DNA from: an uncultured Gemmatimonas sp. | GTDB lineage: Bacteria > Gemmatimonadota > Gemmatimonadetes > Gemmatimonadales > GWC2-71-9 | Length of the DNA stretch: 64,000 nucleotides | NCBI GenBank assembly: GCA_964535105.1 | Contig: CAZHSO010000003.1 | Span: 14,173 to 78,172 of the forward strand | Reading direction: 5' to 3' | In this document: piece by piece, positions 1-64,000 of the stretch | Layout of the letters: each line of letters opens with the position of its first letter | How positions within the stretch are numbered: the first letter of the stretch is position 1 | Program-made: the position numbers and the translations under genes | The notes under the pieces: generated by a model | The model's input: the letters and a program-made list of their open reading frames with translations, nothing else | Told to the model about the DNA's origin: nothing | Database searches by the model: none

Positions 1-597
1 CCGATCTTTCCCCCGAACACCGCGTATTACAACCGGCGCTATGGGCCACGGGGCTGGAGTGCGGCCGTGCCGCTGAACCTTGCGATCGGTCAAGGCGAGA
101 ATAGCCAGACCCTCATGAACATGATGCGCTTCTACGCGGCGCTCGCCGGGGACGGTAACACCGGCGCTCCTTTCCTCGTGGCGCGTCGGAAAGGAGCGCA
201 GCGCTCCCTCGGCATCACCAGGAAGCAGCTGGCGGGTCTCCAGGCCGCTCTGGCAAGGGTGGTGACCTCGGGCACGGCGGCGGGCAGCGGCGGGCGGCTG
301 CTCAACGTGGCGGGCAAAACCGGCACCGCGCAGAACGAAACCGGGAAGGACCACGGCTGGTTCATCGGTTACGCCCCCGCGGACAATCCCGAGATCGTGG
401 TCGGGGCCATCATGGAGTCGCTCGAGGGACACGGGGGCGCTTTCGTCGCCCCGTACGTCGTTCGGGTCATCAAGCGATACCTCGCCTCGATCGACCCGAC
501 CCTTGCCGCCGCCAGGGTGCGTGTACCGGTGCTCCAGGATTCAGTCACTGGTGCTGGCTCGTCCTTGACCATCCCGCCTGATACCACCGCGCGATGA
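1..597 (+). CDS. mrdA: Penicillin-binding protein 2 (peptidoglycan D,D-transpeptidase), C-terminal fragment; 5' end lies outside the window
   Basis: Frame 1 is open from nt 1. The translation contains NLAIGQGEN and the KTG box (VAGKTGTAQ) of the transpeptidase domain. ATGA start/stop overlap with the SEDS gene that follows, which is the canonical mrdA-rodA pair. Confidence 0.85.
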   Translation, partial: PIFPPNTAYYNRRYGPRGWSAAVPLNLAIGQGENSQTLMNMMRFYAALAGDGNTGAPFLVARRKGAQRSLGITRKQLAGLQAALARVVTSGTAAGSGGRLLNVAGKTGTAQNETGKDHGWFIGYAPADNPEIVVGAIMESLEGHGGAFVAPYVVRVIKRYLASIDPTLAAARVRVPVLQDSVTGAGSSLTIPPDTTAR

Positions 598-1835
598 GGC
601 GCACCGGACTCGACCGGCCCCTCATCGTGGTCGCCGTCCTGCTCGTCACCTTCGGCGTGCTGATGGTGTATTCCGCCGGGCAAACCGACGTGCCTTCCGC
701 GGCGAGGGGACTCTGGCTCCGGCAGATCGTCTGGGTGGGCCTCGCGATCGTCGCGGCGGCGCTGGCGTTCCGGGTCAACTCCCGGATCCTCGAGTGGGGC
801 GCTCCGGGCATCTATGCCCTGGGGTTGCTCCTCCTCGTGCTCACCCTCCTCGTGGGTACCGGTGCCGGATCGGCCGCGAGCAGCAAGAGCTGGCTCCAGA
901 TCGGCGGAATCCGGATCGGGCAACCGGTGGAGCTCGCGAAGCTCGCGACGATTCTCCTGCTGGCGCGGTATCTCTCCTCGCGGCGCGAGCCTCCGGACAG
1001 CCTTCGCCAGCTCGTCGCGCCGGGCGTGATCGCCGCGGTGCCTTTCCTCCTGGTCCTCCGGCAGCCCGATCTCGGCAGCGCCATCGTCTTCGTCGGCATC
1101 CTCTTCGCGATGCTGTTCTGGGCCGGCGTGTCGCCCCGGCTGCTGTTGCTCCTGATCTCTCCCGTCGTGAGTCTGCTCCTCGCCGCCGACACCCGGTGGT
1201 GGGGCGCCTGGATGCTGCTGCTCTTTTTCCTCCTCATCCTCTGGCGCGCGTATGTCGCCGAGGGTGTGCTCATCTATCTGGTCAACGCGGCGATGGGTGT
1301 GCTCGCGATCATCCTCTGGAATAACCTCAAGCCGTACCAGCAGCATCGCCTGACCAGCTTCCTCAATCCGGAGAGCGATCCCGTCCACGCCGGCTACCAG
1401 GCGATCCAGTCCAAGGTCGCTATCGGATCCGGGGGGATTTTCGGCAACGGGTTCCTCGACGGACCGCAAAAGCGACTGGCGTTCCTGCCCGAGCAGCCCA
1501 CGGATTTCATTTTTGCTGTGCTCGGCGAGGAGCTCGGTTTCGTCGGCGTCGTCGCCGCGCTGAGCCTCTTTTTCGTCCTCTTCCTGATCCTGCTCCGAAT
1601 CGCCCGCCGGGCCACTGACCCGTTTTCGAGTCTCGTGGTGTTTGGCGTCCTCGGACTTCTCTTCACCCATCTCTTTGAGAATGTCGGGATGACGATCAAT
1701 GTCATGCCGATCACCGGGATTCCGCTGCCATTCTTTTCATACGGAGGCTCCTTCCTGTTGGGGCTGGGGCTGGCCGTCGGGTTGGTCCTGCGGGTCGCCT
1801 ACGACTCGAGGCTGAGTGGCTATGCCGATACATAG
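594..1835 (+). CDS. rodA: SEDS-family peptidoglycan glycosyltransferase RodA
   Basis: 413-aa polytopic membrane protein. The N-terminus reads LLVTFGVLMVYSAG and the C-terminal SEDS signature is GIPLPFFSYGGS. Coupled to the PBP2 gene by a 4-nt overlap. Confidence 0.9.
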   Translation: MRRTGLDRPLIVVAVLLVTFGVLMVYSAGQTDVPSAARGLWLRQIVWVGLAIVAAALAFRVNSRILEWGAPGIYALGLLLLVLTLLVGTGAGSAASSKSWLQIGGIRIGQPVELAKLATILLLARYLSSRREPPDSLRQLVAPGVIAAVPFLLVLRQPDLGSAIVFVGILFAMLFWAGVSPRLLLLLISPVVSLLLAADTRWWGAWMLLLFFLLILWRAYVAEGVLIYLVNAAMGVLAIILWNNLKPYQQHRLTSFLNPESDPVHAGYQAIQSKVAIGSGGIFGNGFLDGPQKRLAFLPEQPTDFIFAVLGEELGFVGVVAALSLFFVLFLILLRIARRATDPFSSLVVFGVLGLLFTHLFENVGMTINVMPITGIPLPFFSYGGSFLLGLGLAVGLVLRVAYDSRLSGYADT

Positions 1836-1940
1836 CAACAACTTATGTGTCAAGGACTGGCGTCGTGCGAGGAATTGCGCCAGATTGATCGGTCGCTATC
1901 ACCCTGGTGTCACGTTCCTCGTGCCCTCTATCCCGAGCCT

Positions 1941-2822
1941 ATGGCCGTTATGGCGTGGTTCAAGAAGGAGCGAAAGCCCAGGATATCCCAGCGCACGCGG
2001 CTGGAGATTCCGAAGGACGCCTGGGAACGCTGCGAGAACTGCGGACATGTCGATATCCGGGAGCGGTTCGAGAAAGCGCTCAATGTCTGCTCCGAATGCG
2101 GGCACCATCGCCGGTTCACGGCGGAAGAGTACATCGAGCTCCTGACCGATGCCGGGACCTGGCGGGAATTCTTCGCCGGCCTGAGATCGCAGGACCCCCT
2201 CAGCTTCGAGAATTATGGCGATCGGCTCGTCGCCGCCGAGAAAAAGGCGGGGGCCTCGGACGCGATCTACACGGGGTTCGGCCGGCTGGACGGCCTCCCG
2301 TACCATCTGGGCGTGATGAATTTCGCGTTCATGGGTGGCTCGATGGGTTCCGTCGTCGGGGAGAAGATCGCGCGGCTGGCGCGTCGCTCCGCCGACAAGC
2401 GGCTGCCGCTGGTGCTGGTCTGCACCTCGGGGGGAGCCCGGATGCAGGAGGGCGTCCTCTCGCTCATGCAGATGGCCAAGACCTCCGCCGCCATCGCCCA
2501 GCTCAAGATGGGCAGCATACCCTTCGTCACCGTCCTGACCGACCCCACGACCGGCGGCGTCTCGGCGTCGTTCGCCATGCAGGGTGACGCGATCCTGGCG
2601 GAGCCCGGCGCCGTGATCGGCTTTGCCGGGCAGCGCGTGATCAAGCAGACCATCGGGCAGGATCTCCCCGAAGGTTTCCAGACCGCCGAATTCCTCCTCG
2701 AGCACGGGCAGATCGACGACGTCGTGCCCCGCGGCTCCCTCCGCGACACAACGGCCCGGCTCATTCGCCACATGCAGGGGGCGGCGCAGGGTACTGTGGC
2801 GACGGCGGGGGCCACTGCCTGA
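1941..2822 (+). CDS. accD: Acetyl-CoA carboxylase carboxyltransferase beta subunit
   Basis: MAVMAWFKKE N-terminus, then the Zn ribbon CENCGH...CSECGHH, then carboxyltransferase motifs GGSMGSVVGEK and SGGARMQEG. The start was moved to the ATG at 1941 (track ORF starts at 1845); the ATG at 1950 is also possible. Confidence 0.9.
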   Translation: MAVMAWFKKERKPRISQRTRLEIPKDAWERCENCGHVDIRERFEKALNVCSECGHHRRFTAEEYIELLTDAGTWREFFAGLRSQDPLSFENYGDRLVAAEKKAGASDAIYTGFGRLDGLPYHLGVMNFAFMGGSMGSVVGEKIARLARRSADKRLPLVLVCTSGGARMQEGVLSLMQMAKTSAAIAQLKMGSIPFVTVLTDPTTGGVSASFAMQGDAILAEPGAVIGFAGQRVIKQTIGQDLPEGFQTAEFLLEHGQIDDVVPRGSLRDTTARLIRHMQGAAQGTVATAGATA

Positions 2823-2825
2823 CAG

Positions 2826-2892
2826 GGTGAGCGGTAAGCGGTAAGCGGTGAGCGGGTCCAACCCGCTTACCGCTCACTGCTCACTGCTCACC
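2826..2892 (+). repeat. Stacked tandem-heptamer hairpin (GTRAGCG x4 / CGCTYAC x4)
   Basis: ggtgagcggtaagcggtaagcggtgagcgggt - cca - acccgcttaccgctcactgctcactgctcacc. It fills the 77-nt accD-folC spacer, starting 3 nt after the accD stop. The arms are reverse complements apart from 5 transitions. Confidence 0.9.
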
Positions 2893-2899
2893 ATGCACC

Positions 2900-4141
2900 A
2901 TGCCCCTCACCTACGCTGACGCCCTCGCCTACCTCTATCCGCGCGTCACCCAGATCAAATTCGGGCTCGAGACCACCCGGGAGCTGCTCGCGCTCCTCGG
3001 GAATCCGCACGACCAGATTCCGGTGGTCCACGTCGGGGGAACCAACGGGAAGGGGAGCGTCACGGCGCTGGTGACGGCGGCGCTCCGCTCGGCGGGGTGG
3101 CGGGTCGGTGCGTACACCTCTCCGCACCTGGTCTCGTTCCGCGAGCGGATCATGGTCGACGGCGTCCCGATCGGGGAGGAGGCGGTGGCGATGTGGACGG
3201 CGCTCCTTCGGCACACCGCCGACGAGCTGGGAGCGACCTTTTTCGAGACGACCACGGCGATGGCGTTTGCCGACCTCGCCGCGCGGGGCGCGGAGATCGC
3301 GGTCATCGAGGTGGGCCTGGGCGGACGGCTCGACAGCACCAACGTGGTGCGCCCGGTCGCCAGCGTGATCACCAAGATCGAGATGGATCACCAGAAATAC
3401 CTGGGTGAGACCCTCGAAGCGATCGGCAGGGAAAAAGCATGGATTGCGAAGCCGGAGGCGCCGCTCGTCATCGGCGAGACCCGTCCGGCAGTCATCGAGG
3501 TGCTGCGAAGGGAAGCGGCGGCCTCGGTCACCTCGCTCGATCCGGCGGCTCAACCGGATGTGCGGATCGTCGGCCCGGAGGCGCGCTACGACGGCCCGCT
3601 CGCGCTCAAGGGCAATCACCAGCGGCGAAACGCGGCGGTCGCGGCCGAGGTGCTCCGGGCGCTTCCGTCGCCGTACCGGCCGGATGAGCGGGCGCTCCTC
3701 GAGGGGTTCGCGGCTGCCACAGTCCCTGGCCGGCTCGATCAGCGCGGCAAGTGGCTCTTCGACGTGGCCCACAATCCCGACGGGGTCGCGGCCCTTTGCC
3801 TGGCTCTCGCAGAGCTCAAGCCGCGCCGGCCGGTCCATGCGCTCGTGTCGATCCTCGGCGACAAGGCATGGCCCGACATGCTGGTGCAGCTCGACCGCGT
3901 GGTGGACCGGGGCGTGCTCACCGTGACGCCGAGCGCCGAGGGGCGGCGCTGGGATATCGAGTGGCTCAAGCGCTGGCTTCGCGATCCGGCCCGCCCTCCC
4001 GCCCGGGCGCACTGGCAGCTGATTCCAGACTTCGAGGAAGCGCTCGGGCGCGTGCAGCAGGGTGCGGGCACGGTGCTGGTGACCGGCTCTTTTCATACCG
4101 TGGGTGACGTGATGGAGGTTCTCGGGTTTCAACCCGTTTAA
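2900..4141 (+). CDS. folC: Bifunctional folylpolyglutamate synthase / dihydrofolate synthase
   Basis: Mur-ligase P-loop HVGGTNGKGS, 413 aa. The accD-folC adjacency is conserved in many bacteria, including E. coli. Confidence 0.9.
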   Translation: MPLTYADALAYLYPRVTQIKFGLETTRELLALLGNPHDQIPVVHVGGTNGKGSVTALVTAALRSAGWRVGAYTSPHLVSFRERIMVDGVPIGEEAVAMWTALLRHTADELGATFFETTTAMAFADLAARGAEIAVIEVGLGGRLDSTNVVRPVASVITKIEMDHQKYLGETLEAIGREKAWIAKPEAPLVIGETRPAVIEVLRREAAASVTSLDPAAQPDVRIVGPEARYDGPLALKGNHQRRNAAVAAEVLRALPSPYRPDERALLEGFAAATVPGRLDQRGKWLFDVAHNPDGVAALCLALAELKPRRPVHALVSILGDKAWPDMLVQLDRVVDRGVLTVTPSAEGRRWDIEWLKRWLRDPARPPARAHWQLIPDFEEALGRVQQGAGTVLVTGSFHTVGDVMEVLGFQPV

Positions 4142-4154
4142 CTGGAGGCTGGTG

Positions 4155-5399
4155 ATGCGAGGAACCTGGCTTGTGGGCGCCGTGATGATCAGTTCGGCGG
4201 CGTGCGGCAGGGGGAGCGACGCCGGTGGGGATGCCGTCACTCGGGATAGCGCCGGGGTGTCCATCGTGGAGAACAGCGGTTCCCAATGGCCGTCCGGCCA
4301 GGGATGGCGGGTGATCGACAGCGCGGTCGTGGACATCGGCGGGGATATCGACAGCGTGTCCGGGCCGGTCAGGCTCACGAACGGCAGCCTGGCGATCGCG
4401 AATGCCGGCACCCATGAGGTTCGGATCTACGACTCCAGCGGAGCGCACCTGCACACCTCCGGCCGCGCGGGAAGCGGACCCGGCGAATATCAGAACCTCG
4501 CGGGAATCTGGCTCGGCCCCGGCGATTCGATCCTGGTGTCCGACTTCCTGGTGCGGCGTCTCACGGTTCTCGACCCGGACGGGACCTTCCGCCGCTCCTT
4601 TTCGCTGGGCGGCGCGACAGGAACGATGCTCCCGACCGATGGACGGTTCGAGCTTGCGATCCCGCAGGGCTGGTTTGCCGACGGAAGCGTGGCGGGCGTT
4701 ACGATGAGCTTTGCCATCAACCAGACGCGCGAGGGCAGCTATCGTGACTCGGTGAGCGCGGTGCGGTACGGGCCTGATGGAATGGTGCGCGACACGCTCG
4801 GGAGGTTTCCCGGCGCCGAAATGGAGCAGGTGACTATGACGATGGGGGGCCAGTCGTTCTCGGCGCCCACCCCGGTTCCGCTGGGCCGGCAGAGCGTGGC
4901 CGTCGCGCACGGCGATCGATTCTATCTGGCGCAGAACAACGCCTGGGAAATCGAAGTGCGCCGGCTCGACGGGAAGCTGATTCGACTCATCCGGCTGGAC
5001 ACCAGGCCGGTGCCGATCACGCCCGACGATATTGCGGCACACCGCAAGTTCCAGCTCGAACAGATCAAAGGGATTCCCATGATGCGGAACATGCCCGAGG
5101 CGATCAGATCGCAGATCACGGCACGCATCGAGCAGGCAAAGTATCCCGCGACATTGCCGTTCGTGGGCGCATTGCTGATCGATGCCGAGGGGAACATCTG
5201 GGCCCAGGAGGTCCAGCCTCCCCGGATGGAGTCGAGCATCTTTGCGGTGGTGGATTCATCCGGCCGTTTGCTGGGACGGGTAACGATGCCGGCCAATTTC
5301 CGCGCCGCAACGATCGGGACCGACGCCGTGTACGGCGTCTGGAGGGATTCCGACGACGTGCAGCATGTTCGCGCCTACTCGCTCCGAAAGGGTCCCTGA
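4155..5399 (+). CDS. Hypothetical lipoprotein, beta-rich (possibly beta-propeller-like)
   Basis: GGAGG sits 6 nt upstream of the ATG at 4155. Signal peptide with a lipobox-like MISSAAC. Codon-position GC bias is consistent with coding. No catalytic motif recognised. Confidence 0.55.
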   Translation: MRGTWLVGAVMISSAACGRGSDAGGDAVTRDSAGVSIVENSGSQWPSGQGWRVIDSAVVDIGGDIDSVSGPVRLTNGSLAIANAGTHEVRIYDSSGAHLHTSGRAGSGPGEYQNLAGIWLGPGDSILVSDFLVRRLTVLDPDGTFRRSFSLGGATGTMLPTDGRFELAIPQGWFADGSVAGVTMSFAINQTREGSYRDSVSAVRYGPDGMVRDTLGRFPGAEMEQVTMTMGGQSFSAPTPVPLGRQSVAVAHGDRFYLAQNNAWEIEVRRLDGKLIRLIRLDTRPVPITPDDIAAHRKFQLEQIKGIPMMRNMPEAIRSQITARIEQAKYPATLPFVGALLIDAEGNIWAQEVQPPRMESSIFAVVDSSGRLLGRVTMPANFRAATIGTDAVYGVWRDSDDVQHVRAYSLRKGP

Positions 5400-5452
5400 T
5401 CCACAGCTAAATCATGAGTCCCTGAGGGCTTAGGGGGGGTTATCTTTGCCCG

Positions 5453-8198
<2,746 letters not shown>

Positions 8199-8200
8199 GG

Positions 8201-9502
8201 ATGGAGGAGCTCTTCTCTGACGCGGGATTGTCCCGAGACGGCGCGGGGGCACTCCTCCTGGGCAAGGTTTCGCTCGAAGAGCTTGCCCGCGAGGCAGGGA
8301 CACCGGCGTACATCTACAACACCGAATCGATCCGGCGACGCTATGCCGCGCTCGCGGCCGCCATGGGCGCGCTGCCGCACCGGATCCAGTATGCAGTCAA
8401 GGCCAACAGCTGTCTCGCCGTGCTACGTGTCCTGCGCGACCTCGGCGCCGGCTGCGACATCGTGTCGGCCGGTGAGCTCTTTCTTGCCCGGGCGGCGGGA
8501 TTCCCACCGGACCGGATTGTGTTCAGCGGGGTAGGGAAGACAGCGGCCGAGCTCGTCCAAGCCTTCGACGCGGGTATCGGGCAGATCAACATCGAGTCGC
8601 TCGAAGAGCTGAGCCTGCTCTCCGAGCTTGCGAAGGGCCGCGTCGGCGCCGCGCCGGTTCGCGTCGGCATCCGGGTCAATCCCGATGTCACCGTCGATAC
8701 CCATCCGTACATCACCACCGGCACGGCGGCCGCCAAGTTCGGAATTCCCGCCGACCAGGTCCTGGACGCCGCCAGGCGTATCGCCGGGGAACCGAAGCTT
8801 TTGCTCAGCGGTATCGCGATGCACGTCGGCAGTCAGCTGCTGGAGACCGAGCCGTACACGACGGGCGCCGCCCGCCTGGCCGTGCTGGTCGGTACGATTC
8901 GCGGGGCGGGCATCACGACGCTCGAGTCGATCGGCATCGGCGGCGGACTGGGCATCCGCTACAAGGACGAGATCCCGCTCGATCCCAAAGACCTCGCCGC
9001 GGCCATCGGCCCGATCACGGCGCCGCTGGACCTGGCTGTCCACCTCGAGCCGGGACGGTACCTCGTCGGCAGCGCGGGAATCCTGCTCACGACCGTTCTC
9101 TACCGGAAGCAGGCGGGCGGCAAGCATTTCGTGGTGGTCGATGCCGGCATGACCGACCTGGTGCGGCCCAGCCGGTACAATGCCCACCACGAGATGGTCG
9201 TCGCCCGGGATCAGGGCCGGGCGCTCAGGCACGTGGATGTGGTCGGTCCGATCTGCGAGAGCGGCGATTTCCTGGCGCTCGACCGCCCCCTCCCGCTGGT
9301 GGAGGCGGGTGACGTGATCGCGATCCTGGGCGCCGGCGCGTACGGGTTCGTGATGGCGTCGACCTACAACGCGCGGGCCCGTCCTCCGGAGCTCCTGGTG
9401 GATGGGAGCAGGTGGGCCATCGCGCGGCCGCGCGAGCAGTTGGAAGAGCTAATTCGTGGTGAACGGCCGGATTGCCTCAGCCGCCCCGCTGACTCGCCAT
9501 GA
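8201..9502 (+). CDS. lysA: Diaminopimelate decarboxylase
   Basis: PLP-Lys motif YAVKAN, plus GIGGGLGI and CESGD motifs. The start was moved to the ATG at 8201, 3 nt after the proS stop. Confidence 0.9.
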
Positions 9503-11052
9503 CGACGCACGACAGGATCCTCATCCTCGACTACGGCTCCCAGTTCACCCAGCTGATTGCCCGGCGGGTGCGCGAAGCCCATGTGTACTCGGAGATCCAT
9601 CCATCGAACCGCTCACTGGCCTGGATCCGCGAGTGGGGTCCGAAGGGAATCATTCTTTCCGGTGGTCCCAACTCCGTCTATGACGAGGGCGCGCCGCTCG
9701 CACCAAAGGAGCTGCTCGACCTCGGCATTCCGGTGCTCGGACTTTGCTACGGGATGCAGCTCATCGCGCATCTCGCCGGAGCGCGAGTGGTGAGCGCGTC
9801 GCGGAAGGAGTACGGCCGGGCCGCGGTCAAGGTCCACGGCGGCCGTCTCTTCCAAAGCTTCACGCCGGGCGAAGAGATCCAGGTATGGATGAGTCACGGC
9901 GACCACGTGGACGCCCCGCCTCCGGGCTATGTGGCCATCGCGTCGAGCGCGAATTCGCCGGTCGCCGGCTTCGAGCATGAGAGCAAGCCGGTCTTCGCGG
10001 TACAATTTCATCCCGAGGTCGCGCACACTCCCCGCGGCGGAGAAATCATCGCGAGCTTTCTCTTCGATGTCTGCGGCTGCACCCCCGACTGGACCGCCGG
10101 GCATTTCATCGAGAGCGAGGTCGCGCGGATCATCCGTCAGGTCGGGCCGGCGACCCGAGTGATCTGTGGGCTTTCCGGTGGGGTCGATTCGTCGGTGGCT
10201 GCCGCGCTGGTCCATCGCGCCGTCGGCAACCGGCTCACCTGCATCTTCGTGGATCACGGGCTGCTCCGGTTGCGCGAACGGGAGCAGGTCGAGCAGACCT
10301 TCCGCAGGCATCTGGGCATCGACCTCCGGGTGATCGAGGCGAGCGACCGGTTCCTCGCCCGACTCGATGGGGTCGTCGATCCCGAAGAAAAGCGGCGCAT
10401 CATTGGGCACGAGTTCATCGAGGTGTTTGCCGACGAGGCCAGCGCAGTGGGTGGAGATGTCGGCTTCCTGGTGCAGGGAACGCTCTACCCCGACGTCATC
10501 GAATCGACATCGCCCGGAGGAGGGCCATCGGTCACCATCAAGACCCACCACAATGTCGGCGGGCTTCCAGAGAAACTGCCCTTCGCGCTGATCGAGCCGC
10601 TCCGCGAGCTCTTCAAGGACGAAGTGCGCCAGGTGGGGCGCGAGCTGGGCCTGCCGGAGGAGATCGTCGGCCGGCATCCGTTTCCCGGGCCGGGATTGGC
10701 CATCCGAATTCTTGGCGCGGTCACCCGCCCGGCGCTCGACATGCTCCGGCAGGTGGATGCGATCTACATCGAAGAGATTCGCGCGGCGGGACTCTACGAC
10801 GAGATCTGGCAGGCCTTTTCCGTGCTGCTCCCGATCCGCTCGGTGGGAGTGCAGGGGGACTTCCGCACCTACGATCAGGCGGTGGCCCTGCGCGCGGTCA
10901 CCAGCCGCGACGGGATGACCGCCGACTGGTACCCCTTCCCACCGGAGGTGCTGGGGCACATCTCGAATCGCATCGCCAACGAGGTGAAGGGGGTGAACCG
11001 GGTGGTGTACGACGTGAGCTCGAAGCCGCCCGCCACGATCGAGTGGGAGTAG
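9499..11052 (+). CDS. guaA: GMP synthase (glutamine-hydrolysing)
   Basis: GATase1 nucleophile motif GLCYGMQL and FHPEV, ATP-pyrophosphatase motif SGGVDSS, C-terminus ATIEWE. ATGA overlap with lysA. Confidence 0.95.
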
Positions 11053-11053
11053 C

Positions 11054-11506
11054 CTAAACCCCCTTTTCCTCGAGCAGGCGGAAGAGCTGCTCCGCATCCT
11101 CGAGAGCCCTCAGCCGATCCGGCACGTCCGGCATCTGGGCGAACTGGGCAAGCTTTCCGAGCACCGGCAGATACTGATTCGACACTTCGGTCGGCGGTGC
11201 CACAATCATAAAGAAGATATGCACCGGGCGGTGATCGACGGCATCGTACTCCAGGCCGGCGCGGTGCAGCCCGAAGCCCAGGCGCAATCGATTGAGCGCG
11301 AGGGAGCGGCAGTGCGGGATGGCGAATCCTCGCCCCACGCCGGTTGAGCCCAGCGCCTCTCGCCGCTTGAGCAACCGGCTCACCTGCAGGGTCGAGCGCT
11401 CATCGAGACGCAGCAGGGCCACCAATTCATCGAACACCAGGTCCTTGGTCGGGGCCTGAAGGTCGAGGGAGACGGCGTTGGGGTCCAGGAATTCACCGAG
11501 GCGCAT
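11054..11506 (-). CDS. ptsN: PTS EIIA(Ntr)-type nitrogen regulatory protein
   Basis: 150 aa, EIIA type-2 fold with the phosphorylatable His in GFAIPH. Its stop lies 1 nt from the convergent guaA stop. Confidence 0.8.
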   Translation of the reverse strand: MRLGEFLDPNAVSLDLQAPTKDLVFDELVALLRLDERSTLQVSRLLKRREALGSTGVGRGFAIPHCRSLALNRLRLGFGLHRAGLEYDAVDHRPVHIFFMIVAPPTEVSNQYLPVLGKLAQFAQMPDVPDRLRALEDAEQLFRLLEEKGV

Positions 11507-11588
11507 TCCCGGTGTAGTCTAGATTGGTGGGAAGGCGTCCGGTACCCCCCGCGTTGCCGCTTCCGCCTTTGCCAAATAGCTTTCCCTC

Positions 11589-12572
11589 ATGCGGTTATCG
11601 TTCTTCTCCTCCCCCGGCGTCCCCCTCATCCTGGCTCCCATGGCCGGGGTGTCGGAAGGCCCGTTTCGTCAGATCTGCCGTCGCTTCGGCGCCGACATCC
11701 TCATGACGGAATTCCTCTCTGCCGAGGCGATCCGCCGCGGAATTCGGCGGACGCTCGAGGGAGCGGAGTTCGAGGAGATCGAGCGCCCGGTCGGGGTCCA
11801 GATCTATGGCGCCGATCCGCTCGGAATGGCGCGCGCCGCGGCGATCGTCACCGACGCATATCACCCCGACTTCATCGACATCAACTTCGGATGTCCGGTG
11901 AAGAAGGTGGTGCAGCGCAATGGCGGCTCGGGATGCCTCCGGGACATGGACCTGGTCGAGCGAATCATCCGCGACGTCGTGGCTGCGACGCACCTCCCCG
12001 TGTCGGTGAAGACCCGAAGCGGCTGGAACGACGAGTCGCGTGACCCCGTCGGCATCGCGCTCCGGATGCAGGACGCCGGTGCTGCGGCCTTCACGCTCCA
12101 CGCCCGCACCCGCTCGCAGATGTTCCAGGGCAAGGCCGACTGGGACGAGATCGCCCGGGTGGTCGAGGCCCTGGAGATTCCCGTCATCGGAAATGGCGAC
12201 ATCAACAGCGCCGGCGATATCCTGCGCATGCGGGAGCACACCGGCTGCGCCGCGGTCATGGTGGGACGCGGCGCCTTCGGGAATCCGTGGATCTTCCGCG
12301 ACGGTGGGGCGCTGCTGCGGGGCGAAGACCCCGGGCCGCCGCCCGGCGCGGGGGAGCGATTCGCCGTTGCCCTCGATCATGCCCGGCTGGCCCTTCGCCT
12401 TCAGGGCGACGAGCGCAAGACCGTCATCGAATTCCGAAAGCACCTCGGCTGGTACACCAAGGGACTCCCGGCGTCGGCGCATCTCCGCGAGCGCCTCTTC
12501 CAGGTGGAATCGATGGTCGAAGCCGAAGCGATCTTCCGCGACTACCTCGAGCCGGCCGTCCAGGCGGCGTGA
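11589..12572 (+). CDS. dusB: tRNA-dihydrouridine synthase
   Basis: LAPMAGVSEGPFR N-terminus and the catalytic Cys motif INFGCPVKKV. 327 aa. Confidence 0.88.
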   Translation: MRLSFFSSPGVPLILAPMAGVSEGPFRQICRRFGADILMTEFLSAEAIRRGIRRTLEGAEFEEIERPVGVQIYGADPLGMARAAAIVTDAYHPDFIDINFGCPVKKVVQRNGGSGCLRDMDLVERIIRDVVAATHLPVSVKTRSGWNDESRDPVGIALRMQDAGAAAFTLHARTRSQMFQGKADWDEIARVVEALEIPVIGNGDINSAGDILRMREHTGCAAVMVGRGAFGNPWIFRDGGALLRGEDPGPPPGAGERFAVALDHARLALRLQGDERKTVIEFRKHLGWYTKGLPASAHLRERLFQVESMVEAEAIFRDYLEPAVQAA

Positions 12573-13333
12573 ACCGGGCTCGTCTCGAGCGCCTTCTGGA
12601 GGACGTAGCCGCCGGCTCGGTAACACCGGGGCACGCGCTCGATTCGCTCGCCCAGTTTCCTACTGAAGATCTCGCCTTCGCCCAGCTCGACCATCACCGC
12701 GCGCTCCGCCAGGGACATCCGGAGGTCGTCTTTGCCGCGAGCAAGACGACGGCGCAGGTCGTCGCCATCTGCGAGGCGCTCGAGTCGGCGCATGGTGGTT
12801 TTCTCTGCACTCGCGTGAGTGACGACCAGGCTGCCGCCCTCCGGAACCGGTTTCCGGGATTGGGCCACAGCGCGGCAGGGCGCACGGCATGGCTTCCTGC
12901 GGCGTCACCCGCGACCCTCGAAGGAAACCTGCTGGTGGTGACCGCGGGAACCAGCGATCTCGAGGTGGCGGAAGAAGCCGCCACGACCGCCGAGGCGATG
13001 GGTGTCCGGGTCTCCCGACTCTCCGATGTCGGCGTCGCGGGGATCCACCGGGTCCTGAGCGCCGGCGACACGCTCCAGCGAGCCGATGTGATCATCGTGG
13101 TGGCGGGAATGGAAGGGGCGCTCCCGAGCGTCGTGGGTGGCCTCGTTGCTGCGCCGGTCATCGCCGTGCCCACGAGCGTAGGCTATGGTGCGTCGTTCGG
13201 CGGTGTGGCGGCGCTCCTCGGCATGCTGAATTCCTGTGCCGCGGGGGTGACGGTGGTCAACATCGACAACGGCTTCGGTGCGGCGATGGCCGCGGTCCGG
13301 TTGCTGTCCATTCGCGCGCGGAAAGGTGGCTGA
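12569..13333 (+). CDS. larB: Nickel-pincer cofactor biosynthesis protein LarB (PurE-like NaAD carboxylase/hydrolase)
   Basis: N-terminal LDHHRALRQGHPEVVFAASKT followed by a PurE-like domain (VVTAGTSDLEVAEEA, VVAGMEGALPSVVGG, VIAVPTSVGYG). GTG start at 12569 in a GTGA overlap with the dus stop. The upstream 94 codons of the track ORF overlap dus and were rejected. Confidence 0.8.
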   Translation: MNRARLERLLEDVAAGSVTPGHALDSLAQFPTEDLAFAQLDHHRALRQGHPEVVFAASKTTAQVVAICEALESAHGGFLCTRVSDDQAAALRNRFPGLGHSAAGRTAWLPAASPATLEGNLLVVTAGTSDLEVAEEAATTAEAMGVRVSRLSDVGVAGIHRVLSAGDTLQRADVIIVVAGMEGALPSVVGGLVAAPVIAVPTSVGYGASFGGVAALLGMLNSCAAGVTVVNIDNGFGAAMAAVRLLSIRARKGG

Positions 13334-14256
13334 TGCAGGAGACCGTCTACCGCTCCGAGCAGCCGCCGTTCACCTGGATCGACGTGACGGCCCCGACACC
13401 CGCCGAGCTGCAGGAGCTGGCTGCCCGGCACGGACTCCCGGCCACCGCGGTCGAGGACTGCCTCGATCCGGAGCACCTCCCGAAGTATGAGCGGTTCAGT
13501 GACTCGATCTTCCTGATCCTCCGGGTGTTCGACGCGGCCGCCCCGGAGTCCGCCGGCACGGTTCAGGAGCTCACCCGCAAGATCGCGCTCTTCCTCCGTG
13601 GCGATGTCGGTCTCACCGTGCACCGGGTGGATCTTCCCGCGATCGCCGCGGTGCGGGAGCGATTCAGCGGACCGGCGGCGGAGGAGAGCACCGGGACCGG
13701 GCTGCTGTCGGCTCTCGTCAAGGCCACCCTCGATACCTACGACAAGCCGCTGCAGCAGGCCGAGGACGACATCGACGCGTTCGAGGAGGGATTGTTCCGG
13801 CCCGACCTGCCGGCCCCGCCGCTCGACCGGGTCCACGTGCTCAAGCGGCGGGTGAGCCTGATCAAACGCATACTCTGGCAGACGCAGACCGTGATCGTCA
13901 GGATGACGCCGGCGGGGGAGCGGATGCTGCCGTTGTACCAGGACCTCAAGGAAAACACCGAGAGCTATCACTTCTGGGCCGATCAGCTCCAGGAGGATCT
14001 GAACAACCTCCTGAGCATACACGTCACCATGGCCTCGCACCGCACCAACGAGGTGATGCGGGTGCTGACGGTCTTCTCGGCGTTCTTCCTCCCCCTCACG
14101 TTCATCGTCGGCGTGTACGGGATGAACTTCGAGCACATGCCGGAGCTGGGAAAGCGGTGGGGATATCCGGCCGTAATTGCACTCATAGCAGCTGTCTGTC
14201 TCGTGATCTTCATCTGGTTCCGCCGGCGCGGATGGCTCGGCCGGGGACGTTCATGA
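13333..14256 (+). CDS. corA: CorA-family divalent cation (Mg/Co/Ni) transporter
   Basis: YGMNF (GMN) motif followed by two C-terminal TM helices. The ATG at 13333 shares 1 nt with the larB stop (TGATG). Confidence 0.9.
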   Translation: MQETVYRSEQPPFTWIDVTAPTPAELQELAARHGLPATAVEDCLDPEHLPKYERFSDSIFLILRVFDAAAPESAGTVQELTRKIALFLRGDVGLTVHRVDLPAIAAVRERFSGPAAEESTGTGLLSALVKATLDTYDKPLQQAEDDIDAFEEGLFRPDLPAPPLDRVHVLKRRVSLIKRILWQTQTVIVRMTPAGERMLPLYQDLKENTESYHFWADQLQEDLNNLLSIHVTMASHRTNEVMRVLTVFSAFFLPLTFIVGVYGMNFEHMPELGKRWGYPAVIALIAAVCLVIFIWFRRRGWLGRGRS

Positions 14257-15647
14257 GCTCGCTCATCTGGCTCGCGGCGGGGCTTGCTGCCGGAGCTATT
14301 GCCGGCTCGCTCATTAGCCGGGGGCGGCGGCCGAAACGTTCTGGGACGGCGCCCCAGCCCACGGCAGAAGGTCCTCCACTGCTGGAGTGGATTCTCCGGT
14401 CCAACGGCGCCATGGGGGCCTGGATGGTCGGCCCCGGCACGCGTGAGGTGGCAGTGCCCACCGGGGGCCTCTCCGACGACGTGGACCGTGTGGTCCGGGC
14501 GAGGCTGGAGCATCAGCGGGTGGGTGACGGGCAGGGCGTCGAGCGGCTGGGCTCGGGGACGCTCGTGTTCGCCAGCCTCGAGGGGCGTGCGGCGGGACTG
14601 CACCTCCCCGCCGACAGCTCTCCCCAGGCAACGGCGACGGCCCAGCGCGACCTCGCCCGGCTGCTGGACTATGACCGGTGGCGACCCGTCCTGGCCGACG
14701 TGGCCAAGGAGCAGGACACTCCCGGCGAGTCGGTGGAAAGTGTAGCGCTCCGTCTTGCGCATCAGTTGGAGCGGCTCCTCGGCGTCGAAACCTGCGTGGC
14801 GCTCGCCGACACCGCCGGCGTTCGCATCACCGGCGTCTCCCTGCGGACCGACCGCCGCCTTCTGCGCACCATTGTCGCCGAAGGGAGCGTGCTGGAGCAG
14901 GCAGCCCTCGGTCGCGCGGGCTCGATCGCCGGGGTAGTGGCGCCGTTCGGCGACGTCCTCTCCAGCCGCCGGCAGCGGCGCGACCCCGCCTTCGTCTGTC
15001 CTGTTCCTGGGGACAAAGTCCCGCTTGGCGCCGTCGCGGTGTGGACGACGGGTGGCGCGGAGCCGGTGGGCCCGCTGCTCGCGGCATTCCGAAGCGCGGT
15101 GGAGACGGCAGGTCCGCGCCTCCTCGCCGCGCAGGAGCGGCGGGCGCTCAATGATGCCGCCATTCGCGATCCGCTCACCGGGCTCCGAAACGGTCGCGGG
15201 CTCGGCGAGGTGATGTCTTCGATCAGCATGGCGACCGGTGCGCTGGTGTACGCCGACCTCGACGACTTCAAGCAGCTCAACGACGCATTGGGGCATCCGG
15301 CCGGCGACGCGGCGCTGGTGCATGTGTCCCGTCTGCTGATTCAGGCAGTGCGTGACAACGACACTGTCGCGAGGCACGGCGGCGAGGAATTCGCAATCTG
15401 GCTTCCGGGGGCGACACTGGAACGGGGCCGGCAGGTTGCCGAGCGGATCCGGCAGGCGCCCGCCTGGAGCGAGTGGAAGTGGCAGGGTGAGAAGCGGCCG
15501 CTGCGCGCGTCGTTCGGCGTGGCGGCGTGCCCCGATACCAGCGCCACCAAGGCGGGCCTGCCGGCCCAGGCCGACGCCGCGCTCTATGAAGCGAAGCGGG
15601 CGGGGCGCGATCGGGTGGTGGTGTTTGAGGAGGCAAGGAGGCAATGA
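14253..15647 (+). CDS. Membrane-anchored diguanylate cyclase (GGDEF domain)
   Basis: N-terminal TM helix (LIWLAAGLAAGAIAGSLI). C-terminal GGDEF domain with an intact GGEEF and an RxxD I-site (RDND) five residues upstream. ATGA overlap with corA. The last codons and the stop lie inside repeat array 15631-15670. Confidence 0.85.
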   Translation: MSSLIWLAAGLAAGAIAGSLISRGRRPKRSGTAPQPTAEGPPLLEWILRSNGAMGAWMVGPGTREVAVPTGGLSDDVDRVVRARLEHQRVGDGQGVERLGSGTLVFASLEGRAAGLHLPADSSPQATATAQRDLARLLDYDRWRPVLADVAKEQDTPGESVESVALRLAHQLERLLGVETCVALADTAGVRITGVSLRTDRRLLRTIVAEGSVLEQAALGRAGSIAGVVAPFGDVLSSRRQRRDPAFVCPVPGDKVPLGAVAVWTTGGAEPVGPLLAAFRSAVETAGPRLLAAQERRALNDAAIRDPLTGLRNGRGLGEVMSSISMATGALVYADLDDFKQLNDALGHPAGDAALVHVSRLLIQAVRDNDTVARHGGEEFAIWLPGATLERGRQVAERIRQAPAWSEWKWQGEKRPLRASFGVAACPDTSATKAGLPAQADAALYEAKRAGRDRVVVFEEARRQ

Positions 15648-15670
15648 GGCAAAGAGGCAAAGAGGCGAAA
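15631..15670 (+). repeat. Single-arm tandem 8-mer array (AGGCAANG x5)
   Basis: aggcaagg aggcaatg aggcaaag aggcaaag aggcgaaa. There is no complementary arm nearby. It contains the stop of the GGDEF gene and SD-like GAGGAGG/AAGGAGG strings, and ends 22 nt upstream of the dipeptidase ATG. Confidence 0.85.
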
Positions 15671-15691
15671 ACCAGAAGAGGAGATTTCCGA

Positions 15692-17002
15692 ATGACCCGG
15701 TGGTTTCGTTTGCTGTGCGCTACCCTCGGCTTGCTGGCCGGGCCCCTCAGGGCGCAGGAAGATCCGGCGCTGCTCGCGCGGGCCCGTGCCATCCACGATC
15801 GGGTGATGACCCTCGACACCCACGTGGACATCAACCCGTCCAATTTCACCGCCGAGCGGAACTACACCCAGCGGCTGCAGATCCAGGTCAACCTCCCGAA
15901 GATGGTGGACGGGGGGCTCGATGCCGTGTTCCTCATCGTCTACGTCGGGCAGCGGAACGACTTCACTCCGGAGGGCTACGCCCGGGCCCACGCCGCGGCG
16001 GTCGAGAAGTTCGAGGCGATCCACCGGCTGACGGAGCAGATCGCTCCCGACCGCATCGGGCTCGCCCTGACCGCCGCCGACGCCAGGAGCATCCACGCCA
16101 GCGGGAAGAAAGTGGCGCTGATCGGCATCGAGAACGGCTATCCAATCGGCACGGATCTAACCAACCTGAAGAAGTTCTACGACCTGGGTGGCCGGTACAT
16201 GTCGCTGGCCCACAACGGACACAGCCAGCTCTCCGATTCCAACACGGGCGAGAGGGACGGGGTGTGGCTTCACAACGGCCTCTCACCCCTCGGCCGCCAG
16301 GTCATCTCCGAGATGAACCGGCTCGGCATCATGGTGGACATCTCTCACCCGTCGAAGCAGTCGATGATGCAGACGCTGGTGCTCACCAGCGCGCCGATAA
16401 TCGCCTCGCACTCCGGGGTACGCGCCATCTGCAATCACTCGCGGAACCTCGACGACGAGCAGCTCCTCGGCCTCAAGAAGAACGGCGGGGTGGCCCAGCT
16501 CGTGGCTTTCGACAGTTATGTGAAGTGCGGACAAGAGTCTTCGGAGCGTCAGCAAGCCCAGGCGGCGCTGTTGCAGAAGTACGGCGTCACCGGTGCGGGG
16601 CGCGTCCAGGGCCTCCCGGATTCGGTGCGCGCCGCCTTCCAGCTGGACATGCAGGCGCTCAACCAGCAATACCCGCCGCCGCCCCGCGCCACGGTGAAGG
16701 ACTTCGCCAATCACATCGATTACGCCGTGAAGCTGATTGGCGTCGATCATGTGGGTGTCAGCTCGGACTTCGATGGCGGCGGCGGCGTGGAAGGGTGGAG
16801 CGACGCGAGCGAGACTTTCAATGTGACGCTCGAGCTGGTGCGGCGCGGCTACACCGAGGAGCAGATCGGGAAGCTGTGGAGCGGGAATCTCCTGCGGGTC
16901 ATGGAGCGCGTGGAAGCGGTCGCGAAGGGGCTGGGGAGCAAGAGAGCTAGGGAGCTAGGGAGTGCGGCCGTTCCCAAGCTCCCTAACCCCCTAGCTCCCT
17001 AG
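15692..17002 (+). CDS. Secreted membrane dipeptidase, peptidase family M19
   Basis: Signal peptide MTRWFRLLCATLGLLAGPLRAQ. M19 motifs LDTHVDI, SLAHNGHSQLSD, VDISHPS and ASHSG. The last ~22 codons and the TAG stop are encoded by hairpin 16934-17008. Confidence 0.85.
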   Translation: MTRWFRLLCATLGLLAGPLRAQEDPALLARARAIHDRVMTLDTHVDINPSNFTAERNYTQRLQIQVNLPKMVDGGLDAVFLIVYVGQRNDFTPEGYARAHAAAVEKFEAIHRLTEQIAPDRIGLALTAADARSIHASGKKVALIGIENGYPIGTDLTNLKKFYDLGGRYMSLAHNGHSQLSDSNTGERDGVWLHNGLSPLGRQVISEMNRLGIMVDISHPSKQSMMQTLVLTSAPIIASHSGVRAICNHSRNLDDEQLLGLKKNGGVAQLVAFDSYVKCGQESSERQQAQAALLQKYGVTGAGRVQGLPDSVRAAFQLDMQALNQQYPPPPRATVKDFANHIDYAVKLIGVDHVGVSSDFDGGGGVEGWSDASETFNVTLELVRRGYTEEQIGKLWSGNLLRVMERVEAVAKGLGSKRARELGSAAVPKLPNPLAP

Positions 17003-17008
17003 TTCCCT
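16934..17008 (+). repeat. Stacked tandem-octamer hairpin (GGGAGCTA-like x4 / TAGCTCCC-like x4)
   Basis: gggagcaa gagagcta gggagcta gggagtgc - ggccgttccc - aagctccc taaccccc tagctccc tagttccc. It spans the stop codon of the dipeptidase gene. Confidence 0.85.
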
Positions 17009-17289
17009 GTTTTCAGGATGGTCTCCTCCCGGAGCTTCATGTCTCGCCGCTGGCTATTCCGCCGCGCCCACCGGCTCTGTCACCCGTGCTGGTCCACCTT
17101 TCCAAGCTCCATGAGGCGCCGCACCAGGCGCACCTCATCGGGAGGGTCTGGGTCACGGTGGCGCTCAGGCAGACCAGAAGGAGGCCTCGGCTGGGGAGTA
17201 GCATGATCGTCACTTATGAAGGTAACAGTGAGAGAGGAGGCGAGATGTGAAGGTGTATTCTACTGTAATTCAAGAGGTTGGCGAGTACC

Positions 17290-17348
17290 AGAGGCAAGGA
17301 GGCAAGGAGGCGAAGTGAGAACCCGTTGCCTCTTTGCCTCTTTGCCTC
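17290..17348 (+). repeat. Stacked tandem-octamer hairpin (AGGCRAGG x3 / CTTTGCCT x3)
   Basis: The 25-position stem has 21 Watson-Crick pairs, 3 G.U pairs and 1 mismatch when folded as + strand RNA. It ends 38 nt upstream of the tmRNA 5' end. Confidence 0.9.
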
Positions 17349-17385
17349 AATCCTCCGTCCCATTATCATTCCCCGAGTTCCAGAA

Positions 17386-17749
17386 GGGGGCGACTGGCTT
17401 CGACGGGTCAGTAGAAGGTGTGGCAGCGTGCCCAGGTCCAGGTCCCTGGTAAAACCGCTTGGAAACGTTCAAATGCCAATTCTGATTTGGCGCTGGCTGC
17501 CTAAGCTGAGCTAGTCTCGCTCTAGGCACCTTCGGCGACGGAGCCCGTCCGGGGCGTCGGCGTCGAATACGCAAAACCGGGCTGGCCTGCTGTGGTCCTC
17601 CGACGCGGCAGGCGAGATTCTTCGGAGGTTCGTTCCGGGAAGGTTGGCCGATGACCGGCTCGGGACCACGCGAAGACACCGGCCTACGCACGTAGACGCT
17701 GCGCTGAAAGCTGGTTCGGACCAGGGTTCGATTCCCTGCGCCTCCACTA
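17386..17749 (+). ncRNA. ssrA: tmRNA (SsrA)
   Basis: 5' GGGGGCGACTGGCTTCGACGGG. The acceptor stem 17386-17392 pairs with 17739-17745 and includes the G3.U identity pair. T-arm reads GGTTCGATTCC. Tag reading frame 17475-17504 is GCC AAT TCT GAT TTG GCG CTG GCT GCC TAA, giving ANSDLALAA. After discriminator A17746 the genome reads CTA rather than CCA. Confidence 0.93.
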
Positions 17750-17757
17750 TCCAGGGA

Positions 17758-17816
17758 GTAGCGAAGAGCGAGTAGCGAGGAGGGGAACGTCCTCTTCGCT
17801 CTTCGCTCTTCGCTAT
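17758..17816 (+). repeat. Stacked tandem-heptamer hairpin (AGCGARG x3 / CTTCGCT x3)
   Basis: The 24-position stem has 21 Watson-Crick pairs, 2 G.U pairs and 1 mismatch on the + strand. It starts about 10 nt after the tmRNA 3' end. Confidence 0.9.
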
Positions 17817-17828
17817 TATTGTCTCATG

Positions 17829-17850
17829 CCCCGCCGGGTTTCCGGGCGGG
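17829..17850 (+). terminator. GC-rich stem-loop downstream of ssrA (possible terminator or processing hairpin; no U-tract)
   Basis: ccccgccgg gttt ccgggcggg forms an 8-bp GC stem with one bulged G and a GTTT loop. It is followed by aatcctctc rather than a T run. Confidence 0.35.
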
Positions 17851-17975
17851 AATCCTCTCGGTGACCCGAGCTGGGGGCGATAGGTCATGGCGAGGGCCGG
17901 TACGGATCTGGCGCTCCCGCTCGCCCGGCTTGCCTCTGCCGGATCAGGGTTGCCCTTCGAGGGTGAGGATTTGAT

Positions 17976-18002
17976 GGTGAGAGGCGACTGCACCCGCCCC
18001 TC
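17976..18002 (+). repeat. Bipartite motif GGTGAGAGGCGAC-N3-ACCCGCCCCTC, copy 1
   Basis: Both the 13-mer and the 11-mer are identical to copy 2 at 20201-20244. The halves can pair (gagaggcg / cgcccctc, 7 of 8). It lies about 80 nt upstream of the TPR gene start. Confidence 0.6.
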
Positions 18003-18078
18003 CTCGTCCCCCAGTCCCCCAGCCCTGGTCACTTCCCGCCATTGCAGGCATCTTAGAGTGTCTTTTCTGGATGATCCC

Positions 18079-19686
18079 ATGGTCGGGCAAGCTGGGTTAC
18101 AGCTCTTCGCCTGTGTCGTCTCTGCGCTGGCGGTTCCCTGCGCGGCGCAATCCGCCCATCCGCCCCACCCCGCGCAACCGACAGACCCGGTGCGCCTCGG
18201 CACCATCAGCTTCCCGACCTCGGCACTTCCCCCGGCACAGGCTGAGTTCCTCCGTGGCGTCCTCTACCTCCACAGCTTCGAGTACAGCAACGCCCAGAAG
18301 GCGTTCCGCCAGGCTCAAGCGCTGGAGCCCAATTTCGCGATGGCCTATTGGGGCGAGGCGATGACCCACACCCACCCCGTCTGGAACGAGCAGGATCTGG
18401 GCTCGGCGCGGGCCGCCCTTGAGCGCCTCGGCCCGATTTCGGAGGCGCGGCGCGCCAAGACGCCGACGCCCCGCGAGCAGGCCTACCTCGGCGCTGTCGA
18501 GACGCTCTACGGCGACGGCTCCAAGGCGCGACGCGACACGTTGTACGCCGCGGCCATGGAGCGTGTGGTCCATGAGTTTCCCGGCGATCCCGAGGCGAAG
18601 ATCTTTTACGCCTTGGCCCTGCTCGGGCTCAACCAGGGCGTGCGCGACACGACGACGTATCTGCGCGCCGCGCAGTTCGCGGATACGGTGTTCCGTGCCT
18701 TTCCCGACCATCCGGGCGCGGCGCATTTCCTGATCCACTCCTACGACGATCCAGTCCACGCTCCGCGAGGCCTGGAGGCGGCGCGGGCGTATGCGCGAAT
18801 CGCCCCGGATGCGGCGCACGCGCAGCACATGACGACCCACATCTTTCTCGCGATGGGAATGTGGGAAGACGTCGTCGCGCAGAACCGAATCGCTGTCGGG
18901 CTGACCGCGGAGATTCCCGGTCACTACACCAGCTGGCTGGTGTACGGCCTGATCCAGCAGGGGAAATACGAGGCAGCGCAGGCGATGCTGCAACAGCTGC
19001 GCAGCAACATGCGAAGCGACGCCCCCCGCGGCCAGCACACCTATCTGGCGGAGATGCGCGCGCATTTTCTGCTGCATTCGGAGGATTGGAACAACCCGGT
19101 GGCCGGCTGGCGACTCGATCGGGATCGGATGCTGCCGCTCGGCCGGCTGATCGATACCTATGTCGATGGGGCGATCGCGTACCGCCGCCGCGACGCGATG
19201 GCACTCTCCGCGGCCGCCAGCGCAGTGGCGCAGCACGCCGAGACGATCCGGATGGAACGCGGCCCCACGGATCCCACGACCTTCTCCGCCCGCGTCATGG
19301 CTCGTGAGCTGGGGGCGATGCAGCTCTTTCTCGGTGGCTCGCGGGAGGAGGCCATAGGCGCCCTGCGTGAAGCCGCCGCGCTGGAAGACGCCATGCCGAT
19401 GGAGTTCGGACCGCCGTCGATCGTGGATCCCTCCCACGAGGTGCTCGCAGCCCTGCTGCTCGAGGTGCAGCCCTCACAGGCGATGTCCTCATACCGTCGT
19501 GCGCTCGAGTTGGCCCCGGGGCGCTCCCGGGCGCTGGCCGGGCTGGTGCGCGCCGCCGTCGCGGCGGGCGACAAGCCGGCGGCCGAGGTTGCGCTGGCCC
19601 GAGTCGACGCGAATTGGCGTGATGCGGACCCCCGCATCCGCGAACTGCTGATCCCGCTTCGGAGCTTGGTTACGCGGATGCCCTAA
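18079..19686 (+). CDS. Secreted TPR-like repeat protein, function unknown
   Basis: Signal peptide [24 protein letters not shown] begins at the ATG at 18079 (track ORF starts at 17887). The body is helical-repeat-like with conserved-looking blocks [10 protein letters not shown] and HFLIHSYDD. Confidence 0.65.
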
Positions 19687-20171
19687 CGGGGCAGGGTAAT
19701 CGCGGCGAGCTCGGCTTCCTGCTGGGCCCGGAACGCCCTCAGCTTCGCCGCGAGCTTGGCATCGGTCCGCGCCAGCATGGCCACCGCGAACAGCGCGGCG
19801 TTTTGCGCACCGGCGTCGCCGATGGCGAAGGTGGCGACCGGAATTCCCGCCGGCATCTGAACCGTGCTCAACAACGAATCAAGCCCCTGGAGGTGCTTGC
19901 TTGGCATCGGGACGCCGAGCACCGGAAGTGTGGTCTTGGCCGCCATCACCCCCGCCAGGTGGGCCGCGCCTCCCGCGGCAGCGATGATGCACACGAGGCC
20001 GCGGTCGGCCGCCTCCGACGCGTAGCGATGGGCGAGATCTGGGCTCCGGTGGGCGGAAACCACCTTGGCTTCGCACGGCACCTCAAACTCTTCCAGCCGG
20101 CGGATGGCCACCTGCATCACCTCCCAGTCAGAGGCCGAACCCATTATCACACCGACGAGAGGATTCGCCAT
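19683..20171 (-). CDS. purE: N5-carboxyaminoimidazole ribonucleotide mutase
   Basis: [25 protein letters not shown] and GGAAHLAG motifs. 162 aa from the ATG at 20171. The longer track ORF (to 20630) has no PurE-like N-terminal extension and was trimmed. Confidence 0.92.
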
Positions 20172-20200
20172 GGGGACTCCGGAGGCTAGGCGGCCAAGAG

Positions 20201-20244
20201 GGTGAGAGGCGACGGCGCGAGGAGGCAAAGTAGACCCGCCCCTC
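20201..20244 (+). repeat. Bipartite motif GGTGAGAGGCGAC-N20-ACCCGCCCCTC, copy 2
   Basis: Same 13-mer and 11-mer as copy 1. The 20-nt spacer contains an aggcaaag unit. It lies in the purE / GGDEF-EAL divergent spacer, about 170 nt upstream of the + strand gene. Confidence 0.6.
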
Positions 20245-20414
20245 TGGGGATGCGAGGGAGGCGGGTGGTAGCGGGGGGTCGCGAGGGCGCCCACCGGAGG
20301 CCCCAACCCCTTGTGTGACCATGGCATAGCATCCCCCGAACTACTTGGCCCGCGCGTTGCTGATTGGACCCGTGCCGGGGACGTTTTCCCGGTCACTCCC
20401 AAGCCCGGATCGTG

Positions 20415-23372
20415 ATGCGCAAGCAGTCGATGGCGCCTGCCGACTCGACGTCCCTCGCGACGAAGCTGCTGCTCCAGAGCAGGTTCGGGCAGCGGCTCCT
20501 TCTGCTCTTTGTCGGATGCGCCATCGTCCCCACCTCCGCCGTCGGCTGGCTGTCGTTCCAGAGCACTGCGGCTCAGCTCACCCAGCAAAGCTGGGAGCGG
20601 CTCGCCTCGGTGTCGGGAGCCGCCGGACACACCCTGTTCGACCGGCTCGATTTCCTGGAAGCCGACCTGCGAAAGTCGGCCTCCCGATTAGCGACCTGTT
20701 CCGAATGTGCGTCCGCGATGCTCTACGCCGCGGACCAAGTCGTGTGGGTCTCGGCCAAAGCGTCGAGGCATCTGGCCGGCGAGGAGGACGACCTCGGGTT
20801 CCTCGTCCCGGACGACCTGCCTCCGCTCGTGCCGGGGCAGAGCACGCTGCTCGCACGCCGCCACGCCGCCAACACCGTCCGGATCTACCTGGTGCACCGT
20901 CTGGCGGGGAGCTCGGAACGGGTCGTCGTCCGGATCAACCCGGCGTATCTCTGGAGCGCCTCCGACGAGGAGGCGCTGCCGTCGAGTGTCAGCCTCACGC
21001 TCTGGGATTCCCGGGTGGGCGTGCTGATCGCATCGGCTTCCGGCGGCGCGACCGTCACGCCTGGTATCGCGGGTGCCCTGGCGCGCGCACCGAGCGGGAC
21101 ATTCGAGTCGAGCGGCCCGCGCGGAGCGTCGCTGGCCTCCTGGTGGGCGCCTGCGGCGATCGGGCGGTCGTTTCTCACCCCGCTGCGCGTGATCCTGAGC
21201 CAGCCGATGGCCGACGTGCTGGCTCCCATGGCGTCGTTCCGGCGTGACTTTCCGCTCCTCCTGGCGGTGGCGTTGCTGACCGTCCTCCTGCTGAGCATGA
21301 GTCAGATCCGGCGGAGCCTCCAGCCCCTCGCGGAGCTGCAGCGCGGAACCCGCCGGATCGCCGAGCGCGACTTCGAGCACCGTGTGCGGGTCTCGAGCGG
21401 CGACGAGCTCGAAGAGCTCGCCGGCTCGTTCAACACGATGTCGACCCGCCTGGCGCGCCAATTCAACGCCCTGAAGGCGGCGGCGCAGATCGATCGCGCC
21501 GTGCTCTCTTCGGTGGACACGGGCTCCATCGCCCAGACCGTCGTCGACCGGATCCCCGAAATCTGCCCCTGCGACGGCCTCAGCATCACGCTGCTCGCCG
21601 CTCCCGGGAGCGCGGACGCGACGACCTGGCGTGCTTCCGCGGGAGGGGTCGAGCGCGAACATGCGAGCGTGCGGTTGGCCGCGGGAGATCTTCGCCGCGC
21701 GCACGAACACACCGACCGGCTGGTCTACACCACCGGCGAGGAAGCCCTGCCCCCGTTCCTCGCCCATTTCCATCGCGAGGGTGAAGTCTCCGAAATCGAG
21801 GCCTTCCCGCTCCGGTACGGCGGAGATCTGCTCGGCGTGCTCGCGCTGCGGAGGAAGCCGGATGAGACGACCGAGGACGACATGATCCAGGTGCGCCGAA
21901 TCGCCGACCAGGTCGCGGTGGCGCTCTCCAACGCGCGGATGGTGGATCAGGTCCGCATTCTCGCCTTCTACGACAGCCTCACCAAGCTGCCCAACCGTGT
22001 GCTCTACAAGGAGCGTCTCGCCCAGGCGCTCGTGCGCGCCGCGCGCAACGACCGGTTCGTGGCGGTGTGCTTCATCGACATCGATCACTTCTCACGCATC
22101 AACGACACCCTGGGGCACGACCTCGGGGACGAGCTGCTCCGGGAAGTCTCCGGGCGCCTCGTGGCGTTGTCGCGGGTGGGCGACAGTGTGGCCCGGATCG
22201 GTTCCGAGCAGGGTGTGGCCGAAGTCTCCCGGCTCGGCGGCGACGAGTTCACCGTGGTGCTGTCCGATCTCACCGACCCGCAGGAATCGGTGCGCGTGGC
22301 GCGAAGGCTCCTGGATTCGCTTCGACGGCCGATCCGTCTCGGGATGCAGGAAGTCTTCGTCACGGCCTCCGTCGGGATCGCGATCTATCCGTTCGACGGC
22401 GCCGATACCGAGGAGCTGCTCAAGAGCGCCGACGTCGCGATGTATCACGCGAAGCAACAGGGCCGCAACACCTACCAGATGTATTCCGCGTCGATGAACG
22501 CCGAAGCGATGGCCCGCCTGCTGCTGGAGCAGCAGCTCCGCAAGGCGGTCGAGGCGCGCGAGTTCACCATCTGGTATCAGCCCATCGTGGATCTCCACAC
22601 CAGGAAGCAGGTGGGCGCTGAGGCGCTGGTCCGCTGGGCGCATCCGGAGCGGGGCCTCCTCTCACCCGCGGAATTCATCTCGCTCTGCGAGGAGTGCGGG
22701 CTCATCGTGCCCCTCGGCGAATGGATTCTCCGCGAGGTGTGCTCGCAGGCGAAGGCGTGGGAAACCGCCGGGTTCGGCACCGTCAGGATGTCGGTCAACC
22801 TCTCCGCCCGGCAGCTCCGCCACGACGGCATCGTCGAGACCGTGCGGACCATTCTTGAGGAGACCGGTCTCCGGCCCCGGTCCCTCGTGCTGGAGCTGAC
22901 CGAATCGATGCTGATGGAGCCCCGTGGCGTCACCGGACGAACCATCCGGGAGCTCGCCGATCTCGGAGTGAGCCTTGCGATCGACGACTTCGGCACCGGG
23001 TATTCCTCGCTCAGCTACCTCAAGAACTTTCCGGCGACCACACTCAAGATCGACCGCTCTTTCATCGCCGGCATCACCTCCGATCCCGACGACTCGGCTA
23101 TCACGACCGCGATCATCGCCCTGGCGAGCGCGATGGAGCTCGATGTCGTCGCGGAGGGGGTGGAGACCGAGGCCCAGGCGAAATTCCTGAAGGATCGCGG
23201 CTGTCAGAAGATTCAGGGCTATCTGGTGGGACGTCCGATGCCGAAGGAGGAGTTCGAGGCGGGGTTGCTGAACTCCGTCCACCGCGAACGGTCGAAGGGA
23301 AAGGCCTTGTCACGCCGAGCGAAGCGAAGCGGCGAAGCCCCACGTTTCCCAGCGGGCTCGGGAGCGGGCTGA
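20415..23372 (+). CDS. Sensor protein with periplasmic domain, HAMP, GAF-like region, GGDEF and EAL domains
   Basis: Two TM segments flank a periplasmic region of about 250 aa. HAMP-like segment [31 protein letters not shown] motif ([10 protein letters not shown]). EAL-domain motifs [22 protein letters not shown] and EGVE. Confidence 0.88.
23317..23338 (+). repeat. Weak GCGAAG-type purine-rich array in the 3' tail of the GGDEF-EAL gene
   Basis: gagcgaagcgaagcggcgaagc encodes part of a non-conserved-looking C-terminal tail (RRAKRSGEA). The periodicity is imperfect and there is no complementary arm. Confidence 0.3.
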
Positions 23373-23622
23373 CGAGACATCGGCCGATCCATCAGCGCGA
23401 AGCAAATTGCCGCCTGTGCAAATGACCAACCGGAAAACTGCTGGGGTGGTCCCGGTAGGTGCCGCACGGCTTCGCTCGGGTCGAAACGCATTGCTCGTGT
23501 CGGTGAACGGAGTCAAACTCGGCGCGAACCAGACTGGAACCGATAGCGACAGGTTCACCTTCGATCTTCCGTAGCCTGACGGCCGCCGATCTCCTGGCCG
23601 GTCGCCAGCGCGTCGGACAGTC

Positions 23623-23650
23623 CTGCGTGACCGTTCACCGTTCACGCAGT

Positions 23651-23658
<8 letters not shown>
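23623..23658 (-). repeat. GTGAACG-type heptamer array / small hairpin just downstream of ppdK
   Basis: On the minus strand it reads gtgaac-tgcgtgaacg-gtgaacg-gtcacgcag. It contains an 8-bp inverted repeat ctgcgtga / tcacgcag and overlaps the ppdK stop codon region. Confidence 0.55.
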
Positions 23659-26313
<2,655 letters not shown>

Positions 26314-26317
<4 letters not shown>

Positions 26318-27708
26318 GTCGGCGACGTCGCCAGCGGCGGAAGGACCGCCGCGAGGCGCTCTTCTGGGGTGACGGGAACGGGATACTTGCCCGAGAAACA
26401 GGCGTCGCAGAAGGAATTGCGCGTGCCGGCGGCCCGCAGCATGCCCTCGAGCGAGAGGTATCCCAGAGTGTCCACGCCGAGAAAATCCCGGATTTCGTCC
26501 GAGGAGTGCGTGGCCGCGATCAGCTCTTCGCGGGTGGGCGTGTCGATCCCGTAGTGACAGGGCCCCGTGATCGGCGGCGAGGCGAGCCGGAGATGCACCT
26601 CGCGCGCTCCGGCCGAGCGAATCATCTGCACCAGGCCCTTGCTCGTCGTGCCGCGGACAAGACTGTCGTCGACCACCACGACGGAGCGGCCGGAAATGAC
26701 CTCGCGCACCGGGTTGAACTTGATCTTCACCTTGGCGACGCGAAGAGCCTGCGTCGGATTGATGAAGGTGCGGCCCACGTAGTGATTGCGGATCAGGCCA
26801 TGCTCGAGCTTGAGCCCGCTCTGCTCCGCGAATCCCAGTGCCATCGCATTGCTGGAATCGGGTACGCTGAACACGACCTCGCCCCGGGGAGCGGGGTGCT
26901 CCACGGCCAGTTGCCGCCCCAGCTCCCGGCGCACCCGGTCCACCGATTCACCGAAGATATTGCTGTCCGGCCGCGCGAAGTACACCAGCTCGAAGACGCA
27001 GCGGCTCACCGGCCGCGCCGGAAGCGGCGCCAGCGTCTTCACTACGCCGTTCGCGACCCGCACGAACTCGCCCGGCACGAGCTCCCGGATCAGCGTCGCG
27101 CCCACGAGGTCCAGAGCGCAGGTCTCCGAAGCGACGATCACCCCGTCTCCCAGCCGCCCCAGAACCAGCGGGCGGAAGCCCCGGGGATCGACCAGCGCGT
27201 ACAGCACCCGCCCCACCGTGATCACCAGACTGTAGGCGCCCTCGACCTGTGACAGCGCCTCGCGGATCTGGGCCTCGGGATCGGCCGCGGGGGACCGCGC
27301 GATGAGGTGAACGATCACTTCCGAATCGGAGGACGACTGGAAGATCGCGCCCCGCGTCACGAGCTCGCGCCGGAGTTCCGGGGCATTGGTGAGATTGCCG
27401 TTGTGCGCGAGCGCCAGCGCGCCCCCGCGATAGTTCGCCATGCAGGGCTGCGCGTTTGCCAGGACCGAGCTGCCCGTCGTCGAGTAGCGGGTGTGTCCCA
27501 CCGCGACATCACCCGGAAGGTCCTTGAGGTGCCGCTCCTGGAAGATGTCGCCCACCAGCCCCATCCCACGGTGCGCATGCGACTCGCCCGCCGCATCGAT
27601 GGTGACGATGCCGGCGCTCTCCTGTCCGCGATGCTGCAGCGCGTAGAGGCCAAGGTAGGCCACCCGCCCGGCGTCGTGGATGGAAGAGACTCCCATTATG
27701 CCGCACAT
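26314..27708 (-). CDS. purF: Amidophosphoribosyltransferase
   Basis: Ntn nucleophile right after Met (MCGIMGV) and PRTase motif VVVVDDSLVRGTT. The start was moved to the ATG at 27708. Confidence 0.93.
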
Positions 27709-27710
27709 GA

Positions 27711-30020
27711 TCAGCGTCCTTCCGTGCCGCGATCGCCATCCGCCAGCATGCGGCGGGGGATCGCGTCGAGATACCCGCGCCGCAGATCGCGAGAGGCCCA
27801 CCCGTAGGTCGCGTGATGGTCACGCAGGTGTATCTCGAGCCTGCCGTGCGCCTCACCGACACGTCCGGCAGCCTGGGCCGGCACCCCATGGCTCTCCGCC
27901 AGCGCGAGCAGCTCCTCCACGCGCTCGCGGCCGCAGGATCCCACGACGCGCGCGGCATCCTCGCCATAGAGAATCGCCTCGGGAGCGAGCCCCGCCGAAT
28001 TCGCGAGGACGACCGACGCCCCAAAGGTGGTCTCGGCATAGGGCGCGCCGATGCACGCCTCCGCGAGGGCCACGGCGAGTCCCCCGTCGGAGCAATCGTG
28101 CGCGGAGCGGAGGAGACCGGCCCCTGCCGCAGCCACCAGGAACCGCTGCAGCCTGGCTTCGGCGCCCAGGTCCACGGCTGGGGGAGGGCCGCCGACGAAT
28201 CCGCGAACGACTTCCCAGTAGCTCGAGCCGCCCAGGTGGCCCGCCGTGGTCCCGAAGAGCACGATCGCGTCCCCCCCCGTCTGGAAGTGGCTCGGCACCC
28301 GCCGGGTCATGTCAGCGAGGAGCCCCACCATCCCGACCGTCGGCGTCGGGTCGATCGCGCCGGTCGGGCTCTCGTTGTAGAGGGAGACGTTTCCGCCGGT
28401 CACGGGAGTACCGAAGGCGCGGCAGGCATCGCCGATCCCGCGGCATGCTTCTCGAAACTGGAAGAAGGCGTCCGGCTTGTCGGGATTGCCGAAGTTGAGG
28501 CAATCGGTGATTCCGAGCGGCAGGGCCCCGGTGCAGGCGACGTTGCGCGCGGCTTCGGCCACCGCGGCTTTGCCTCCCTCGTAGGGATCGAGCGCGACAT
28601 ACCGCTGATTGCAGTCGACCGACACCGCGAGCCCGAAACCGGTTCCGGGAACCCGCAGCACGCCCGCGTCGCCGCCCGGGCCCAGCACCGTTTCCGCCTG
28701 CACGGTGGAATCGTACTGCTCGTAGACCCAGCGCTTGCTTGCGATCGTCGGGTCGTCGAGCAGCATGGGAAGCGCACCGAGCACATCCGCGCGCGCGGGC
28801 TCGGCGGGCGCCGCGCGCCGTCTCGCCACCGCCGCCGGCGATTCAACCGCTTCCGGGTGATAGACCGGACAGCCGTCCACCAGACGCTCGCCGGGAATCG
28901 CGGCAACCGTCACACCGCCGTGCACCACGCGGAACACTCCGTCGTCGGTGACGCGCCCGACCGGGGTGGCCTCGAGCTCCCACTTGGCACAGACGGCCTG
29001 GATGGCCTCGACGCGCTCGGGAAGCGCCACGATCAGCATTCGCTCCTGCGACTCCGACAGCATGATCTCGTACGGCGTCATGCCCGGCTCGCGGGTCGGC
29101 ACGAGGCTGGTGTCGAGCTCGACCCCGACGCCGCCCCGCGCCGCCATCTCCGCCGACGAGCTGGCCAACCCGGCGGCGCCCATGTCCTGGATCGCGACGG
29201 TGAGACCCGCTTCAATCAGCTCCAGCGTGGCTTCGAGGAGAAGCTTTTCGGTGAAGGGATCGCCCACCTGCACCTGGGGCCGGCGCGCCTCGCTCTTGGC
29301 CGAGAGCTCCTCCGACGCGAAGCTGGCGCCGTGAATGCCGTCGCGTCCGGTCCGGGACCCCATCGCGAGGAGTACGTTGCCCACGCCGTGCGCTTTCGCG
29401 CGCATGAGGTCCTTCTCACGGAGCAGTCCCACGCACATCGCATTCACGAGCGGATTCCCGCTGTACCCCGGTGCGAAGGCAACCTCTCCGCCCAGCGTCG
29501 GCACACCGACGCAGTTCCCGTAATCGCCGACACCCTTCACGATCCCCGCGAAGAGATACCGGTTTCGCGCTTCGTCCAGCGGTCCCAGCCGGAGGGAGTT
29601 GAGCAGCGCCACCGGGCGCGCGCCCATCGTGAACACGTCGCGCAGAATGCCGCCGACACCCGTGGCCGCTCCCTGATACGGCTCGACGGCGCTGGGATGG
29701 TTGTGCGATTCGATTTTGAATGCGACGGCCCAGCCGTCGGGCAGCCGGAGCACCCCCGCGTTCTCTCCCGGTCCCTGGACCACCTGGGGCCCGGTCGTCG
29801 GAAAGGACTTGAGAACGGCTTTGGTATGCTTGTAGGAGCAGTGCTCCGACCAGAGGGCGGAGAAGATCCCGAGCTCGGTGAGCGTGGGCGTTCGTCCCAG
29901 CATCGCCACGATCTCGGCATGTTCCCGATCGTTGAGGTTGTGCTCCCGCACGACCTCCGCCGTAATGGGCCGCTCCCCGGGGAAGGGAAGCGCCTCAGGC
30001 GCGACAGCGGTTTGGGTCAC
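27711..30020 (-). CDS. purL: Phosphoribosylformylglycinamidine synthase subunit PurL
   Basis: [12 protein letters not shown] motif followed by duplicated AIRS-like domains. GTG start at 30020 in a GTGA overlap with the upstream Zn-ribbon gene. Confidence 0.92.
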
Positions 30021-30343
30021 GATTTGCCCCGGCCCTTCTTCAGCGTGGACCAGAGATCGCCCATCACCCGGCCAAGCACACCCGGATCGTCCTCCTTCAT
30101 CAGGAGGGCGACCTCTCCGCCGTCCAGCCAGATACCGTGGCAATCCGGGCACCGGTCGATCTGAATGCCGTGAAACGCCTCGGTGTGCAGGTCGGTGCCG
30201 TCCTTGGGGCATTTCATGAAATGCGATTTGCGCTCGGCAGCGGTCTGATCGGCGCGGCCCTTGGCGCGCAGCCTGGCCAGTCGCTCGGCCTCTTCCCGCG
30301 CGAAGTATTCGTCTTCGTTCCTGCTCGGCTTGTCGGTGCTCAT
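30017..30343 (-). CDS. Small Zn-ribbon (zf-TFIIB-like) protein with charged N-terminal helix
   Basis: 108 aa. The sequence [36 protein letters not shown] matches the CPxC...D.CPxCxGxWLD ribbon pattern, except that the first knuckle is CPKD. It has 4-nt overlaps with purQ upstream and purL downstream. Confidence 0.7.
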
Positions 30344-31044
30344 GCGCCGTGGGGCTCCGCGATCATGTGAGAGGTGAGTGAGGAGAAGACCCGGTGGCCG
30401 GCATCGCTCCCGAGGATCGACTCCGCGAGGCGCTCGGGGTGCGGCATCATCCCGACGACGTTGCCCATCGCGCTGCAAACGGCGGCGATTCCACGGGCGG
30501 AGCCATTCGGGTTGGCGGGGACGTCCCCGTCGGCGTCCCCGTGGTACCGCAGCACCACCCGGCCCTCGGCTTCGATCTGGTCGAGGAGCGCTTCCGGGGC
30601 GACAAAGCGGCCTTCGCCGTGCCCGACCGGTATGCGGATCACCTCGCCGGGCCGGTACTGCGAGGTAAAGGGCGTGGCGGTGCGCTCGACCCGCACGTCC
30701 ACCGGGCGGGAGAGGTACTTGAGGCCAGCGTTCCGGGCCAGCGCGCCGGGAAGGAGTCCCGCCTCGCAGAGGATCTGGAAGCCATTGCAGATGCCGAGCA
30801 CTGGCGCGCCCGCCGCGGCGTGGGCGCGTACGGCCTCCATCACCGGACTCATCCGGGCGATGGCCCCGCTCCTGAGATAATCGCCGTAGCTGAATCCCCC
30901 GGGAAGAATGACGGCGTCGGCGCCGTGAAGCGAGGTATCGCGGTGCCCGACGTAGAAAGCCTCCCCGCCGGCGCGCTCCACCGCGCGGCACGCCTCGGGC
31001 TCGCAATTGCTCCCGGGGAACCGGACGACGGCGACGCGCATCAT
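30340..31044 (-). CDS. purQ: Phosphoribosylformylglycinamidine synthase glutaminase subunit PurQ
   Basis: [15 protein letters not shown]-terminus, Cys nucleophile motif LGICNGFQ, and MMPHPER. The start is either 31044 or 31041. Confidence 0.92.
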
Positions 31045-31301
31045 GGCCGGCCTCCCGTTTCGACCGCGATCTCGAAATCCTCGGTCACCGGGTTGGCGAG
31101 CAGCTTGTCGCACATGGTGCGCACCTTCGCCTCGGCATCCGCGGCGGTGGCGGCGACGACGTCGAGCGCAATGGCCTTCCCGACGTGGACGTTGCTCGCC
31201 TCGGGAAAGTGCAACGCCGAGAGCGCGTGCTCGACGGCCTGTCCCTGGGGATCGTGCAGGCCTCCACGAGGGAGAATCCGGACATGTACCCGCCAGGTCA
31301 T
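31041..31301 (-). CDS. purS: Phosphoribosylformylglycinamidine synthase subunit PurS
   Basis: 86 aa, reading MTWRVHVRILPRGGLHDPQGQAVEHAL...ANPVTEDFEI. ATGA overlaps on both sides. Confidence 0.88.
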   Translation of the reverse strand: MTWRVHVRILPRGGLHDPQGQAVEHALSALHFPEASNVHVGKAIALDVVAATAADAEAKVRTMCDKLLANPVTEDFEIAVETGGRP

Positions 31302-32068
31302 TCGTCGGCTCCGCGCTCGGTGAGGATCAGAAAAATGTGGCGCAATACGCCGAAGCTGGCGTAGGCGATGAAGAAAGGAAACAGAATCGACGACGGATAG
31401 AGGATCGACCCGACCACGATCGCGAGCAGCACGACCAGGGCGACGATCCCCCTGGGCGTCTTGGCGCTCACCGGTGCGCCGCGCGGATACATAACCTTGC
31501 TCACCATCAGCACCGCCAGCAGAAGAAGCAGCACCACCAGCCCCTGGTGCTCCAGATCGAGGTGCGCGACCGACATCCGGTACCACTTCGTCTGGCTGAA
31601 GGCGTAGTAGGTGGCGAGCGTCATCCCCGCCGCGGGCGACGGGAGGCCGGTGAACCATCCCGGCGTGGGTTTGCCGTGGGACAGCACGTTGAAGCGGGCC
31701 AGGCGCAGTGCGACCGCCACGAGGTAGAGGAAGCAGACGATCCAGCCGTAGCGCCCCGCGGTGGAGAATTCGAGGAAGTAGATGAGGAGCGCCGGTGCCA
31801 CGCCGAAGGAAATGACATCCACCAGCGAGTCGAGCTCGGCGCCGAACCGGCTTCCGGTGCCCATTCGTCGGGCCACCCGGCCGTCGAGGGAATCCAGGAT
31901 CCCGGCAAAGACGATGAACCACCCGGCCTGCCGGAAGTTTCCGTTGAACGCCTGCACGATCGCCCAGAAGCCGAAGAAGAGGTTGCCGAGCGTGAACGCG
32001 CTCGGGATCACCACGACGACGCGGCGGATGCCTTCGCGGCGCTCCGGCTGATCCTGCCTCATTTCCAT
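31298..32068 (-). CDS. pssA: CDP-diacylglycerol--serine O-phosphatidyltransferase
   Basis: CDP-alcohol phosphatidyltransferase motif DSLDGRVARRMGTGSRFGAELDSLVD. Multi-TM protein located next to psd. Confidence 0.88.
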   Translation of the reverse strand: MEMRQDQPERREGIRRVVVVIPSAFTLGNLFFGFWAIVQAFNGNFRQAGWFIVFAGILDSLDGRVARRMGTGSRFGAELDSLVDVISFGVAPALLIYFLEFSTAGRYGWIVCFLYLVAVALRLARFNVLSHGKPTPGWFTGLPSPAAGMTLATYYAFSQTKWYRMSVAHLDLEHQGLVVLLLLLAVLMVSKVMYPRGAPVSAKTPRGIVALVVLLAIVVGSILYPSSILFPFFIAYASFGVLRHIFLILTERGADE

Positions 32069-32685
32069 CGCGCCACCACCGTCTGGGCCGCCAGGGTCTT
32101 GTCTCCCTCTTTCACGAGGACCGTCATCCCTGCCGGGACGAACACATCCACCCGCGATCCGAAGCGAATGAGTCCCATCCGCTCGGCCTGGCCGACGTCG
32201 GTGCCTTCGGCATGGTCCGTCACGATCCGGCGGGCCACCGAGCCCGCGATCTGCCGGATGAGGAGCCGGCCCTTGGGCGTATCGAGGCCGACACTGCTGT
32301 GCTCGTTGTCGGTCGACGCCTTCTCACGCTCGGCATGACCGAACTTTCCGCGAACATAGGCGCGAAAGGCGATTCGGCCGCGGGTGGGATACCGGTTGAC
32401 GTGGACGTTGAAGACGTTCATGAAGATCGCGATCCGGATGGCGGGACCGCGAATGAAGAGCGGTTCGTCGATAGGAATGACGCTCACCACCTTGCCGTCG
32501 GCAGGGGCGAGCACGATCTCGTCACCGCGGGGGCCCTTGCGGACGGGATCCCGGAAGAACGCCACGACCCAGACCGCAATGGGAAGCCAGAGCACTGCGG
32601 GAATCCAGAGATGCAGCCAGGCCAGCAGGCCCAGCACGATCCAGGCGATGGCGATGAACGGCCATCCCTCGGGCGCGACACGCAT
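32059..32685 (-). CDS. psd: Phosphatidylserine decarboxylase (short form)
   Basis: 208 aa with N-terminal TM helices. The self-processing G-S site lies in IRFGSRVDVF. Confidence 0.85.
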   Translation of the reverse strand: MRVAPEGWPFIAIAWIVLGLLAWLHLWIPAVLWLPIAVWVVAFFRDPVRKGPRGDEIVLAPADGKVVSVIPIDEPLFIRGPAIRIAIFMNVFNVHVNRYPTRGRIAFRAYVRGKFGHAEREKASTDNEHSSVGLDTPKGRLLIRQIAGSVARRIVTDHAEGTDVGQAERMGLIRFGSRVDVFVPAGMTVLVKEGDKTLAAQTVVARWK

Positions 32686-33611
32686 CAGGCGCTCCCCGGC
32701 AACGGCTGGCCGGTGAGCAACCGGAAGGCCTCGAGGTATCGGGCGCTGGTCGCGAGGATGACCTCGGAAGGCAGTGGTGGCGGCGGCGGGTTCCCGTCCC
32801 AGGCGCCCGCGGTCCGGAGCTCCGCCAAGTAGTCGCGCAGGGGCTGTTTGTCGAAGCTCGGCTGACTGCGGCCGGGACGATACTCCGCGGCGGGCCAGAA
32901 GCGAGACGAGTCCGGCGTCATCACTTCATCGATCAGGCGGAGTGTGCCGGTCGCGTCGATTCCGAATTCGAATTTGGTATCGGCGATGATGATGCCGCGC
33001 TGCTCGGCGTGCTCACGTCCTGCTTCGTAGAGCGCAAGACTCCGCGATTCGAGCTCCGCCGTCAGCTCCGCCCCGAGCGCGAGCCGCATCGCATCCACCG
33101 TGACATTCTGGTCATGACCGCTCTCGGCCTTGGTGGCCGGGGAGAACCGCGGCCGGGCAAAGCGCTGACACTCGAGCATCCCCTCGGGAAGGCGCTCGTC
33201 GGCGAGGGTGCCGGTCCGACGGTATTCCTGCCATGCGGAACCGGACAGATAGCCGCGCACGACACACTCGAAGGCCACGGGAGCGGTTCGTCGCACCAGC
33301 ATCGACCGGCCGGCCAGCGCCTCGCGGTGACTGGCGAGCGACGGAACCTCGCGGAGGATCTGATCGGCCTCGGCGGTCAGGAAATGATGGGGACCGAGCC
33401 TCCCGAGGATTTCGAGCCACGACGCGGTGAGCTGGGTCAGGACCTCGCCTTTCCTCGGCACCGGCTCGGCCATCACCACATCGAACGCACTCACCCGGTC
33501 GCTCGCGACGAGGAGGAGCCGTCCGTCGTCCACCTCGTAGACGTCCCGAACCTTTCCGCGACGCCACAGCGGGAGGGGAAGCCTCGTGGACCCGACCACC
33601 GTCATACGCAC
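32685..33611 (-). CDS. purC: Phosphoribosylaminoimidazole-succinocarboxamide synthase
   Basis: GKVRDVYEV and ASDRVSAFD motifs. Long-form (308 aa) PurC. Confidence 0.92.
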   Translation of the reverse strand: MRMTVVGSTRLPLPLWRRGKVRDVYEVDDGRLLLVASDRVSAFDVVMAEPVPRKGEVLTQLTASWLEILGRLGPHHFLTAEADQILREVPSLASHREALAGRSMLVRRTAPVAFECVVRGYLSGSAWQEYRRTGTLADERLPEGMLECQRFARPRFSPATKAESGHDQNVTVDAMRLALGAELTAELESRSLALYEAGREHAEQRGIIIADTKFEFGIDATGTLRLIDEVMTPDSSRFWPAAEYRPGRSQPSFDKQPLRDYLAELRTAGAWDGNPPPPPLPSEVILATSARYLEAFRLLTGQPLPGSA

Positions 33612-35041
33612 ACCTCCCCGGCCGCGGCGGGAGCGGCGTGCGCGGCCGCGCGCGCGATCACCGGATCGAGAAATTCCTCCAGGAACTCCGCCACCTGCGC
33701 CTCCGACCGCCCGGTGTAGTGGGCGGGGTCGAGCTCGGCGGCGAGCGCCGCGGCCGGGATCCGGGAGAATGCGGGATCCGCGGCGAGGCGATCCATGAGA
33801 TCATTCCTGCCGCCGGCACTCACGGCGGTCGCCACGGTCATGCTCGCAGTGCGGATCACCTCATGCAGCTGCTGGCGGTCTCCGCCCGCGGCGACGCCGA
33901 GCATCATCCAGCGCTCGGTCGCCATGAAGGGCATTTGATCGGCCACGTGGCGGGCAATAACCGGCTCCCGCACTTCGAGTCCCGTCACGATATTGGTGGC
34001 GAGAATGAGAATCGCATCGGCGGCCAGAAACGCCTCCGGGAGCACGAGCCTGCGATTCGCGCTGTCATCGAGGGTTCGCTCGAGCCACTGCGTTGCCGCG
34101 GTGTGGGCGGCGTTCTGCTGCAGCGAGATCAGAAACCGGGCCAGCGCATTGATGCGCTCAGCGCGCATCGGGTTCCGTTTGTACGCCATGGCGCTGGAGC
34201 CGATCTGCTCCGACTCGAACGGCTCGAGCAGCTCTCCTTCGTGCTGGAGTAGGCGGAGGTCGGCGGCCATCTTGGAGGCCGACTGCGCGAGTCCCGAGAG
34301 CGCGTCGAGGATGGTGCTGTCGATCTTCCGGGGATAGGTCTGGCCGGAGACCGGAATGGGACGCGCAAAGCCCATGCGCTCCGCGATTCGCCGGTCGAGC
34401 GCGCGGACCTTTGCGTGATCGCCCTGGAACAGCTCGAGGAACGACGCCTGGGTTCCGGTGGTGCCCTTGCAGCCGAGGAACGCGAGTCCCGCCAGCCGGT
34501 GGCCGAGCTCCTCCGCGTCGAGCGCGAAATCCTGGGCCCAGAGCGTAGCCCGCTTGCCGACGGTGGTGAGCTGAGCCGGCTGGAAGTGGGTGTAGGCGAG
34601 ACAGGGAAGCGCCGAGTGTCGCGCGGCAAATGCGCCAAGGGCCCGGAGCAGCGCGCCGAGCCGCCCCACCACCAGACGCATCCCGTCCCGCATCACCATC
34701 AGGTCGGCGTTGTCGGTGACGAACGCGCTGGTCGCACCGAGATGGATGTAGGGCCGCGCGGCGGGAGCCTGGTCGCCGAGGGCGTGCACGTGGGCCATCA
34801 CATCGTGACGGAACCGGCGCTCGTATTGCGCCGCCACGGCAAGGTCGGCGTCGTCGAGATGCGCGCGCAGCGCGTCGATGGCCTCGGGGGGGATCTCGAG
34901 CCCGAGCTCCCGTTCGGTGTCCATCAATGCGAGCCAGAGCCGGCGCCAGAGACCCACCCGGTGGGGCTCACCCCAGAGATTCTGCATCGCTGGGGAGGCG
35001 TACCGCGTCCCCAGCGGCGACTGATACCGCGTCTCGGTCAC
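33602..35041 (-). CDS. purB: Adenylosuccinate lyase
   Basis: Fumarate-lyase signature GSSAMAYKRNP. 479 aa. Confidence 0.93.
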   Translation of the reverse strand: MTETRYQSPLGTRYASPAMQNLWGEPHRVGLWRRLWLALMDTERELGLEIPPEAIDALRAHLDDADLAVAAQYERRFRHDVMAHVHALGDQAPAARPYIHLGATSAFVTDNADLMVMRDGMRLVVGRLGALLRALGAFAARHSALPCLAYTHFQPAQLTTVGKRATLWAQDFALDAEELGHRLAGLAFLGCKGTTGTQASFLELFQGDHAKVRALDRRIAERMGFARPIPVSGQTYPRKIDSTILDALSGLAQSASKMAADLRLLQHEGELLEPFESEQIGSSAMAYKRNPMRAERINALARFLISLQQNAAHTAATQWLERTLDDSANRRLVLPEAFLAADAILILATNIVTGLEVREPVIARHVADQMPFMATERWMMLGVAAGGDRQQLHEVIRTASMTVATAVSAGGRNDLMDRLAADPAFSRIPAAALAAELDPAHYTGRSEAQVAEFLEEFLDPVIARAAAHAAPAAAGEVCV

Positions 35042-36447
35042 CGGAACACCAGGTCGGTGAAGATGGTCTGACCGCTTCGCTCGAAGTAGATCCGGAAGGC
35101 CTGGTCGGCGCGACTCGCCTCGAGCACATCGGCGAACTGTTTCGCATCCGTGACCAGCGAGCGGTTGATCGCGAGAATGACGTCTCCTTCGCGCAGGCCG
35201 GTTCCCCGGGCCACATCGTCGGTCACCCGGACGATCAGCGCCCCCCGCGGCGCGCGCAGGCCGCGCTCGGCCTGAATCGCCGCGGTGACAGTGACCACCT
35301 CGAGGCCCCGCAGCACGGTGATCTTGGTGGCGGTGCTGGTCGGCAGATCACCGGTGGTGAACTCGCGGGCCTCACTCCCCGAGCCGCGCTTGACGCGAAC
35401 CGACACCTTGTCGCCCACGTGGAGGTCCAGCTTCACCGCCTCCCAGTCGAGATAGTTCCGAAGCCTTCGTCCGTTCGCCTCGATGAGGATGGTGCCTTCG
35501 GAGATGCCGCCGCGCGCCGCAGGCCCGTTGGCCGCCACGCGCGTCACGGTGACGCCCCCCTGGCTCTTCCAGTCCTGCATGGCGCTCGGGCCCGCCACCT
35601 CGAGCCCGGTCCACGCGCGCTGCATCGTGCCGGTGCGGAGCAGCTCGTCGGCGACGCGCATCGCGCGCTCGATCGGAATGGCGAAGCCAAGGCCGATCGA
35701 TCCGCTGCTGCCGCCCCCGCCGGTGAAGATCGAGGAATTGACCGCGACCACCTCGCCGAGCGCGTTGGCGAGCGGACCCCCTGAGTTGCCGGGGTTGATC
35801 GCGGCGTCCGTCTGGATCATGTCCAGGTAAAGACCCGGCTGCTCTCCATTGGGAAGAATATTGCGGTGGGTCGCGCTGACGACGCCTGCGGTCACCGACG
35901 GCTCGCTGTTGCCCAGGAGAAATGCGTATGGGTTGCCCAGCGCGACGACCCACTCGCCGATCAGCAGGTCGGTGCTCCGGCCGAGCGCAACGACGGGAAG
36001 GGCACGCCGGTCGATTCGCACCACGGCGATATCGGTGGTGGGATCCTCCCCGACCAGCGTTCCGGCGAGATCGGTGCCGTCGGGGAGCGTCACCGTGATT
36101 GTTTCGGCCCCCGCGACCACGTGCTGGTTGGTGATGATGACGCCGTCCGACTTCACGATGAAGCCCGTGCCGGAGCTGGGCAACAGTTGCTCGGTCTCGC
36201 GCGGAATGAAGAAAAAATCCCAGGGACTGCGCTCGGTGACCCGGCGCCGGGAGGACACGGTGATGGACACGACGGCGGGGGAGAGCCGGCTCGCGGCATC
36301 GACGACGGCAGTGCGCCGGGAAGTGGTGAGCGCGGAATTCTCGGCGGTTCGCTGTGCGCTCGCCGGGGGGATCAGCCCGTCGTTGGCAGTCTTGCAGGCG
36401 GCGGTCGCCGCGGCGAGGGCGAGGGCGAGGAGGCGGGGGCGACTCAC
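35038..36447 (-). CDS. htrA: HtrA/DegP-family serine endoprotease with PDZ domains (lipoprotein-type signal)
   Basis: GNSGGPL catalytic Ser motif with PDZ-like C-terminal halves. GTG at 36447 (VSRPRLLALALAAATAAC) forms a GTGA overlap with the truA stop. The longer track ORF, which overlaps truA, was rejected. Confidence 0.85.
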   Translation of the reverse strand: MSRPRLLALALAAATAACKTANDGLIPPASAQRTAENSALTTSRRTAVVDAASRLSPAVVSITVSSRRRVTERSPWDFFFIPRETEQLLPSSGTGFIVKSDGVIITNQHVVAGAETITVTLPDGTDLAGTLVGEDPTTDIAVVRIDRRALPVVALGRSTDLLIGEWVVALGNPYAFLLGNSEPSVTAGVVSATHRNILPNGEQPGLYLDMIQTDAAINPGNSGGPLANALGEVVAVNSSIFTGGGGSSGSIGLGFAIPIERAMRVADELLRTGTMQRAWTGLEVAGPSAMQDWKSQGGVTVTRVAANGPAARGGISEGTILIEANGRRLRNYLDWEAVKLDLHVGDKVSVRVKRGSGSEAREFTTGDLPTSTATKITVLRGLEVVTVTAAIQAERGLRAPRGALIVRVTDDVARGTGLREGDVILAINRSLVTDAKQFADVLEASRADQAFRIYFERSGQTIFTDLVFR

Positions 36448-37208
36448 GCGAAGCACTCCGCGGGATACTCCGCCGCGACGAAGTACAGTCCCCGCGCGGG
36501 AGCGGGCGGGGAGGTGGTCACATTGGACTCGAGGCCAAGCAATCGGTGCATGTCGCTCAGCGCGCGTCGTCCGAGGCCGATGTCCACCATCGTACCCACC
36601 AGCATTCGGACCATGTGGTGAAGGAAGCGGTCGGCGGCGATGTCGAACATCACGCCCTGGCTCTCCGGCCGTTTCGACCACTGGGCGGCGCGGATACGAC
36701 AGCGTTTGTGGGCACGGGGAGAGCTCCGGACGCTGAAGGCGTGGAAATCGTGCTCACCTCCGAGCGCTACCGCCGCGGCCGCGAGGGCGTCGTGATCGAG
36801 GGGCCGGGACACCGCCCACTCATATCGCCGGCGGAAAGGCGATGCGGCGCCGGAGTCGGTGCCGATGAGATAGCGGTAGCGCCGGCCGGCCGCGGAGGTC
36901 CGTGCGTGAAATCCCGGCTGCATCTCTTGCACCGCTTCCGTCCAGCAATCGTCCGGCAGGAGCGCGTTGAGGGCCCGGTGGAGGGCCGCGGCTGTCCAGC
37001 GCTCCGGCATGGTGCAGCTGACTGCCAGTCCGAGGGCGTGCACTCCCGCATCGGTCCGCCCGGCGGCATGGGCCCGCACCGGGAGCTTCGCGAGGCGCCC
37101 CAACACCTCTTCGAGCACCGCCTGCACCGTGCGCCCTTCGGCCTGTCGCTGCCACCCGGCGAACCCCCCGCCGTCGTAGTGCAGCGTGACCAGAAAGGTG
37201 CGCGCCAT
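36444..37208 (-). CDS. truA: tRNA pseudouridine(38-40) synthase
   Basis: Catalytic Asp motif GRTDAGVHA. 254 aa. Confidence 0.92.
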   Translation of the reverse strand: MARTFLVTLHYDGGGFAGWQRQAEGRTVQAVLEEVLGRLAKLPVRAHAAGRTDAGVHALGLAVSCTMPERWTAAALHRALNALLPDDCWTEAVQEMQPGFHARTSAAGRRYRYLIGTDSGAASPFRRRYEWAVSRPLDHDALAAAAVALGGEHDFHAFSVRSSPRAHKRCRIRAAQWSKRPESQGVMFDIAADRFLHHMVRMLVGTMVDIGLGRRALSDMHRLLGLESNVTTSPPAPARGLYFVAAEYPAECFA

Positions 37209-37265
37209 TACGCGAAAATTTAGTCGTGCGCCGGGGTTACGGCAAAGGGAGTCGCGACTGCCTCG

Positions 37266-37874
37266 CTAATAACGCCGGATGACTCCCACGACCACGCCCT
37301 GAATCATGATGTCATTCTCGGGAAATCGGAGCGGCTGCATGGTGGGATTGGCAGGCTGCAGGCGAACCCAGCCACCGGGCTCGCGAAAGAACTTCTTGAC
37401 GGTGGCTTCCGAGCCGTTGACCAGCGCGATGACCATCTCGCCGTTGTCGGCGGTCTGGCGGCCGTGGACGACCACGAAATCTCCATCGACGATGTGCTCG
37501 TCAATCATGGAATCGCCCCGGACCCGGAGCGCGTAATTCGGTCCGCGGGCGGGCAGCATCGCGTCCGGAACGGGAAGAGTCTCCTGATGGAGGACCGCCT
37601 CGATGGGCATGCCGGCGGCCACCACCCCGAGCAGCGGGATTTCCGTGGCGCCGCTCATCCCCTTGGGCGGGAGGACCTCGATGGAGCGGCTCTCGTTGTA
37701 GCTGCGGCGGATGTACCCCTTTCGCTCCAGGTTGGTGAGATGCTCGTGAACGGTTGCCAGAGACTGAAAGGAAAAGTGCTCCGCGATTTCTTCGAAGCTC
37801 GGCGCGAAGCCCCGGGCTTGGATATGGCCCTCGAGGTAACTGAGGATTTCCCTTTGCCGCTTGGTGAGGGGCAT
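37266..37874 (-). CDS. lexA: LexA repressor
   Basis: MPLTKRQREILSYL wHTH N-terminus. A-G cleavage context VVAAGMP. S24 peptidase Ser (VRGDSM) and Lys (EATVKKF). Confidence 0.93.
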   Translation of the reverse strand: MPLTKRQREILSYLEGHIQARGFAPSFEEIAEHFSFQSLATVHEHLTNLERKGYIRRSYNESRSIEVLPPKGMSGATEIPLLGVVAAGMPIEAVLHQETLPVPDAMLPARGPNYALRVRGDSMIDEHIVDGDFVVVHGRQTADNGEMVIALVNGSEATVKKFFREPGGWVRLQPANPTMQPLRFPENDIMIQGVVVGVIRRY

Positions 37875-38063
37875 GGCCGGACGGTCCTCGGTGATTGGAG
37901 CCCGATGGCGCGCATTACCCAAAAGGACACCATAACGTAACCGAACAAGTCCCGAAAATCAACTAGACACTTCCGGTGCTGCCTAGTGCCTTAACCCCCA
38001 GTCCCATACTATGTTGCACCTGACTCTACCCTCGGCCCCGCTCTCCTACGCTGAGGTCCGCAC

Positions 38064-39752
38064 GTGACGATTCCAACCGGATCAGAACTCGCGCTCCCTG
38101 CGACGCAGGTAGAGGAGCTGATGCGGACTATTGTCAAGGGCCTTCGGGCCTTCCAGATGTACCTCCCCAACAATCCGGTCTACCAGCGCGCGGAGCAGGC
38201 GATCCGCAACGCCTTCGTCCCGGTCTGGTCCTCCACCCAGCAGCTCGCCCTGACGATCGTCGAGACCGACATCACCTGGGAGGAACAGGTGGTGTACCGG
38301 CAGCCCAGCAAGCACGACAGCTTTGCCTGGATGCTGTACAAGGACGGAATGCGGCATCTCACCATCCGCCCGGGCGTGGAGGACGAGGAGCTGGTCCGCT
38401 TCCTCCACGTCGTCACCCGGGCTCGGATGCTCGCGAGCGACGCCGGGGACGACCTGCTGACGCTTCTTTGGGAGCAGGATTTTCAGTGCATCGAGTATCA
38501 GTTCGCCGAGATCATTACCGACTCACTCGTCGTGCTCGATCCGCAGGCGGTCGATCTCGCGATGCAGCAGGATCCCGTCGCCCAGCAGGCCGTCAAGGAA
38601 GAGGTTCGGACCGATGCGGCGGATCGCGCGGGCGCGGTCGATCTGGATGATTTCGATTCCACGCTCTATTTCCTGGAGGAGAACGAGACCGCCACCCTCA
38701 GGCGACAGGTCGAGGAGGAATACACCCGCGACGCCAGGAAGGCGGCGCTCGATGTACTGCTCGACACCTTCGAGACCCAGCCCGTCACCATGGTGCGGGA
38801 GGAAATCCTCGGCATCCTGGACGGACTCTTCCCGAACCTCCTCACCCGAGGAGAGTTCCGCACCGTGGCCGGCCTTCTCCGGGAGTTCCGCACGATCTCG
38901 CAGCGAGTCGCCGTCCTGGAACCGGGGGTACGCGACCACCTGCTCTCCTTCCAGACCCGTCTCAGCGAGCCGACGATCCTTTCCCAGCTGCTGCAGTCGC
39001 TGGAGGAGTCGTCGGCGCTGCCCGAGGATGAGGACGTCGGCGAGGTCCTTGGCGAGCTCCACGCCGAGGGGCTCGAGACGATGCTCACCTTCCTCCCGGC
39101 GCTCAAGCGGCCGGCGATCCGCACGATTCTCGAGGCATCGGTGGATCGCCTGGCGGCGGTCAACACCGGCATTCTGCTCTCGATTCTCAATAACAGCGAT
39201 TCGAGTGCCCTCCCCGGGGCGGTGGCCGTCTGCAAGCGGCTCAATCTCCAGATCGCGGTGCCGTCGCTTGACCGCCTCGTGTCGCATGGCGATGCGGTGG
39301 TACGGCTCGGAGCGGTCGAGACCCTGGGGCACATCGGTTCCGCCGGCGCGATGGCGGGGTTGGAACGGGCGGTGGACGATCCGGACCGATCGGTCCGCAT
39401 GGCGGCGCTGTCCTCGGTCATGGCGAAGGGGTATCGGGCGGCGCTTCGGCGCTTGGAGGCGGTGGTTCAGGGCCGGGGCCCTAACGAGCTGGAGCGCGCC
39501 GAGCGCCGACAGTTTTTCGAGGCGTACGCCGTCGTGGCGGGCCCGGCGTCGCTCCCGGTCCTCCTCGAAATCCTCGAGCCCAAGCGGCTGTTCCGGCGGA
39601 AAGTGAATTCCGAGACCCGTACCTGCGCCGCGTATGCGATTGCGAGGCTGCAGAATGCCGACGCCCGCGCCGTGCTGGAGCGGATCCAGCAGGACAAGGA
39701 CCTCCCGGTTCGCAACGCCGCCGTGCGGGCGCTCCGGGAATGGCCGGCATGA
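38064..39752 (+). CDS. HEAT-repeat protein with an N-terminal module shared with the downstream HD-GYP protein
   Basis: GTG start with GAGG 5-9 nt upstream. The C-terminal third carries HEAT/PBS-lyase-like repeats (DPDRSVRMAALSSV, DKDLPVRNAAVRAL). The N-terminal ~120 aa resemble the N-terminus of the next gene. Confidence 0.7.
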   Translation: MTIPTGSELALPATQVEELMRTIVKGLRAFQMYLPNNPVYQRAEQAIRNAFVPVWSSTQQLALTIVETDITWEEQVVYRQPSKHDSFAWMLYKDGMRHLTIRPGVEDEELVRFLHVVTRARMLASDAGDDLLTLLWEQDFQCIEYQFAEIITDSLVVLDPQAVDLAMQQDPVAQQAVKEEVRTDAADRAGAVDLDDFDSTLYFLEENETATLRRQVEEEYTRDARKAALDVLLDTFETQPVTMVREEILGILDGLFPNLLTRGEFRTVAGLLREFRTISQRVAVLEPGVRDHLLSFQTRLSEPTILSQLLQSLEESSALPEDEDVGEVLGELHAEGLETMLTFLPALKRPAIRTILEASVDRLAAVNTGILLSILNNSDSSALPGAVAVCKRLNLQIAVPSLDRLVSHGDAVVRLGAVETLGHIGSAGAMAGLERAVDDPDRSVRMAALSSVMAKGYRAALRRLEAVVQGRGPNELERAERRQFFEAYAVVAGPASLPVLLEILEPKRLFRRKVNSETRTCAAYAIARLQNADARAVLERIQQDKDLPVRNAAVRALREWPA

Positions 39753-41212
39753 CCGAGGATCTCTCCCATCCTTCACGCCCCGGCACGGGGGACGAAGGCT
39801 TCATCCGGGCCGTCGGCCGGACCTTCCTCCTCACATTTTACGCCGCGCTTCGGGCCCTCAAGCTCTATCCGGTCGAGAACACCACCGTGCAGAAGGCGCT
39901 CGACGAGCTGCAAGGCGCGGCGACGGCGGTCCTGCACCGGGAGTCCGAGCTCGAGCTTCGGCTCGCCGGCGACTTCCTCTTCATCAACGGGACCCGGCTG
40001 CGTCTCGAGCTCGACAACTTCGCAGCCTTCAGCAATCTGCTCACCACCCTCCGCGCGTTCGACATCGGCGTCTTCCGGACGCACGTCGGGGTCGAGCGCC
40101 GCGAGTGGCAGGCGCTGCTCAGCATCCTGCTCAGCATCTCCGGCGATTCCGCCGTCGAGGACCGCTACATCGCGCTGGTCGAGCGGCTGGGCCAGGCCAA
40201 CACCCCCCACATCGAATTCGAGCCGGTCTCCGCGGTCACCGAGGAGCTGAACGCCCAGGAGGCGCGCGAGGTCGCCAAGCGCACCTACGCGCAGGGCGTG
40301 GCGGTCACCAAGGAGGTGGTCAACAGCATCCGGATGGGGCGGACCAGCAGCGTCAAGAAGGTGAAGCGCGCCGTGCAGATGATCGTGGACCAGGTGCTCA
40401 CCAACGAGACCTCGATCATGGGGCTCACCACGCTGCGCGACTACGACGAGTACACGTTTACCCACTCGGTCAACGTCTGCATCTTCTCGGTGGCGCTGGG
40501 CCGGAAAATCGGACTCACCAAGCTGCAGCTCTACGACCTCGGCATGACCGCGCTGCTGCACGACATCGGAAAGGCCAAGATCCCGATCGAGATTCTGAAC
40601 AAGACCCACGGTCTCACGGAGGACGAATGGCGGGTCATCCAGGCGCATCCCTGGCGCGGCGCCATGACGCTGTTCGGGCTCCGGGCCTACGAGGAAATTC
40701 CGTACAAGTCGATTCTCGTGGCGCAGGAGCACCACATGAAGACCGATCTGACCGGTTACCCGCGCGCCATCCGGCCGCGCAGCCTGGGTATTTTCTCGCG
40801 CCTGGTCGCGGTGGCCGACGGGTTCGACGCCGCCACCACCCGGCGCGTCTACCAGACGGTGCCGATCGAACCCGACCAGGTGCTGCGGGAGATGTGGACC
40901 AACCCGCGCCGGGGGTATGATCCGGTCGTGGTCAAGGCGCTCATCAACCTGATCGGCGTGTATCCGATCGGCACGTGCGTCATTCTCGACACTTTCGAGG
41001 TGGGAATCGTGGCCCAGGCCAATCCCGATCGCGAGATGCTGAACCGCCCGGTGATTCGCATCGCGATCGATCCCACCGGTGGCGCCCTCACTCCTCCCGG
41101 CCTGGCGGTCGACCTCACCGAGCGCGGCTCGGATGGGAACTTCCTCCGGTCCATCGTAAAGGTCACCAACCCGGACCGGTACAGTCTCACGGTGGGCGAC
41201 TATTTCCTCTGA
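39749..41212 (+). CDS. HD-GYP domain cyclic-di-GMP phosphodiesterase
   Basis: HD motif LLHDIGK and GYP motif [11 protein letters not shown]. The ATG at 39749 gives an ATGA overlap with the upstream stop; the ATG at 39740 is also in frame. Confidence 0.85.
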
Positions 41213-41216
41213 TTCC

Positions 41217-43301
41217 GTGGCTCCCGACCTTTCAAGCCCGCTGCTCGGACGCTACGCCCGCGCGCTCTCGATCGCGGGCCCGGCACTCGTCATCGCGACT
41301 GCCCTGGTGGACGATCGGTGGACCGAGCACCCGATGGCTCTGGTCCTCGTCTTCCTCTCGGTGGCGCTCCTCCGGGTCGCCCCGGTGCGCTTGGGCAAAT
41401 TCTCCTACCTCACCCAGATCGGGATTCCCGCCCTCGTCGCCGCGATCTCCATGCCGCCGTCGGTCGCCCTCTTGGGACTCGCCGGCGGGGTCTTCCTGGC
41501 GGACCTTGCCTGGACCCGCAAGCCGTTCCAGGTAGCGTCGGTCAATGCCGGCCGGGAAGCGCTTGCCTTCGCCGTCGCGTACGGATTCTACGCGCTGGCG
41601 CTCTCGGTGAGCGGCGCGCGCGCCATCTCGCTCGATTTCATGGCGCCGTTCGTCGTGCTCGCGGGCACCTATTTCGCGTTGACCCGCGTGCTGTTCTATC
41701 TGTCGCTGATCATGCGGGGCAAGCTCGAGGTGGAAGAGCGGCTGTTCATTCTGCGCTGGGAGATCATCGCCTTTCTGATGACCTTGCTCGGCGCCGCCAT
41801 CATCATCTGGGCGCTGACGCAGCTGACCCCCGCCGGATGGATCGTCGTCGCCTCGGCCCTCGCGGTCTCGGGCCTGGTCACCCGCACGCTGCTGGAAGAG
41901 GCCATCTCCGCCGAGGATCTGAACAAGGTCCACACGATGCTGGGGACGATCACCAGCAACCTGAGCCTGCGCGCCTCCTTCGAGCAGATCGAGCAGCTCG
42001 CCTACCGGCTTCTCGACTGGGGCGACTTCCGGATTTACCGCGCCGGAAGCGAGCGCTCCGCGCTGGCGTACCGCGCGCAACGGGGGCGGCCGAACCGGAT
42101 CGCGCCGGACCCGGGACTCGAGTTGGTGCGCAGCCGCGTCCTCGATCACGGGGAACCGCTGGTCATCGACGACACCATGCGGGAGCAGGTGCTGCAGTAT
42201 CCCGACCCCGCGGTGCGCACCATCGCCTTTCATCCGCTGCGTTCCGCCGACCGGGTGATCGGGACGCTGGAGCTCGAGCACCACAAGCGCCATCACTACC
42301 GGGCCCACGACCGGTCGGCCATGAAGGCGATCGCGGGCCAGATCTCGACCGCGATCCAGATCGCCGAGCTGCGACGGCCTCTCCTCGAGACCGTCGAGAA
42401 AATCGGGGGCCAGATCAACGCCCTCGCGCGCGCCGCTAACTCCCTGCGATCCTCCGCGCTGGCGCTGCAACTGGCGTCGGAAAACATGCGGCGCGATGCG
42501 TCGAGCCAGGAATCGTTCGCGCGGACCGGCCTCGAAGCGACCGCGGAGCTCGGCCGGCTCGCGGAGGCCGCCGCGGAGGCCGGGGCCCATGCCGCACGCG
42601 TCAGCGCCGACGCCGCGGATGCGGCCGCCAAGCACCGGGAGGAAATCGAAGTCGCGGTGGACCGGCTCGTGCACGTGCAGGCGTTCGTCGCCGACAGCTC
42701 GCGCTCGGTGGCGGCCCTCGGCGCAACCACCGGCGGGATTCGCGCGTTCCTCACGTCGATTCAGGAAATTGCCGAGCTCACCAACGTCATCGCGCTCAAC
42801 GCCTCGATCGAAGCCCACCGCGCCGGGAAGTCGGGGCGGGGCTTCGCGGTCGTCGCGGAGGAGATCCGCCAGCTCGCGATGCAGAGCGCCGCCGCGGGCG
42901 CCGATGCCAGCCGCCTGGTGAGCGACATCTCACGCGAAGTCTCCGGCATCGCCACCCAGATGGAGCGCGGTGAGCAGCTGGTCGAGGACGTCGGCGAGCT
43001 GTCGGGAGATACCGCGCGCGCGCTCGATGCGATCGTGCGGGCCACCCAGGAAGCCGGCACCCAATCGCGGGCGATCGCCGAATCGGAGGTGGCGCACGAG
43101 GCTGCCAGCCGCCGTCTTTCGGCGCAGATCCGCCAGCTTGCCGACGCGGCGCTCCGGGCGCGGGGACAGACTGAATCGCTCGCGCGCGAAGCCGGCGAAG
43201 CAACCCGGGGCCAGGCGGAGCTGGAGGCGGCGATCGGGCAGCTGGAGCGAGTGGCGGGGGAGCTTCGGGGCATCGCGCGCCACTTCGCCGTCGAGGGATG
43301 A
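41217..43301 (+). CDS. Polytopic membrane protein with GAF domain and methyl-accepting chemotaxis protein (MCP) signalling domain
   Basis: About 8 predicted TM helices, then a GAF-like region, then the MCP hairpin-tip signature [36 protein letters not shown] saw no HAMP domain and no che genes in the window. Confidence 0.8.
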
Positions 43302-43714
43302 ACGGCTCCCGCGTGTACGTGGCGCTCGGAAGCAATCTGGGTGACCGGGAAGCACACCTCGCCTTCGCACGCGAACGACTCGCCGGCTTGCCGGGCACCG
43401 CGCTCCTGGGTGCCTCCGCCATCGAAGAAACTGCTCCCCTCGGCGGTCGCGCCCAGCCGCCGTATCTCAACCAGATGATCGCGCTCGACACCACGCTCAC
43501 GCCGCGCGCCCTGCTCGCTGCCTGCCACCGGATCGAGGGCAAAGCGGGCCGCCGGCGCCGGGAGCGGTGGGAGTCGCGTACGCTCGATCTCGATCTCGTC
43601 CGGTACGCCGGCGTGGTGATGGACGAGCCCGGGCTCACGCTACCGCATCCCGCGCTGGGAGACCGCCCGTTCTGGAGTGCGGAGCTGGAGGAGCTCGCGC
43701 GCATGGGCTGGTGA
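43298..43714 (+). CDS. folK: 2-amino-4-hydroxy-6-hydroxymethyldihydropteridine diphosphokinase
   Basis: [13 protein letters not shown]-terminus, [14 protein letters not shown] and LPHP motifs. ATGA overlap with the MCP-domain gene. Confidence 0.88.
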
Positions 43715-43717
43715 CGG

Positions 43718-44287
43718 GTGCCGATACCCCCCGGGCTTCCCGACGCGCTGCCGTCCTGGGCACACGTGCGTCCCAAGCGCCTCGCCCATATCGAGCGCGT
43801 GGCGGAGCTCATGGCGCGATGGGGCGCCGAGATGCGCCTGCCCGCCGCGGAGCACGCCCGCTGGCTCCGGGCCGCCTGGCTTCACGATGCGCTCCGGGAT
43901 GCCGCGCCGGAGGAGCTGGCCCAATGGGCTGCGGGCATCGAGGGCCCGGTCAAGCTCCTGCACGGCCCCGCCAGTGCCTCGCGCGCGGAAGCCGAGGGAG
44001 AAACCGATCGCGGCGTGCTGGATGCCGTGCGCTATCACTCGGTGGGCTTTGCGGAGTGGGATATGCCGGGGCGCGCGCTCTACTGCGCCGATTTCCTCGA
44101 GCCGGGGCGATCCTTTGATCGGGTGGGTCGCGCGGCGCTCGCCACTCGGTTTCCCGTCGATCCGCGCGGAGTGCTGTACGAGGTCGCCCGTCGCCGCCTG
44201 GCATACTCGATCGAGTTCGGCTGGATGATCCCCGAGCCCACATTCCGGTTTTGGAACAGCCTCGTCATTCCCTCCGCCGCGGAGTAA
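43718..44287 (+). CDS. HD-domain phosphohydrolase (YqeK-like)
   Basis: RLAHIERVAELM...AAWLHDALRD HD motif. 189 aa with a GTG start 3 nt after the folK stop. Confidence 0.6.
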   Translation: MPIPPGLPDALPSWAHVRPKRLAHIERVAELMARWGAEMRLPAAEHARWLRAAWLHDALRDAAPEELAQWAAGIEGPVKLLHGPASASRAEAEGETDRGVLDAVRYHSVGFAEWDMPGRALYCADFLEPGRSFDRVGRAALATRFPVDPRGVLYEVARRRLAYSIEFGWMIPEPTFRFWNSLVIPSAAE

Positions 44288-44673
44288 TGCGGATCGTGCT
44301 CGCCGCGATGGCGGGTGCAAGCGGCTTCTCCGGCTGCTCGGATGCCGGAGAACCTCGGACCGCGCGGCCCGTCCCCGGGGGGGAGCGCATCGTGGTGGAG
44401 GTGCTGAACGGGTCGGGGCGCCGTGGGCTGGCGCGCGCCGCGACCCGGGTGCTGCGTCAGGCAGGCTTTGATGTGGTCTACTTCGGGAATGTGAGCCGGA
44501 GCGTCGGCGTGACGCAGGCACTCGCTCGGCGCGGCGATTCCGCGGCGGCGGTGCGGGTTGCCCGCGCCCTCGGAGCGACCCAGGTTCGGGTGGCCACCGA
44601 CACTCTGCTTCGCGTGGATGTGACCGTGCTCCTCGGGGGCGACTACCGACCGCCACCGGGATTGCGACCCTAG
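44287..44673 (+). CDS. LytR_C-domain lipoprotein
   Basis: Lipobox-like ASGFSGC, then VVEVLNGSGRRGLARAATRVLRQAGFDVVYFGN, typical of the LytR C-terminal domain. TAATG junction with the preceding gene. Confidence 0.6.
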   Translation: MRIVLAAMAGASGFSGCSDAGEPRTARPVPGGERIVVEVLNGSGRRGLARAATRVLRQAGFDVVYFGNVSRSVGVTQALARRGDSAAAVRVARALGATQVRVATDTLLRVDVTVLLGGDYRPPPGLRP

Positions 44674-46008
44674 TTACACTCCGAGCTCGGCCGCGATCAC
44701 CAGGATGTCTTCCCGCAGCACCCGACGCTCGATCTGCAGGTGCAGGAAGCTGCGGCGGCCGAGAAGCCAGAGGCCGACCGCCCGGACCGCACCCAGCGCG
44801 CGATCCGCCAGCTCGGCAAGCCGGAGCGCGGCGTAACCGCTGAGAGGAGCGAGGATGAGCGCCCCGATCCCTGCCGCCGTCCCTCCCCAGTGCCAGAAGA
44901 GCAGCGCTACCGCGATCCACGTGAAAGGGAAGATAACGAATGCGCTCGCCGCCTTGGCGGTGGCGAGGATATCGTCGTATTTCCCGACCGCGCGCTGCGA
45001 GAGGACTCCCACCAAGCGGTACGGCACGTAGTGGAGCAGAAGCCCCGGCACGCCGAGCGGAATCAGCAGAAGGAATCGCAGTAGGAAGAGCACGGTGAGC
45101 ACGATGATGCGGCGGGCGCTGAACCGTCCCACCGGGACGTCCCAGGGATCGATGCCGGCGCCTCGCAGTTTGTCCTCGTAGCGCAGGACCCTCCTGCGAA
45201 TCCCCTCCAGACGCTCGGGATCGCGCGCTTTGAGGGCGTTGTATCCGGCAAGCACCCTGCGGCGGAAGGAGAACTCCTCCGCCAGCTCGGGCCGGGGGTC
45301 GTCGTCGCGCTCCCTGCGCGCGCTCGCCAGGATGCGCTCCGTGCGCGCCACGAAATCGTGCGCCTCGAAGGCATCGGCCTGAAGGGTGACATCACCCAGC
45401 GCCTGCCCGATCCGGTCGGTGAGCGCCTTGACGAGGTCGGGATGCGGTTCGGATGCGGCGTCGAGGGGCGCGGGGTCCACCGGGAAGGGCTCGCCGAAAT
45501 AGACGAGAGCGGCGCTGCGAAATGTGCGCTTGTCGGTGTAGAAGAGTCCAACCGGCTGAATCTGCAGAGGGATCGGCGACGTGACGCCGAGCGCGATGCG
45601 AGCGGCTCCGGTCTTCATCGGCTTGAGGCGGGGGTCGCTGTGGCTGGTTCCCTCCGGGAAGAGTGCCACCGCTCCTCCCGCGCGGAGGTGCGCGCGCACT
45701 CTGGAGAACATCTCCCGGTTCCTGGTCAGATCGGCGCCGGGGTCCTGGCGCCGCTCCACCGGAATCGACCCCGCGCCGCGCACCAGCGCTCCTACAATGG
45801 GAATCCGGAAGAGCGGGGCTTTGGCGAGGAAGGAGACGGCGCGGGGGGCAAGACAGAGGACGAAGACGGGATCCACCAGCGAGTTCGGATGATTGAGCAC
45901 GAACATCACCGGTCCCGCCGGCGGCACCCGTTCGAGCCCCTCCGTCTCAACCCGCCGGAAGAAGATCCGGAGCGTGAATCGCAGCAGCCCGACGAGCAGC
46001 GCGCGCAT
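44674..46008 (-). CDS. Lysophospholipid / glycerol-3-phosphate acyltransferase family protein (PlsC-like) with C-terminal TM region
   Basis: HX4D acyltransferase motif (NHPNSLVD) and FPEGT block. Its stop abuts the convergent LytR_C stop with 0 nt between them. Confidence 0.75.
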   Translation of the reverse strand: MRALLVGLLRFTLRIFFRRVETEGLERVPPAGPVMFVLNHPNSLVDPVFVLCLAPRAVSFLAKAPLFRIPIVGALVRGAGSIPVERRQDPGADLTRNREMFSRVRAHLRAGGAVALFPEGTSHSDPRLKPMKTGAARIALGVTSPIPLQIQPVGLFYTDKRTFRSAALVYFGEPFPVDPAPLDAASEPHPDLVKALTDRIGQALGDVTLQADAFEAHDFVARTERILASARRERDDDPRPELAEEFSFRRRVLAGYNALKARDPERLEGIRRRVLRYEDKLRGAGIDPWDVPVGRFSARRIIVLTVLFLLRFLLLIPLGVPGLLLHYVPYRLVGVLSQRAVGKYDDILATAKAASAFVIFPFTWIAVALLFWHWGGTAAGIGALILAPLSGYAALRLAELADRALGAVRAVGLWLLGRRSFLHLQIERRVLREDILVIAAELGV

Positions 46009-47108
46009 CAGCGGGTCGCGAGCCTCTGTTTCTTCTCCATCGCCACGAAGAGCTGCCCGCAGGCGGCGTCGATGTCGAGCCCACGGCTCTTCCGCACCAC
46101 CGCCTCGACTCCCTGGTTGCGGAGCCGGTCGGCGAATGCCCGGATCCGGTTGCCCGACGCCGGGGTGAGCCCGGGACTGCCGCCGGGATGCAGAGGGAGG
46201 AGATTCACGTGGGCTCCGAGTGCGTGCGCCAGCTTGGCCAGCTTGTCGGCGTCGGTATCGGAATCGTTCTTTCCCGCGATGAGCACGTACTCGAAGGTGA
46301 CCCGCTTCCGGAAGGCTCGAGCCGCCTGCAGCACGTCATCCATCGGGTACTTTTTCTGGATCGGCATGAGACGAAGTCGCTGCCCCTGTGCCGGGGCGTG
46401 CAGCGAGATGGCGAGGCGGAACTGCTCCGGGCGCTCCGCCAGCGCCAGCATGCCGGGAATGATGCCCACGGTGGACACGGTGATGTGTCGCGCCCCGATG
46501 CCCAGCCCCGCCGGATCGTTCAAAATGGTGAGGGCGGTGCTCACGGCCGGCCAGTTGAGCAGCGGCTCCCCCATGCCCATGAACACGATGTTGGTCGGCT
46601 TCTCTGCGGGATTTCCGAGCACGATCTGACGGACCTGCCCGGCGATCTCCCAGGCCGCAAGGTTGCGGCGAAACCCCATCAATCCGGTGGCGCAGAAGAC
46701 ACATGCGAGGGCGCACCCCGCTTGCGACGATATGCACAGGGTGAGGCGGTTCCCGCTGGGAATCAGCACCGATTCGATCGCTTCGCCGTCGGCCAGCCGC
46801 CAGAGGTACTTCCGGGTTCCGTCGGTGGACTGCTGGACAGTCTCCGCCGTGAGCCCGGGGAGCGGAAATGCGGCGTCGAGCTCGGCTCGAAGCGCCGCCG
46901 GCAGCTCGGTGGCATCCTGCCACGCCGCCAGCGGTGCGACCCAGAGGCGGCGGTGGATCTGGGCCACTCGGTAGGCAGGGAGCCCCCGTTCCCGTGCCCA
47001 GGCCGTCAACGTCGCTTTCGCCTCCTGAGGGGTCAGGTCCAGGGGGGATTTCGCGGGGGTGGCGGTGCGCGGCATGGGAGGAATGTAGTCGTCCGTTGCT
47101 TGATCCAC
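46008..47108 (-). CDS. rlmN: 23S rRNA/tRNA (adenine-C2)-methyltransferase, radical SAM
   Basis: Radical-SAM cluster motif CALACVFCATG. Length and order match RlmN. The start is uncertain (GTG at 47108 or ATG at 47075). Confidence 0.88.
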   Translation of the reverse strand: MDQATDDYIPPMPRTATPAKSPLDLTPQEAKATLTAWARERGLPAYRVAQIHRRLWVAPLAAWQDATELPAALRAELDAAFPLPGLTAETVQQSTDGTRKYLWRLADGEAIESVLIPSGNRLTLCISSQAGCALACVFCATGLMGFRRNLAAWEIAGQVRQIVLGNPAEKPTNIVFMGMGEPLLNWPAVSTALTILNDPAGLGIGARHITVSTVGIIPGMLALAERPEQFRLAISLHAPAQGQRLRLMPIQKKYPMDDVLQAARAFRKRVTFEYVLIAGKNDSDTDADKLAKLAHALGAHVNLLPLHPGGSPGLTPASGNRIRAFADRLRNQGVEAVVRKSRGLDIDAACGQLFVAMEKKQRLATR

Positions 47109-47134
47109 CTCTTTGCGCCGGTTACGTTTGCCCG

Positions 47135-48898
47135 ATGTTCCCCACCTCGCTCCGAACCCACTCCGGCGGTCTCCTGAGGCGTGACAACGCGGGCCACCAG
47201 GTTCGCCTCGGCGGCTGGGTGCATCGCCGGCGCGACCTCGGGGGACTCGTCTTCATCGATTTGCGTGACCGGAACGGGCTGGTCCAGCTTTCGTTCGATC
47301 CCGCGTACACGCCGAAGGATGTGATCGAGCGCGCCGCGGGCTGCGGAGTCGAAACCGTCGTGCTCGCGACCGGTACCGTGGCGCTGCGCCCGAATGCCGC
47401 GCGGGACGCCGGCATGGGCTCACGCGAGGTGGAGGTCCAGGTCACCGCGCTCGACGTCGTGGGTCCTGCCGTGACGCCGGCGATTCCGGTCGGGCGGAAG
47501 GAGAACGAAGAGCTTCCCGCGGAGGAGTTGCGCCTCAAGCACCGGGTGCTCGACCTTCGCCGTCCCGAGCTCCAGGCCAATCTCATGCTGCGGCACCGTC
47601 TGTTGCAGCGGGCGCGGCGCACGCTCTCGGAGCAGGGGTTTCTCGAGGTCGAGACGCCCATCCTCACTAAGCCGACTCCCGAAGGAGCGCGCGACTACCT
47701 GGTGCCCTCGCGCGTTCATCCCGGCGAGTTCTACGCGCTGCCCCAGTCGCCCCAGATCTACAAGCAGCTCCTGATGGTGGCGGGGTTCGACCGCTATTTC
47801 CAGATTGCCCGGTGCTTCCGGGACGAAGACCTCCGGGCCGATCGCCAGCCGGAGTTCACCCAAATCGATCTCGAGGCCTCGTTCGTCTCGGAGGACGACG
47901 TGCTCTCCGTCGTCGAATCAGTGCTGGTCGCGCTCTGGGAGGAGGCCGCCCACGCGATTCCGCGGCCCTTTCCCCGGCTCGCCTGGCGCGAAGCGATGGA
48001 GCGGTTCGGAATCGACAAACCGGATCTCCGCTACGGGTTCGAGATTCGCGACCTGTCGCCCACCGTCGGTGCCGCGGCGGCGCCCTTCCTCCGCGAGGCC
48101 GTCACGGCCGGCGGACGGGTGCGGGGGATCGTGGCTCCCGGGGCGCAGGCGATCTCCCGAAAAGATCTCGATGGGTTCGGCGCGCTGGCAAAAGACGCCG
48201 GGGCGGGAGGCCTGATCTGGGCGCGGAAGGGCGGGCCATGGGAAGGGCAGGGGGTCAAGGCGATCGGCGACGAGACGCTGGCCGCGCTGGGGGGTTCGGA
48301 GGGGGACCTGTTCCTTGCGGTCGCTGGACCCGATGCGGTGACCTCGCCGGCACTCCATACGGTACGCACCGCGCTCATCCGGCGGCTGGCGCCCGCGCCG
48401 GTGACGGAGCATGCCTTTCTCTGGGTCGTGGATTTCCCTCTCTTCGAGCAGGATCCCGAGACCGGGGCGCACGTATTCGTGCACCATCCGTTCACCGCAC
48501 CGCACCCGGAGGATATCCGCTATCTCGAGACCGATCCGGGCCGTTGCCGCGCGGTGCACTACGATGCCGTGTACAATGGCAACGAGCTGGGGAGCGGGTC
48601 GATCCGGATCACGAACCCCGACGTCCAGCGCACCATCTTCGGACTGCTGGGAATCTCCCCGGAGGAAATCCGTCGCCGCTTTGGATTCCTGCTCGACGGC
48701 CTCGCGGCCGGCGCTCCTCCGCACGGCGGCTTCGCCATCGGCTTCGACCGGGTGGCCATGCTGCTCTCGGGGGCGACGTCGTTGCGGGACGTGATCGCGT
48801 TTCCGAAGACGACCGCGGCGCGGGCGCTCTACGAAGGCGCGCCGACTGCCGTCTCCGCCGGCGAGCTTGCCGCCCTGCATCTCACGGTGACCACATGA
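47135..48898 (+). CDS. aspS: Aspartate--tRNA ligase
   Basis: N-terminus VRLGGWVHRRRDLGGLVFIDLRD (OB fold). Class II motifs FRDEDLRADRQPEFTQID and GGFAIGFDR. The start was moved to the ATG at 47135; the track ORF extension overlaps rlmN. Confidence 0.93.
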   Translation: MFPTSLRTHSGGLLRRDNAGHQVRLGGWVHRRRDLGGLVFIDLRDRNGLVQLSFDPAYTPKDVIERAAGCGVETVVLATGTVALRPNAARDAGMGSREVEVQVTALDVVGPAVTPAIPVGRKENEELPAEELRLKHRVLDLRRPELQANLMLRHRLLQRARRTLSEQGFLEVETPILTKPTPEGARDYLVPSRVHPGEFYALPQSPQIYKQLLMVAGFDRYFQIARCFRDEDLRADRQPEFTQIDLEASFVSEDDVLSVVESVLVALWEEAAHAIPRPFPRLAWREAMERFGIDKPDLRYGFEIRDLSPTVGAAAAPFLREAVTAGGRVRGIVAPGAQAISRKDLDGFGALAKDAGAGGLIWARKGGPWEGQGVKAIGDETLAALGGSEGDLFLAVAGPDAVTSPALHTVRTALIRRLAPAPVTEHAFLWVVDFPLFEQDPETGAHVFVHHPFTAPHPEDIRYLETDPGRCRAVHYDAVYNGNELGSGSIRITNPDVQRTIFGLLGISPEEIRRRFGFLLDGLAAGAPPHGGFAIGFDRVAMLLSGATSLRDVIAFPKTTAARALYEGAPTAVSAGELAALHLTVTT

Positions 48899-49863
48899 AG
48901 GCCGTCCCCGGGCAGGACGAGATTACCCAGCGGATCAACATCGAGGGCGCCGATCCGCTGCTCCTGGGCGGCGTCAACGACGTGAACCTCCTCGAGCTCG
49001 AGCGCGCCACGTCCGCGCGGGTATCCCTCCGCGGAGACTCCCTCACCATCACCGGAACACCGGACCAGGTGGAGCGCGCCGCCGGCGTCGCGCAGGGGCT
49101 GGTCGACATTGCGCGGATCGGCGAAGCGGTGTCGGTCGAGGATGTCTACCGGTTTGCGCAGGATGGCGTGCCCGCGGACAGTCCGCTTGCCGGCGGTGAG
49201 GGGAAAATCGTTCTCCCCGGCCTGCGCCGCGCCATCGGCCCGAAAACCCAGGGGCAGCGCGACTACGTCCAGGCGATCGCGACGACCGACATCGTCGTGG
49301 GCATCGGACCAGCCGGCACGGGGAAAACCTACCTCGCGGTGGCCAAGGCGGTGGAGGCCATGGCCCGGAAGCGGGTCAAGCGAATCATCCTCGCGCGGCC
49401 CGCGGTCGAAGCCGGCGAATCGCTGGGATTTCTTCCGGGGGATCTGCAGGCGAAGGTGGATCCTTACCTCCGGCCGCTCTACGATGCGCTCGAAGACATG
49501 ATGCCGCAGGACCGGGTGCAGAAGGCGCTGGAGCAGCGCACCATCGAGATCGCGCCGCTCGCCTACATGCGCGGGCGGACGCTCAACGATGCCTTCATCA
49601 TTCTGGACGAGGCCCAAAACGCCACCCTTGCCCAGATGAAAATGTTCCTCACCCGGCTCGGCGTAAACAGCAAAGTCGTGGTGACGGGCGACAAGACGCA
49701 GGTGGACCTGCCGAAACGCGAAGACTCCGGACTCATCCAGATCGAGCGCATCCTTCCCGGGATCGATGGCATCGCGTTCTGCTACCTCGGCGACAGCGAC
49801 GTGGTCCGGCACCGGCTGGTGCGTGAGATCATCCGGGCGTATGCTGAGGACCAGAACGGCTGA
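48895..49863 (+). CDS. phoH: PhoH-family ATPase (YbeZ)
   Basis: Walker A GPAGTGKT and Walker B ILDEAQN. ATGA overlap with aspS. Confidence 0.9.
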   Translation: MKAVPGQDEITQRINIEGADPLLLGGVNDVNLLELERATSARVSLRGDSLTITGTPDQVERAAGVAQGLVDIARIGEAVSVEDVYRFAQDGVPADSPLAGGEGKIVLPGLRRAIGPKTQGQRDYVQAIATTDIVVGIGPAGTGKTYLAVAKAVEAMARKRVKRIILARPAVEAGESLGFLPGDLQAKVDPYLRPLYDALEDMMPQDRVQKALEQRTIEIAPLAYMRGRTLNDAFIILDEAQNATLAQMKMFLTRLGVNSKVVVTGDKTQVDLPKREDSGLIQIERILPGIDGIAFCYLGDSDVVRHRLVREIIRAYAEDQNG

Positions 49864-50314
49864 TCGCGGGCGCAAGGACGCGAAGACGCAAGGACAACAG
49901 CATGTCGTTGCGATCTCCGGTCGATCGGAGCCGCTCCGGCGCCCCGACGTCATTCGTGCGGTCGAGTCGGTGCTTCGCGGCGAGCGGCGCGAAGCGGCGA
50001 TCTCGGTGTCTTTCGTCGGGCGCGACCGGATGCGCGCGCTGAACGCCCGCTGGAAGCGGCGGCGGGAGCCGACCGACGTGCTCGCCTTCGCGCTGACCGA
50101 TCCGCGCGGCGCGCTCGCGGGTGACATCTACATCTGTCTCTGGGTCGCCTCCCGCGAGGCCCGGGCGCGCGGGATCCCATTTCGTCAGGAGCTGCTTCGT
50201 CTCGTGGTGCACGGCGTCCTGCACGTTCTCGGCTACGACCACCCCGCGGGGGCGGAGCGCACCGCGTCCGCGATGTGGCGCCGCCAGGAGCGGTACGTGC
50301 GGGGCGCGCGATGA
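49841..50314 (+). CDS. ybeY: rRNA maturation endoribonuclease YbeY
   Basis: Zn motif HGVLHVLGYDH and TDVLAF block. The only canonical in-frame start upstream of the first conserved strand is the ATG at 49841. That start overlaps phoH by 23 nt and reads through repeat array 49870-49897, so the start assignment is uncertain. Confidence 0.8.
   Translation: MLRTRTADRGRKDAKTQGQQHVVAISGRSEPLRRPDVIRAVESVLRGERREAAISVSFVGRDRMRALNARWKRRREPTDVLAFALTDPRGALAGDIYICLWVASREARARGIPFRQELLRLVVHGVLHVLGYDHPAGAERTASAMWRRQERYVRGAR
49870..49897 (+). repeat. Single-arm tandem 8-mer array (ACGCRAGG-type x3-4)
   Basis: gcgcaagg acgcgaag acgcaagg acaacagc, beginning 7 nt after the phoH stop. The unit is the same as in the first arm of hairpin 54045-54107. 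There is no complementary arm. Confidence 0.8.
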
Positions 50315-51516
50315 TTCCCTCCATCCTGTCGGCGCTTCAGCTTTGGGTCGCGCTCCTCGCCGGCCTGTTCACCCTGTGGGCCGCCGCCGTTTCCCTCGCC
50401 GAGCAGGATGACGCAGGAGTCCCCCGTCTCCTTACGCCATCGTCGGGCTCCTGGACGGGCCCGCTCCCCCCGGCGCGCAGCCTCCACGTCCTCCACCTCG
50501 CGTTGCTGGCCATCGCGGCGGCACTCGCCGGAACCGCGCTAGCCTGGTGGGCCTGGGCGCCCTCGGAAGCGCTCTTCCGGTACCTGCTTGCCGTCCTCCT
50601 TGTCTGGATCCTCGGGGAGGTTGCTCCCCGTCTCTGGGCGGCCAATGAGCCGGGATCGGTCAGCTTCGACGGACCATTCGTGCAGCACACGCTGACCCTC
50701 TTTCGGCCCCTCCTGAGCGCGGTGGCCTGGGTCGATCGCGGGTTTCGTCCCCGCCGCACCTCCCCTCGCGACAGCCAGATCGCGGAGCGCCAGATGCTGA
50801 CCGGCGTGCTCGCGCTCGCGGAAATGTCGGTGTCCGACGTGATGACGCCGCGGCTCGATGTCATGTCGGTCGATTTCTCCGCCTCGCGCGACAAGGTCAT
50901 CGAGACGTTTCGCCAGGCGGAGCACTCGCGCCTGCTGGTGGTGGATGGCGATCCCGATTCTGTGACGGGTGTGATCTATGCGAAGGATCTCCTCCCGGGT
51001 CTTGGCCCCGCCACCGGCCCGGCGGACTGGCATCCGCTGATCCGACCGGCGGAGGGAGTTCCCGAGGCAAAGACGCTCGACCGCCAGCTCCGGGATTTCC
51101 AGCGCAGCGGCAGCCATCTGGTGGTCGTGGTCGACGAGTTCGGCGGAACCTCGGGGATCGTGACGCTCGAAGATGTGCTGGAACAGATCGTCGGCGAAAT
51201 CCATGACGAGTACGATACCGATGAAGTGGCGCCGGTGCAGCGTCTCCCCGAAGGGGGCTGGGCAGTGCAGGGTGGGGTGTCGCTCGCCGATCTCGAGAGC
51301 GAGCTGGGCCACAGCTTCGCGCGCGAGGACGTGAGCACCGTCGGTGGTCTCGTGCTCGCGGCGCTGGGGCGGGTGCCTCGCGCCGGCGAGACGCTCACGC
51401 TCGACGGCTACCGCCTCACGGTGGATCAGGTCGCGCGCCGGCGCATCCGCCGGGTGACGTTGACGCCCGAGGTTCCGGCGGCGCCAGTCTCGGCTGCCAA
51501 GGAGCCGAGAACATGA
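50311..51516 (+). CDS. CNNM/CorC-family protein (DUF21 TM domain + CBS pair + CorC_HlyC)
   Basis: N-terminal TM region, CBS-pair region (VMTPRLDV...) and C-terminal transporter-associated domain. ATGA overlap with ybeY, in the canonical phoH-ybeY-corC order. Confidence 0.85.
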   Translation: MIPSILSALQLWVALLAGLFTLWAAAVSLAEQDDAGVPRLLTPSSGSWTGPLPPARSLHVLHLALLAIAAALAGTALAWWAWAPSEALFRYLLAVLLVWILGEVAPRLWAANEPGSVSFDGPFVQHTLTLFRPLLSAVAWVDRGFRPRRTSPRDSQIAERQMLTGVLALAEMSVSDVMTPRLDVMSVDFSASRDKVIETFRQAEHSRLLVVDGDPDSVTGVIYAKDLLPGLGPATGPADWHPLIRPAEGVPEAKTLDRQLRDFQRSGSHLVVVVDEFGGTSGIVTLEDVLEQIVGEIHDEYDTDEVAPVQRLPEGGWAVQGGVSLADLESELGHSFAREDVSTVGGLVLAALGRVPRAGETLTLDGYRLTVDQVARRRIRRVTLTPEVPAAPVSAAKEPRT

Positions 51517-52703
51517 TCTGGACCGTCGTCCTCCTCGGCCTGCTGCTGACGGTATTCGGCGCGACCACCGCCGCGGCCCTCATTACTTCGAGCCGAAGCC
51601 GGCTCGCCGAGGTCGTGGCGCGACGGCTTCGAGGGGGCAAGGATTCACTGGCCTGGCTCGCACCACTCGAGCGAGACCTCGCCGCGGCGTCGGTCACGAC
51701 GACGCTCGGGATTGCGATGCTCGGCGCGGTCTTCCCCGGTATTTTCGCCGGCGCGACGCTCCCGCGGCTCCTCCTTCTCCTGATCCTCCTGGCAATTCCC
51801 GCCGTGCTGTTGAGCGGCTACGTGCTCCCGCGCTTTCTCACCTACCGCCGCGCCGCGAGGGTCGCCGAGCATTGCCGCCCGATCCTGCGTCCCTGGGCCG
51901 CCGTGCTCGCTGGTATTCTCCCCGCGTCGAGGGTCCGCCCCGAGACGCTCATCACCGAGCTCTGGCGGGAGCGGGCGCGAAGCGGCGTTGCGCCGGACGA
52001 CGAGCTGCTCCGGGTCGGCGGGGTCATCAGCTTCTCCCAGCGCACAGTGCGCAGCGTCATGACACCGCGGACCGATCTCATCGCGCTTCCCGAGGAAGCA
52101 TCGGTCGAAGAGGTGCGTGCGGCGTTCGTCCAGAGCGGGTACACCCGCCTCCCGGTGTATCGCGGCACCATCGATGAAATGGTGGGCATGGTCCACGCCT
52201 TCGATCTCTTCCGTCTGGCCGCCGGCGATCCCCTCCCGGTCCGGCCGCTGGCGGTGGCGCCCGCGAGTCGGAGCTGCGGGGACGTGCTGCTCGACATGCA
52301 GCGGGAGCGGCGGCATCTCGCGATCGTCCTCGATGAGTTCGGCGGAACCCTCGGGATCGTGACGCTGGAAGATCTGCTCGAAGCGATGGTGGGAGAAATC
52401 GTGGACGAGGACGAGCCCGTCCGTGGCCCCACCGCAACCAATCCCGATCTCGTCGAGCTGGAGGGCGCCGTCCCGGTATCCGAGCTGGAGGAGCGTTTCG
52501 GGGTGAGCATGCCCGAGGGACAGGCGACGACCGTGGGCGGCCGTCTCGCCGAGCTGGCCGGGCGCTTTCCCGCGGCGGGGGAACGTTTCCTGATCCGCGG
52601 GCTCGAGTTCGATGTGCTCCAGGCTACCCGCACCCGGATCGAGCGCCTCCTCGTGCGGCGCGGCTCGCCCGCCTCCGTCCCGCTGGACCGGAGCGAGGCA
52701 TGA
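51513..52703 (+). CDS. Second CNNM/CorC-family protein (tandem paralogue)
   Basis: Same architecture as the preceding gene (TM region, VMTPRTDL CBS pair, CorC_HlyC). 4-nt overlaps on both sides. Confidence 0.85.
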   Translation: MIWTVVLLGLLLTVFGATTAAALITSSRSRLAEVVARRLRGGKDSLAWLAPLERDLAAASVTTTLGIAMLGAVFPGIFAGATLPRLLLLLILLAIPAVLLSGYVLPRFLTYRRAARVAEHCRPILRPWAAVLAGILPASRVRPETLITELWRERARSGVAPDDELLRVGGVISFSQRTVRSVMTPRTDLIALPEEASVEEVRAAFVQSGYTRLPVYRGTIDEMVGMVHAFDLFRLAAGDPLPVRPLAVAPASRSCGDVLLDMQRERRHLAIVLDEFGGTLGIVTLEDLLEAMVGEIVDEDEPVRGPTATNPDLVELEGAVPVSELEERFGVSMPEGQATTVGGRLAELAGRFPAAGERFLIRGLEFDVLQATRTRIERLLVRRGSPASVPLDRSEA

Positions 52704-54043
52704 TCAAGAAGCCGCTGGCGCCGGCCAGGATGCTCGGGCTGCTGCGCGAGGGAAACGTGAGCGAGTTCTTCGCGCGGGCCCGGATGCTCGAGCCGGCGGA
52801 TCTCGCCGATGTGCTGGCCCTGGCGGATGAGGACGAGCGGGTCGAGATCGCCAAGCTGTTGCCGCCCGATCTCACCGGCGAGGCGCTGGTCGCGATGCCG
52901 GACGTGGAGCACGCGGAGGATACCCTCGCGGCGCTGACCACTGAACAGGCGGCCGAGATCGTCGGGGAGATGCCCGACGACGATGCGGCCGACATCCTCG
53001 GCGAGCTGGAGCCGGAGCAGCAGCAGCGGATCCTCTCGGCGGTAGAGCCGGAGGAGCGCCGCACCGTCGAGCGACTGCTCGAGTACGACGAAGAATCTGC
53101 CGGCGGCCTGATGACCGGGGCGATGGTCACCGTGAATGAAGACGAAACGGTGCGCGACGCCCTCGAGAACATCCGGAAGCAGGCCGAAGACGTCGAAGAG
53201 TTTGCCGAAGTGTACGTGCTCGACCGAAATCGCAGGCTTCTCGGCATTCTGGGCTTCAAGCAGCTGGTCCTCGGGGCGCCCGACCGCCCGGTCCGTGAGT
53301 TGATGCAGGAGCCTGACGTGACGGTCGGGCCTGAAATGGATCAGGAAGAGGTCGCACGCCTGATGGCACGCTACAACGTGCCCAGCATTCCCGTCGTGGA
53401 CCGGGACGGTCGCTTGCTCGGCCGGATTACCTTCGACGACGTGTCCGACGTGGTCGAGATGGAAGCGACGGAAGACCTCCTGCGGTTCGGCGGTGTCTCC
53501 GCCACCGAGGACCTCGGCGCCCGCTGGTTCGAGGCGGTGAAGACCCGGCTCCCCTGGCTGCTCGTCAACCTCGTCACCGCCTTCGCCGCTGGAGGGGTCG
53601 TCGCCTATTTTCAGTCGAACCTCAGCCGTTTCATCGCGCTCACGGTGTGGATGCCGGTCATCGCTGGCATGGGCGGCAACACCGGTACCCAGGCCCTTGC
53701 GGTCACCGTACGGCGCCTGGCCCTGGGGCTGATCTCGCGCGACGATTTTCGCCGAGTTATCACGAAGGAAGTTCTCGTTGGCGTGACGAACGGGCTCGCC
53801 ATCGGCGCGGTGGCGACCGTCGTCGCCCTCCTCACCGGCATGTCGGCGATGTTCGGGCTGCTCGTGTTTCTCGCCATGACCGGGAACCTCTTCGTCGCGG
53901 GTCTTGCCGGCGCCGCGATCCCGCTCCTCCTCAAGCGGTTCAACATCGATCCCGCCATCGCGTCGTCCATTTTCGTGACCGCCTTCACCGATGTCTGCGG
54001 GTTTGCGCTGCTCCTTGGGCTGGGGGGGCTTCTTCTGTTATAA
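52700..54043 (+). CDS. mgtE: Magnesium transporter MgtE
   Basis: MgtE N-domain, CBS pair and a C-terminal 5-TM domain with GMGGNTGTQ. Confidence 0.93.
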   Translation: MIKKPLAPARMLGLLREGNVSEFFARARMLEPADLADVLALADEDERVEIAKLLPPDLTGEALVAMPDVEHAEDTLAALTTEQAAEIVGEMPDDDAADILGELEPEQQQRILSAVEPEERRTVERLLEYDEESAGGLMTGAMVTVNEDETVRDALENIRKQAEDVEEFAEVYVLDRNRRLLGILGFKQLVLGAPDRPVRELMQEPDVTVGPEMDQEEVARLMARYNVPSIPVVDRDGRLLGRITFDDVSDVVEMEATEDLLRFGGVSATEDLGARWFEAVKTRLPWLLVNLVTAFAAGGVVAYFQSNLSRFIALTVWMPVIAGMGGNTGTQALAVTVRRLALGLISRDDFRRVITKEVLVGVTNGLAIGAVATVVALLTGMSAMFGLLVFLAMTGNLFVAGLAGAAIPLLLKRFNIDPAIASSIFVTAFTDVCGFALLLGLGGLLLL

Positions 54044-54044
54044 G

Positions 54045-54107
54045 ACACAAGGACGCAAGGACGCAAAGTGAACCACCTTGCGTCTTTGCGTCTTTGCGTC
54101 TTTGCGC
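54045..54107 (+). repeat. Stacked tandem-octamer hairpin (ACRCAARG x3 / CTTTGCGT x4)
   Basis: acacaagg acgcaagg acgcaaag - tgaaccac - cttgcgt ctttgcgt ctttgcgt ctttgcgc. It starts 1 nt after the mgtE stop and ends 13 nt before the meaB ATG. The unequal unit number allows alternative pairing registers. Confidence 0.9.
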
Positions 54108-54120
54108 CTTACCTTTCAGC

Positions 54121-55194
54121 ATGGATCTCGACACGCTCATCGCCGACCTCGCCGCGGGCCGGACTGCCGCGTTGGCGCGCGCGATTTCCGTCGTGGAAAA
54201 CGGGCGGCCGGGCTTCGAGCAGCTCCTCGCCGCGGTGCATCCGCGCCTCGGCCAGGCGCACCGGGTCGGCATCACCGGCCCGCCCGGCGCGGGGAAGTCG
54301 ACCCTCACCCGGCAGCTGGTCCAGGCCTGGCGCGAGCGGGGATACACCGTGGCCGTCGTGGCCGTCGATCCCACCAGCCCCTTCTCGGGAGGCGCGCTGC
54401 TCGGCGACCGGATCCGCATGGAATCGGTCGCGATGGATCGCGGCGTTTATATCCGGTCGATGGCGACGCGAGGCTCGCTCGGCGGTCTCGCCACCACCAC
54501 CCGCGAGGTATGCGACGTCCTCGATGCGGGGGGATTTCAGCGCATCCTGATCGAGACCGTGGGCGTGGGGCAATCGGAGCTCGCGGTCACCGGAATGGCC
54601 GATTCCACCGTGCTTCTGTTGGTCCCCGAATCGGGCGACGCCATTCAGACCCTCAAGTCGGGTGTGATGGAAGCGGCGGACCTGTACGTCGTCAACAAGG
54701 CGGACCGCCCCGGCGCGGACCAGCTCGCGCGCGAGATCGAGGTGACCCTCGGCATCCGAATGGGCAATGCGTTCCGGGGGATGAAGGTGCACCACGGTGT
54801 GGACCCGCAGGGCGCGGCGCACGGGAAGGAGGCAAGGAGGCAAGGAGGAAAAGAGGCATCGGGGCAAGACCCCGTTGCCGCTCCGGCCTGGGAGCATCCG
54901 GTGCTCCTTACCTCCGCGGTGAAGGGCGAAGGCACCGAGGCGCTGGTCGAGGCGCTCGAGCAGCACTACCGCTGGATGCAGGAGACCGGCGAGCTCGCCG
55001 CGCGCCGGACCAAGCGGCTCGCCGCGCGCACGCGCGAAGTGGTGGACCGGTCGGTCCATTGGTGGATCTGGCAGGAGACCCGCGCCGAGGAGCTCCTGCG
55101 CGAGCGCCTCGACGACCTCGCTGCCGGGCGAATCAGTCCCTACGAGCTCGCATCTGACATCGTGGCCGGTTTGAAGGAAGGAGCGCGGGTATGA
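54121..55194 (+). CDS. meaB: Methylmalonyl-CoA mutase-associated G-protein chaperone MeaB/ArgK
   Basis: Walker [10 protein letters not shown] and G4 motif NKAD, followed directly by the mutase gene. It contains an in-frame repeat-derived insertion between G4 and the TSA (G5) motif. Confidence 0.9.
54823..54885 (+). repeat. AGGCAAGG-family repeat element embedded in frame inside meaB
   Basis: gggaagg aggcaagg aggcaagg aggaaaag aggcatcg gggcaagaccccgttgccgctcc. The units are those of 17290-17348, and its agaccccgttgcc matches the agaacccgttgcc loop flank there in 12 of 13 positions. The second arm is degenerate. Confidence 0.8.
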
Positions 55195-56858
55195 GTGCAC
55201 GCGACGCGGAGCTCGAGCGGCTGCGGGCCGAGGTGGCGGCGTGGCGGGCAGCATACGGAAAGTTGCCGCTGCGCCGGGACGTCGAATTCAGCAGCGTCTC
55301 CGGGCGCCCGGTCGAGCCGGTGTACACCCCAATCGACCTCGCAGGCACGCTCGGGGATCCCGGCGAGCTGCCGGGAATCTGGCCCTTCACGCGTGGGATT
55401 CATCCCACGATGTTCCGCGGAAAATTGTGGACGATGCGGCAGTTCGCCGGCTTCGGCACGGCGGAGGACACCAATCGGCGCTACAAGTTTCTGCTGGAGC
55501 GCGGGCAGACGGGCTTGTCCGTGGCGTTCGATTTCCCCACGCTGATGGGATACGACTCCGACCATCCGCGCTCCGAGGGCGAGGTGGGCAAGTGCGGCGT
55601 CGCGATTTCCAGCCTGGCCGACATGGAGACGCTCTTCGACGGGATTCCGCTCGACCGTGTCTCCACCTCCATGACGATCAACGGTCCCGCGGCGATCCTG
55701 TTCTGTTTTTACGTGGCGGCGGCCGAGCGGCAGGGGGTGGATATCCGGAAGCTTCAGGGGACGGTGCAGAACGATATCCTCAAGGAGTACATGGCGCAGC
55801 ACGCGTGGGTCTATCCGCCAGAGCCCGCGCTCAAGATCATCGTGGACATGTTCGAGTGGGCGGCGGAGCACACTCCGCAGTGGAACACGATTTCGATCTC
55901 CGGGTATCACATCCGTGAGGCGGGAGCCACCGCGACCCAGGAGCTGGCGTTCACGCTCGCCAACGGCTTTACCTACATCGAGCGCGGCGTCGCGCGCGGC
56001 CTGGCGGTCGACACCTTTGCGCCGCGCCTCTCGTTCTTCTGGGACGTGCATAACGATTTCTTCGAGGAGATCGCCAAGATGCGCGCCGCCCGCAGGATCT
56101 GGGCGCGCCATCTCCGCGAGCGCTACGGGGCGCGGGACGAGCGCAGCTGGAAAATGCGGTTCCACTGCCAGACCGCCGGGGTCACCCTCACCGCCCAGCA
56201 GCCGATGAACAACATCGTCCGGGTCGCGTACCAGGCGCTGGCGGCCGTGCTGGGGGGAACCCAGTCGCTGCACACCAACGCGCTCGACGAGACGCTTGCC
56301 CTCCCCACCGAGGAATCGGTGCGCATCGCGCTTCGCACGCAGCAGATCCTGGCCGCGGAAACCGGCGTCCCCAACACCGCCGATCCGCTGGGCGGATCCT
56401 ATTACGTCGAAGCGCTCACCGACCAGATGGAGCGCGAGGCCGAAGCGCTCTTCGCGGACATCGAGGCGCAGGGGGGCGTTGTCCCCGCGATCGAGTCGGG
56501 GTGGTTCCAGCGCCAGATCGCCCAGAGTGCCGCGCGCTTCCAGTCGGAGCTCGAGAGCGGGCGGCGCGTCATCGTCGGCGTGAACGATTTCGTCGAAGAG
56601 GAGACTGCCCCGCCGGAGATCCTCCGCATCGGCGATGACGCCGACCGGGTACAGCGCGGCCGCATGGCGCGACTCCGCGCCGAACGGGACGGAACCCGGG
56701 TGGAAGCGGCCCTCGCCGTGCTCCACGCGGCCGCCGTTGCCGACCGCAATGTGATTCCCGGGATGATGGATTGCGCCCGCGCCTTTTGCACCCTGTTCGA
56801 GATTCGCGAGGTGCTCGAGCGGGTGTACGGCGCCTACCGCGAGCCGGTCTTTTTCTAG
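55191..56858 (+). CDS. Methylmalonyl-CoA mutase family, large (substrate-binding TIM barrel) subunit
   Basis: [59 protein letters not shown] is typical of split acyl-CoA mutases. ATGA overlap with meaB. Confidence 0.9.
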
Positions 56859-56867
56859 GAGCGGCCG

Positions 56868-58031
56868 ATGGCATCGCGTGCGCTGACCGAGATCCGGCGC
56901 CAGCTCCAGCGGCTGGTGCGGCTGCCTGCGGGCAAACACTGGATCGTGAGCTGTTACCTCAAGCTGGAGCCGCGCGATCGCTCGCGGGGGAAGTACCTGA
57001 TCAAGCTCAAGAATCGCGTCCGCGAGGTGATCGAGGCGCTTCCCGCGGAAGGCCTCGACCGCCAGGAGACAGAGCAGGTGATCGGTGATCTGCACAAGCT
57101 TCAGGTGATGCTGCAGCGGCCTGACGCGCTGCCGCCGACGCAGGGGCTGGCCGTCTTCGTCTCCAAACCACTCGGCCTCTTCGAGATCATTCCGCTCCCG
57201 CGGGTGCATCGCTCCCGTCTGCTGGTGGACCGGACAGCGCTGGTGCGGGAGCTCGCCGCGCTCGAGGATGAAGTGGGCCGTCTCCTGCTCGCGGAAGTGG
57301 ACAAGAGCGGGGCGACGATTTACGAAGTCACGGCGTTCGAAGCGAAGAAAATCGCCGACATCGAAGCCACCGCCCGGAAAGGCGGCCGCTTCCACAGCGA
57401 CCGGCACGAGGCGCCAGGCAAAGGGGAGCACGGGTTCCATAACCGGCTCCGGCATGAGCGGGACCAGCTCTTCGACGCCGTCGCCGCGCGGCTCTTCGAC
57501 CTGGACCGCCGGGAGCCCGTCCGGGGGATCGTGCTCGCCTCGGCGGGCAACGAGGCCGATTCGCTCCGGATGTTTCTCCACCCGTACATCGCCGGCAAGG
57601 TCGTCGGCACCGCGCGGATGGCGCGACGGAAGGCGTCGATCGCCGATGTGCACGCGACCGCGCTCGAAGTCCGGGAGACGTTCGAGCGGAAGCTGGAGCG
57701 GCACCTGGTCGCCGAAATGCTCCTGGGGCAGGGCTCCGGCTGGGCCGTGAATGGCATCGGGGCCACGCTCGATGCGCTCGCCAAGGGGCAGGTGCGCACG
57801 CTGCTCGTGCGCGCCGATGCGAGCGTGCCGGGCTTCCGCTGCGGTGCGACCGGGAAGCTCACGCTCAATGCCCGGGATTGCCGGAGCCTCGGAGAGGCAA
57901 TCCCGGTTCCCGATGTGATCGATGATTCGATAGAGGAAGCGCTGCGCCAGCGGATCGACCTCGACGTGGTCTTCGAGCCCGATGCGGCGGAGACGATCAA
58001 CGGCGTGGCGGCGTTGCTCCGGTTTAGATAG
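56868..58031 (+). CDS. Bacterial eRF1/Pelota-superfamily (baeRF-like) protein
   Basis: 387 aa. N-terminal [10 protein letters not shown] block. The central segment [12 protein letters not shown]...[16 protein letters not shown] aligns by eye with the eRF1 segment [25 protein letters not shown], giving GGR in place of GGQ. The C-terminus [10 protein letters not shown] is like eRF1 domain 3. GGAG sits 7 nt upstream of the ATG. Confidence 0.7.
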
Positions 58032-58094
58032 CGAAGAGCGAAGAGCGAAGTGCGAAGAGGTGGTTCCGCTTCGCTCCTCGCTCTTCGCTCCTCC
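58030..58094 (+). repeat. Stacked tandem-heptamer hairpin (AGCGAAG x4 / CGCTYCT-type x4)
   Basis: agcgaag agcgaag agcgaag tgcgaag agg - tggttc - cgcttcg ctcctcg ctcttcg ctcctcc. It overlaps the TAG stop of the eRF1-like gene. The unit is the same as in hairpin 17758-17816. Confidence 0.9.
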
Positions 58095-58110
58095 CTGCGG
58101 AAGGAGATCT

Positions 58111-58519
58111 GTGGCGGCACCTCGAACCCGACCGATCAGGATCCTCGTCGCCAAGCCCGGCCTCGATGGCCACGACCGTGGCGCCAAGGTGGTCGCGGCG
58201 GCCCTGCGGGACGCGGGGATGGAAGTCATCTATACCGGGCTGCATCAGACCCCGGAGATGATCGCGACCGCGGCAGTCCAGGAGGACGTGGACGTCGTGG
58301 GTCTCTCGATCCTGAGCGGCGCGCACATGACGCTCTTTCCCCGGGTCCGCCAGCTTCTCGACGAGATGGGCCGCACGGACGTCCTCCTTACCGGCGGCGG
58401 CATCATTCCCCGCGGGGACATCGAGGCCCTGCAGCAGCGCGGGGTGGGCCGCCTCTTCGGGCCGGGCACTCCCACCACGGAGCTCATTCGGTACATCAAC
58501 ACCTGGGCGGCCGCGCATC

Positions 58520-58530
<11 letters not shown>
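58111..58530 (+). CDS. Methylmalonyl-CoA mutase family, small B12-binding subunit
   Basis: B12-binding DxHxxG motif ([10 protein letters not shown]). GTG at 58111 is preceded by GGAAGGAG. The track ORF extension upstream runs through the hairpin and was rejected. Confidence 0.88.
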
Positions 58531-60146
<1,616 letters not shown>

Positions 60147-60166
<20 letters not shown>

Positions 60167-63023
60167 GAGACGGCGCGCCTGGCGAGCGCTCGCGGCACTC
60201 GCCACCCTCGCGGCCTGCGCGACGACGAAGACGGCTGGCCCGGGCGGCCCTACGCCACAACCGGTGCGCGCCGCGGTCGTCGTGGCGGATAGCCCGCCCG
60301 CCACCCCACCCGCACCGACGCGGAATCCTCCTCCCATTCTGCGTCGCCCGATCGTTCCGGCGGCGGTCGCGCATGCCCGGGGATGGATGCCTCGGGAAGC
60401 GACCGGAACTTCCGCCTTCCTCGCCGCGCACCCTCTCTGGGACGGTCGCGGCGTGCTGCTCGGCATACTCGACAGCGGCCTGGATCCCGGCGTCGCGGGC
60501 TTCGACACCACCACGACGGGCCGGGCCAAGGTGCTCGACCTCCGGGATTTCTCGGGTGAAGGAAGAATTCCGCTGACGGTGGCGGTGCTTCGCGGTGACA
60601 CGCTCCTCGTGGCGGGCCGTCGCCTCACCGGGGTGAGCCGGGTGCGCGGCATCGTCGGTGGCGGCTCGCTCTTCGCCGGGGTGTTTCGCGAGAGGCCGCT
60701 CGGCGAGGCGCCGGCTTCCGATGTCAACGACAACGCGACCGACTCCGATTCGCTGGCGCTCCTGGTCGGGAAGGCGAGCGACGGCTGGGTGCTCTTTGCC
60801 GATACCGACGGCGACGGCTCTCTCGCCAACGAGCGTCCCGTGCATGACTACCTCGACGGCCGGGAGACCTTCGGCTGGCATCGCGGTGGCGAGCCGCCGC
60901 CGCTCACGGTCGCGGTCAACTTCACCGAAGGTCCCTCGGCCCCGCAGCTCGATCTCTCCTTCGATACCAGCGGCCACGGGACCCACGTCGCGGGGATCGC
61001 GGCGGCGCGCGGAATCGGAGGGGTGACGGGATTCGATGGCGCCGCCCCCGGGGCGCAGCTCCTGGGACTCAAGATCGCCCGCAACGACTTCGGCGGCATC
61101 ACCACCACGGGCAGTGTGCTCGCGGCGATGGATTACGCCATCCGGTTTGCCGCGGCCCGGGGCATGCCGGTCGTGTTGAACATGAGCTTCGGCGTCGGGA
61201 ATGCGAGGGAAGGCGCCGCCCGGATCGATCAGCTCATCGACTCGGTGCTCACCGCCCATCCCGAGGTGATATTCGTGACGTCCGCGGGGAACGACGGCCC
61301 CGGAATGTCGACAATGGGGTTTCCGGGCTCCTCCCTCCGCGCGATTACGGTCGGCGCCACCGAGCCGGCGGCGCTGTCGGATGCGATGATTCTCACCGGT
61401 CGCGCGGGTCCCGACCTGCTGATGTTCTTCAGCTCGCGCGGCGGCGAGCTTGCCAAGCCGGACCTGGTCGTCCCCGGCATCGCCTATTCGACGGTGCCGC
61501 GCTGGGACACCGGCGAGGAGATCAAGGCGGGAACGAGCATGGCATCGCCCCATGTCGCTGGCATCGCCGCCGTGCTCGCGTCGGGGGCGCTCGCAGAGCG
61601 CAGGACAATCACCGCGGACGATATGCGGCGCGCGCTCACCGGCAGCGGGCGCTCCGTGACCGGGGGGACGCTGATCGATGCCGGTGCCGGCGTGCCGGAG
61701 GTTTCGAAGGCCTGGTCGATTCTTCGTAGCCCGGCGCCCCCCGCCGAGTTCGACGTCGAGGCGGTCGAATCTCCCGGCTCGACGGCGGCATTCCGCATCG
61801 CCCCGGCGCCCGCGGACACCGTGGTGCGTTTCCGCATTACGCGGCGTCGTGGAACGGGGCCGGTCGACGTTGCGCTCGCGAGCGACGCCGACTGGCTTAT
61901 CGCGCCGAAACGAATCCGGCTCGACGGTCCCATAACCGAGCTCACTCTGATCCAGCGGCCGCCGACAAAGCCCGGAGAGCATGTGGGCGGCGTGCGCGCC
62001 ACGGCAGCCGGTGTTGCGGGACCTCTCTTCACGCTGGTGAGCACCGTGGTGGTACCCGAGTCGGGCCGGGTCGCACCGGTGCGGGTGACCGAGCGACTCC
62101 CCCTGGGAGCGGCGCGCCGGGTCACCTTTCCCTCCGACTCCGGGCGGCCGTTTCAGGTTCGAATCGCCACCACTTCACCCAAAGAGCGGCTGATTGCGGC
62201 CCTGTACCTTCCCGGCGGAGAGCCGATTCCGGGAGACAATGGTGTCCCGGGCGGTCCCGACACCGCGGCCGCGGTGTTCGACATCGACGGGCGCGACGCA
62301 CGAGACGGATGGTATGAAGCGGTGGCGGTCACGACCTCAAGAGGCCCCGTTACCGCGGAGCTCACGGTCGAGTATGCGCCAGTTGCGCTCTCCGTCACCC
62401 GCCCATCGAGCGATTCGATGACGACGACGCTGCGCGCCCTGACCGATTCCGCAGTGAGCGGGCGGCTCCGCGTCGGTCTGATCGGCGGGGAGGGGCGCCT
62501 GGTGATGACCGGGTCGGGAGGGCCGGATGTCTCGGTACCTGTCTCGCTGCCGACATGGGTCCGCCGCATCGTGATCGATCTCGAGCTCGATGCCGAGCTC
62601 TGGCCGCGATTCACCGATCTCGGCTTCACGTTGGTCGATTCCGAAGGGCGTATCCTGGGAAAGAACCCCGTCAATTATCCGAGCGCCCGGCTGACGATCG
62701 ATCTCCCCACGCAGACCGGTGACGAGACCGCGATGCTGGTGCTCTCCCCCGCGTTCGCCGAACCGGGCAGCGCTGAATCGTGGTCGGCTCGCATCACGAT
62801 CCGGGTCGAGGCCGAAGGGGCGCTCAACCTCGGCACGGCTGAGGGCGAAGAGTTTTCGCTGCGGCCGATGGAAACCAGAACATTCCGCAGCCGGGTTGGC
62901 GAGCTTCCCTGGCAGCTTCCCGAGGGTTTCGCGCCGCTCGGTTTATTCCTCCTCGAGAGCGCCGGCACCATCTGGTCATGGGAGCGTGCCCTCGAGCGCC
63001 CGATGCCGGGTGTGAAGCGGTGA
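60147..63023 (+). CDS. Large S8 (subtilisin-like) serine peptidase lipoprotein
   Basis: Lipobox LATLAAC. Catalytic triad motifs GILDSGLD (Asp), HGTHVAGIAAA (His) and GTSMASPHVAGIAA (Ser). Long C-terminal beta-rich extension. Its start overlaps the preceding gene by 20 nt. Confidence 0.88.
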
Positions 63024-63643
63024 CCCGGCCGCGGCTCGAATCGTACACGCGGGACGGAGGGCTCTTCCTGACCCTGCGCGTCGGATTCGGGCCGCTCGAC
63101 GCCGGGTTTCTCGACGAGGTCGATTGGGCGCTCCAGCACGCCGACCTCGACTCCACCGTCGCATGCGTAGTACTCCGGATCGTCCAGCCTCCCGGTGCCT
63201 CGAACCCCCGCGCGCCGGATCACTTCCCCGGTGACGTGATCGCCGACCGCCGGCGTCTCGATGCATCCATCCGCGCGGCGCGACGGATTCCCAAGCTCCT
63301 GGTTCTGCTGCTTGACGGAACCCTCGCGGGGGAAAGCATCGGGCTGCTGGCCCTCGCCGACGTCGTGCTGGCGACGACCGAGAGCGTCCTCCGGCCCGGC
63401 TCGGTTGCCGCGGCCCTGCTCGGAATGGTCCCCGTCCTCGAGCGGAGGAGCGATGGGGTCCGTCACGCCCTGGTCTGCATTCTCGAGGGAGGTGATCTCG
63501 ATGCCCATGCGGCGCGGCATCACGGACTGGTGACCGACGTGCTCCCCGCCGACCGGCTCGAGCCGGTTGTCGATGCGCTGCTTCGGGGCGTCGCGAGCGC
63601 GGGCCCGACGGGCGTCGCGCTACTCAAGGGTGCGGTGAAATGA
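63020..63643 (+). CDS. Divergent crotonase-fold (enoyl-CoA hydratase/isomerase-like) protein
   Basis: GTG in a GTGA overlap with the peptidase stop. The pattern VACVVLRI...KLLVLLLDGTLAGESIGLLALADVVLAT resembles a crotonase core, but the oxyanion-hole glycines look degenerate. Confidence 0.5.
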   Translation: MTRPRLESYTRDGGLFLTLRVGFGPLDAGFLDEVDWALQHADLDSTVACVVLRIVQPPGASNPRAPDHFPGDVIADRRRLDASIRAARRIPKLLVLLLDGTLAGESIGLLALADVVLATTESVLRPGSVAAALLGMVPVLERRSDGVRHALVCILEGGDLDAHAARHHGLVTDVLPADRLEPVVDALLRGVASAGPTGVALLKGAVK

Positions 63644-63690
63644 GGTGACGGCGGCAAGCCGCGCTGTTTCGGTTGCGCCTGGCACCGGTA

Positions 63691-64000
63691 TCACAATGCT
63701 GGGGCTGTGGAATCCACAGATTTCACAGATTGCACAGATGAAGAATCTGAATCGAGGGTGGGGCCCGCGAATCGTCTGTATTGAAGTGACGTGGTGCCGA
63801 AATTCAGAAGGAGTCCCCGACCGAGTCTGGTGGCGACGAGGTAGTTGATGACCTGGGCGTCGTCGACGGCGGTGAGTCGATTCGAGGCCTTCAACTCAAC
63901 GAGAACATCACCAAAACATATGAAATCAGCACGATATCGTACCGACAAAAGTGAACCCCGGTACTGAATTGGGATTTCGATCTCCCTCGCATGAAGAATT
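63691..64000 (-). CDS. GxxExxY-family (PD-(D/E)xK nuclease-fold, PDDEXK_3-like) protein, N-terminus outside window
   Basis: The minus-strand frame is open to nt 64000. It reads ILHAREIEIPIQYRGSLLSVRYRADFICFGDVLVELKASNRLTAVDDAQVINYLVATRLGRGLLLNFG, with D...ELK as the (D/E)xK motif. GC content is visibly lower than in neighbouring genes. The C-terminal ~25 aa are encoded by the 9-mer array. Confidence 0.75.
   Translation of the reverse strand, partial: ILHAREIEIPIQYRGSLLSVRYRADFICFGDVLVELKASNRLTAVDDAQVINYLVATRLGRGLLLNFGTTSLQYRRFAGPTLDSDSSSVQSVKSVDSTAPAL
63705..63745 (-). repeat. Tandem 9-mer array (TNCACAGAT x3 on + strand) with a short inverted unit
   Basis: ctgtgga-a-tccacagat ttcacagat tgcacagat. 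It lies within the 3' tail of the GxxExxY ORF, and the palindrome ctgtgga/tccacag forms the inner end. Confidence 0.75.

Follow-up and report, generated by a model that had tools for sequence, protein, structure and literature searches.

Tandem-repeat palindromes after stop codons in a Gemmatimonadales clade: candidate 3'-end stem-loops that may exchange their units between loci

Six strong two-armed hairpins, whose arms are tandem arrays of 7-8-nt units, and three tracts in which the same units form a single arm are present in the DNA analysed here (a 64-kb stretch, hereafter the window), which comes from a soil bacterium of the order Gemmatimonadales and has the content of an ordinary housekeeping chromosome. 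In relatives whose flanks are approx. 93% identical, these sites still have a hairpin, yet with units of other families. It appears that these elements represent lineage-specific families of tandem-repeat palindromes located after stop codons, which might serve as 3'-end stem-loops and might evolve by slippage and by overwriting between arrays; taken as a whole, this reading has, in our opinion, about an even chance of being correct.

Repeat elements of the window

The elements would have the general form (unit)n - short loop - (complement)n, with units of 7-8 nt, and would fill the space right after stop codons within one Gemmatimonadales clade. The tracts listed in an earlier note on this DNA were all found in place.

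2826..2892, + strand: two-armed hairpin, GGTAAGC/GGTGAGC (7 nt); sequence, TRF (2826-2855 and 2863-2892, period 7), fold -57.7 kcal/mol, z -8.8
15630..15669, + strand: one-armed purine tract, (GAGGCAAR) x5; TRF 15630-15666, period 8
16927..17006, + strand: two-armed hairpin, unit AGGGAGCT (8 nt); fold -51.9 kcal/mol, z -3.9; TRF 16926-16962 and 16972-17008, period 8
17291..17348, + strand: two-armed hairpin, left arm GAGGCAAG x2.6, right arm TTGCCTCT x2.9; -44.3 kcal/mol, z -7.6; TRF 17291-17311 and 17326-17348, period 8
17386..17749, + strand: tmRNA gene (ssrA), given as context; ARAGORN; Rfam RF00023, 139 bits
17757..17817, + strand: two-armed hairpin, AGCGAAG/AGCGAGT (7 nt); -46.8 kcal/mol, z -7.1; TRF 17756-17782 and 17792-17814, period 7
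23630..23659, + strand: short ACCGTTC/GTGAACG array of uncertain membership; TRF; fold not significant
49869..49900, + strand: mostly one-armed tract, ACGCAAGG/ACGCGAAG; weak fold
54042..54110, + strand: two-armed hairpin, unit GACGCAAG (8 nt), apical loop GTG-AAC-CAC; -40.9 kcal/mol, z -7.3; TRF 54044-54066 and 54078-54110, period 8
54826..54858, + strand: AAGGAGGC x4 tract within the MeaB coding sequence; TRF period 8
58030..58094, + strand: two-armed hairpin, unit AGCGAAG (7 nt); -42.3 kcal/mol, z -5.6; TRF 58030-58059 and 58071-58093, period 7

The six hairpins fold at about -41 to -58 kcal/mol (z -3.9 to -8.8), always with the purine-rich arm first; the one-armed tracts at 15630, 49870 and 54826 do not fold into hairpins (-5.6 kcal/mol, z +1.1, for the 15630 tract). 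The arms show periodic mismatches (e.g., AAGG vs. AAAG, GAGG vs. GTGG), and the unit numbers of the two arms are often unequal. All arrays read identically in four independent assemblies.

By Pfam assignment, the gene that ends just ahead of the 2826 hairpin (stop at 2822) encodes an AccD-like carboxyltransferase, and the one that begins after it (ATG at 2900) is FolC/Mur-ligase-like. From the MgtE stop (54043) to the MeaB ATG (54121), the intergenic space is taken up by the 54042 hairpin. The first unit of the 58030 hairpin shares bases with a TAG stop codon (58029-58031), the next gene encoding a B12-binding mutase subunit (start 58111). The 16927 hairpin, flanked by M19 and a convergent pseudogene remnant, is read through by the M19 dipeptidase ORF, which stops at 17002 within the right arm. 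The ssrA gene is located between two hairpins (17291 and 17757). The former is 38 nt upstream of the tmRNA, and its last right-arm unit coincides with a sigma-70-like -35 box (TTGCCT-16-TATCAT, 17342-17369); at this site, L008 (L numbers designate related sequences) has only TTGCGT-16-TACTAT and no hairpin. The latter begins 8 nt past the tmRNA and is followed by ATTATTG, and orthologous post-tmRNA hairpins occur in L008 (CTACTCG x4) and L010 (GGGCAGC and a T-run).

Among the one-armed elements, the 15630 tract contains the TGA stop of a GGDEF gene (15645-15647), created by the variant unit GAGGCAAT followed by GA, and ends 22 nt before the ATG of the M19 dipeptidase (15692). After the PhoH stop (49863) and ahead of the YbeY start is the 49869 tract, which is conserved in part in L005-L007 and L208 and whose lone complementary unit, GTCGTTGC, overlaps the YbeY start codon region. 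The MeaB tract is in frame within a hypervariable linker and encodes 11 residues; it is found in L208, L209, L210 and several database homologues and is missing from L005-L007. The 23630 array is at the 3' end of a minus-strand PPDK gene, and L107 has ACCGTTC x4 adjoining a GAGGCAAG array.

Recurrence of units across loci

The claim of the earlier note that the units form multi-copy families is borne out by searches of the window with doubled units: GAGGCAAG x2 (≤3 mismatches) gave 19 matches vs. 0.69 expected, AGCGAAG x2 (≤2 mismatches) 9 vs. 0.96, and GACGCAAG x2 (≤3 mismatches) 11 vs. 1.09, and in each case none of 100 shuffles reached the observed number. Related contigs supplied 145 non-ascertained elements, among which 77 pairs had identical units, compared with 6.9 expected from composition-preserving shuffles (maximum 17 in 200 shuffles), which indicates that the unit families are real and lineage specific. 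The survey covered only approx. 1.5 Mb of related sequence, short of a whole genome; for most metagenome contigs, membership of the clade was judged solely from GC content and element type, and homology links only four of them to it. Units recurring across these contigs include GTGAGAG, GTGAGAC, AGTGGTC, AGCGAAG and AGGGAGCC, and the most abundant unit is GAGGCAAG, which includes AAGGAGG. Unit repertoires differ between lineages, and the distribution over Gemmatimonadota is patchy. Units that had been described as occurring once in the window recur elsewhere, AGGGAGCT in L129, L141, L142 and L203, and ACCGTTC in L107.

Two other details of the earlier note lack support. The weak AGCGAAG copy at 23317-23338 is inside a GGDEF-EAL coding sequence and fails the 2-mismatch search. 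The 12-of-13 match between loop flanks is present (17318 vs. 54867); however, it is weak evidence for copying because a third match (≤1 mismatch) occurs in an unrelated gene at 1443 and because GTTGCC in the window corresponds to ACTGCC or GCTGGC in the closest relatives.

Turnover at orthologous sites

Over 18.9 kb, the window and L005 are 93.4% identical; identity drops under 60% in only five segments, which include two hairpins and the MeaB tract. At the baeRF/B12 site (58030), the unit is AGCGAAG in the window, AGGCAGT in L005, AGGAGTC in L006 and AGGCAAC in L007, whereas five genomes have five different units at the M19 3' end (16927 site), with periods of 8, 7, 7, 7 and 9. At the MgtE 3' site, a switch to GAGGCAAG occurred at least two times independently (L005, L006 and L176, on separate branches), and in L006 the site is composite, the old right arm being retained beside a complete new GAGGCAAG hairpin. 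Since orthologous sites with such similar flanks hold units of other families, independent slippage alone is insufficient, as the earlier note had argued. Some arrays are plainly inherited, such as the 15630 tract, of which L008 has a near-identical copy (9905-9945), and the MeaB tract, which is common to a subclade. Furthermore, GAGGCAAG and GACGCAAG are one base apart, so that a mutation that was then homogenised could account for some switches. No donor-recipient pair with a common specific unit-variant pattern was found.

A purely local origin would involve slippage within terminator stems and no copying between loci; units would recur through constrained composition or function, because viable units are limited (purine-rich, Shine-Dalgarno-like, G.U-tolerant). 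This would fit the constant period at the orthologous MgtE/MeaB (8 nt) and baeRF/B12 (7 nt) sites, the neighbouring states that are 1-2 bases apart (e.g., GGCGCAAG, GACGCAAG and GAGGCAAG, or AGGCAAT and AGGCAAC), the mixed arrays of L096 and L176, in which both unit types are present, and the loops, which differ from locus to locus. In addition, the ssrA -35 box may have seeded the right arm of the 17291 hairpin, and loops of >3 nt are poorly handled by mismatch repair (PMC4060949). However, we consider a local origin unlikely given the excess of identical-unit pairs over composition-preserving shuffles, the lineage-dependent repertoires, the change of both unit and period at the M19 3' end, and the complete new hairpin next to the old right arm in L006. 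Moreover, the unrelated units found side by side number more than 15 (GTGAGAC, AGTGGTC, GGCTGAA, AGGGAGCC and others), which makes a single functional motif improbable.

Non-autonomous mobile elements of the REPIN/MITE type, copies of which would be inserted after genes by a trans-acting RAYT/IS200-like HUH transposase or similar enzyme, seem less probable still. The hairpins are indeed high-copy, palindromic and extragenic, are located at gene 3' ends and comprise many families per genome; their presence varies (the pre-tmRNA hairpin is missing in L008 and the MeaB tract in L005), as does their occurrence across Gemmatimonadota, which is patchy and lineage specific. However, the changes resemble replacements, whose borders show neither target-site duplications nor clean insertion junctions, loops and ends vary within a family, there is no conserved terminal tetranucleotide, and the families far outnumber the RAYTs usually found in a genome. 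No transposase, reverse transcriptase or RAYT is encoded within the 64-kb window, although one may be present in another part of the genome. Transposition-like spread, one of the routes suggested by the earlier note, is thus unsupported, and classical transposition is disfavoured, because loops and flanks are unlike between loci having the same unit and no target-site duplications were found.

Position at gene ends and possible function

In the window, the hairpins start at -1 to +8 nt relative to a stop codon or the tmRNA end. Among elements having a left gene, 23 of 47 lie ≤10 nt from its stop (a hand count with crude gene calls), and a stop triplet at -7..+3 of the array start was found in 23 of 58 cases vs. 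12.6% in controls (p = 2e-7). The raw orientation tally comprises 46 elements that are co-directional or convergent and 4 that were scored as divergent, 2 of the latter being known gene-call errors. The purine arm leads in all 27 two-armed GAGGCAAG elements.

Going by position only, we infer that the hairpins may be RNA 3'-end stem-loops for termination or stabilisation: on transcripts, they would form very stable structures that end transcription or protect upstream RNA. The clearest case is the hairpin right after the tmRNA, which is positioned where an ssrA terminator would be expected. In the MgtE/MeaB hairpin, 7 of 28 pairs show compensatory double changes across seven aligned orthologues. 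On the sense strand, the excess of G.U over A.C mismatches (29 vs. 19) is not significant (p = 0.19), and RNA-level selection therefore has no support from mismatch counts. A simple terminator scan found no hairpin followed by a T-run in 15500-18000.

It is also conceivable, albeit very unlikely, that a protein or RNA, such as a post-transcriptional regulator or the ribosome, binds the tandem units as arrayed sites and thereby constrains the unit sequence. The ribosome is a candidate because AAGGAGG, present in the most abundant unit, matches Shine-Dalgarno sequences and its complement mimics the anti-Shine-Dalgarno. One-armed tracts lie close upstream of starts (15630 before M19, 49869 before YbeY), the 15630 tract is more conserved than its surroundings, and regulator binding has been proposed for TAACTGA heptamer repeats (PMC4679880). 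However, most families (AGCGAAG, GTGAGAC, AGTGGTC, GGTAAGC) have no Shine-Dalgarno-like core, a stem of -40 to -58 kcal/mol sequesters the motif in two-armed elements, and unrelated units are swapped freely at one site among close relatives, which is unexpected for sequence-specific binding.

Proposed slippage and overwriting between arrays

The periodic mismatches and the unequal unit numbers of the arms are in keeping with separate evolution of the two arms. According to the reading that we prefer, each arm would be a separate tandem array, homogenised through slipped-strand gain and loss of units, with pairing between the arms preserved throughout, whereas the palindromic centre would be unstable and prone to loop changes and even inversion. 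Occasionally, a whole array would be overwritten with the units of another array family of the same genome, probably by short-patch gene conversion or template switching between arrays, and such overwriting could give rise to the multi-copy unit families. The units may have spread by copying between loci, without transposition of a discrete element. The earlier proposal of copying between loci is therefore partly supported, though not with transposition as its route; the best fit is a combination of within-arm slippage with templated copying or gene conversion, the copying step itself being deduced and not observed.

Comparison with known systems

REP/BIME and REPIN sequences of proteobacteria are short, high-copy, extragenic imperfect palindromes at gene 3' ends, with several families per genome, and their transcribed stem-loops make the upstream mRNA more stable or reduce read-through. 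A REP family has a fixed consensus with GTAG conserved at its end, is paired with its own RAYT transposase and lacks internal tandem periodicity. The Gemmatimonadales elements are likewise high-copy extragenic palindromes at gene 3' ends with several families per genome; however, none of these defining features (fixed consensus, GTAG end, RAYT) was found in the data surveyed.

Direct TAACTGA heptamers occur in Beggiatoaceae, cyanobacteria and Bacteroidetes, with >100 intergenic sets per genome (MacGregor 2015, PMC4679880). Their phylogenetic distribution is patchy, and no transfer mechanism is apparent; some copies are within ORFs, one case in 170 is indirect, and the repeats lie just upstream of starts as proposed translational regulator sites (PMC4679880). 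Tandem heptamers, patchy distribution and some copies in ORFs are shared features, whereas most Gemmatimonadales elements are palindromic and adjoin stop codons.

The closest known systems appear to be the inverted GGGAATC heptamer pairs of Xanthomonas and the cyanobacterial STRRs, both little studied. GGGAATC heptamers occur in tandem, usually in 2-6 copies, and are approx. 90% intergenic, much nearer the upstream ORF end than the next ORF and rare between divergent genes (Rehm et al. 2015, PMC4692102). Each genome has 70-75 convergent inverted pairs, capable of forming stem-loops, with the purine/G-rich array first; a site is usually conserved between Xanthomonas species and variable in length, and essentially one G-rich unit, examined as a G-quadruplex former, is used (PMC4692102). 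The Gemmatimonadales elements resemble them in their tandem units of approx. 7 nt, location near the upstream gene end, inverted pairs and leading purine arm. They differ in belonging to the phylum Gemmatimonadota, and in having many unrelated units of 7 and 8 nt without G-runs for G-quadruplexes; furthermore, two-armed elements are common among them, and one unit is swapped for another at orthologous sites.

STRR heptamers of Calothrix, Nostoc and Anabaena, reportedly described by Mazel et al. in 1990, are said to comprise several families per genome at dispersed intergenic sites, to be common to related species and to form mostly long one-armed arrays. To our knowledge, there is no description of one STRR being replaced by another at an orthologous site. 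The Gemmatimonadales families are similarly several per genome, dispersed and common to related species. Only a few inverted STRR pairs are present in Nostoc (Rehm et al., PMC4692102), whereas the elements presented here are often two-armed and have their units replaced at orthologous sites.

Tandem-unit elements at gene ends

The window (67.6% G+C) is ordinary chromosome. Its MeaB homologues are labelled Gemmatimonadales, the closest genomes are Gemmatimonadales/Gemmatimonas MAGs, and its genes include those for PBP, FtsW/RodA, AccD-like, FolC-like, HisRS, ProRS, GuaA, Dus, CorA, GGDEF, M19 dipeptidase, tmRNA, PPDK, purine biosynthesis, LexA, AspRS, PhoH, YbeY, MgtE, MeaB, and methylmalonyl-CoA mutase. 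The tandem tracts reported in an earlier note, made from the sequence alone, are all present where it placed them and have periods of 7 or 8 in Tandem Repeats Finder. The form behind the recurring units is a palindrome whose arms are themselves tandem arrays, i.e., (unit)n - short loop - (complement of unit)n. Six such two-armed elements fold very strongly as single strands, and three further tracts are essentially one-armed and give no fold:

Tandem-unit elements of the window
2826-2892, unit GGTAAGC, two-armed, -57.7 kcal/mol, z -8.8
15630-15669, GAGGCAAR, essentially one-armed
16927-17006, unit AGGGAGCT, two-armed, -51.9 kcal/mol, z -3.9
17291-17348, unit GAGGCAAG, two-armed, -44.3 kcal/mol, z -7.6
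17757-17817, unit AGCGAAG, two-armed, -46.8 kcal/mol, z -7.1
49869-49900, ACGCAAGG, essentially one-armed
54042-54110, unit GACGCAAG, two-armed, -40.9 kcal/mol, z -7.3
54826-54858, AAGGAGGC, essentially one-armed
58030-58094, unit AGCGAAG, two-armed, -42.3 kcal/mol, z -5.6

In the window, hairpins start at -1 to +8 nt relative to a stop codon or the tmRNA end, as in the following cases:

accD-like stop 2822, hairpin, folC-like ATG 2900
tmRNA end 17749, hairpin from 17757, then ATTATTG
MgtE stop 54043, hairpin, MeaB ATG 54121
baeRF-like TAG 58029-58031, overlapping the first unit of the hairpin; next gene from 58111

Among the related contigs listed, a stop triplet stands at the start of 40% of GAGGCAAG arrays, compared with 12.6% of controls (p = 2e-7), and in these contigs and the window alike most elements lie between genes, near where the upstream ORF ends, and few separate divergent genes. 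Polarity is strict, the purine-rich arm being always 5' (27 purine-first vs. 0 reverse GAGGCAAG elements among the contigs listed). An Rfam scan of the window brings only tmRNA to the gathering score and yields no family for the hairpins. Integron attC sites were rejected because the setting is one of syntenic housekeeping genes and no R'/R'' core sites were seen in the sequences read.

Two other places in the window deserve mention. The convergent gap between GGDEF-EAL and PPDK (23372-23651) is approx. 280 nt long, compared with approx. 40 nt in L008 (a relative found through its M19 dipeptidase), and holds GTGAACGG at approx. 23505 and a complement array at 23630, with approx. 110 nt between them. 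At 63715-63739 lies a direct 9-nt repeat, CACAGATTT/CACAGATTG/CACAGAT, that lacks an inverted counterpart. L005 (a relative found through its MeaB homologue; 19024-19048) matches it at 25/25 positions, although the flanking 290 nt share only approx. 75% identity. The repeat probably serves as a binding site in regulation rather than as a hairpin element.

Overlap with coding and promoter signals

Several elements extend into neighbouring signals. The GGDEF stop codon is formed by the variant unit GAGGCAAT together with the GA that follows it, so that the protein terminus, ...EEARRQ*, lies inside the array (15630-15647). The M19 ORF runs through the 16927 hairpin and terminates in its right arm; its last 25-30 codons or so (16915-17002) are hairpin sequence and are completely different in L008. 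The last right-arm unit at 17342 supplies the -35 hexamer of a sigma-70-like promoter for ssrA, TTGCCT-16-TATCAT (17342-17369, + strand), approx. 17 nt before the 5' end of mature tmRNA; at the same position L008 has TTGCGT-16-TACTAT and no hairpin. The 54826 tract is translated within the hypervariable linker of MeaB.

This linker (54801-54883, codons approx. 228-254), next to the G-domain, is hypervariable in both length and sequence among close relatives. Members of one subclade have 4-5 in-frame GAGGCAAG units there, and L209, another MeaB-matched relative, has four perfect ones. On the minus strand at 17005-17140, a pseudogene remnant of approx. 53 codons resembles the C-terminus of an S9 peptidase; it shares 66% identity with a gene that L009 (an M19-matched relative) has intact, in convergent orientation to M19, and is interrupted by an in-frame stop and a gap of eight codons. 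In L008 the whole remnant segment has been lost, and the window is therefore approx. 300 nt longer than L008 between M19 and tmRNA.

Unit families and their distribution

Recurrence of units in the window far exceeds expectation. Two-unit searches returned 19 matches for GAGGCAAG (0.69 expected), 9 for AGCGAAG (0.96 expected), and 11 for GACGCAAG (1.09 expected), numbers reached by no shuffle, and each family occupies 2-3 loci within the window. Not every detail of the earlier note survived: the weak copy that it placed at 23317 belongs to a coding sequence and did not pass the unit search, and the 12/13 match between loop flanks is not conserved in the closest relatives and has a comparable counterpart in an unrelated gene. 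The units that it called single-copy in the window are present again in related high-GC contigs.

Metagenome contigs scanned for the pattern GAGGCAARGAGGCAARGAGGC yielded at least 120 stretches. Of the contigs among the matches listed, 54 reach 64% G+C or more. These contain dozens of distinct loci with (GAGGCAAR)n-loop-(YTTGCCNC)n hairpins and other arrays at a density of roughly one per 1-2 kb, and 4/54 align to Gemmatimonadota MAG loci. Among the matches listed, array periods in high-GC contigs were 7 (n=123), 8 (n=124), 9 (n=21), and 10 (n=2), and the repertoire of units was limited (GTGAGAG, GTGAGAC, AGTGGTC, AGCGAAG, AGGGAGCC, GACGCAAA, and GGCTGAA). When the ascertained family and homologous contig pairs were left out, the 145 elements on contigs among the matches listed still formed 77 identical-unit pairs against 6.9 expected (approx. 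11-fold), with a maximum of 17 in composition-preserving shuffles. Several loci of one family lie on a single contig in, e.g., L129, L126, and L115. Across Gemmatimonadota MAGs, the arrays are patchy and the repertoire of units is lineage specific: they are dense in the window clade, L011, L012, L017 (11 arrays in 17 kb), L051, and L059, and most Gemmatimonadaceae loci have none. Similar tandem-unit hairpins were also seen outside Gemmatimonadota, in three unassigned contigs with 33-37% G+C (L094, L119, and L194), in an Acidobacteriota MAG (L023, 13739-13862; GATCTGGT, six units per arm, 124 nt), and in a Binatia MAG (L068, 3609-3673; unit TGGAGTGA).

The two arms of an element often differ at one fixed position per unit (AAGG vs. 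AAAG; GAGG vs. GTGG) and often have unequal unit numbers. In many hairpins (L112, L116, L125, L128, L134, L160, L163, L171, and L178), a GAGGCAAG arm faces the complement of GTGGCAAG, giving one A.A (or T.T) mismatch per 8 bp at a fixed position of the unit. Loops are heterogeneous and not common to the loci of a family; a GAACC/GGTTC-type apical loop, seen in some of the GAGGCAAG and AGCGAAG hairpins (54042 and 58030 in the window, L005, L122, and L125), was rejected as a family signature, as it occurs in only 7/65 elements. The 58 GAGGCAAG arrays on contigs among the matches listed have no conserved flank or end motif beyond stop triplets, and they show neither a family-wide palindrome nor a conserved terminal tetranucleotide (GTAG), which, with the heterogeneous loops, argues against REP/REPIN elements.

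Turnover of units at orthologous sites

Four other assemblies of the window's population (L001-L004) are identical through all arrays, which are therefore not hypervariable at the strain level. Because of this identity, and since the arrays follow stop codons rather than lying in promoters or 5' coding parts, phase-variable contingency repeats were rejected. The window and L005 are 93.4% identical across 18.9 kb, and five segments fall below 60%: two in the YbeY N-terminus, one in the 3' part of the MgtE/MeaB hairpin, one in the MeaB linker tract, and one comprising the entire baeRF/B12 hairpin. (One YbeY segment, 49937-50005, lies directly downstream of the ACGCAAGG tract, and the annotated YbeY start varies among relatives.) Relatives were matched through MeaB homologues (L005-L007 and L208-L210) or through M19 dipeptidase (L008-L087); the units found in them, and in L176, were as follows:

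Units at orthologous sites
M19 3' end (16927): window AGGGAGCT; L008 AGCGAAT; L010 GGGAAGA, one-armed; L011 GGTGAGA; L012 CAACCGCCC, one-armed; L009 and more distant genomes, no array
Post-tmRNA (17757): window AGCGAAG; L008 AGCGAGT; L010 GGGCAGC and a T-run
MgtE 3' site (54042), eight genomes: GGCGCAA/GACGCAA-type in window, L209, L210, L208, and L007; GAGGCAAG-type in L005, L006, and L176
baeRF/B12 (58030), period-7 hairpin in 4/4 genomes: window AGCGAAG; L005 AGGCAGT/AGGCAAT; L006 AGGAGTC; L007 AGGCAAC

On a rough tree built with 900 nt of MgtE, (L176,(L006,(L007,((window,(L209,L210)),(L208,L005))))), the switch to GAGGCAAG must have occurred independently two or more times. In L006 the site is composite, a full GAGGCAAG hairpin being followed by the old TTGCGTC right arm, and its apical loop is inverted relative to that of the window (GTGGTTCAC at 9912-9922 vs. 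GTGAACCAC at 54068-54078). Such a flip is the expected outcome of recombination or template switching between arms. The stem is kept in an alignment fold of seven MgtE/MeaB orthologues, with compensatory double changes in 7/28 pairs. The one-armed 15630 tract is nearly unchanged in L008. An assembly artefact is ruled out, as elements at orthologous sites occur in independent assemblies (JGI, ENA, NCBI, and Logan) and vary sensibly.

Possible mechanism and function

The architecture, gene-end position, strict polarity, unit families, and kept pairing are established, as are the fast turnover of units at conserved sites and the recurrent switches to the abundant family. The observation of the earlier note is confirmed, and its interpretation is partly supported: it attributed the families to transposition-like spread, templated copying, or gene conversion, and the data support the latter two. 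Transposition-like spread is unsupported: target-site duplications are absent, different loci have no loops or ends in common, the window encodes no transposase, and the changes resemble replacements rather than insertions. The boundaries of replaced or extra segments (window vs. L005; L006 vs. L007) lack target-site duplications, which also argues against MITEs, and no insertion context is conserved beyond stop-codon proximity; the window's approx. 45 ORFs include none for a transposase, a reverse transcriptase, or a RAYT. The pattern may instead be explained by slippage that keeps the units of each arm alike, by instability at the palindrome centre, and by occasional short-patch conversion or template switching in which one array replaces the whole of another.

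On RNA, the elements may act as 3'-end stem-loops for termination or stabilisation, for which the post-tmRNA hairpin, present in three genomes, would be the best positional case. A canonical intrinsic terminator, i.e., a GC-rich stem-loop with a U-run, was rejected, as a scan of 15500-18000 in the window found none; a T-run follows the hairpin only at the post-tmRNA site of L010. Selection at the RNA level predicts more G.U than A.C wobble pairs, and the sense strand has 29 and 19, respectively (p = 0.19). Because the purine arm comes first, the last-transcribed arm is pyrimidine-rich in both directions, and we speculate that such an arm, together with multi-register pairing of tandem arms, might allow termination without a U-tract.

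A bolder reading, which we regard as improbable, is that this clade of Gemmatimonadales has active templated rewriting, whereby purine-first palindromes from a genome-wide repertoire are repeatedly placed at gene 3' ends. This would be a new form of micro-element spread, driven by a dedicated enzyme or by hairpin-directed template switching and distinct from both transposition and slippage; the tandem arms might also serve as a register-flexible, U-tract-independent bidirectional terminator.

Significance

To our knowledge, nobody has explained the origin and function of the tandem 7-nt gene-end repeats of Xanthomonas, cyanobacteria, and Beggiatoaceae. The Gemmatimonadales clade offers a richer case, in which many unit families stand side by side with strict hairpin polarity and orthologous sites hold the architecture and swap the unit while their flanks are still approx. 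93% identical. Two questions thereby become testable: whether gene conversion or template switching carries short repeats from locus to locus, and whether, in little-studied phyla of high G+C, hairpins terminate transcription with no U-tract. Annotation is affected too, as hairpins lengthen or shorten ORFs (M19 read-through; stop codons within units), one array supplies a -35 box, and another is translated within MeaB. Proof that arrays are actively copied would greatly raise the importance of these elements.

Comparison with known systems

No description of such repeats was found in the literature on Gemmatimonadetes/Gemmatimonadota. REP/REPIN elements, MITEs, attC sites, contingency repeats, and canonical terminators each miss at least one of the defining features tested. 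The closest description is that of the Xanthomonas GGGAATC repeats, with cyanobacterial STRR heptamers and Beggiatoaceae TAACTGA repeats (PMC4679880) as further relatives. The GGGAATC heptamers number approx. 186 per genome, approx. 90% of them intergenic, and their mean distance is 28 nt to the ORF upstream and 160 nt to the one downstream; only 7-8% are between divergent genes, 70-75 convergent inverted pairs occur, and gene context is kept between species in 83% of cases, with lengths changed (PMC4692102). Like the GGGAATC and STRR repeats, the present elements consist of head-to-tail units of approx. 7 nt in at least two copies (periods 7 and 8 dominate here), are mainly intergenic, lie near the end of the upstream ORF, and are rare between divergent genes; as in Xanthomonas, convergent arrays can pair into a stem-loop, with six such pairs in the window. 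However, the elements here lack the G-quadruplex potential of the Xanthomonas and Nostoc cases studied (GAGGCAAG, GACGCAAG, AGCGAAG, and GGTAAGC contain no run of three or more Gs). Further differences are that many unrelated 7- and 8-nt units coexist, the hairpin form is common beside one-armed tracts, and the unit is exchanged at orthologous sites.

Follow-up and report, generated by a model that had tools for sequence, protein, structure and literature searches.

The locus is best explained as two separate things joined by operon history, a reading to which we assign a probability of about 0.6. These are a two-gene module present throughout Gemmatimonadota, comprising an HD-GYP enzyme (g2) and a HEAT-solenoid protein (g1) that we take to be its partner, and a chemoreceptor (g3) that would signal through a kinase encoded elsewhere in the genome.

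Layout of the locus

The stretch of DNA analysed (the window, to which all coordinates refer) comprises 64,000 nt from an uncultured Gemmatimonas sp. (Bacteria; Gemmatimonadota; Gemmatimonadetes; Gemmatimonadales; GWC2-71-9) and corresponds to positions 14,173–78,172 of the forward strand of contig CAZHSO010000003.1 in assembly GCA_964535105.1. The features considered here are as follows.

14157–15647: GGDEF protein 1 (GGDEF)
20364–23372: GGDEF protein 2 (HAMP-GAF-GGDEF-EAL)
37266–37922, minus strand: lexA, a context gene divergent from the operon (Pfam LexA_DNA_bind and Peptidase_S24)
37938–38018, no strand assigned: conserved blocks in the lexA–g1 intergenic region, picked out by eye in an alignment of 12 loci
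38064–39752, plus strand: g1, 562 aa (Pfam HEAT_2)
38100–38420, plus strand: part of g1 (residues 13–119) homologous to the g2 N-terminal domain
39749–41212, plus strand: g2, 487 aa (Pfam HD_5)
41217–43301, plus strand: g3, 694 aa (Pfam GAF and MCPsignal)
42780–42878, plus strand: MCP hairpin tip (g3 residues 522–554)
43298–43714, plus strand: folK (HPPK; Pfam HPPK, E 3e-31; TIGR01498 above cut-off)
43718–44287, plus strand: HD-domain gene, YqeK-like (Pfam HD; TIGR00488 YqeK, E 1e-9, below the NCBIfam cut-off)
44251–44673, plus strand: LytR_C-domain gene (Pfam LytR_C, E 5e-15), kept in related loci

The open reading frames of g1, g2 and g3 were recovered as originally predicted; they are co-directional and probably co-transcribed. 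The ATG of g2 lies over the g1 stop codon (a 4 nt overlap, ATGA), a 4 nt gap separates g2 from g3, and the start of folK overlaps the end of g3 by 4 nt. The continuation of the operon into folK, the HD-domain gene and the LytR_C gene was likewise borne out by Pfam. The YqeK-like gene, of a type known as a housekeeping Ap4A hydrolase, is kept downstream in all loci, and the conserved part of the operon ends with the LytR_C gene.

Upstream, the position of lexA is identical in all related loci. Inspection by eye of the 12-locus alignment revealed two conserved blocks between lexA and g1, TAACCGAACAAGnnCCGAAAnTCAA (approximately 37938–37962) and GTGCCTTAACC...TATnTTGCA (approximately 37986–38018). 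No perfect palindrome was found in this intergenic region, and a scan for the sigma-70 consensus found nothing there; the blocks are probably promoter or operator sequence.

The Pfam map of the 64 kb window contains housekeeping genes but lacks any CheA, CheW, CheR or CheB domain protein, in line with the earlier claim that che genes are absent. Both GGDEF proteins noted in the window are present, the second being in fact a HAMP-GAF-GGDEF-EAL protein.

The HD-GYP enzyme and the HEAT-solenoid protein

The g2 protein consists of an N-terminal domain (residues 20–129), a linker, an HD-GYP catalytic domain (231–394) that matches the HD-GYP-type Pfam family HD_5 (E 4e-20) and a conserved C-terminal extension (395–487). 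The HD...GK motif and the GYP-bearing motif are both intact, in agreement with the original prediction, and across 79 orthologues there is no variation at residues H239, H271-D272, H300, E327-H328-H329, D333 and G336-Y337-P338. The best relatives in the PDB are Vibrio cholerae V-cGAP3 (5z7c, E 5.5e-24), Persephonella PmGH (4mcw), Pseudomonas aeruginosa PA4781 (4r8z) and Bd1817 (3tm8); the catalytic domains of the first three align with residues 231–404 of g2 (E 5.5e-24 to 1.8e-9), and the HD, HH and GYP motifs of these structures are intact and family-invariant in g2. Judged by its motifs and structural relatives, g2 is an intact HD-GYP phosphodiesterase. Its substrate would be c-di-GMP or a cyclic dinucleotide related to it; c-di-GMP, pGpG and 3'3'-cGAMP are not distinguishable as substrates from the sequence. 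What sets g2 apart from the known structures is its regulatory N-terminus: in place of a REC domain or a second HD-GYP-like module it has a domain common to the neighbouring HEAT protein. Pfam and profile comparisons show in g2 no receiver domain by which a Che pathway might reach it.

The original prediction described g1 as a 562-residue protein with C-terminal HEAT repeats. The HEAT assignment holds (HEAT_2, E 8e-18), but the repeats form a HEAT/ARM-type solenoid (residues ~206–558) that is wider than the C-terminus and follows an α/β N-terminal domain (~13–147) and a disordered acidic linker (~150–200). The AlphaFold model (pLDDT 83.9) gives Foldseek matches to alphaRep and armadillo repeat proteins. 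The family comprises 1901 clusters at 50% identity, and its named members all belong to Gemmatimonadota, with the exception of one 2.8 kb contig labelled Vicinamibacteria. The evidence supports g1 as a scaffold-type solenoid and the constant partner of g2.

Profile comparison establishes that the N-terminal domains of g1 and g2, which are otherwise uncharacterised, are homologous (hhalign: probability of 85% and E 6.3e-6 across 103 columns). Their HMM cross-matches are reciprocal and exclusive, each matching only the other family among 3647 ORFs, and no sequence relatives of the domain were found in Pfam or the PDB. The domain is well conserved in both proteins. This common α/β domain of ~110 residues may pair g1 with g2 or may make both respond to the same ligand or partner, and the solenoid of g1 could then tether or gate the enzyme.

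The chemoreceptor

Pfam searches matched GAF_2 (E 2e-11) and MCPsignal (E 3e-24) in g3 and gave no match to a HAMP domain. The predicted GAF–MCP architecture lacking HAMP therefore stands, while the eight predicted transmembrane helices become seven or eight (residues ~6–225), followed by the GAF domain (~251–381) and a 44-heptad MCP hairpin (~383–690) that turns at residue 536. In the AlphaFold model (pLDDT 82.8) a single helix spans residues 363–535 and, after the turn, a second spans 537–690; the hairpin arms are symmetric, with 153 and 154 residues. The tip string quoted in the original prediction lies at residues 522–553, and the tip is where the protein is best conserved (a column mean of 0.77 versus about 0.6 elsewhere).

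The best matches in both structure and sequence are Bacillus subtilis McpB, McpC and YvaQ and Thermotoga maritima TM1143. With the 44H receptors TM1143 (2ch7, 3ja6) and McpB/McpC, g3 shares arm lengths, the hairpin turn and a near-identical tip; the offset to TM1143 is preserved and the two tips match almost residue for residue. The input side is different, with a bundle of seven or eight transmembrane helices and a GAF domain but neither a periplasmic ligand-binding domain nor HAMP. The g3 family also differs in having no conserved canonical methylation motif (absent in 50 of 62 orthologues). On these comparisons g3 looks like a kinase-coupled receptor of the ordinary kind with an unusual sensor. 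The polytopic membrane domain and the cytoplasmic GAF domain would feed directly into the signalling helix, the tip would engage CheW and CheA whose genes lie elsewhere in the genome, and signalling would probably proceed without methylation-based adaptation.

MCP genes are usually dispersed in genomes, and no che genes occur within 10 kb in any locus with genes called. The earlier description of g3 as an 'orphan' was based on 64 kb only and is not upheld, given the canonical 44H hairpin and tip and the CheA and CheW reported in Gemmatimonadota, soil genomes included. The cultured Gemmatimonas phototrophica is flagellated and encodes CheA, CheW and at least three other MCPs (PMC9862903). In a group of soil genomes the per-genome means are 1.02 for CheA, 1.63 for CheW, 2.69 for CheR and 0.83 for PilM (PMC10581226); with about one CheA per soil genome in these published tables, orphan status is unproven. 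Flagellar genes are mostly absent from soil Gemmatimonadota (PMC10581226). Since many of the MCP loci come from soil metagenome-assembled genomes, plain flagellar taxis does not account for g3 in every one. Like the frequent lack of a methylation motif, this counts against the reading preferred here.

Several known systems bear comparison. Chemoreceptor control of c-di-GMP is known from the Wsp system of Pseudomonas, which comprises the MCP WspA, the CheA-like kinase WspE and the REC-GGDEF protein WspR. There too an MCP-type receptor is genetically linked to c-di-GMP metabolism; however, the Wsp operon has CheW, CheA, CheR and CheB homologues and a receiver-bearing output, whereas the window has no che gene near g3 and g2 has no receiver. 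LytS/BtsS-type sensors carry a 5TM-Lyt membrane domain followed by GAF and then the output. The order of polytopic membrane domain, cytoplasmic GAF and helical output is the same in g3, but its output is an MCP hairpin rather than a histidine kinase, and its membrane region matched neither 5TMR_LYT nor another Pfam membrane family, even at E 10. c-di-GMP-binding chemoreceptors of the PilZ-MCP type, such as Azospirillum Tlp1 and Azorhizobium Cbp1, also link chemoreceptor signalling with c-di-GMP (PMC6454048). In these the receptor itself carries PilZ and reads c-di-GMP, whereas the Pfam search found no PilZ domain in g3 and the link here is gene adjacency only.

Gene order across relatives and competing explanations

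Among 91 related loci, g1 adjoins g2 wherever the sequence is long enough to tell (86 orthologues of g1 and 79 of g2 among 88 loci, plus L089–L091), and theirs is the sole pair never split or lost while flanking genes come and go. The loci fall into three classes: trpB and trpA with the MCP (40 loci and one cut upstream), no trp genes with the MCP (28 loci and one cut) and trpB and trpA without the MCP (seven loci: six of the Longimicrobiales type and L076). The two trp genes are always either both present or both absent. All six Longimicrobiales-type loci read trpB-g1-g2-trpA. Of the 71 informative loci in Gemmatimonadales, 70 carry the MCP further down the same operon, the exception being L076; trpA separates it from g2 in 41 loci, and the two are contiguous in about 29, including the window.

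When a neighbour-joining tree is rooted on the Longimicrobiales-type loci, the outgroup is trp-flanked, as is a major part of the ingroup, and the state lacking trp arises in at least three places. We infer that the ancestral order was trpC-trpF-trpB-g1-g2-trpA, which all six Longimicrobiales-type loci retain. The module would have been inserted between trpB and trpA in an ancestral trpC-trpF-trpB-g1-g2-trpA-...-panB-panC-HD-LytR_C arrangement, and g3 would have joined after trpA in the Gemmatimonadales ancestor. Disappearance of the trp genes from the locus in the sub-lineage of the window would then have left g2 and g3 4 nt apart. The MCP has stayed beside g2 after at least three independent trp losses, which weighs against this account and could reflect selection for co-expression.

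The three genes had been proposed to form a non-chemotaxis signalling module. Spelled out, the tip of g3 would bind the HEAT solenoid rather than CheW and CheA, g1 would control g2 through their common domain and the receptor would set c-di-GMP directly. The co-direction of the genes, the g1–g2 partnership and the near-constant MCP, in a single operon and order in the 70 Gemmatimonadales loci, survive scrutiny and favour such a kinase-free module, as do the persistence of the MCP after the trp losses, the lack of conserved methylation motifs, the scarcity of flagella in soil lineages, the absence of nearby che genes and the model of g1 as a protein-binding solenoid linked to g2 by the domain common to both. 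The trio is not a phylum-wide unit, however: g1 and g2 occur without the MCP in the Longimicrobiales-type loci and L076, trpA intervenes in the 41 loci, and folK, panB and panC are as well conserved in the operon as the trio genes. Its tight spacing says little, since the same 4 nt overlaps occur at trpB, at panB (both in other loci) and at folK; such spacing is a feature of the whole super-operon, including its trp, fol and pan genes. The canonical tip, which aligns with kinase-coupled 44H receptors, has nothing family-specific, and we know of no kinase-free MCP output. CheA and CheW are also present at about one copy per soil genome (PMC10581226). We therefore regard a kinase-free module as unlikely. 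Only g1–g2 is conserved as a unit across the phylum, and the MCP is a more recent neighbour within a housekeeping operon.

The position of g1–g2 exactly between trpB and trpA could alternatively be due to a functional tie to tryptophan synthase, for example with tryptophan or indole status coupled to cyclic-dinucleotide turnover, or the pair adjusting the TrpB:TrpA balance, and the MCP irrelevant. Because trpB and trpA are normally coupled, a break between them is unusual, and two deeply diverged lineages both retain the trpB-g1-g2-trpA order (g1 identity about 31%); in L086 a 4 nt overlap joins trpB to g1, and G. phototrophica retains at least trpC-trpF-trpB-HEAT in the same order (PMC9862903). 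Against this, the pair is unchanged in at least 28 loci lacking trp genes, at three or more separate places in the tree, the operon combines unrelated housekeeping genes (pan, fol and yqeK-like) in a mosaic, and neither protein has a domain known for tryptophan or indole binding. We regard this tie, too, as unlikely. Least probable of all is that g1 and g2 are frozen neighbours with no functional connection, their N-terminal similarity being the relic of an ancient duplication that serves no purpose today. Some 15 genes keep their synteny throughout the phylum, such that adjacency by itself tells little, but this pair is never separated as its flanks change, its common domain is well conserved on both sides and the reading frames overlap (4 nt are shared in the window, L086, L089, L090 and L091).

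Genes of the locus in the window

The three genes of the trio lie exactly where the original prediction placed them, downstream of a divergent lexA gene and upstream of folK. The features of the locus, together with the two further genes encoding GGDEF domains, are as follows.

Genes of the locus and GGDEF genes in the window (coordinates, strand where assigned, description)
37266-37922, minus strand: lexA, upstream of g1 and divergent from it
38064-39752, plus strand: g1, HEAT-repeat protein of 562 aa; HEAT_2 (Pfam)
39749-41212, plus strand: g2, HD-GYP protein of 487 aa; its ATG start codon overlapping the stop of g1 (ATGA); HD_5/HD (Pfam)
41217-43301, plus strand: g3, TM-GAF-MCP protein of 694 aa, after a 4-nt gap following g2; GAF and MCPsignal (Pfam)
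43298-43714: folK, with a 4-nt overlap with g3; HPPK (Pfam)
43718-44287: HD gene downstream of folK; YqeK-like, below the NCBIfam model cut-off
44251-44673: LytR_C gene, after the HD gene
14157-15647, plus strand: GGDEF protein, in which about 330 residues without a Pfam match precede the C-terminal GGDEF domain
20364-23372, plus strand: HAMP-GAF-GGDEF-EAL protein of 1002 aa (Pfam)

The domain content is largely that which had been predicted. The HD and HHxxxDxxGYP motifs are present in the g2 sequence and the quoted MCP tip string was found in that of g3; Pfam matched GAF and MCPsignal in g3 and left HAMP unmatched, and the Pfam map of the window shows no Che protein. Two GGDEF proteins had also been proposed and both exist, but the one at 20364-23372 is a HAMP-GAF-GGDEF-EAL protein. 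Judged by domain content, the 64 kb holds three putative c-di-GMP enzymes, namely g2 and these two proteins. The rest of the map consists of cell-wall, tRNA-synthetase, purine, Mg-transport and methylmalonyl-CoA genes, and it contains no trp genes.

The window also carries a full-length tmRNA gene (17386-17749, plus strand; Rfam RF00023, 139 bits) and, at 56868-58031 on the plus strand, a gene encoding a bacterial eRF1-like domain (baeRF_family10, E 9e-7) flanked by genes for the methylmalonyl-CoA mutase catalytic and B12-binding subunits. In the lexA-g1 spacer (37938-38018) two blocks are kept across loci, TAACCGAACAAGnnCCGAAAnTCAA and GTGCCTTAACC...TATnTTGCA, which may be a lexA promoter/operator and the operon promoter. 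A conserved palindromic LexA box was sought in this spacer and neither it nor a clean palindrome was found; promoter and terminator scans gave chance-level results.

Gene order across related loci

The trio and its neighbours were mapped by tblastn on 88 related loci, and the gene calls were examined on nine contigs. The g1 and g2 genes are adjacent in every locus long enough to show the arrangement (86 g1 and 79 g2 orthologues). In much of the Gemmatimonadales a minus-strand lexA gene is followed by trpC-trpF-trpB-g1-g2-trpA-g3-folK-panB-panC-HD-LytR_C, an order with which the Pfam annotation of one such locus (L036) agrees, and trpA overlaps both g2 and g3 by a few nucleotides. Loci with trpB, trpA and the MCP gene number 40, plus one cut upstream, and trpA stands between g2 and the MCP gene in 41. 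The window belongs to a class of 28 loci, plus one cut, which have no trp genes and in which the MCP gene directly follows g2. The class with trpB and trpA and no MCP gene comprises four loci, or seven when three further contigs are included. Its members are L076 and all six Longimicrobiales-type loci (L085-L087 and L089-L091), in which g1 and g2 are present; the g1 of the latter shares only about 31% identity with the window copy. L076, from a Gemmatimonadaceae MAG, reads trpB-g1-g2-trpA-folK (3910-6557) and is the only one of 71 Gemmatimonadales loci to lack the MCP gene.

The trpB and trpA genes are always either both present or both absent, and where they are missing, trpC-trpF-trpB on the upstream side and trpA on the downstream side have gone together. 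On a neighbour-joining tree of g1 and g2, rooted on the Longimicrobiales-type sequences, the state without trp genes appears at no fewer than three places. The trpB and trpA genes are normally coupled. Here the HEAT and HD-GYP genes come between them in two lineages of the Gemmatimonadota that diverged deeply (L036, 7306-13918; L085-L087; L089-L091, approximately 5300-12000), and a stable split of trpB and trpA by two signalling genes is unusual. From the gene-order classes and the tree we conclude that the ancestral order was trpB-g1-g2-trpA, that the MCP gene joined the operon behind trpA in the Gemmatimonadales and that the window acquired its contiguous trio once the locus had lost its trp genes. 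The stable placement of a g1/g2 module between trpB and trpA is new here.

Conservation of the trio as a unit holds at the level of the order, usually with trpA intercalated, and does not extend to the phylum. The idea that the three genes were inherited together is contradicted by the missing MCP gene in L076 and the Longimicrobiales-type loci, as well as by the intercalated trpA. Nor does the tight spacing single out the trio, since the same 4-nt overlaps join trpB to g1, trpA to panB and g3 to folK; in the long mosaic operons of the Gemmatimonadota, tight spacing and co-orientation are weak evidence for a common function. A database homologue of g3 that appears to be a TrpA-GAF-MCP fusion of 905 aa (P0114) was rejected as a gene-calling frameshift artefact, because in the 3' half of the trpA part the reading frame is lost and the translation, rich in Arg, Pro and Gly, runs on into the MCP gene.

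Domain architecture of the encoded proteins

HEAT_2 (PF13646) matched three stretches of g1 with 64.9 bits. The AlphaFold model of the protein (pLDDT 83.9) consists of an alpha/beta domain (residues 13-147), a disordered acidic linker (150-200) and a solenoid of paired helices (206-558; pLDDT mostly above 85), and in Foldseek the solenoid hits structures of alphaRep, armadillo and importin-alpha proteins. The modelled tandem helix-turn-helix repeats, stacked as a solenoid, are those expected of a HEAT-repeat protein. In a fold search with the complete g1, solenoid matches prevailed and the N-terminal domain was left without an assigned fold. The N-terminal 340 residues define a family of 1901 clusters at 50% identity (E <= 1e-3), in which nearly all of the members listed are 550-600 aa long, and relatives occur in at least 571 species genomes in a genome scan. 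The scan, made with the g1 alignment, gave the 80 closest loci, all in the Gemmatimonadales; more distant loci were reached by profile search and contig look-ups. When the most distant members were made into a profile, every name among its matches was from the Gemmatimonadota, chiefly the Longimicrobiales, with the exception of one 2.8 kb contig labelled Vicinamibacteria, and those homologues of g3 and g1 that carry names are assigned to the Gemmatimonadales or Gemmatimonadota.

Residues 231-394 of g2 match HD_5 (PF13487) with 72.6 bits against a cut-off of 27.2. The motif residues H239, H271-D272, H300, E327-H328-H329, D333 and G336-Y337-P338 are all present, and all are invariant in sets of 25 and 79 orthologues, including those of the Longimicrobiales type. 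By its sequence g2 is an HD-GYP enzyme, for which c-di-GMP or another cyclic dinucleotide is the candidate substrate; its best solved relatives are V-cGAP3, PmGH, PA4781 and Bd1817, and the closest of them is a cGAMP-specific enzyme. Residues 1-200 gave no Pfam match other than a sub-threshold DUF3391 (E 0.12), and no REC domain was matched in the protein.

The N-terminal regions of g1 and g2 are homologous to each other. With cleaner alignments, hhalign aligned g1 residues 13-119 with g2 residues 20-129 at a probability of 85% and E 6.3e-6 (E 5e-4 in an earlier local run), and among 3647 ORFs searched the HMM of either domain matches solely the other protein family. The relationship is visible by profile methods only, a pairwise BLASTP comparison of g1 with g2 being not significant (E 0.17). 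Neither Pfam nor the PDB sequences gave a relative of the shared domain at E 10, and Pfam searches at this threshold with the g1 N-terminus and both g2 termini gave nothing useful. The two proteins may pair through this domain or answer to the same effector, and the g1 solenoid could provide a docking surface. What is new here is a proposed g1/g2 partnership through an unnamed shared domain that is absent from curated libraries. A literature search found no paper joining HD-GYP with the Gemmatimonadota. For this little-studied phylum the analysis adds an HD-GYP enzyme whose obligate partner is a HEAT-solenoid protein, the link being a new domain common to both.

The g3 model (pLDDT 82.8) has seven to eight membrane helices followed by a GAF domain and an MCP hairpin, and has no HAMP domain. 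Pfam matched MCPsignal (PF00015) with 86 bits against a cut-off of 34.6 and GAF_2 (GAF, PF13185/PF01590) with 44.8 bits against 28.6; in Foldseek the GAF domain matches many GAF structures with target-normalised TM-scores of 0.6-0.75. Pfam searches of the membrane region at E 10 gave nothing useful. In the model the C-terminal helix of the GAF domain continues unbroken from residue 363 to 535, turns at 536 and returns over 537-690. The arms are 153 and 154 residues long, about 22 heptads each, which places the modelled g3 in the 44-heptad (44H) class of chemoreceptors. The best structural matches are 44H receptors, namely Bacillus subtilis McpB, McpC and YvaQ and Thermotoga maritima TM1143, to residues 17-254 of which residues 19-256 of the g3 cytoplasmic segment align with zero net offset. 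The tip, the most conserved segment of the protein, is canonical and almost identical to that of TM1143.

The methylation motif [ASTG][ASTG]xx[EQ][EQ]xx[ASTG][ASTG] has no match in the window g3 and is absent from 50 of 62 locus orthologues and from 104 of 117 homologues in the database; such matches as occur in the family are few and fall at non-conserved positions. A C-terminal pentapeptide tether is likewise absent from the family. With neither a canonical motif nor a tether peptide, adaptation of g3 by CheR and CheB is doubtful. The parts of the trio belong to known families (HD-GYP, HEAT, GAF and 44H MCP), and the TM-GAF input of the receptor is new here. The result is a chemoreceptor that is near-universal in the Gemmatimonadales, with a sensor of membrane and GAF parts, without HAMP and without methylation sites.

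Chemosensory partners and signalling output

Since receptor genes are usually dispersed, the lack of che genes in the 64 kb, CheA and CheW genes included, is uninformative as to whether g3 is an orphan. Gemmatimonas phototrophica is flagellated, encodes CheA (RS15835) and CheW (RS07755) together with three or more other MCPs, and has trpC-trpF-trpB-HEAT (RS09445-RS09430) in the same order as the loci compared here (PMC9862903). In soil Gemmatimonadota flagellar genes are rare according to an ecogenomic survey, the soil-group table of which gives average gene counts of 1.02 for CheA, 1.63 for CheW, 2.33 for CheY, 2.69 for CheR and 0.83 for PilM (PMC10581226). At locus L089, a protoglobin-HAMP-MCP gene of the globin-coupled sensor type lies about 6 kb upstream of g1 (453-2093, plus strand), and the Longimicrobiales-type lineage therefore has chemoreceptors, though it has no g3 at the locus. 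Taken together, the G. phototrophica genes, the soil counts and this receptor gene suggest that Che-type kinases are common in the Gemmatimonadota.

The route by which a chemoreceptor is known to control c-di-GMP is that of the Wsp system, with homologues of CheA and of CheW and with a receiver domain on the output enzyme. The locus in the window differs in having no che gene nearby and in the lack of a receiver domain in g2. The reading of the trio as a dedicated, Wsp-like chemosensory module with c-di-GMP output is not upheld, as g2 has neither a receiver nor any other known Che docking domain. A kinase-free variant can be formulated for the Gemmatimonadales, in which a 7-8TM-GAF chemoreceptor would have been co-opted as an additional input to the older g1/g2 module, its tip docking on the HEAT solenoid of g1 and g1 switching the HD-GYP enzyme via the shared N-terminal domain. 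We regard this scheme as unlikely, with roughly one chance in ten of being correct; it keeps the original prediction alive at this low level because g3 is retained in non-flagellated lineages and is without methylation sites. If true, it would constitute a direct pathway from chemoreceptor to second messenger, and would explain both of these features as well as the persistence of g3 beside g2 at each loss of the trp genes.

A second HEAT-repeat protein, of 453 aa, is encoded in G. phototrophica (NZ_CP011454.1, 3735900-3737261; GEMMAAP_RS15810), five locus tags from CheA (GEMMAAP_RS15835; PMC9862903).

Follow-up and report, generated by a model that had tools for sequence, protein, structure and literature searches.

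Rickettsia palindromic elements (RPEs) reportedly go back to the original work of Ogata et al. RPEs occur as in-frame insertions in protein-coding genes (reviewed in PMC10969869). In Borgs, nucleotide tandem repeats, the so-called aaTRs, create intrinsically disordered regions (PMC9879509), and the TAACTGA heptamer direct repeats of the Beggiatoaceae are among the long simple-sequence repeats of bacteria with units of 5 to 11 nt (PMC4679880). REP/BIME sequences are extragenic palindromes, which are mobilised by RAYT transposases (PMC2817692). Here, we describe a tandem octamer tract within the meaB gene of a 64-kb stretch of DNA from a Gemmatimonas-like bacterium, referred to as the window.

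The octamer tract in meaB

The gene and the tract have the following features:

54121-55194, plus strand: meaB coding sequence, 357 aa plus stop codon (PF03308 profile, PDB matches, AF2 model)
residues 53-60: G1 motif GPPGAGKS, invariant in 61 homologues
54694-54705, plus strand: G4 motif NKAD (N192-D195), of which N192, K193 and D195 show no variation among 61 homologues
54826-54858, plus strand: tandem 8-nt tract of 4.1 units, AAGGAGGC register of the GAGGCAAG family, encoding K236-A246

The meaB product matches the Pfam family MeaB (PF03308) with an E-value of 1.4e-87 and 293.6 bits (cut-off 23.1) over profile positions 1-265 of 273, and MeaB, MMAA and ArgK proteins of the PDB with E-values of 1e-41 to 1e-54. 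Its AF2 model (mean pLDDT 80.9) shows the MeaB fold outside of a loop described below, and the best Foldseek matches of this model are the MeaB structures 2qm8, 4jyc and 4jyb (probability 1.00, TM-score normalised to target length 0.71-0.77). The meaB stop codon is overlapped by a methylmalonyl-CoA mutase gene (MM_CoA_mutase PF01642, E 4e-225), whose start is at 55191. Judging by profile, motifs, predicted fold and the neighbouring mutase gene, the product is a member of the MeaB/ArgK family of G3E GTPases. The reading frame was taken to be intact in the initial annotation, and indeed meaB is neither split nor pseudogenised; its translation contains 0 stops and 0 frameshifts.

Tandem Repeats Finder (TRF) reports the tract with period 8, 4.1 copies, 88% matches and a score of 52. 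Its 33 nt encode 11 aa, a peptide rich in Gly, Lys, Glu, Arg and Ala, located between the helix that follows G4 and the strand that precedes G5. The tract lies 336 nt ahead of the meaB stop codon and is thus found within the coding sequence, neither behind a stop codon nor after an RNA gene. At least 2.5 tandem copies of a purine-rich unit of 7 to 8 nt are the mark of the palindromes found elsewhere in the window, and the meaB tract carries such copies as well. The GAGGCAAG unit has no stop codon in any of the three frames, and an 8-nt unit cycles through all three frames every 24 nt; the tract is therefore simply translated. This agrees with the initial annotation, which had described an in-frame copy of this unit family inside meaB and had given its translation correctly. 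The tract also contains three tandem AAGGAGG motifs, which resemble Shine-Dalgarno sequences and could affect translation.

As is the case for RPEs, an otherwise intergenic repeat family is present in frame in a housekeeping gene and gives rise to an additional peptide that the protein fold accommodates. However, RPEs are around 100 to 150 bp long and are conserved within the family in both their sequence and the peptide they encode, whereas short arrays of 8-nt units whose sequence differs between loci are found here. Unlike RPEs, the copy in the window is not palindromic and has neither terminal repeats nor target duplications. RPEs occupy many genes of one genome; here, it is one loop of one protein in many lineages. 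The part shared by the meaB tract and two other sites (20-32 nt) is the repeat unit only, with no unique element body. RPE-like traits of the tract are the preserved frame and the tolerant site of low pLDDT; it shows neither a significant fold nor terminal inverted repeats. Similar to Borg aaTRs, the repeats are in frame at the nucleotide level, encode disorder-promoting residues and evolve fast, but in-ORF units of Borgs are all divisible by three (PMC9879509), while the unit of the meaB tract has 8 nt and keeps the frame because three units amount to 24 nt and are free of stop codons in all frames. Furthermore, many relatives of this meaB possess an inverted complement, which leads to a hairpin and which is absent from Borg repeats. 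A likeness to the heptamer families is that tandem units of 7 to 8 nt are abundant between genes, with a few of them overlapping gene ends or lying within ORFs where this is tolerated. The TAACTGA family and the cyanobacterial STRR heptamers, which are the same type of short tandem repeats, keep to a single unit throughout the genome and form direct repeats located mostly upstream of start codons; here, in contrast, units vary by locus and typically have an inverted arm right after stop codons. With REPs, the repeats share abundant post-gene intergenic hairpins that probably act at the RNA level. Still, the sequence of REPs is conserved, includes a 5' GTAG-type motif and is associated with a transposase gene, while no conserved sequence is found here, and REPs are extragenic by definition, whereas the meaB tract is intragenic.

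A variable loop and its repeats in the Gemmatimonadales

The tract is part of a long spacer between G4 and G5, which comprises two regions:

54748-54798, plus strand: conserved, repeat-free segment of 17 aa (residues 210-226), part of the extra length
54799-54888, plus strand: hypervariable loop (residues 227-256), delimited by length variation in 160 related loci and by the AF2 model

Between NKAD (residues 192-195) and TSA (residues 264-266), 68 residues are counted in the translation, the number given in the initial annotation. According to alignments, the matching spacer has approximately 34 residues in M. extorquens MeaB, 33 in M. tuberculosis Rv1496 and 21 in 6cum. The excess of 25 to 30 residues had been equated with the repeat element, which turned out to be incorrect: of around 34 additional residues, only 11 are contributed by the tract and around 20 derive from a lengthening common to 160/160 related loci. 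This lengthening is made up of the conserved segment 210-226 and a variable linker, which has 15 to 19 aa in its baseline state. Segment 210-226 is conserved in the 120 closest proteins and in the 160 related loci; among 61 homologues, R213, G215 and F218 are invariant and H224, H225 and G226 are conserved to at least 90%, and the segment has no counterpart in the alignments with M. extorquens, M. tuberculosis and 6cum. The hypervariable loop ranges from 13 to 63 aa over the 160 related loci, with a baseline of 15 to 19 aa, and locus L010 is practically loopless. In the AF2 model, pLDDT is below 50 at residues 221-252 and no secondary structure is present at residues 214-260. The proposed surface loop is thus borne out as far as an unstructured segment is concerned, while its exposure is suggested by model confidence; the tract appears to be located in a structurally tolerant, surface-exposed loop.

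Repeats in this loop were compared over 160 related meaB loci (813 kb, with 801 kb of flanks). Tandem tracts with units of 7 to 9 nt occur at 4.0 per kb in the loops versus 0.05 per kb in the 801 kb of flanks, which is an approximately 80-fold higher density. Of the 44 loop tracts, all except four have period 8; period 7 is absent from the loop tracts but is the main period of flanking intergenic tracts. Loops of 29 out of 160 loci fold as in-frame hairpins (z <= -3), and in 17 of these a tandem tract was detected, with period 8 in 15 cases and period 9 in two; free energies reach -115 kcal/mol, and all of these hairpins are in frame. For loops of at least 30 aa, z <= -3 is observed in 24/48 cases compared to 2/96 control segments. 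Hairpin arms co-vary between loci, for instance GGCGGAC/GTCCGCC versus GGCGGTC/GACCGCC, and in-frame hairpins of -60 to -115 kcal/mol with compensatory changes are found in many lineages. Hence, such hairpins are not strongly purged here, and the earlier idea that hairpin formation is selected against within coding sequences is contradicted by these loops. In 83 of the 160 loci, the loop has baseline length and neither tract nor hairpin, and loops shorter than 20 aa have a mean z of -0.31. An ancestral hairpin conserved in all meaB loops was rejected, since a structure absent from these baseline loops is neither ancestral nor universal. Very long one-armed arrays, (GRKDGKTE)n, are present in meaB loops of other clades, and many baseline loops, e.g. 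those of L092, L008 and L040, contain weak G-rich proto-repeats with 8-nt periodicity.

Within the 813 kb of related loci, no convincing tract of 7 to 8 nt was found inside other genes. Apart from a few coding repeats of 9 nt, tracts outside of the loops appear to lie between genes, and many of them belong to the hairpin that directly precedes meaB. A second palindrome type (GTCACCCTGAGC...) has 24 matches outside of the loops, which are apparently due to chance or ordinary coding; about half of them correspond to one conserved stretch of the downstream gene.

Origin of the tract

Tandem-unit repeats are found at several further sites of the window:

15628-15666, plus strand: one-armed GAGGCAAx tract of 4.6 units (TRF), extending across the stop codon that ends a GGDEF gene (ORF 14157-15647)
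17291-17348, plus strand: complete two-armed GAGGCAAG/CTTTGCCT hairpin with the unit of the meaB tract, upstream of tmRNA (TRF; dG -44.3, z -7.45)
54044-54110, plus strand: mgtE-meaB intergenic hairpin, (GACGCAAG)2.9 followed by (TTGCGTCT)4.1 (TRF; dG -40.9, z -7.3)
2826-2892, 16926-17008, 17291-17348, 17756-17814, 54044-54110 and 58030-58093: tandem-unit palindromes of the window

With up to 3 mismatches, AGGCAAGGAGGCAAGG occurs 14 times in the 64-kb window versus 0.68 expected, and 0/100 shuffled sequences reach 14. The best window match of the meaB tract is the one-armed tract at 15628-15666 (blastn with the meaB loop: 54827-54858 to 15628-15659, 30/32 identical positions, E 2e-8), and 54829-54848 is identical to 17291-17310 (20/20). 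Hairpins orthologous to 54044-54110 have exactly the unit GAGGCAAG in the relatives L001, L082, L163 and L085. Two-armed palindromes directly follow stop codons at 2822, 54043 and 58031 and the tmRNA at 17749, while 16926-17008 overlaps the end of a coding sequence. Fold z-scores of the palindromes refer to the two members of the window that were folded (54040-54115 and 17285-17352). G.U wobbles are present in the folded intergenic hairpins, which points to pairing at the RNA level on the sense strand. A scan of the whole window at the Rfam gathering threshold revealed tmRNA (17386-17749) alone, with no family over the meaB tract or the hairpins, and a terminator consensus scan of 53800-55400 found none at the meaB tract or the 54044-54110 hairpin. 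Translated elements are also known from other genes of the window, namely the tail of an M19 dipeptidase and the C-terminus of the GGDEF protein, both of which are element-encoded.

An alignment of relatives revealed the tract in the window's own meaB and in L161, L162, L163, L164 and L081, and in degenerate form in L082; the sequence 'gag gca agg agg caa gga ggc aag gag gca' is common to six independent assemblies of this clade, and L162 has 3.75 perfect units. L002 and L085, at a distance of 0.19-0.20 at the nucleotide level, have loops of 18 to 19 aa without the tract. The alignment with orthologues, which had been proposed as a check of lineage specificity, therefore shows a tract confined to a genus-level clade. 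L001 lacks the tract, though it is a close relative. A single gain followed by loss in L001 would be the parsimonious reading of these sequences; as the deep branches of the clade tree have bootstrap values of 25-49, it is not proven.

Based on these data, we consider it likely that the meaB tract is a neutral, one-armed GAGGCAAG copy in a permissive disordered loop, gained by the ancestor of the genus-level clade. The favoured route is templated copying, through either template switching or gene conversion, with a GAGGCAAG hairpin as donor, for example that around 0.7 kb upstream, after which slippage may have extended the copied units. Following its gain in the clade ancestor, the tract would have drifted by point substitution and been lost or replaced in one close relative, lengthening a loop that already tolerated insertions. 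No target-site duplication, terminal repeat or transposase ties the meaB tract to a mobile mechanism. Most likely, the tract has no function of its own; its neutrality is assumed.

Alternatively, the tract could have arisen locally by de novo slippage of purine-rich loop codons, its likeness to the intergenic units being compositional convergence. The G-rich proto-repeats of baseline loops and the long one-armed (GRKDGKTE)n arrays are in line with this, and the prevalence of period 8 in loops versus period 7 in flanks argues against random sampling of intergenic elements. However, the tract matches two other sites within 64 kb over 20/20 and 30/32 nt, its unit equals that of the orthologous upstream hairpin of relatives, no proto-repeat of this unit was found in neighbouring clades, and the inverted arms of other lineages are beyond slippage alone. 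A local origin is thus unlikely.

It was also conceivable that a complete, two-armed hairpin had been inserted and that its second arm had eroded because hairpins in coding sequences are harmful. In other lineages, this loop does contain in-frame hairpins with two arms, and the 9-mer CCCGTTGCC, which forms the beginning of arm 2 in the 17291 element (at 17322) and has 2 occurrences in the whole window, follows the meaB tract at 54871. Nevertheless, the degenerate second arm mentioned in the initial annotation is not detectable. Compared with shuffled sequences, the DNA of the meaB loop folds with z-scores of -0.3, +0.49 (54787-54876) and -1.18 (54815-54900), none of them beyond chance, and its sole local pairing is a small stem-loop:

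54860-54874, plus strand: mini stem-loop of 5 bp, cgggg-caaga-ccccg

No member of the clade (L161-L164, L081, L082) has a second arm, and the putative arm gcc gct ccg gcc also occurs in L001, which lacks the repeat. The 9-mer CCCGTTGCC was rejected as a trace of a former arm, because the codon creating it (gtt) is specific to the window's meaB, the relatives having act, gct, ctc or cgc. One-armed tracts are also found outside of coding sequence (15630-15666) and, as very long arrays, in other meaB loops, so that a single arm need not indicate decay. Erosion of a complete hairpin is accordingly quite unlikely.

A functional element, i.e. a selected RNA structure or a ribosome-interacting tract tuning the expression of meaB and the mutase gene, for instance as a translation-dependent internal terminator or pause, is very unlikely. 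The enrichment of significant folds among loops of at least 30 aa, the co-variation of hairpin arms and the G.U wobbles of the intergenic hairpins would fit such a role, but 83/160 baseline loops are without structure, the fold of the window's own loop is not significant, and co-variation is equally explained by mechanistic homogenisation of palindromes. In the window, a functional variant could act via the Shine-Dalgarno-like AAGGAGG motifs or via pairing with codons further downstream:

54904-54918, plus strand: codons of L262-L263-T264-S265-A266, the strand into G5; CTCCTTACCTCC is 11/12 complementary to the meaB tract

An inverted-repeat search around the meaB tract detected these LLTS codons 56-64 nt downstream and otherwise no flanking inverted or direct repeats. 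Folds including the codons have z-scores of -2.86 for 54818-54925 and -0.88 for 54800-54940. The relatives have ctc ctc acc tcc at this position (10/12 complementary). Pairing between tract and LLTS codons was rejected as a real structure, as it is not conserved in relatives and is gone in the larger fold window; the complementarity is probably incidental.

A misassembled repeat or a decaying gene can be dismissed, since the intact ORF can be aligned with homologues over its full length, down to the same C-terminal GARV and stop codon, the identical protein has been recorded in both NCBI and Logan assemblies, and the tract is present in six independent assemblies.

Implications for the MeaB family

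It is tempting to speculate that the Gemmatimonadales harbour an undescribed class of self-complementary tandem repeats together with a recurrent host site in the MeaB loop; this is a tentative proposal, and we regard it as rather doubtful. Elements of the proposed class would consist of an array of units of 7 to 8 nt followed by an inverted array, and the unit sequence would turn over in a concerted manner in both arms. Literature searches for hairpins, tandem repeats or palindromes of Gemmatimonadetes or Gemmatimonas and for hepta- and octanucleotide repeats yielded no description of these elements, a search for Gemmatimonadota terminators listed no paper naming the phylum, and an inverted-repeat survey covering 118,019 genomes makes no mention of Gemmatimonadota.

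Taken by itself, the tract of the window is a small addition to the disordered loop of a gene that is intact, and it is probably neutral. Together with the related loci, it shows that repeats with a non-triplet unit length can enter proteins, since tandem 8-mers run through all three frames, that very stable RNA or DNA hairpins can persist within a conserved metabolic gene, and that one protein loop can serve as a sink for such repeats across a bacterial order. One-armed tracts, complete hairpins and lost alleles form a natural series, in which the origin and homogenisation of palindromic tandem repeats can be studied. The same series may be used to examine how very stable hairpins are dealt with during translation, and in what way new disordered protein segments are seeded by families of intergenic repeats. 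If there is more to the loop than tolerance, hairpins within the gene could serve as terminators or pause sites that depend on translation and couple translation of meaB to expression of the mutase; or else structure-directed copying with a preferred target could give rise to the elements. Should either be true, the one-armed tract of the window would mark either the beginning of that process or an attempt that was aborted. The copy in the window is a modest tract with one arm, and the loop that carries it has been colonised recurrently. Length differences of MeaB in alignments of this group are driven by repeats and should not be taken for functional domains.

Tract, reading frame and loop of MeaB

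The features of the meaB region are as follows.

52700-54043: mgtE, upstream neighbour of meaB
54121-55194, + strand: meaB, 357 aa, uninterrupted translation
54826-54858, + strand: tandem 8-nt tract (Tandem Repeats Finder: 4.1 copies, 88% matches, score 52)
55191-56858: methylmalonyl-CoA mutase large subunit, downstream of meaB, its start overlapping the meaB stop

The product of meaB (the query) matches the whole Pfam MeaB domain (PF03308, E 1.4e-87) and aligns with solved MeaB, MMAA and ArgK structures at E values of 1e-41 to 1e-54. Its closest genomes are uncultured Gemmatimonas and Gemmatimonadales MAGs (best protein identity 91%), and NCBI and Logan assemblies hold a protein identical to the query. 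The tract, 33 nt long, is translated in frame as K236-A246 (11 aa). The 16-mer AGGCAAGGAGGCAAGG occurs 14 times in the window with up to three mismatches, versus 0.68 expected, and blastn of the loop (the hypervariable segment between G4 and G5, query residues 227-256) against the window returns 15628-15659 (30/32, E 2e-8) and 17291-17310 (20/20). The repeat is thus genuine and in frame and is a member of a unit family of the window; the tandem array, the intact frame and the occurrence of the unit family at three sites in 64 kb bear out the repeat recognized by the initial annotation, whose observations were largely or partly confirmed and whose interpretation found partial support. Because three units make 24 nt, the reading frame tolerates an 8-nt unit; the peptide of the octamer array is one cyclic 8-mer in every phase, and GAGGCAAG and its complement are stop-free in all frames. 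Three tandem Shine-Dalgarno-like AAGGAGG motifs lie in the coding sequence at 54826-54850; ATG, GTG and TTG are absent 5-13 nt downstream of each of them, and internal initiation is therefore unlikely.

The landmarks of the query are NKAD at 192-195, W at 257 and TSA at 264-266, and the NKAD-TSA spacer, put at about 68 residues in the initial annotation, is indeed 68 residues long when counted between D195 and T264. In alignments, M. extorquens MeaB has about 34 residues in the equivalent spacer, M. tuberculosis Rv1496 about 33 and 6cum about 21, which puts the excess at about 34 residues. Of this excess the tract supplies 11 residues, and the 25-30 residues previously ascribed to the element are an overestimate. 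A conserved 17-residue segment after the G4 helix (query 210-226) is found in all 120 closest proteins and is followed by a variable linker, which measures 15-19 aa in 91 of 160 related loci and ranges from 13 to 63 aa among them, except for one locus virtually without it. About 20 extra residues relative to M. extorquens are common to these Gemmatimonadales proteins and lack a repeat signature; the 30-aa query loop adds 11-14 more, 11 of them being the octamer tract.

An AlphaFold2 model built with 61 homologues as input (mean pLDDT 80.9, pTM 0.80) matches the MeaB structures 2qm8, 4jyc, 4jyb and 8dpb in Foldseek with probability 1.00. Residues 221-252 have pLDDT values below 50, the stretch from 214 to 260 is predicted to lack secondary structure, and the tract (236-246) occupies the middle of this low-confidence loop, between the post-G4 helix and the pre-G5 strand. 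Low model confidence and extreme length variation thus support the proposed surface loop as a prediction.

A degenerate second arm, i.e. a second tandem array of a hairpin, had been proposed in gcc gct ccg gcc (AAPA); the same stretch is present in the close relative L001, which is repeat-free. Folding finds no second arm in the query loop: its DNA folds at -33.9 kcal/mol with a z of -0.3 (fold energy versus shuffled sequence; z <= -3 was counted as a hairpin), the shuffle-based z is +0.49 for 54787-54876 and -1.18 for 54815-54900, and the sole pairing is a 5-bp mini stem at 54860-54874. The 9-mer CCCGTTGCC, common to the query loop and the start of arm 2 of the element at 17291, was rejected as an arm remnant, as it needs a gtt codon found in the query only. 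The tract is also complementary at 11 of 12 positions to the codons for L262-L263-T264-S265 (GGAGGCAAGGAG at 54828-54847 versus CTCCTTACCTCC at 54904-54915, beside G5). Folding with these codons gives a z of -2.86 for 54818-54925 and -0.88 in a larger window, where the pairing disappears; the complementarity is weaker in relatives, and this pairing is regarded as incidental.

Hairpins of the window

Six hairpins and a one-armed array were located in the window.

2826-2892: hairpin directly after the stop codon at 2822
15628-15666, + strand: one-armed GAGGCAAx array of 4.6 units, best window match to the meaB tract (30/32)
16926-17008: hairpin overlapping the end of a coding sequence
17291-17348, + strand: hairpin upstream of the tmRNA gene, fold z -7.45
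17756-17814: hairpin directly after the tmRNA gene (17386-17749)
54044-54110, + strand: mgtE-meaB intergenic hairpin, directly after the stop at 54043, fold z -7.3
58030-58093: hairpin directly after the stop at 58031

The hairpins consist of 2.5-5 tandem purine-rich 7- or 8-nt units, a short spacer and an inverted tandem array, and the purine-rich arm comes first on the + strand in all six. No Rfam family covers them, and literature searches on hairpins, tandem repeats and palindromes in Gemmatimonadetes or Gemmatimonas yielded no account of the class, nor did broader ones yield anything closer. The second arms of the two folded hairpins (54044-54110 and 17291-17348), CTTTGCCT and TTGCGTCT, are not exact complements of the first; T replaces C in arm 2 of both, which yields one G.U wobble per unit. 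A G.U wobble is a mismatch in DNA and on an antisense transcript, so that its presence in each unit points to pairing in the sense RNA.

The position of the mgtE-meaB hairpin is conserved in the clade (window and related loci L001, L002, L081-L085 and L161-L164). Its unit is GAGGCAAG in L001, L082, L163 and L085, and the query, L002, L083, L084, L161, L162 and L164 have GACGCAAG or GGCGCAAG; the switches hit both arms together, L084 being a mixture, and the repeat units thus evolve in concert across the two arms. Since GAGGCAAG is found in these hairpins about 0.7 kb upstream, a candidate donor with the exact unit adjoined the loop in this clade.

At 15628-15666, the array takes in the final six codons and the stop codon of a GGDEF gene (14157-15647), whose protein ends in EEARRQ inside it, and extends into the following spacer. 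The M19 membrane dipeptidase ORF (15692-17002) continues through both arms of the hairpin at 16926-17008; its Pfam domain stops at residue 405 of 436, and roughly the last 28 residues, with the terminal tail AKGLGSKRARELGSAAVPKLPNPLAP, are element-encoded. Elements are translated elsewhere in the window too, as GGDEF C-terminus and dipeptidase tail. The gene after the mutase (56868-58031) shows weak matches only, to bacterial archaeo-eukaryotic release-factor-like families (baeRF_family10, E 9e-7), and its end is the exact start of the 58030-58093 hairpin.

The same loop in relatives and across Gemmatimonadales

The closest relatives were compared by a codon alignment and a small tree, with distances taken outside the loop. 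L161, L162, L163, L164 and L081 have the tract gag gca agg agg caa gga ggc aag gag gca in common; L082 has a degenerate version of it, and in L083 it can hardly be recognised. Perfect units number 3.75 in L162, and the query carries two substitutions, both in the last unit. Copy number is constant among tract-bearing relatives, none of which has a second arm in the codon alignment. The loops of L002 and L085, both at 0.18-0.21 nt distance with the loop excluded, measure 18-19 aa and lack the unit; the tract is therefore lineage-specific, as the orthologue alignment proposed by the initial annotation reveals, and was gained by the ancestor of a genus-level clade. L001 (3001-4056) falls within the query's tight subclade (distance 0.04, about 4%), and its loop is six codons shorter, Ala-rich and like that of the much more distant L084, which suggests, on sequence grounds, allelic replacement or recombination limited to the loop. 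Loss or replacement of the tract can thus happen within a short time. Poor support for the deep branches (bootstrap 25-49) makes the order of events tentative.

Loop-coding DNA was taken from 160 loci and sorted by a simple classification. Complete in-frame hairpins, both arms made of tandem 8-nt units, form the loop in many lineages, with examples listed below; similar loops occur in L120, L125, L019, L033, L018, L057, L123, L106, L046 and L144.

Loop classes among 160 loci and examples of hairpin loops
Baseline: 83/160
One-armed tract, no significant hairpin (query included; mostly period 8): 27/160
Hairpin with detected tract: 17/160
Hairpin, no detected tract: 12/160
Other long loops: 21/160
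L137: (GGGCGGAC)n ... (GTCCGCCC)n, dG -93.2 kcal/mol, z -7.8
L159: (GGGGCGCA)n ... (GCGCCCC)n, dG -115.1 kcal/mol, z -10.9
L011: (AAGGCGGA)n ... (TACCGCC)n, dG -65.7 kcal/mol, z -6.7

A z of -3 or below was reached by 24 of 48 loops of at least 30 aa versus 2 of 96 equal-length control segments of the same genes (Mann-Whitney p 6e-10), and tandem 7-9-nt tracts number 4.0 per kb in loops versus 0.05 per kb in the 801 kb outside them, where none lies convincingly within a gene and they appear intergenic. Unit-wide compensatory changes are seen between related lineages, in L106 and L137 (GGCGGAC/GTCCGCC) versus L064 (GGCGGTC/GACCGCC), and L046 and L159 differ by an A-U to G-C switch. In a distance tree, hairpin lineages with differing units are interspersed with short-loop lineages, implying several gains or rapid turnover in place, and as loops below 20 aa have a mean z of -0.31, the hairpin is neither ancestral nor universal. 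Among 44 loop tracts, four have period 9, none period 7 and all others period 8, whereas flanking intergenic tracts are mostly of period 7; the loop tracts thus do not sample the intergenic elements at random, and filtering by stop codons, shared descent or a mechanistic preference may underlie this bias.

A second, unrelated palindrome, AAGGGTGTCACCCTGAG ... CTCAGGGTGACAAC (often with CCTGAGCGNAGCGAAGGGG), occupies the same loop in frame (KGVTL...PQGDN) in L113, L115, L131, L134, L143, L056, L032, L027, L119, L122, L126, L128, L133 and L118, and adjoins an octamer tract in L118, L126, L128 and L133; in L056, a 21-nt piece is expanded four times (PQGDNQS repeats). Very long one-armed arrays (GRKDGKTEGRKDGQTE...) are present in the loops of locus L086 and of the related proteins P0071, P0075, P0107, P0109 (the longest, about 56 aa) and P0066, and no complementary arm is found in the peptides of these five proteins; octamer arrays can therefore expand by themselves in coding sequence. 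Several related loci (L035 5806-5831, L045 3479-3507, L103 4298-4326, L143 4464-4483) have tandem 9-nt tracts of the GGACGGGAA type in a + strand ORF that lies downstream of the mutase, possibly another repeat-bearing protein segment.

Origin of the tract and known repeat systems

The best-supported reading is that the window tract is a one-armed copy of a GAGGCAAG octamer array, gained in the ancestor of a shallow clade and translated in a disordered loop, without structure and probably without a function of its own. Templated copying from a nearby hairpin, followed by slippage, would have produced it and is favoured because of unit identity and the neighbouring donor; a purely local origin by slippage is less probable. 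Decay of a two-armed hairpin is not supported, and the in-frame hairpins in the loops of relatives contradict the idea that coding sequence is purged of them.

The closest analogue in idea to such an insertion are the Rickettsia palindromic elements, which insert in frame, but these are long, have a conserved sequence and affect many genes (PMC10969869). Borg tandem repeats likewise create disordered regions; however, their units within ORFs are always divisible by three (PMC9879509), unlike the 8-nt unit of the tract. Beggiatoaceae carry intergenic arrays of a single fixed heptamer, TAACTGA, in direct orientation, and a few copies fall within ORFs (PMC4679880). REPs share a conserved sequence and are associated with a RAYT transposase (PMC2817692). 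Units of variable sequence and 7-8 nt, inverted tandem arms and repeated colonisation of a single protein loop do not come together in any of these four systems. The window copy is a small, probably neutral insertion; the order-wide pattern is of more interest than the 33-nt tract alone, and this palindromic tandem-repeat class, so far undescribed and recurrently hosted in frame by one MeaB loop, merits follow-up.

Follow-up and report, generated by a model that had tools for sequence, protein, structure and literature searches.

A candidate Balon-type hibernation factor encoded between the subunit genes of a split acyl-CoA mutase in Gemmatimonadota

Balon-type factors and a gene within a mutase operon

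Balon-type factors were recognized only in 2024, and the three that have been studied come from Proteobacteria and Actinobacteria. Balon proteins block idle ribosomes under stress by occupying the A site, which inhibits translation; the described features are an HP-motif loop at A1492/A1913, a "lasso" loop around A2602 at the PTC, a bL27 trap loop, and a C-domain hairpin to EF-Tu(GDP) (PMC10901736). Balon genes occur in stress operons with RaiA/HPF, RtcB, Hsp20, and others, and Msmeg1130, the only member of baeRF_family10 studied, behaves as a hibernation factor (PMC10901736). A 2019 analysis flagged baeRF family 10, with a well-conserved glutamine in its loop, as possibly catalytic, stated that baeRF-1 proteins never replace RF1/RF2, and described a degenerate ZnR insert (PMC6514570).

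Here, we consider a 387-aa protein encoded by an ATG-to-stop open reading frame, gene X (56868..58031, plus strand, as are all genes given below), in a 64-kb window, i.e., the whole stretch of DNA that was analyzed. Pfam (PF18854), a profile search, an AF2 model, and Foldseek identify it as a baeRF_family10, Balon-type protein of the aeRF1 fold. A sequence-only reading had placed the gene between the two subunits of a split B12-dependent mutase, in the order meaB, mutase large subunit, X, mutase small subunit, and carboxyltransferase. Both the placement and the order agree with the coordinates of the reading frames and with Pfam/NCBIfam matches of the flanking genes. The first gene of the operon encodes a MeaB-type G-protein chaperone (54121..55194; Pfam MeaB, 293.6 bits) and overlaps by 4 nt the gene for the large, substrate-binding subunit of an HcmA/IcmA-like acyl-CoA mutase (55191..56858; Pfam and NCBIfam). 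Gene X starts 9 nt past the stop codon of the latter. Its own GGAG Shine-Dalgarno sequence (56858..56861, read from the sequence), located 6 nt upstream of the start, overlaps the TAG stop of the large-subunit gene. The small, B12-binding subunit follows (58111..58530; Pfam B12-binding, 92 bits; TIGR00640, 174 bits), its probable start being the GTG at 58111 behind AAGGAG. The last gene, which overlaps the B12-binding subunit gene by 11 nt, encodes an acyl-CoA carboxylase carboxyltransferase (beta) subunit of the MCC-beta/AccD1 type (58520..60166; Pfam Carboxyl_trans, 433 bits; PDB ranking).

Because the gene junctions are either 9 nt long or overlapping, gene X is almost certainly co-transcribed with the mutase and carboxyltransferase genes. 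A terminator scan revealed none at the gene X junctions, and a sigma-70 promoter scan gave no match. No cobalamin riboswitch or other Rfam family was found in the 49.5–61 kb region, where only chance miRNA-like matches on hairpins were obtained. The G+C content of gene X is that of the neighboring genes.

The repeat hairpin that had been noted right after gene X is present at 58030..58096 (no strand assigned), between gene X and the B12-binding subunit gene, and consists of tandem AGCGAAG units and their complement forming 31-nt arms. It is, however, a variable REP-like element rather than part of the system: each genome has a different unit sequence, the hairpin is missing from half of the close relatives, and copies of the element are located elsewhere in the 64-kb window. 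The hairpin belongs to no Rfam family and is not followed by a T-run. The lack of a T-run, the patchy presence, the genome-specific units, and the other copies rule it out as a terminator or an insertion scar.

The sequence-only reading had called the locus a methylmalonyl-CoA mutase operon, a label that appears doubtful. At the positions of Y89 and R207 of MCM (P. shermanii numbering), the large subunit encoded in the window has F and Q (RQ-F-AGF and MA-Q-HAW), whereas the corresponding residues are Y and R in all MCM chains compared and I and Q in HCM. Thus, both MCM-characteristic residues are missing. We take the F/Q pair to be that of ICM; no relevant literature on mutase specificity residues was found. 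The best PDB relative of the large subunit is HcmA (4r3u_A), and PDB ranking assigns the carboxyltransferase to the methylcrotonyl-CoA carboxylase beta type. Two-gene mutases of the HcmA/IcmA-like subfamily are normally split.

Family, fold, and loops of the gene X protein

The Pfam baeRF_family10 model (PF18854) matched residues 126 to 269 of gene X with 29.7 bits (cut-off, 27.1 bits; E = 9e-7). The same model matched 75 of 75 diverse relatives (best E = 1.9e-46), and nearly all of the 2187 homologues carry the precomputed PF18854 label. A plain phmmer search against the PDB returned only a marginal match to Rv2629 (E = 0.11), so that a family profile was required. This profile matched Msmeg1130 over the full length at E = 7e-35, followed by Rv2629 (2e-18) and Psychrobacter Balon (1e-15). 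The NCBIfam "ribosome hibernation factor" models NF052287, NF052288, and NF052289 gave full-length but weak matches (43.3, 35.3, and 42.3 bits), below the equivalog cut-offs of 330, 480, and 320 bits, respectively, which the 75 relatives are also nowhere near.

The AF2 model of the protein has a pLDDT of 93.6 and a pTM of 0.86. When compared to the PDB with Foldseek, it gave 47 matches at E ≤ 1e-3 (best E = 5e-22), nearly all of them chains of the aeRF1 superfamily. The top global matches were ribosome-bound Balons (TM 0.76/0.81, 0.70/0.74, and 0.64/0.67), while aRF1/eRF1 scored ~0.5 and Pelota ~0.35 to 0.43; sequence identity to the validated Balons is 14 to 19%. Both profile and structure reveal the three-domain aeRF1 architecture (N, RNase-H-like central, and Pelota/L7Ae-like C). 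The aeRF1/Pelota fold and the baeRF membership proposed from the sequence were therefore confirmed by Pfam, profile, AF2, and Foldseek, with similarity well above chance at both the profile and the structural level. The three segments in which release-factor likeness had been seen by eye, N-terminal VSCYLKLEP, the FHNRLRHER helix, and C-terminal GVAALLRF, were all recovered when the protein was aligned by HMM with chains of aRF1 and Balon. The baeRF part of that identification stands; no link to Balon had been made, though Balon is the closest characterized relative by profile, structure, and Pfam family. The protein has at least 300 aa, three domains, no NIKS, and no GGQ, which are the properties that operationally define Balon (PMC10901736). 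It is basic (pI 9.35), and two Balon fragments for which the value was computed are acidic.

The N-terminal domain (aa 1–125; 56868..57242; AF2 secondary structure) has a net charge of +10. Within it, the putative decoding-side loop (aa 33–43; 56964..56996) aligns without gaps to THREHPANDQD of Psychrobacter Balon (8rd8_B), the segment that holds the HP motif. The HP dipeptide itself is not present in gene X, where D37-R38 stand opposite; Msmeg1130 also has no HP at the aligned position. This LEPRDR loop is the most conserved block of the gene X clade, with E34 to R38 invariant in the close clade. NIKS is missing: in the profile alignment, SNIKSKQ of aRF1 lies opposite residues ~58 to 66, AEGLDRQ.

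The central RNase-H-like "M" domain (aa 126–270; 57243..57677; Pfam match and AF2 model) carries an expanded PTC-side loop (aa 168–190; 57369..57437), the only stretch with pLDDT below 90. This loop has 9 residues more than that of aRF1 and aligns with the long loop of Psychrobacter Balon. The earlier proposal that GGR replaces GGQ in this protein did not hold. By spacing to the downstream helix, the GGQ equivalent is P183-G184-K185; GGR corresponds to residues 172 to 174, 12 upstream in the expanded loop, and the family does not keep this tripeptide as such. G184, G186, and E187 are invariant. The position of the catalytic Gln is occupied by K in gene X and by W/Y/V/S/R in relatives, and there is no Gln within residues 160 to 190. 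The "well-conserved glutamine" of family 10 (PMC6514570) is thus missing in gene X and its clade, an aRF1-like GQRFAR being present in 1 of 75 sequences. Since the catalytic Gln is missing, peptidyl-tRNA hydrolysis in the eRF1 manner is unlikely, and the doubt expressed earlier on this point was justified.

These observations bear on the possibility that gene X is a catalytically active release or rescue factor that uses its loop, R-G-G-R-F-H-x-D-R ... P-G-x-G-E, in lieu of GGQ. Burroughs and Aravind considered activity possible for family 10 in particular (PMC6514570), the loop is highly conserved in the clade, which is unusual among inactive baeRF families, and one distant family member has an SGQRFAR motif. 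Given the absence of Gln from the loop, its variable replacement in relatives, the 9-residue extension compared to aRF1, and the fact that validated Balons leave the PTC inert, we regard a catalytic function as very improbable.

The C-terminal Pelota/L7Ae-like domain (aa 271–387; 57678..58028; AF2 and alignments to the Balon and aRF1 C termini) ends with GVAALLRFR. It contains a beta insert (aa 318–347; 57819..57908), a zinc ribbon in degenerate form: of the CxxC...CxxC pattern of distant family members, only C325 and C338 are kept in gene X. The insert is located at the site of the EF-Tu–facing insert of Balons.

Conservation of the locus in Gemmatimonadales and in a sister clade

The sequence-only reading had left open whether the order mutase large subunit, X, mutase small subunit is kept in relatives; it is conserved in Gemmatimonadales. 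The mutase large subunit lies directly upstream of gene X in 77 of 80 loci, the B12 subunit lies downstream in 65 of 65, and the position between the subunits is kept among relatives from 97% to about 46% identity. In the three exceptional loci, where no mutase large subunit is directly upstream, a fused IcmF mutase adjoins gene X. A mutase gene, either split or IcmF, therefore adjoins gene X in every Gemmatimonadales locus examined. Judging from this gene order, the placement is ancient and was already fixed at the root of the Gemmatimonadales clade. A recent horizontal insertion of gene X is ruled out because its composition matches that of the neighbors and synteny is order-wide; the earlier suggestion of a hitch-hiking insertion thus did not survive comparison with relatives.

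Other features of the slot point away from a role in the mutase itself. In half of the loci, an unrelated HAD-IA hydrolase gene is located in the same slot. In a syntenic locus (L083/L084), gene X and the same carboxyltransferase are kept, with no MeaB and no mutase genes. Gene X also evolves much faster than the mutase subunits (median identity of 55% compared to 82 to 84%), though it is full-length and intact in every locus examined.

In a sister clade (about 41 to 45% identity), gene X homologues are found in RtcB - S30AE+CSD - X operons (L115 and L137). HPF or CSD was detected near the gene X homologue in 18 of 69 loci with flanking sequence, and L086 and L092 also have it nearby. Across the mutase-linked and HPF-linked clades, 34 residues are identical, including those of the putative ribosome-contact loops, and only 4 are relaxed; R38 and Y43 are conserved in both clades alike. 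This pattern indicates that loop residues of gene X are under strong purifying selection. The RtcB/HPF contexts of the sister clade match the published Balon contexts (PMC10901736, PMC6514570, and a preprint). Gene X's own operon is not of the classical stress/hibernation type, and no homologues of HPF, DUF4342, or HAD were detected in the 64-kb window using tblastn. An acyl-CoA mutase/carboxyltransferase operon context was not found in the literature on baeRF/Balon genes (PMC10901736, PMC6514570, and one preprint included). What is unusual, then, is the order-wide retention in a fatty-acyl-CoA catabolic operon, rather than the protein itself.

The same data were used to weigh a function tied to the acyl-CoA mutase, with gene X acting as an assembly or repair chaperone, as a regulator of the MeaB GTPase, or as a device that sets the large:small expression ratio. 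Such a function would agree with the conserved position between the subunits, with the presence of fused IcmF beside gene X even in the three exceptions, and with the tendency of aeRF1-family proteins to pair with GTPases, MeaB being a GTPase. The partners of aeRF1 proteins are translational GTPases, however, to which MeaB, a SIMIBI G3E GTPase, is not related. Retention beside the carboxyltransferase without MeaB or mutase genes, the presence of the same 34 conserved residues in RtcB-HPF operons, the use of the slot by the HAD-IA hydrolase gene, and the difference in evolutionary rate also argue against it, and no link between gene X–type proteins and acyl-CoA mutase was found in the literature. 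We therefore consider a mutase-tied function very unlikely. Of the three explanations offered by the sequence-only reading, a translation factor co-expressed with the mutase comes closest, while the moonlighting chaperone is without support.

It could also be argued that gene X is a passenger without function or the remnant of a decaying gene, caught between two inseparable genes, for the slot admits other passengers (the HAD gene and REP-like hairpins) and the gene evolves faster than its neighbors. A decaying gene would hardly be intact and full-length in all loci examined, have 2187 homologues with dozens of invariant residues and a very confident predicted fold, and be retained where the mutase genes are gone. 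This explanation is extremely unlikely.

The sister clade is also relevant to a further alternative, according to which gene X is a non-catalytic rescue or splitting factor similar to Pelota/Dom34 that directs stalled or damaged ribosomes to recycling rather than storage. The aeRF1 fold is common to both, the catalytic Gln is missing as in Dom34, the sister-clade genes adjoin the RNA-repair ligase RtcB, and rescue or conflict roles have been proposed for baeRF-1 proteins (PMC6514570). On the other hand, HPF is present in the same RtcB operons, the structural match to Pelota is much lower than that to ribosome-bound Balons, and the sole studied family-10 member is a hibernation factor (PMC10901736). 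A Pelota-like role thus appears unlikely.

Proposed function and comparison with known systems

Overall, these results suggest, with a probability of roughly two-thirds, that the product of gene X is a hibernation factor of the Balon type, a non-catalytic A-site protein of baeRF_family10 whose gene is co-transcribed with a catabolic operon. By analogy with cryo-EM structures of Msmeg1130, Rv2629, and Psychrobacter Balon, the protein would occupy the ribosomal A site independently of mRNA upon starvation or stress. The basic N-domain loop (LEPRDR...) would contact the decoding center and the C-domain beta insert would face EF-Tu(GDP), as in the characterized factors; ribosomes bound in this way would be silenced and protected. 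The link to the operon may be one of regulation, with gene X co-regulated with a starvation-type branched-chain acyl-CoA catabolic module rather than having a biochemical role in the mutase. The gene would be held in place because its slot sits between two subunit genes that must stay together.

The tight conservation beside mutase genes could reflect a functional link, and we counted it against this explanation. The low identity to validated Balons, the NCBIfam scores far below the equivalog cut-offs, the missing HP dipeptide, the basic pI, the operon outside the classical stress/hibernation type, and the 2019 view of family 10 as possibly catalytic weigh against it as well. Since a mutase gene adjoins gene X in every Gemmatimonadales locus examined, a direct coupling deserves mention, though we find it rather improbable. 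The factor might be produced in fixed proportion to the catabolic enzyme so that ribosome silencing tracks flux, or it might have a second role directed at the mutase or MeaB with its ribosome surfaces kept.

The locus adds a large, soil-abundant Gemmatimonadota clade (454 genome loci and >2000 protein clusters) to the Balon-type factors. In public annotation, the proteins of this clade are named "hypothetical protein" or, which is misleading, "peptide chain release factor subunit 1." Assuming that the hibernation-factor assignment is correct, a function would be assigned to this clade, and a hibernation factor could be integrated into a catabolic operon instead of one for stress. This would hint at a way in which soil bacteria that grow slowly might couple ribosome storage to a change to amino-acid or fatty-acid catabolism. 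Sister clades with the same conserved residues in RtcB-HPF and mutase operons offer a natural comparison of regulation versus mechanism. The practical consequence, better annotation, is modest.

Among known systems, the most similar one is Msmeg1130 (MSMEG_1130, the mycobacterial Balon; 8v9j/8v9l), which also belongs to baeRF_family10 (124.6 bits) and is both the top profile match (E = 7e-35) and the top structure match (8v9j_z; TM 0.76/0.81, rmsd 3.8 Å). The two proteins share the three aeRF1 domains, the absence of NIKS and GGQ, a C-domain insert of equal length, and a G-x-A-A-x-L-R-[FW] end. They differ in sequence (~18 to 19% identity, with gene X scoring 35 bits against the 480-bit equivalog cut-off), and the PTC-side loop of gene X is longer and carries a conserved motif of its own; gene X also retains two Cys of the degenerate Zn ribbon. 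The Msmeg1130 fragment is mildly acidic, in contrast to the basic gene X protein, and Msmeg1130 is the product of a hypoxia-induced gene, while gene X lies in a mutase operon.

Psychrobacter urativorans Balon (AOC03_06830; 8rd8/8rdv/8rdw) has the same ribosome-bound architecture (TM 0.69 to 0.74), a loop of equal length at the same position, which carries the HP motif in Balon, and a long non-GGQ loop on the PTC side. In contrast to gene X, it belongs to Pfam baeRF_family3, is only 14% identical, and has HREHP where gene X has EPRDR. Rv2629, the M. tuberculosis Balon homologue (8v9k), shares the fold and a very similar C-terminal domain, but belongs to Pfam baeRF_family2 and shows a weaker overall likeness (TM 0.64/0.67).

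The three domains of aRF1/eRF1 (4af1, 3agk, and 1dt9) are homologous to those of gene X (E = 6e-25 to 4af1), and the proteins align at the N-terminal strand, the Arg-rich helix after the loop, and the C-terminal LRF motif; in 4af1 (aRF1), a Zn ribbon occupies the site of the C-domain insert. Unlike these factors, gene X is bacterial, has no NIKS, GGQ, or Gln, has a loop extended by 9 residues, and differs in domain arrangement (TM ~0.5). Pelota/Dom34 belongs to the same superfamily and is likewise non-catalytic and without Gln, but is more distant (profile E = 2e-13; TM about 0.35 to 0.43). Its N domain is Sm-like, with loop A entering the mRNA channel, while the N domain of gene X aligns with the aRF1/Balon type. 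Finally, published baeRF-1 genes in RtcB/HPF operons have the same context as the sister clade of gene X, which shares the gene X loop motifs; in the gene X clade, an acyl-CoA mutase/carboxyltransferase operon takes the place of the RtcB/HPF context.

Family and predicted fold of X

The 387-aa ORF lying between the two mutase subunit genes (X) encodes a basic protein (computed pI of 9.35; net charge of +10 in the N domain). It passes the gathering threshold of Pfam baeRF_family10 (29.7 bits against 27.1; residues 126-269) and gives full-length but weak matches to three NCBIfam "ribosome hibernation factor" models: AOC03_06830 (the Psychrobacter Balon), Rv2629, and MSMEG_1130. Because the equivalog cut-offs of these models were missed by an order of magnitude, X is, judged by sequence scores, orthologous to none of them. 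When the three validated Balons were scanned against Pfam, using sequences rebuilt from printed alignments, Msmeg1130 fell into baeRF_family10 (124.6 bits), Rv2629 into family 2, and the Psychrobacter Balon into family 3. Thus, the Pfam family of X is common to one hibernation factor validated by cryo-EM. Among 8000 candidates scored in a 90%-clustered database, 2187 relatives of X were found at E ≤ 1e-3, the nearest being from Gemmatimonadales MAGs; at 50% clustering, the family comprises 1275 representatives. The closest relatives are labeled "hypothetical protein" (NCBI) or "peptide chain release factor subunit 1" (JGI).

A family profile of 75 sequences matched, in this order, ribosome-bound Balon Msmeg1130 over its full length (8v9j_z, E = 7e-35), archaeal aRF1 (4af1, 6e-25), Rv2629 (2e-18), aRF1 (3agk, 7e-17), Psychrobacter Balon (8rd8_B, 1e-15), eRF1s (about 1e-14), and Pelota (2e-13). 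The AlphaFold2 model obtained from the same alignment has a mean pLDDT of 93.6 and a pTM of 0.86, with only residues ~170-190 under 90. Its top Foldseek match in the PDB was again Msmeg1130 (E = 5e-22; TM, 0.76/0.81; rmsd, 3.8 Å). TM values were 0.69-0.74 for Psychrobacter Balon, 0.64/0.67 for Rv2629, only about 0.5 for aRF1/eRF1, and about 0.4 for Pelota. The aeRF1-type fold suggested by the sequence-only reading is thus borne out by profiles and predicted structure. By the Foldseek ranking, therefore, the predicted domain arrangement of X resembles that of ribosome-bound Balon, to which it is closer than to that of a release factor. A role in ribosome rescue, as for Pelota, would draw on the common superfamily fold and the lack of the catalytic Gln; with the structural ranking favoring Balon, we consider it unlikely.

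Decoding and catalytic loops

X was previously described as having GGR in place of the catalytic GGQ. The GGR triplet actually lies 12 residues upstream of the GGQ-equivalent position, within a loop that exceeds the aRF1 loop by about 9 residues, and is variable among close relatives (RKAGR, RKSGR, RRGRR, TRGTR, and TRGKR). In HMM alignments with both aRF1 and Msmeg1130, G184-K185 of X stands opposite GQ. G184 precedes F190 by 6 residues, as the G of GQ precedes the F of RFARLR in aRF1, and a helix starts at residue 186 of the model. P183-G184-K185 therefore takes the structural place of GGQ. Residues 160-190 contain no Gln, and the Gln-equivalent position varies within the family (W/Y/V/S/R/K); therefore, the earlier conclusion that eRF1-style hydrolysis is doubtful for X stands. 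NIKS is likewise missing from X, where the NIKS stretch of aRF1 aligns to AEGLDRQ in the profile alignment.

The loss of Gln matters because baeRF family 10 was singled out in 2019 as keeping a conserved Gln and being possibly catalytic (PMC6514570), whereas the clade of X does not keep it. One of the 75 aligned relatives, the distant family-10 member P0263, retains an aRF1-like SGQRFAR at the canonical position; some members of the family may therefore still be catalytic, as was proposed. That X itself is a catalytic alternative release factor appears very improbable.

The most conserved N-domain block of the X clade aligns without gaps to VSIFVK-THREHPANDQD-PIALKN of Psychrobacter Balon; over the N-terminal part of that protein that could be aligned, HP occurs only here. 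We take this dipeptide to be the "HP motif" contacting A1492/A1913; it is not conserved in X, which has D37-R38 at this place. The C-domain beta insert of X (aa 318-347) is located at the site of the EF-Tu-facing insert of Balons. In distant family members it is a CxxC...CxxC zinc ribbon, and in X only two Cys are left, in agreement with the degenerate Zn-ribbon insert described in 2019 (PMC6514570).

The acyl-CoA mutase operon and its X slot

A tightly packed co-directional row starts with meaB (54121-55194, +), which overlaps the mutase large-subunit gene (55191-56858, +) by 4 nt. X (56868-58031, +; ATG to TAG) starts 9 nt past the large-subunit stop, with a GGAG overlapping that stop. A hairpin (58030-58096) separates X from the B12-binding small-subunit gene (58111-58530, +; putative GTG start preceded by AAGGAG), which the carboxyltransferase gene (58520-60166, +) overlaps by 11 nt. 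The G+C content of X matches that of its neighbors. From the ORF, the gene packing, and the G+C match, therefore, the gene, its position, and the adjoining hairpin are real.

Scanning one genome per GTDB species yielded 454 loci encoding a relative of X. The best 80 of these all belong to Gemmatimonadales or Gemmatimonadota MAGs (51-97% identity to X), and their neighbors were sought by tblastn with the neighboring proteins of the window. The mutase large subunit was found directly upstream of X in 77 of the best 80 loci and the B12 subunit downstream in all 65 loci with enough flank, immediately adjoining X in 32 and separated from it in another 32 by a ~700-nt gene for a HAD-IA family hydrolase (NCBIfam; e.g., 7164-7841 in locus L027). 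This hydrolase gene occurs in the more distant half of Gemmatimonadales loci and is absent from the window. X evolves faster than its neighbors: its median identity is 55%, against 82% and 84% for the large and B12 subunits, respectively. The exceptions, L035, L060, and L072, keep X-B12-carboxyltransferase with no adjacent large subunit. In all three, the upstream neighbor is transcribed divergently. It is a full-length fused IcmF (isobutyryl-CoA mutase/GTPase) in L035 (1308-4775, -) and L072 (1451-5047, -) (NCBIfam; 1731-1736 bits, cut-off of 1500); L060 has only weak MeaB- and mutase-like matches on the opposite strand. No partner of the retained B12 subunit is visible nearby in these three loci. 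The order large subunit-X-B12 extends to homologues of 46-47% identity (L091). The supposed order is thus conserved across relatives, and a random recent insertion, with scars and with X missing here from all relatives, does not agree with this.

The hairpin next to X, whose span is also given as 58036-58091, is built from tandem AGCGAAG units and the complement of these, with arms of 31 nt. A second hairpin with this unit is present at 17759-17816, and a third, with the unit AAGGACGC, fills the mgtE-meaB spacer (54042-54103). About half of close relatives (L001, L002, L003, L008, L011, L012, L014, L019, and L022) have a hairpin of the same architecture at the X-B12 junction, with arms of tandem 6-8-nt units that differ per genome (GGTGGCA, GGATTCA, GGGAAGA, GGTCAGT, and others) and folding energies down to -80 kcal/mol; in the remaining half, X and the B12 gene adjoin tightly and no hairpin is present. 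No T-run follows the hairpin, and no Rfam family matches it. These hairpins look like species-specific REP-like elements of unusual tandem-unit build; the one next to X is a passenger and no conserved part of the system.

The mutase had been labeled methylmalonyl-CoA mutase (MCM). The best PDB relative of its large subunit is HcmA, a 2-hydroxyisobutyryl-CoA mutase (HCM) subunit (577 bits), compared to 528 bits for human and 489 bits for P. shermanii MCM. Two pocket positions are Phe/Gln (RQFAGF and MAQHAW), in contrast to Tyr/Arg in every MCM chain and Ile/Gln in HCM; we take the Phe/Gln pair to be that of isobutyryl-CoA mutase. The enzyme is thus probably not MCM. Both IcmA/IcmB and HcmA/HcmB are typically encoded by two genes, so the "split" noted earlier is the native state here. 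The carboxyltransferase scored 314-395 bits with methylcrotonyl-CoA carboxylase beta, AccD1, and geranyl-CoA carboxylase beta, about 258 with classical PCC beta, and 233 with 12S transcarboxylase, a ranking indicative of the catabolism of leucine or of branched-chain acyl-CoAs. Therefore, from the mutase residues and this ranking, the operon appears to be one for breaking down branched-chain acyl-CoAs and not for the methylmalonyl pathway. An enoyl-CoA hydratase-like ORF is located at 62978-63643.

Contexts outside the operon and the likely role of X

Conserved order could reflect a mutase-related role of X, yet X is kept without MeaB, large-subunit, and B12 genes in two loci syntenic with the window, L083/L084. 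There, X (51% identical) lies 36 nt upstream of the carboxyltransferase gene (73%), and CorC (50%), MgtE (57%), and an S8 peptidase (44%) are also common to the window. A rough NJ tree, which carries no support values, places this lineage within the mutase-linked clade, with the B12-linked P0122 falling outside it; this suggests loss or relocation of the mutase genes and retention of X.

A sister clade (35-46% identity to X) occurs in different contexts. A gene for S30AE(HPF) with a CSD directly follows the X homologue in L086 (2188-3929); L092 (919-5040) has the order S30AE+CSD-...-DUF4342-X-MgtE; and L088-L090 contain DUF4342 and FtsH. DUF4342 is a second recurrent neighbor in this clade (L088-L090 and L092). 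Other loci contain two-component systems, hydrogenase genes, and CBS proteins. In a metagenome scan of this clade (80 loci, of which 69 had flanks of 1 kb or more), HPF and/or CSD was near X in 18 of 69 loci, and a B12 subunit was directly downstream in 7. Two "CSD-only" cases were confirmed by Pfam to be RtcB-S30AE+CSD-baeRF_family10 operons (L115, 1891-5179; L137, 1457-4810). In these sister-clade operons, HPF is chimeric and carries a CSD at its C terminus. Balon genes have been described in the same contexts: with RaiA and RtcB (PMC10901736), with HPF (PMC6514570), and, in a preprint, next to a chimeric HPF.

Across 21 mutase-linked and 23 sister-clade sequences, 34 positions have the same conserved residue (including R38, Y43, G184, G186, E187, R193, E197, G322, C325, G329, C338, and R385), and only four sister-conserved positions are relaxed in the mutase-linked clade. 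Therefore, the molecular function of X is most likely unchanged by genomic context. The X slot also houses the HAD hydrolase and REP-like hairpins and thus tolerates passengers. A mutase-related role is very unlikely. That X is itself a functionless passenger has next to no likelihood.

The fold, family, loss of decoding and catalytic motifs, selection on loops, and operon packing are shown for X. With a probability of roughly 0.7, X is a Balon-type hibernation factor co-transcribed with the mutase/carboxyltransferase operon. Going by its homology to the three Balons solved by cryo-EM, it would sit in the A site of ribosomes, be they vacant or translating, independently of the mRNA, hold the peptidyl-transferase center inert, be stabilized by EF-Tu(GDP), and shield ribosomes in starvation. 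Co-transcription, as the operon suggests, would mean that X is made upon induction of the catabolic module.

Mg2+ homeostasis affects ribosome stability, and X-type factors may be recurrently linked to it. Two CorC/CNNM-like genes and MgtE lie directly upstream of the operon (50275-54043), Mg2+ transport genes are also upstream in the mutase-less L083/L084 (1-2614), and an MgtE-like gene overlaps the stop of the X homologue in L092 (4018-5040).

No mention of order-wide placement in an acyl-CoA mutase operon was found in the baeRF/Balon papers covered (among them PMC6514570, PMC10901736, and the preprint). The puzzle of an eRF1 without GGQ already has a known explanation, and the operon context is a worthwhile, not startling, lead. 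X is an uncharacterized newcomer to the known baeRF-1/Balon clade, described computationally in 2019 (PMC6514570) and experimentally in 2024 (PMC10901736); the only unexpected element is that a whole order keeps it within an acyl-CoA mutase operon.
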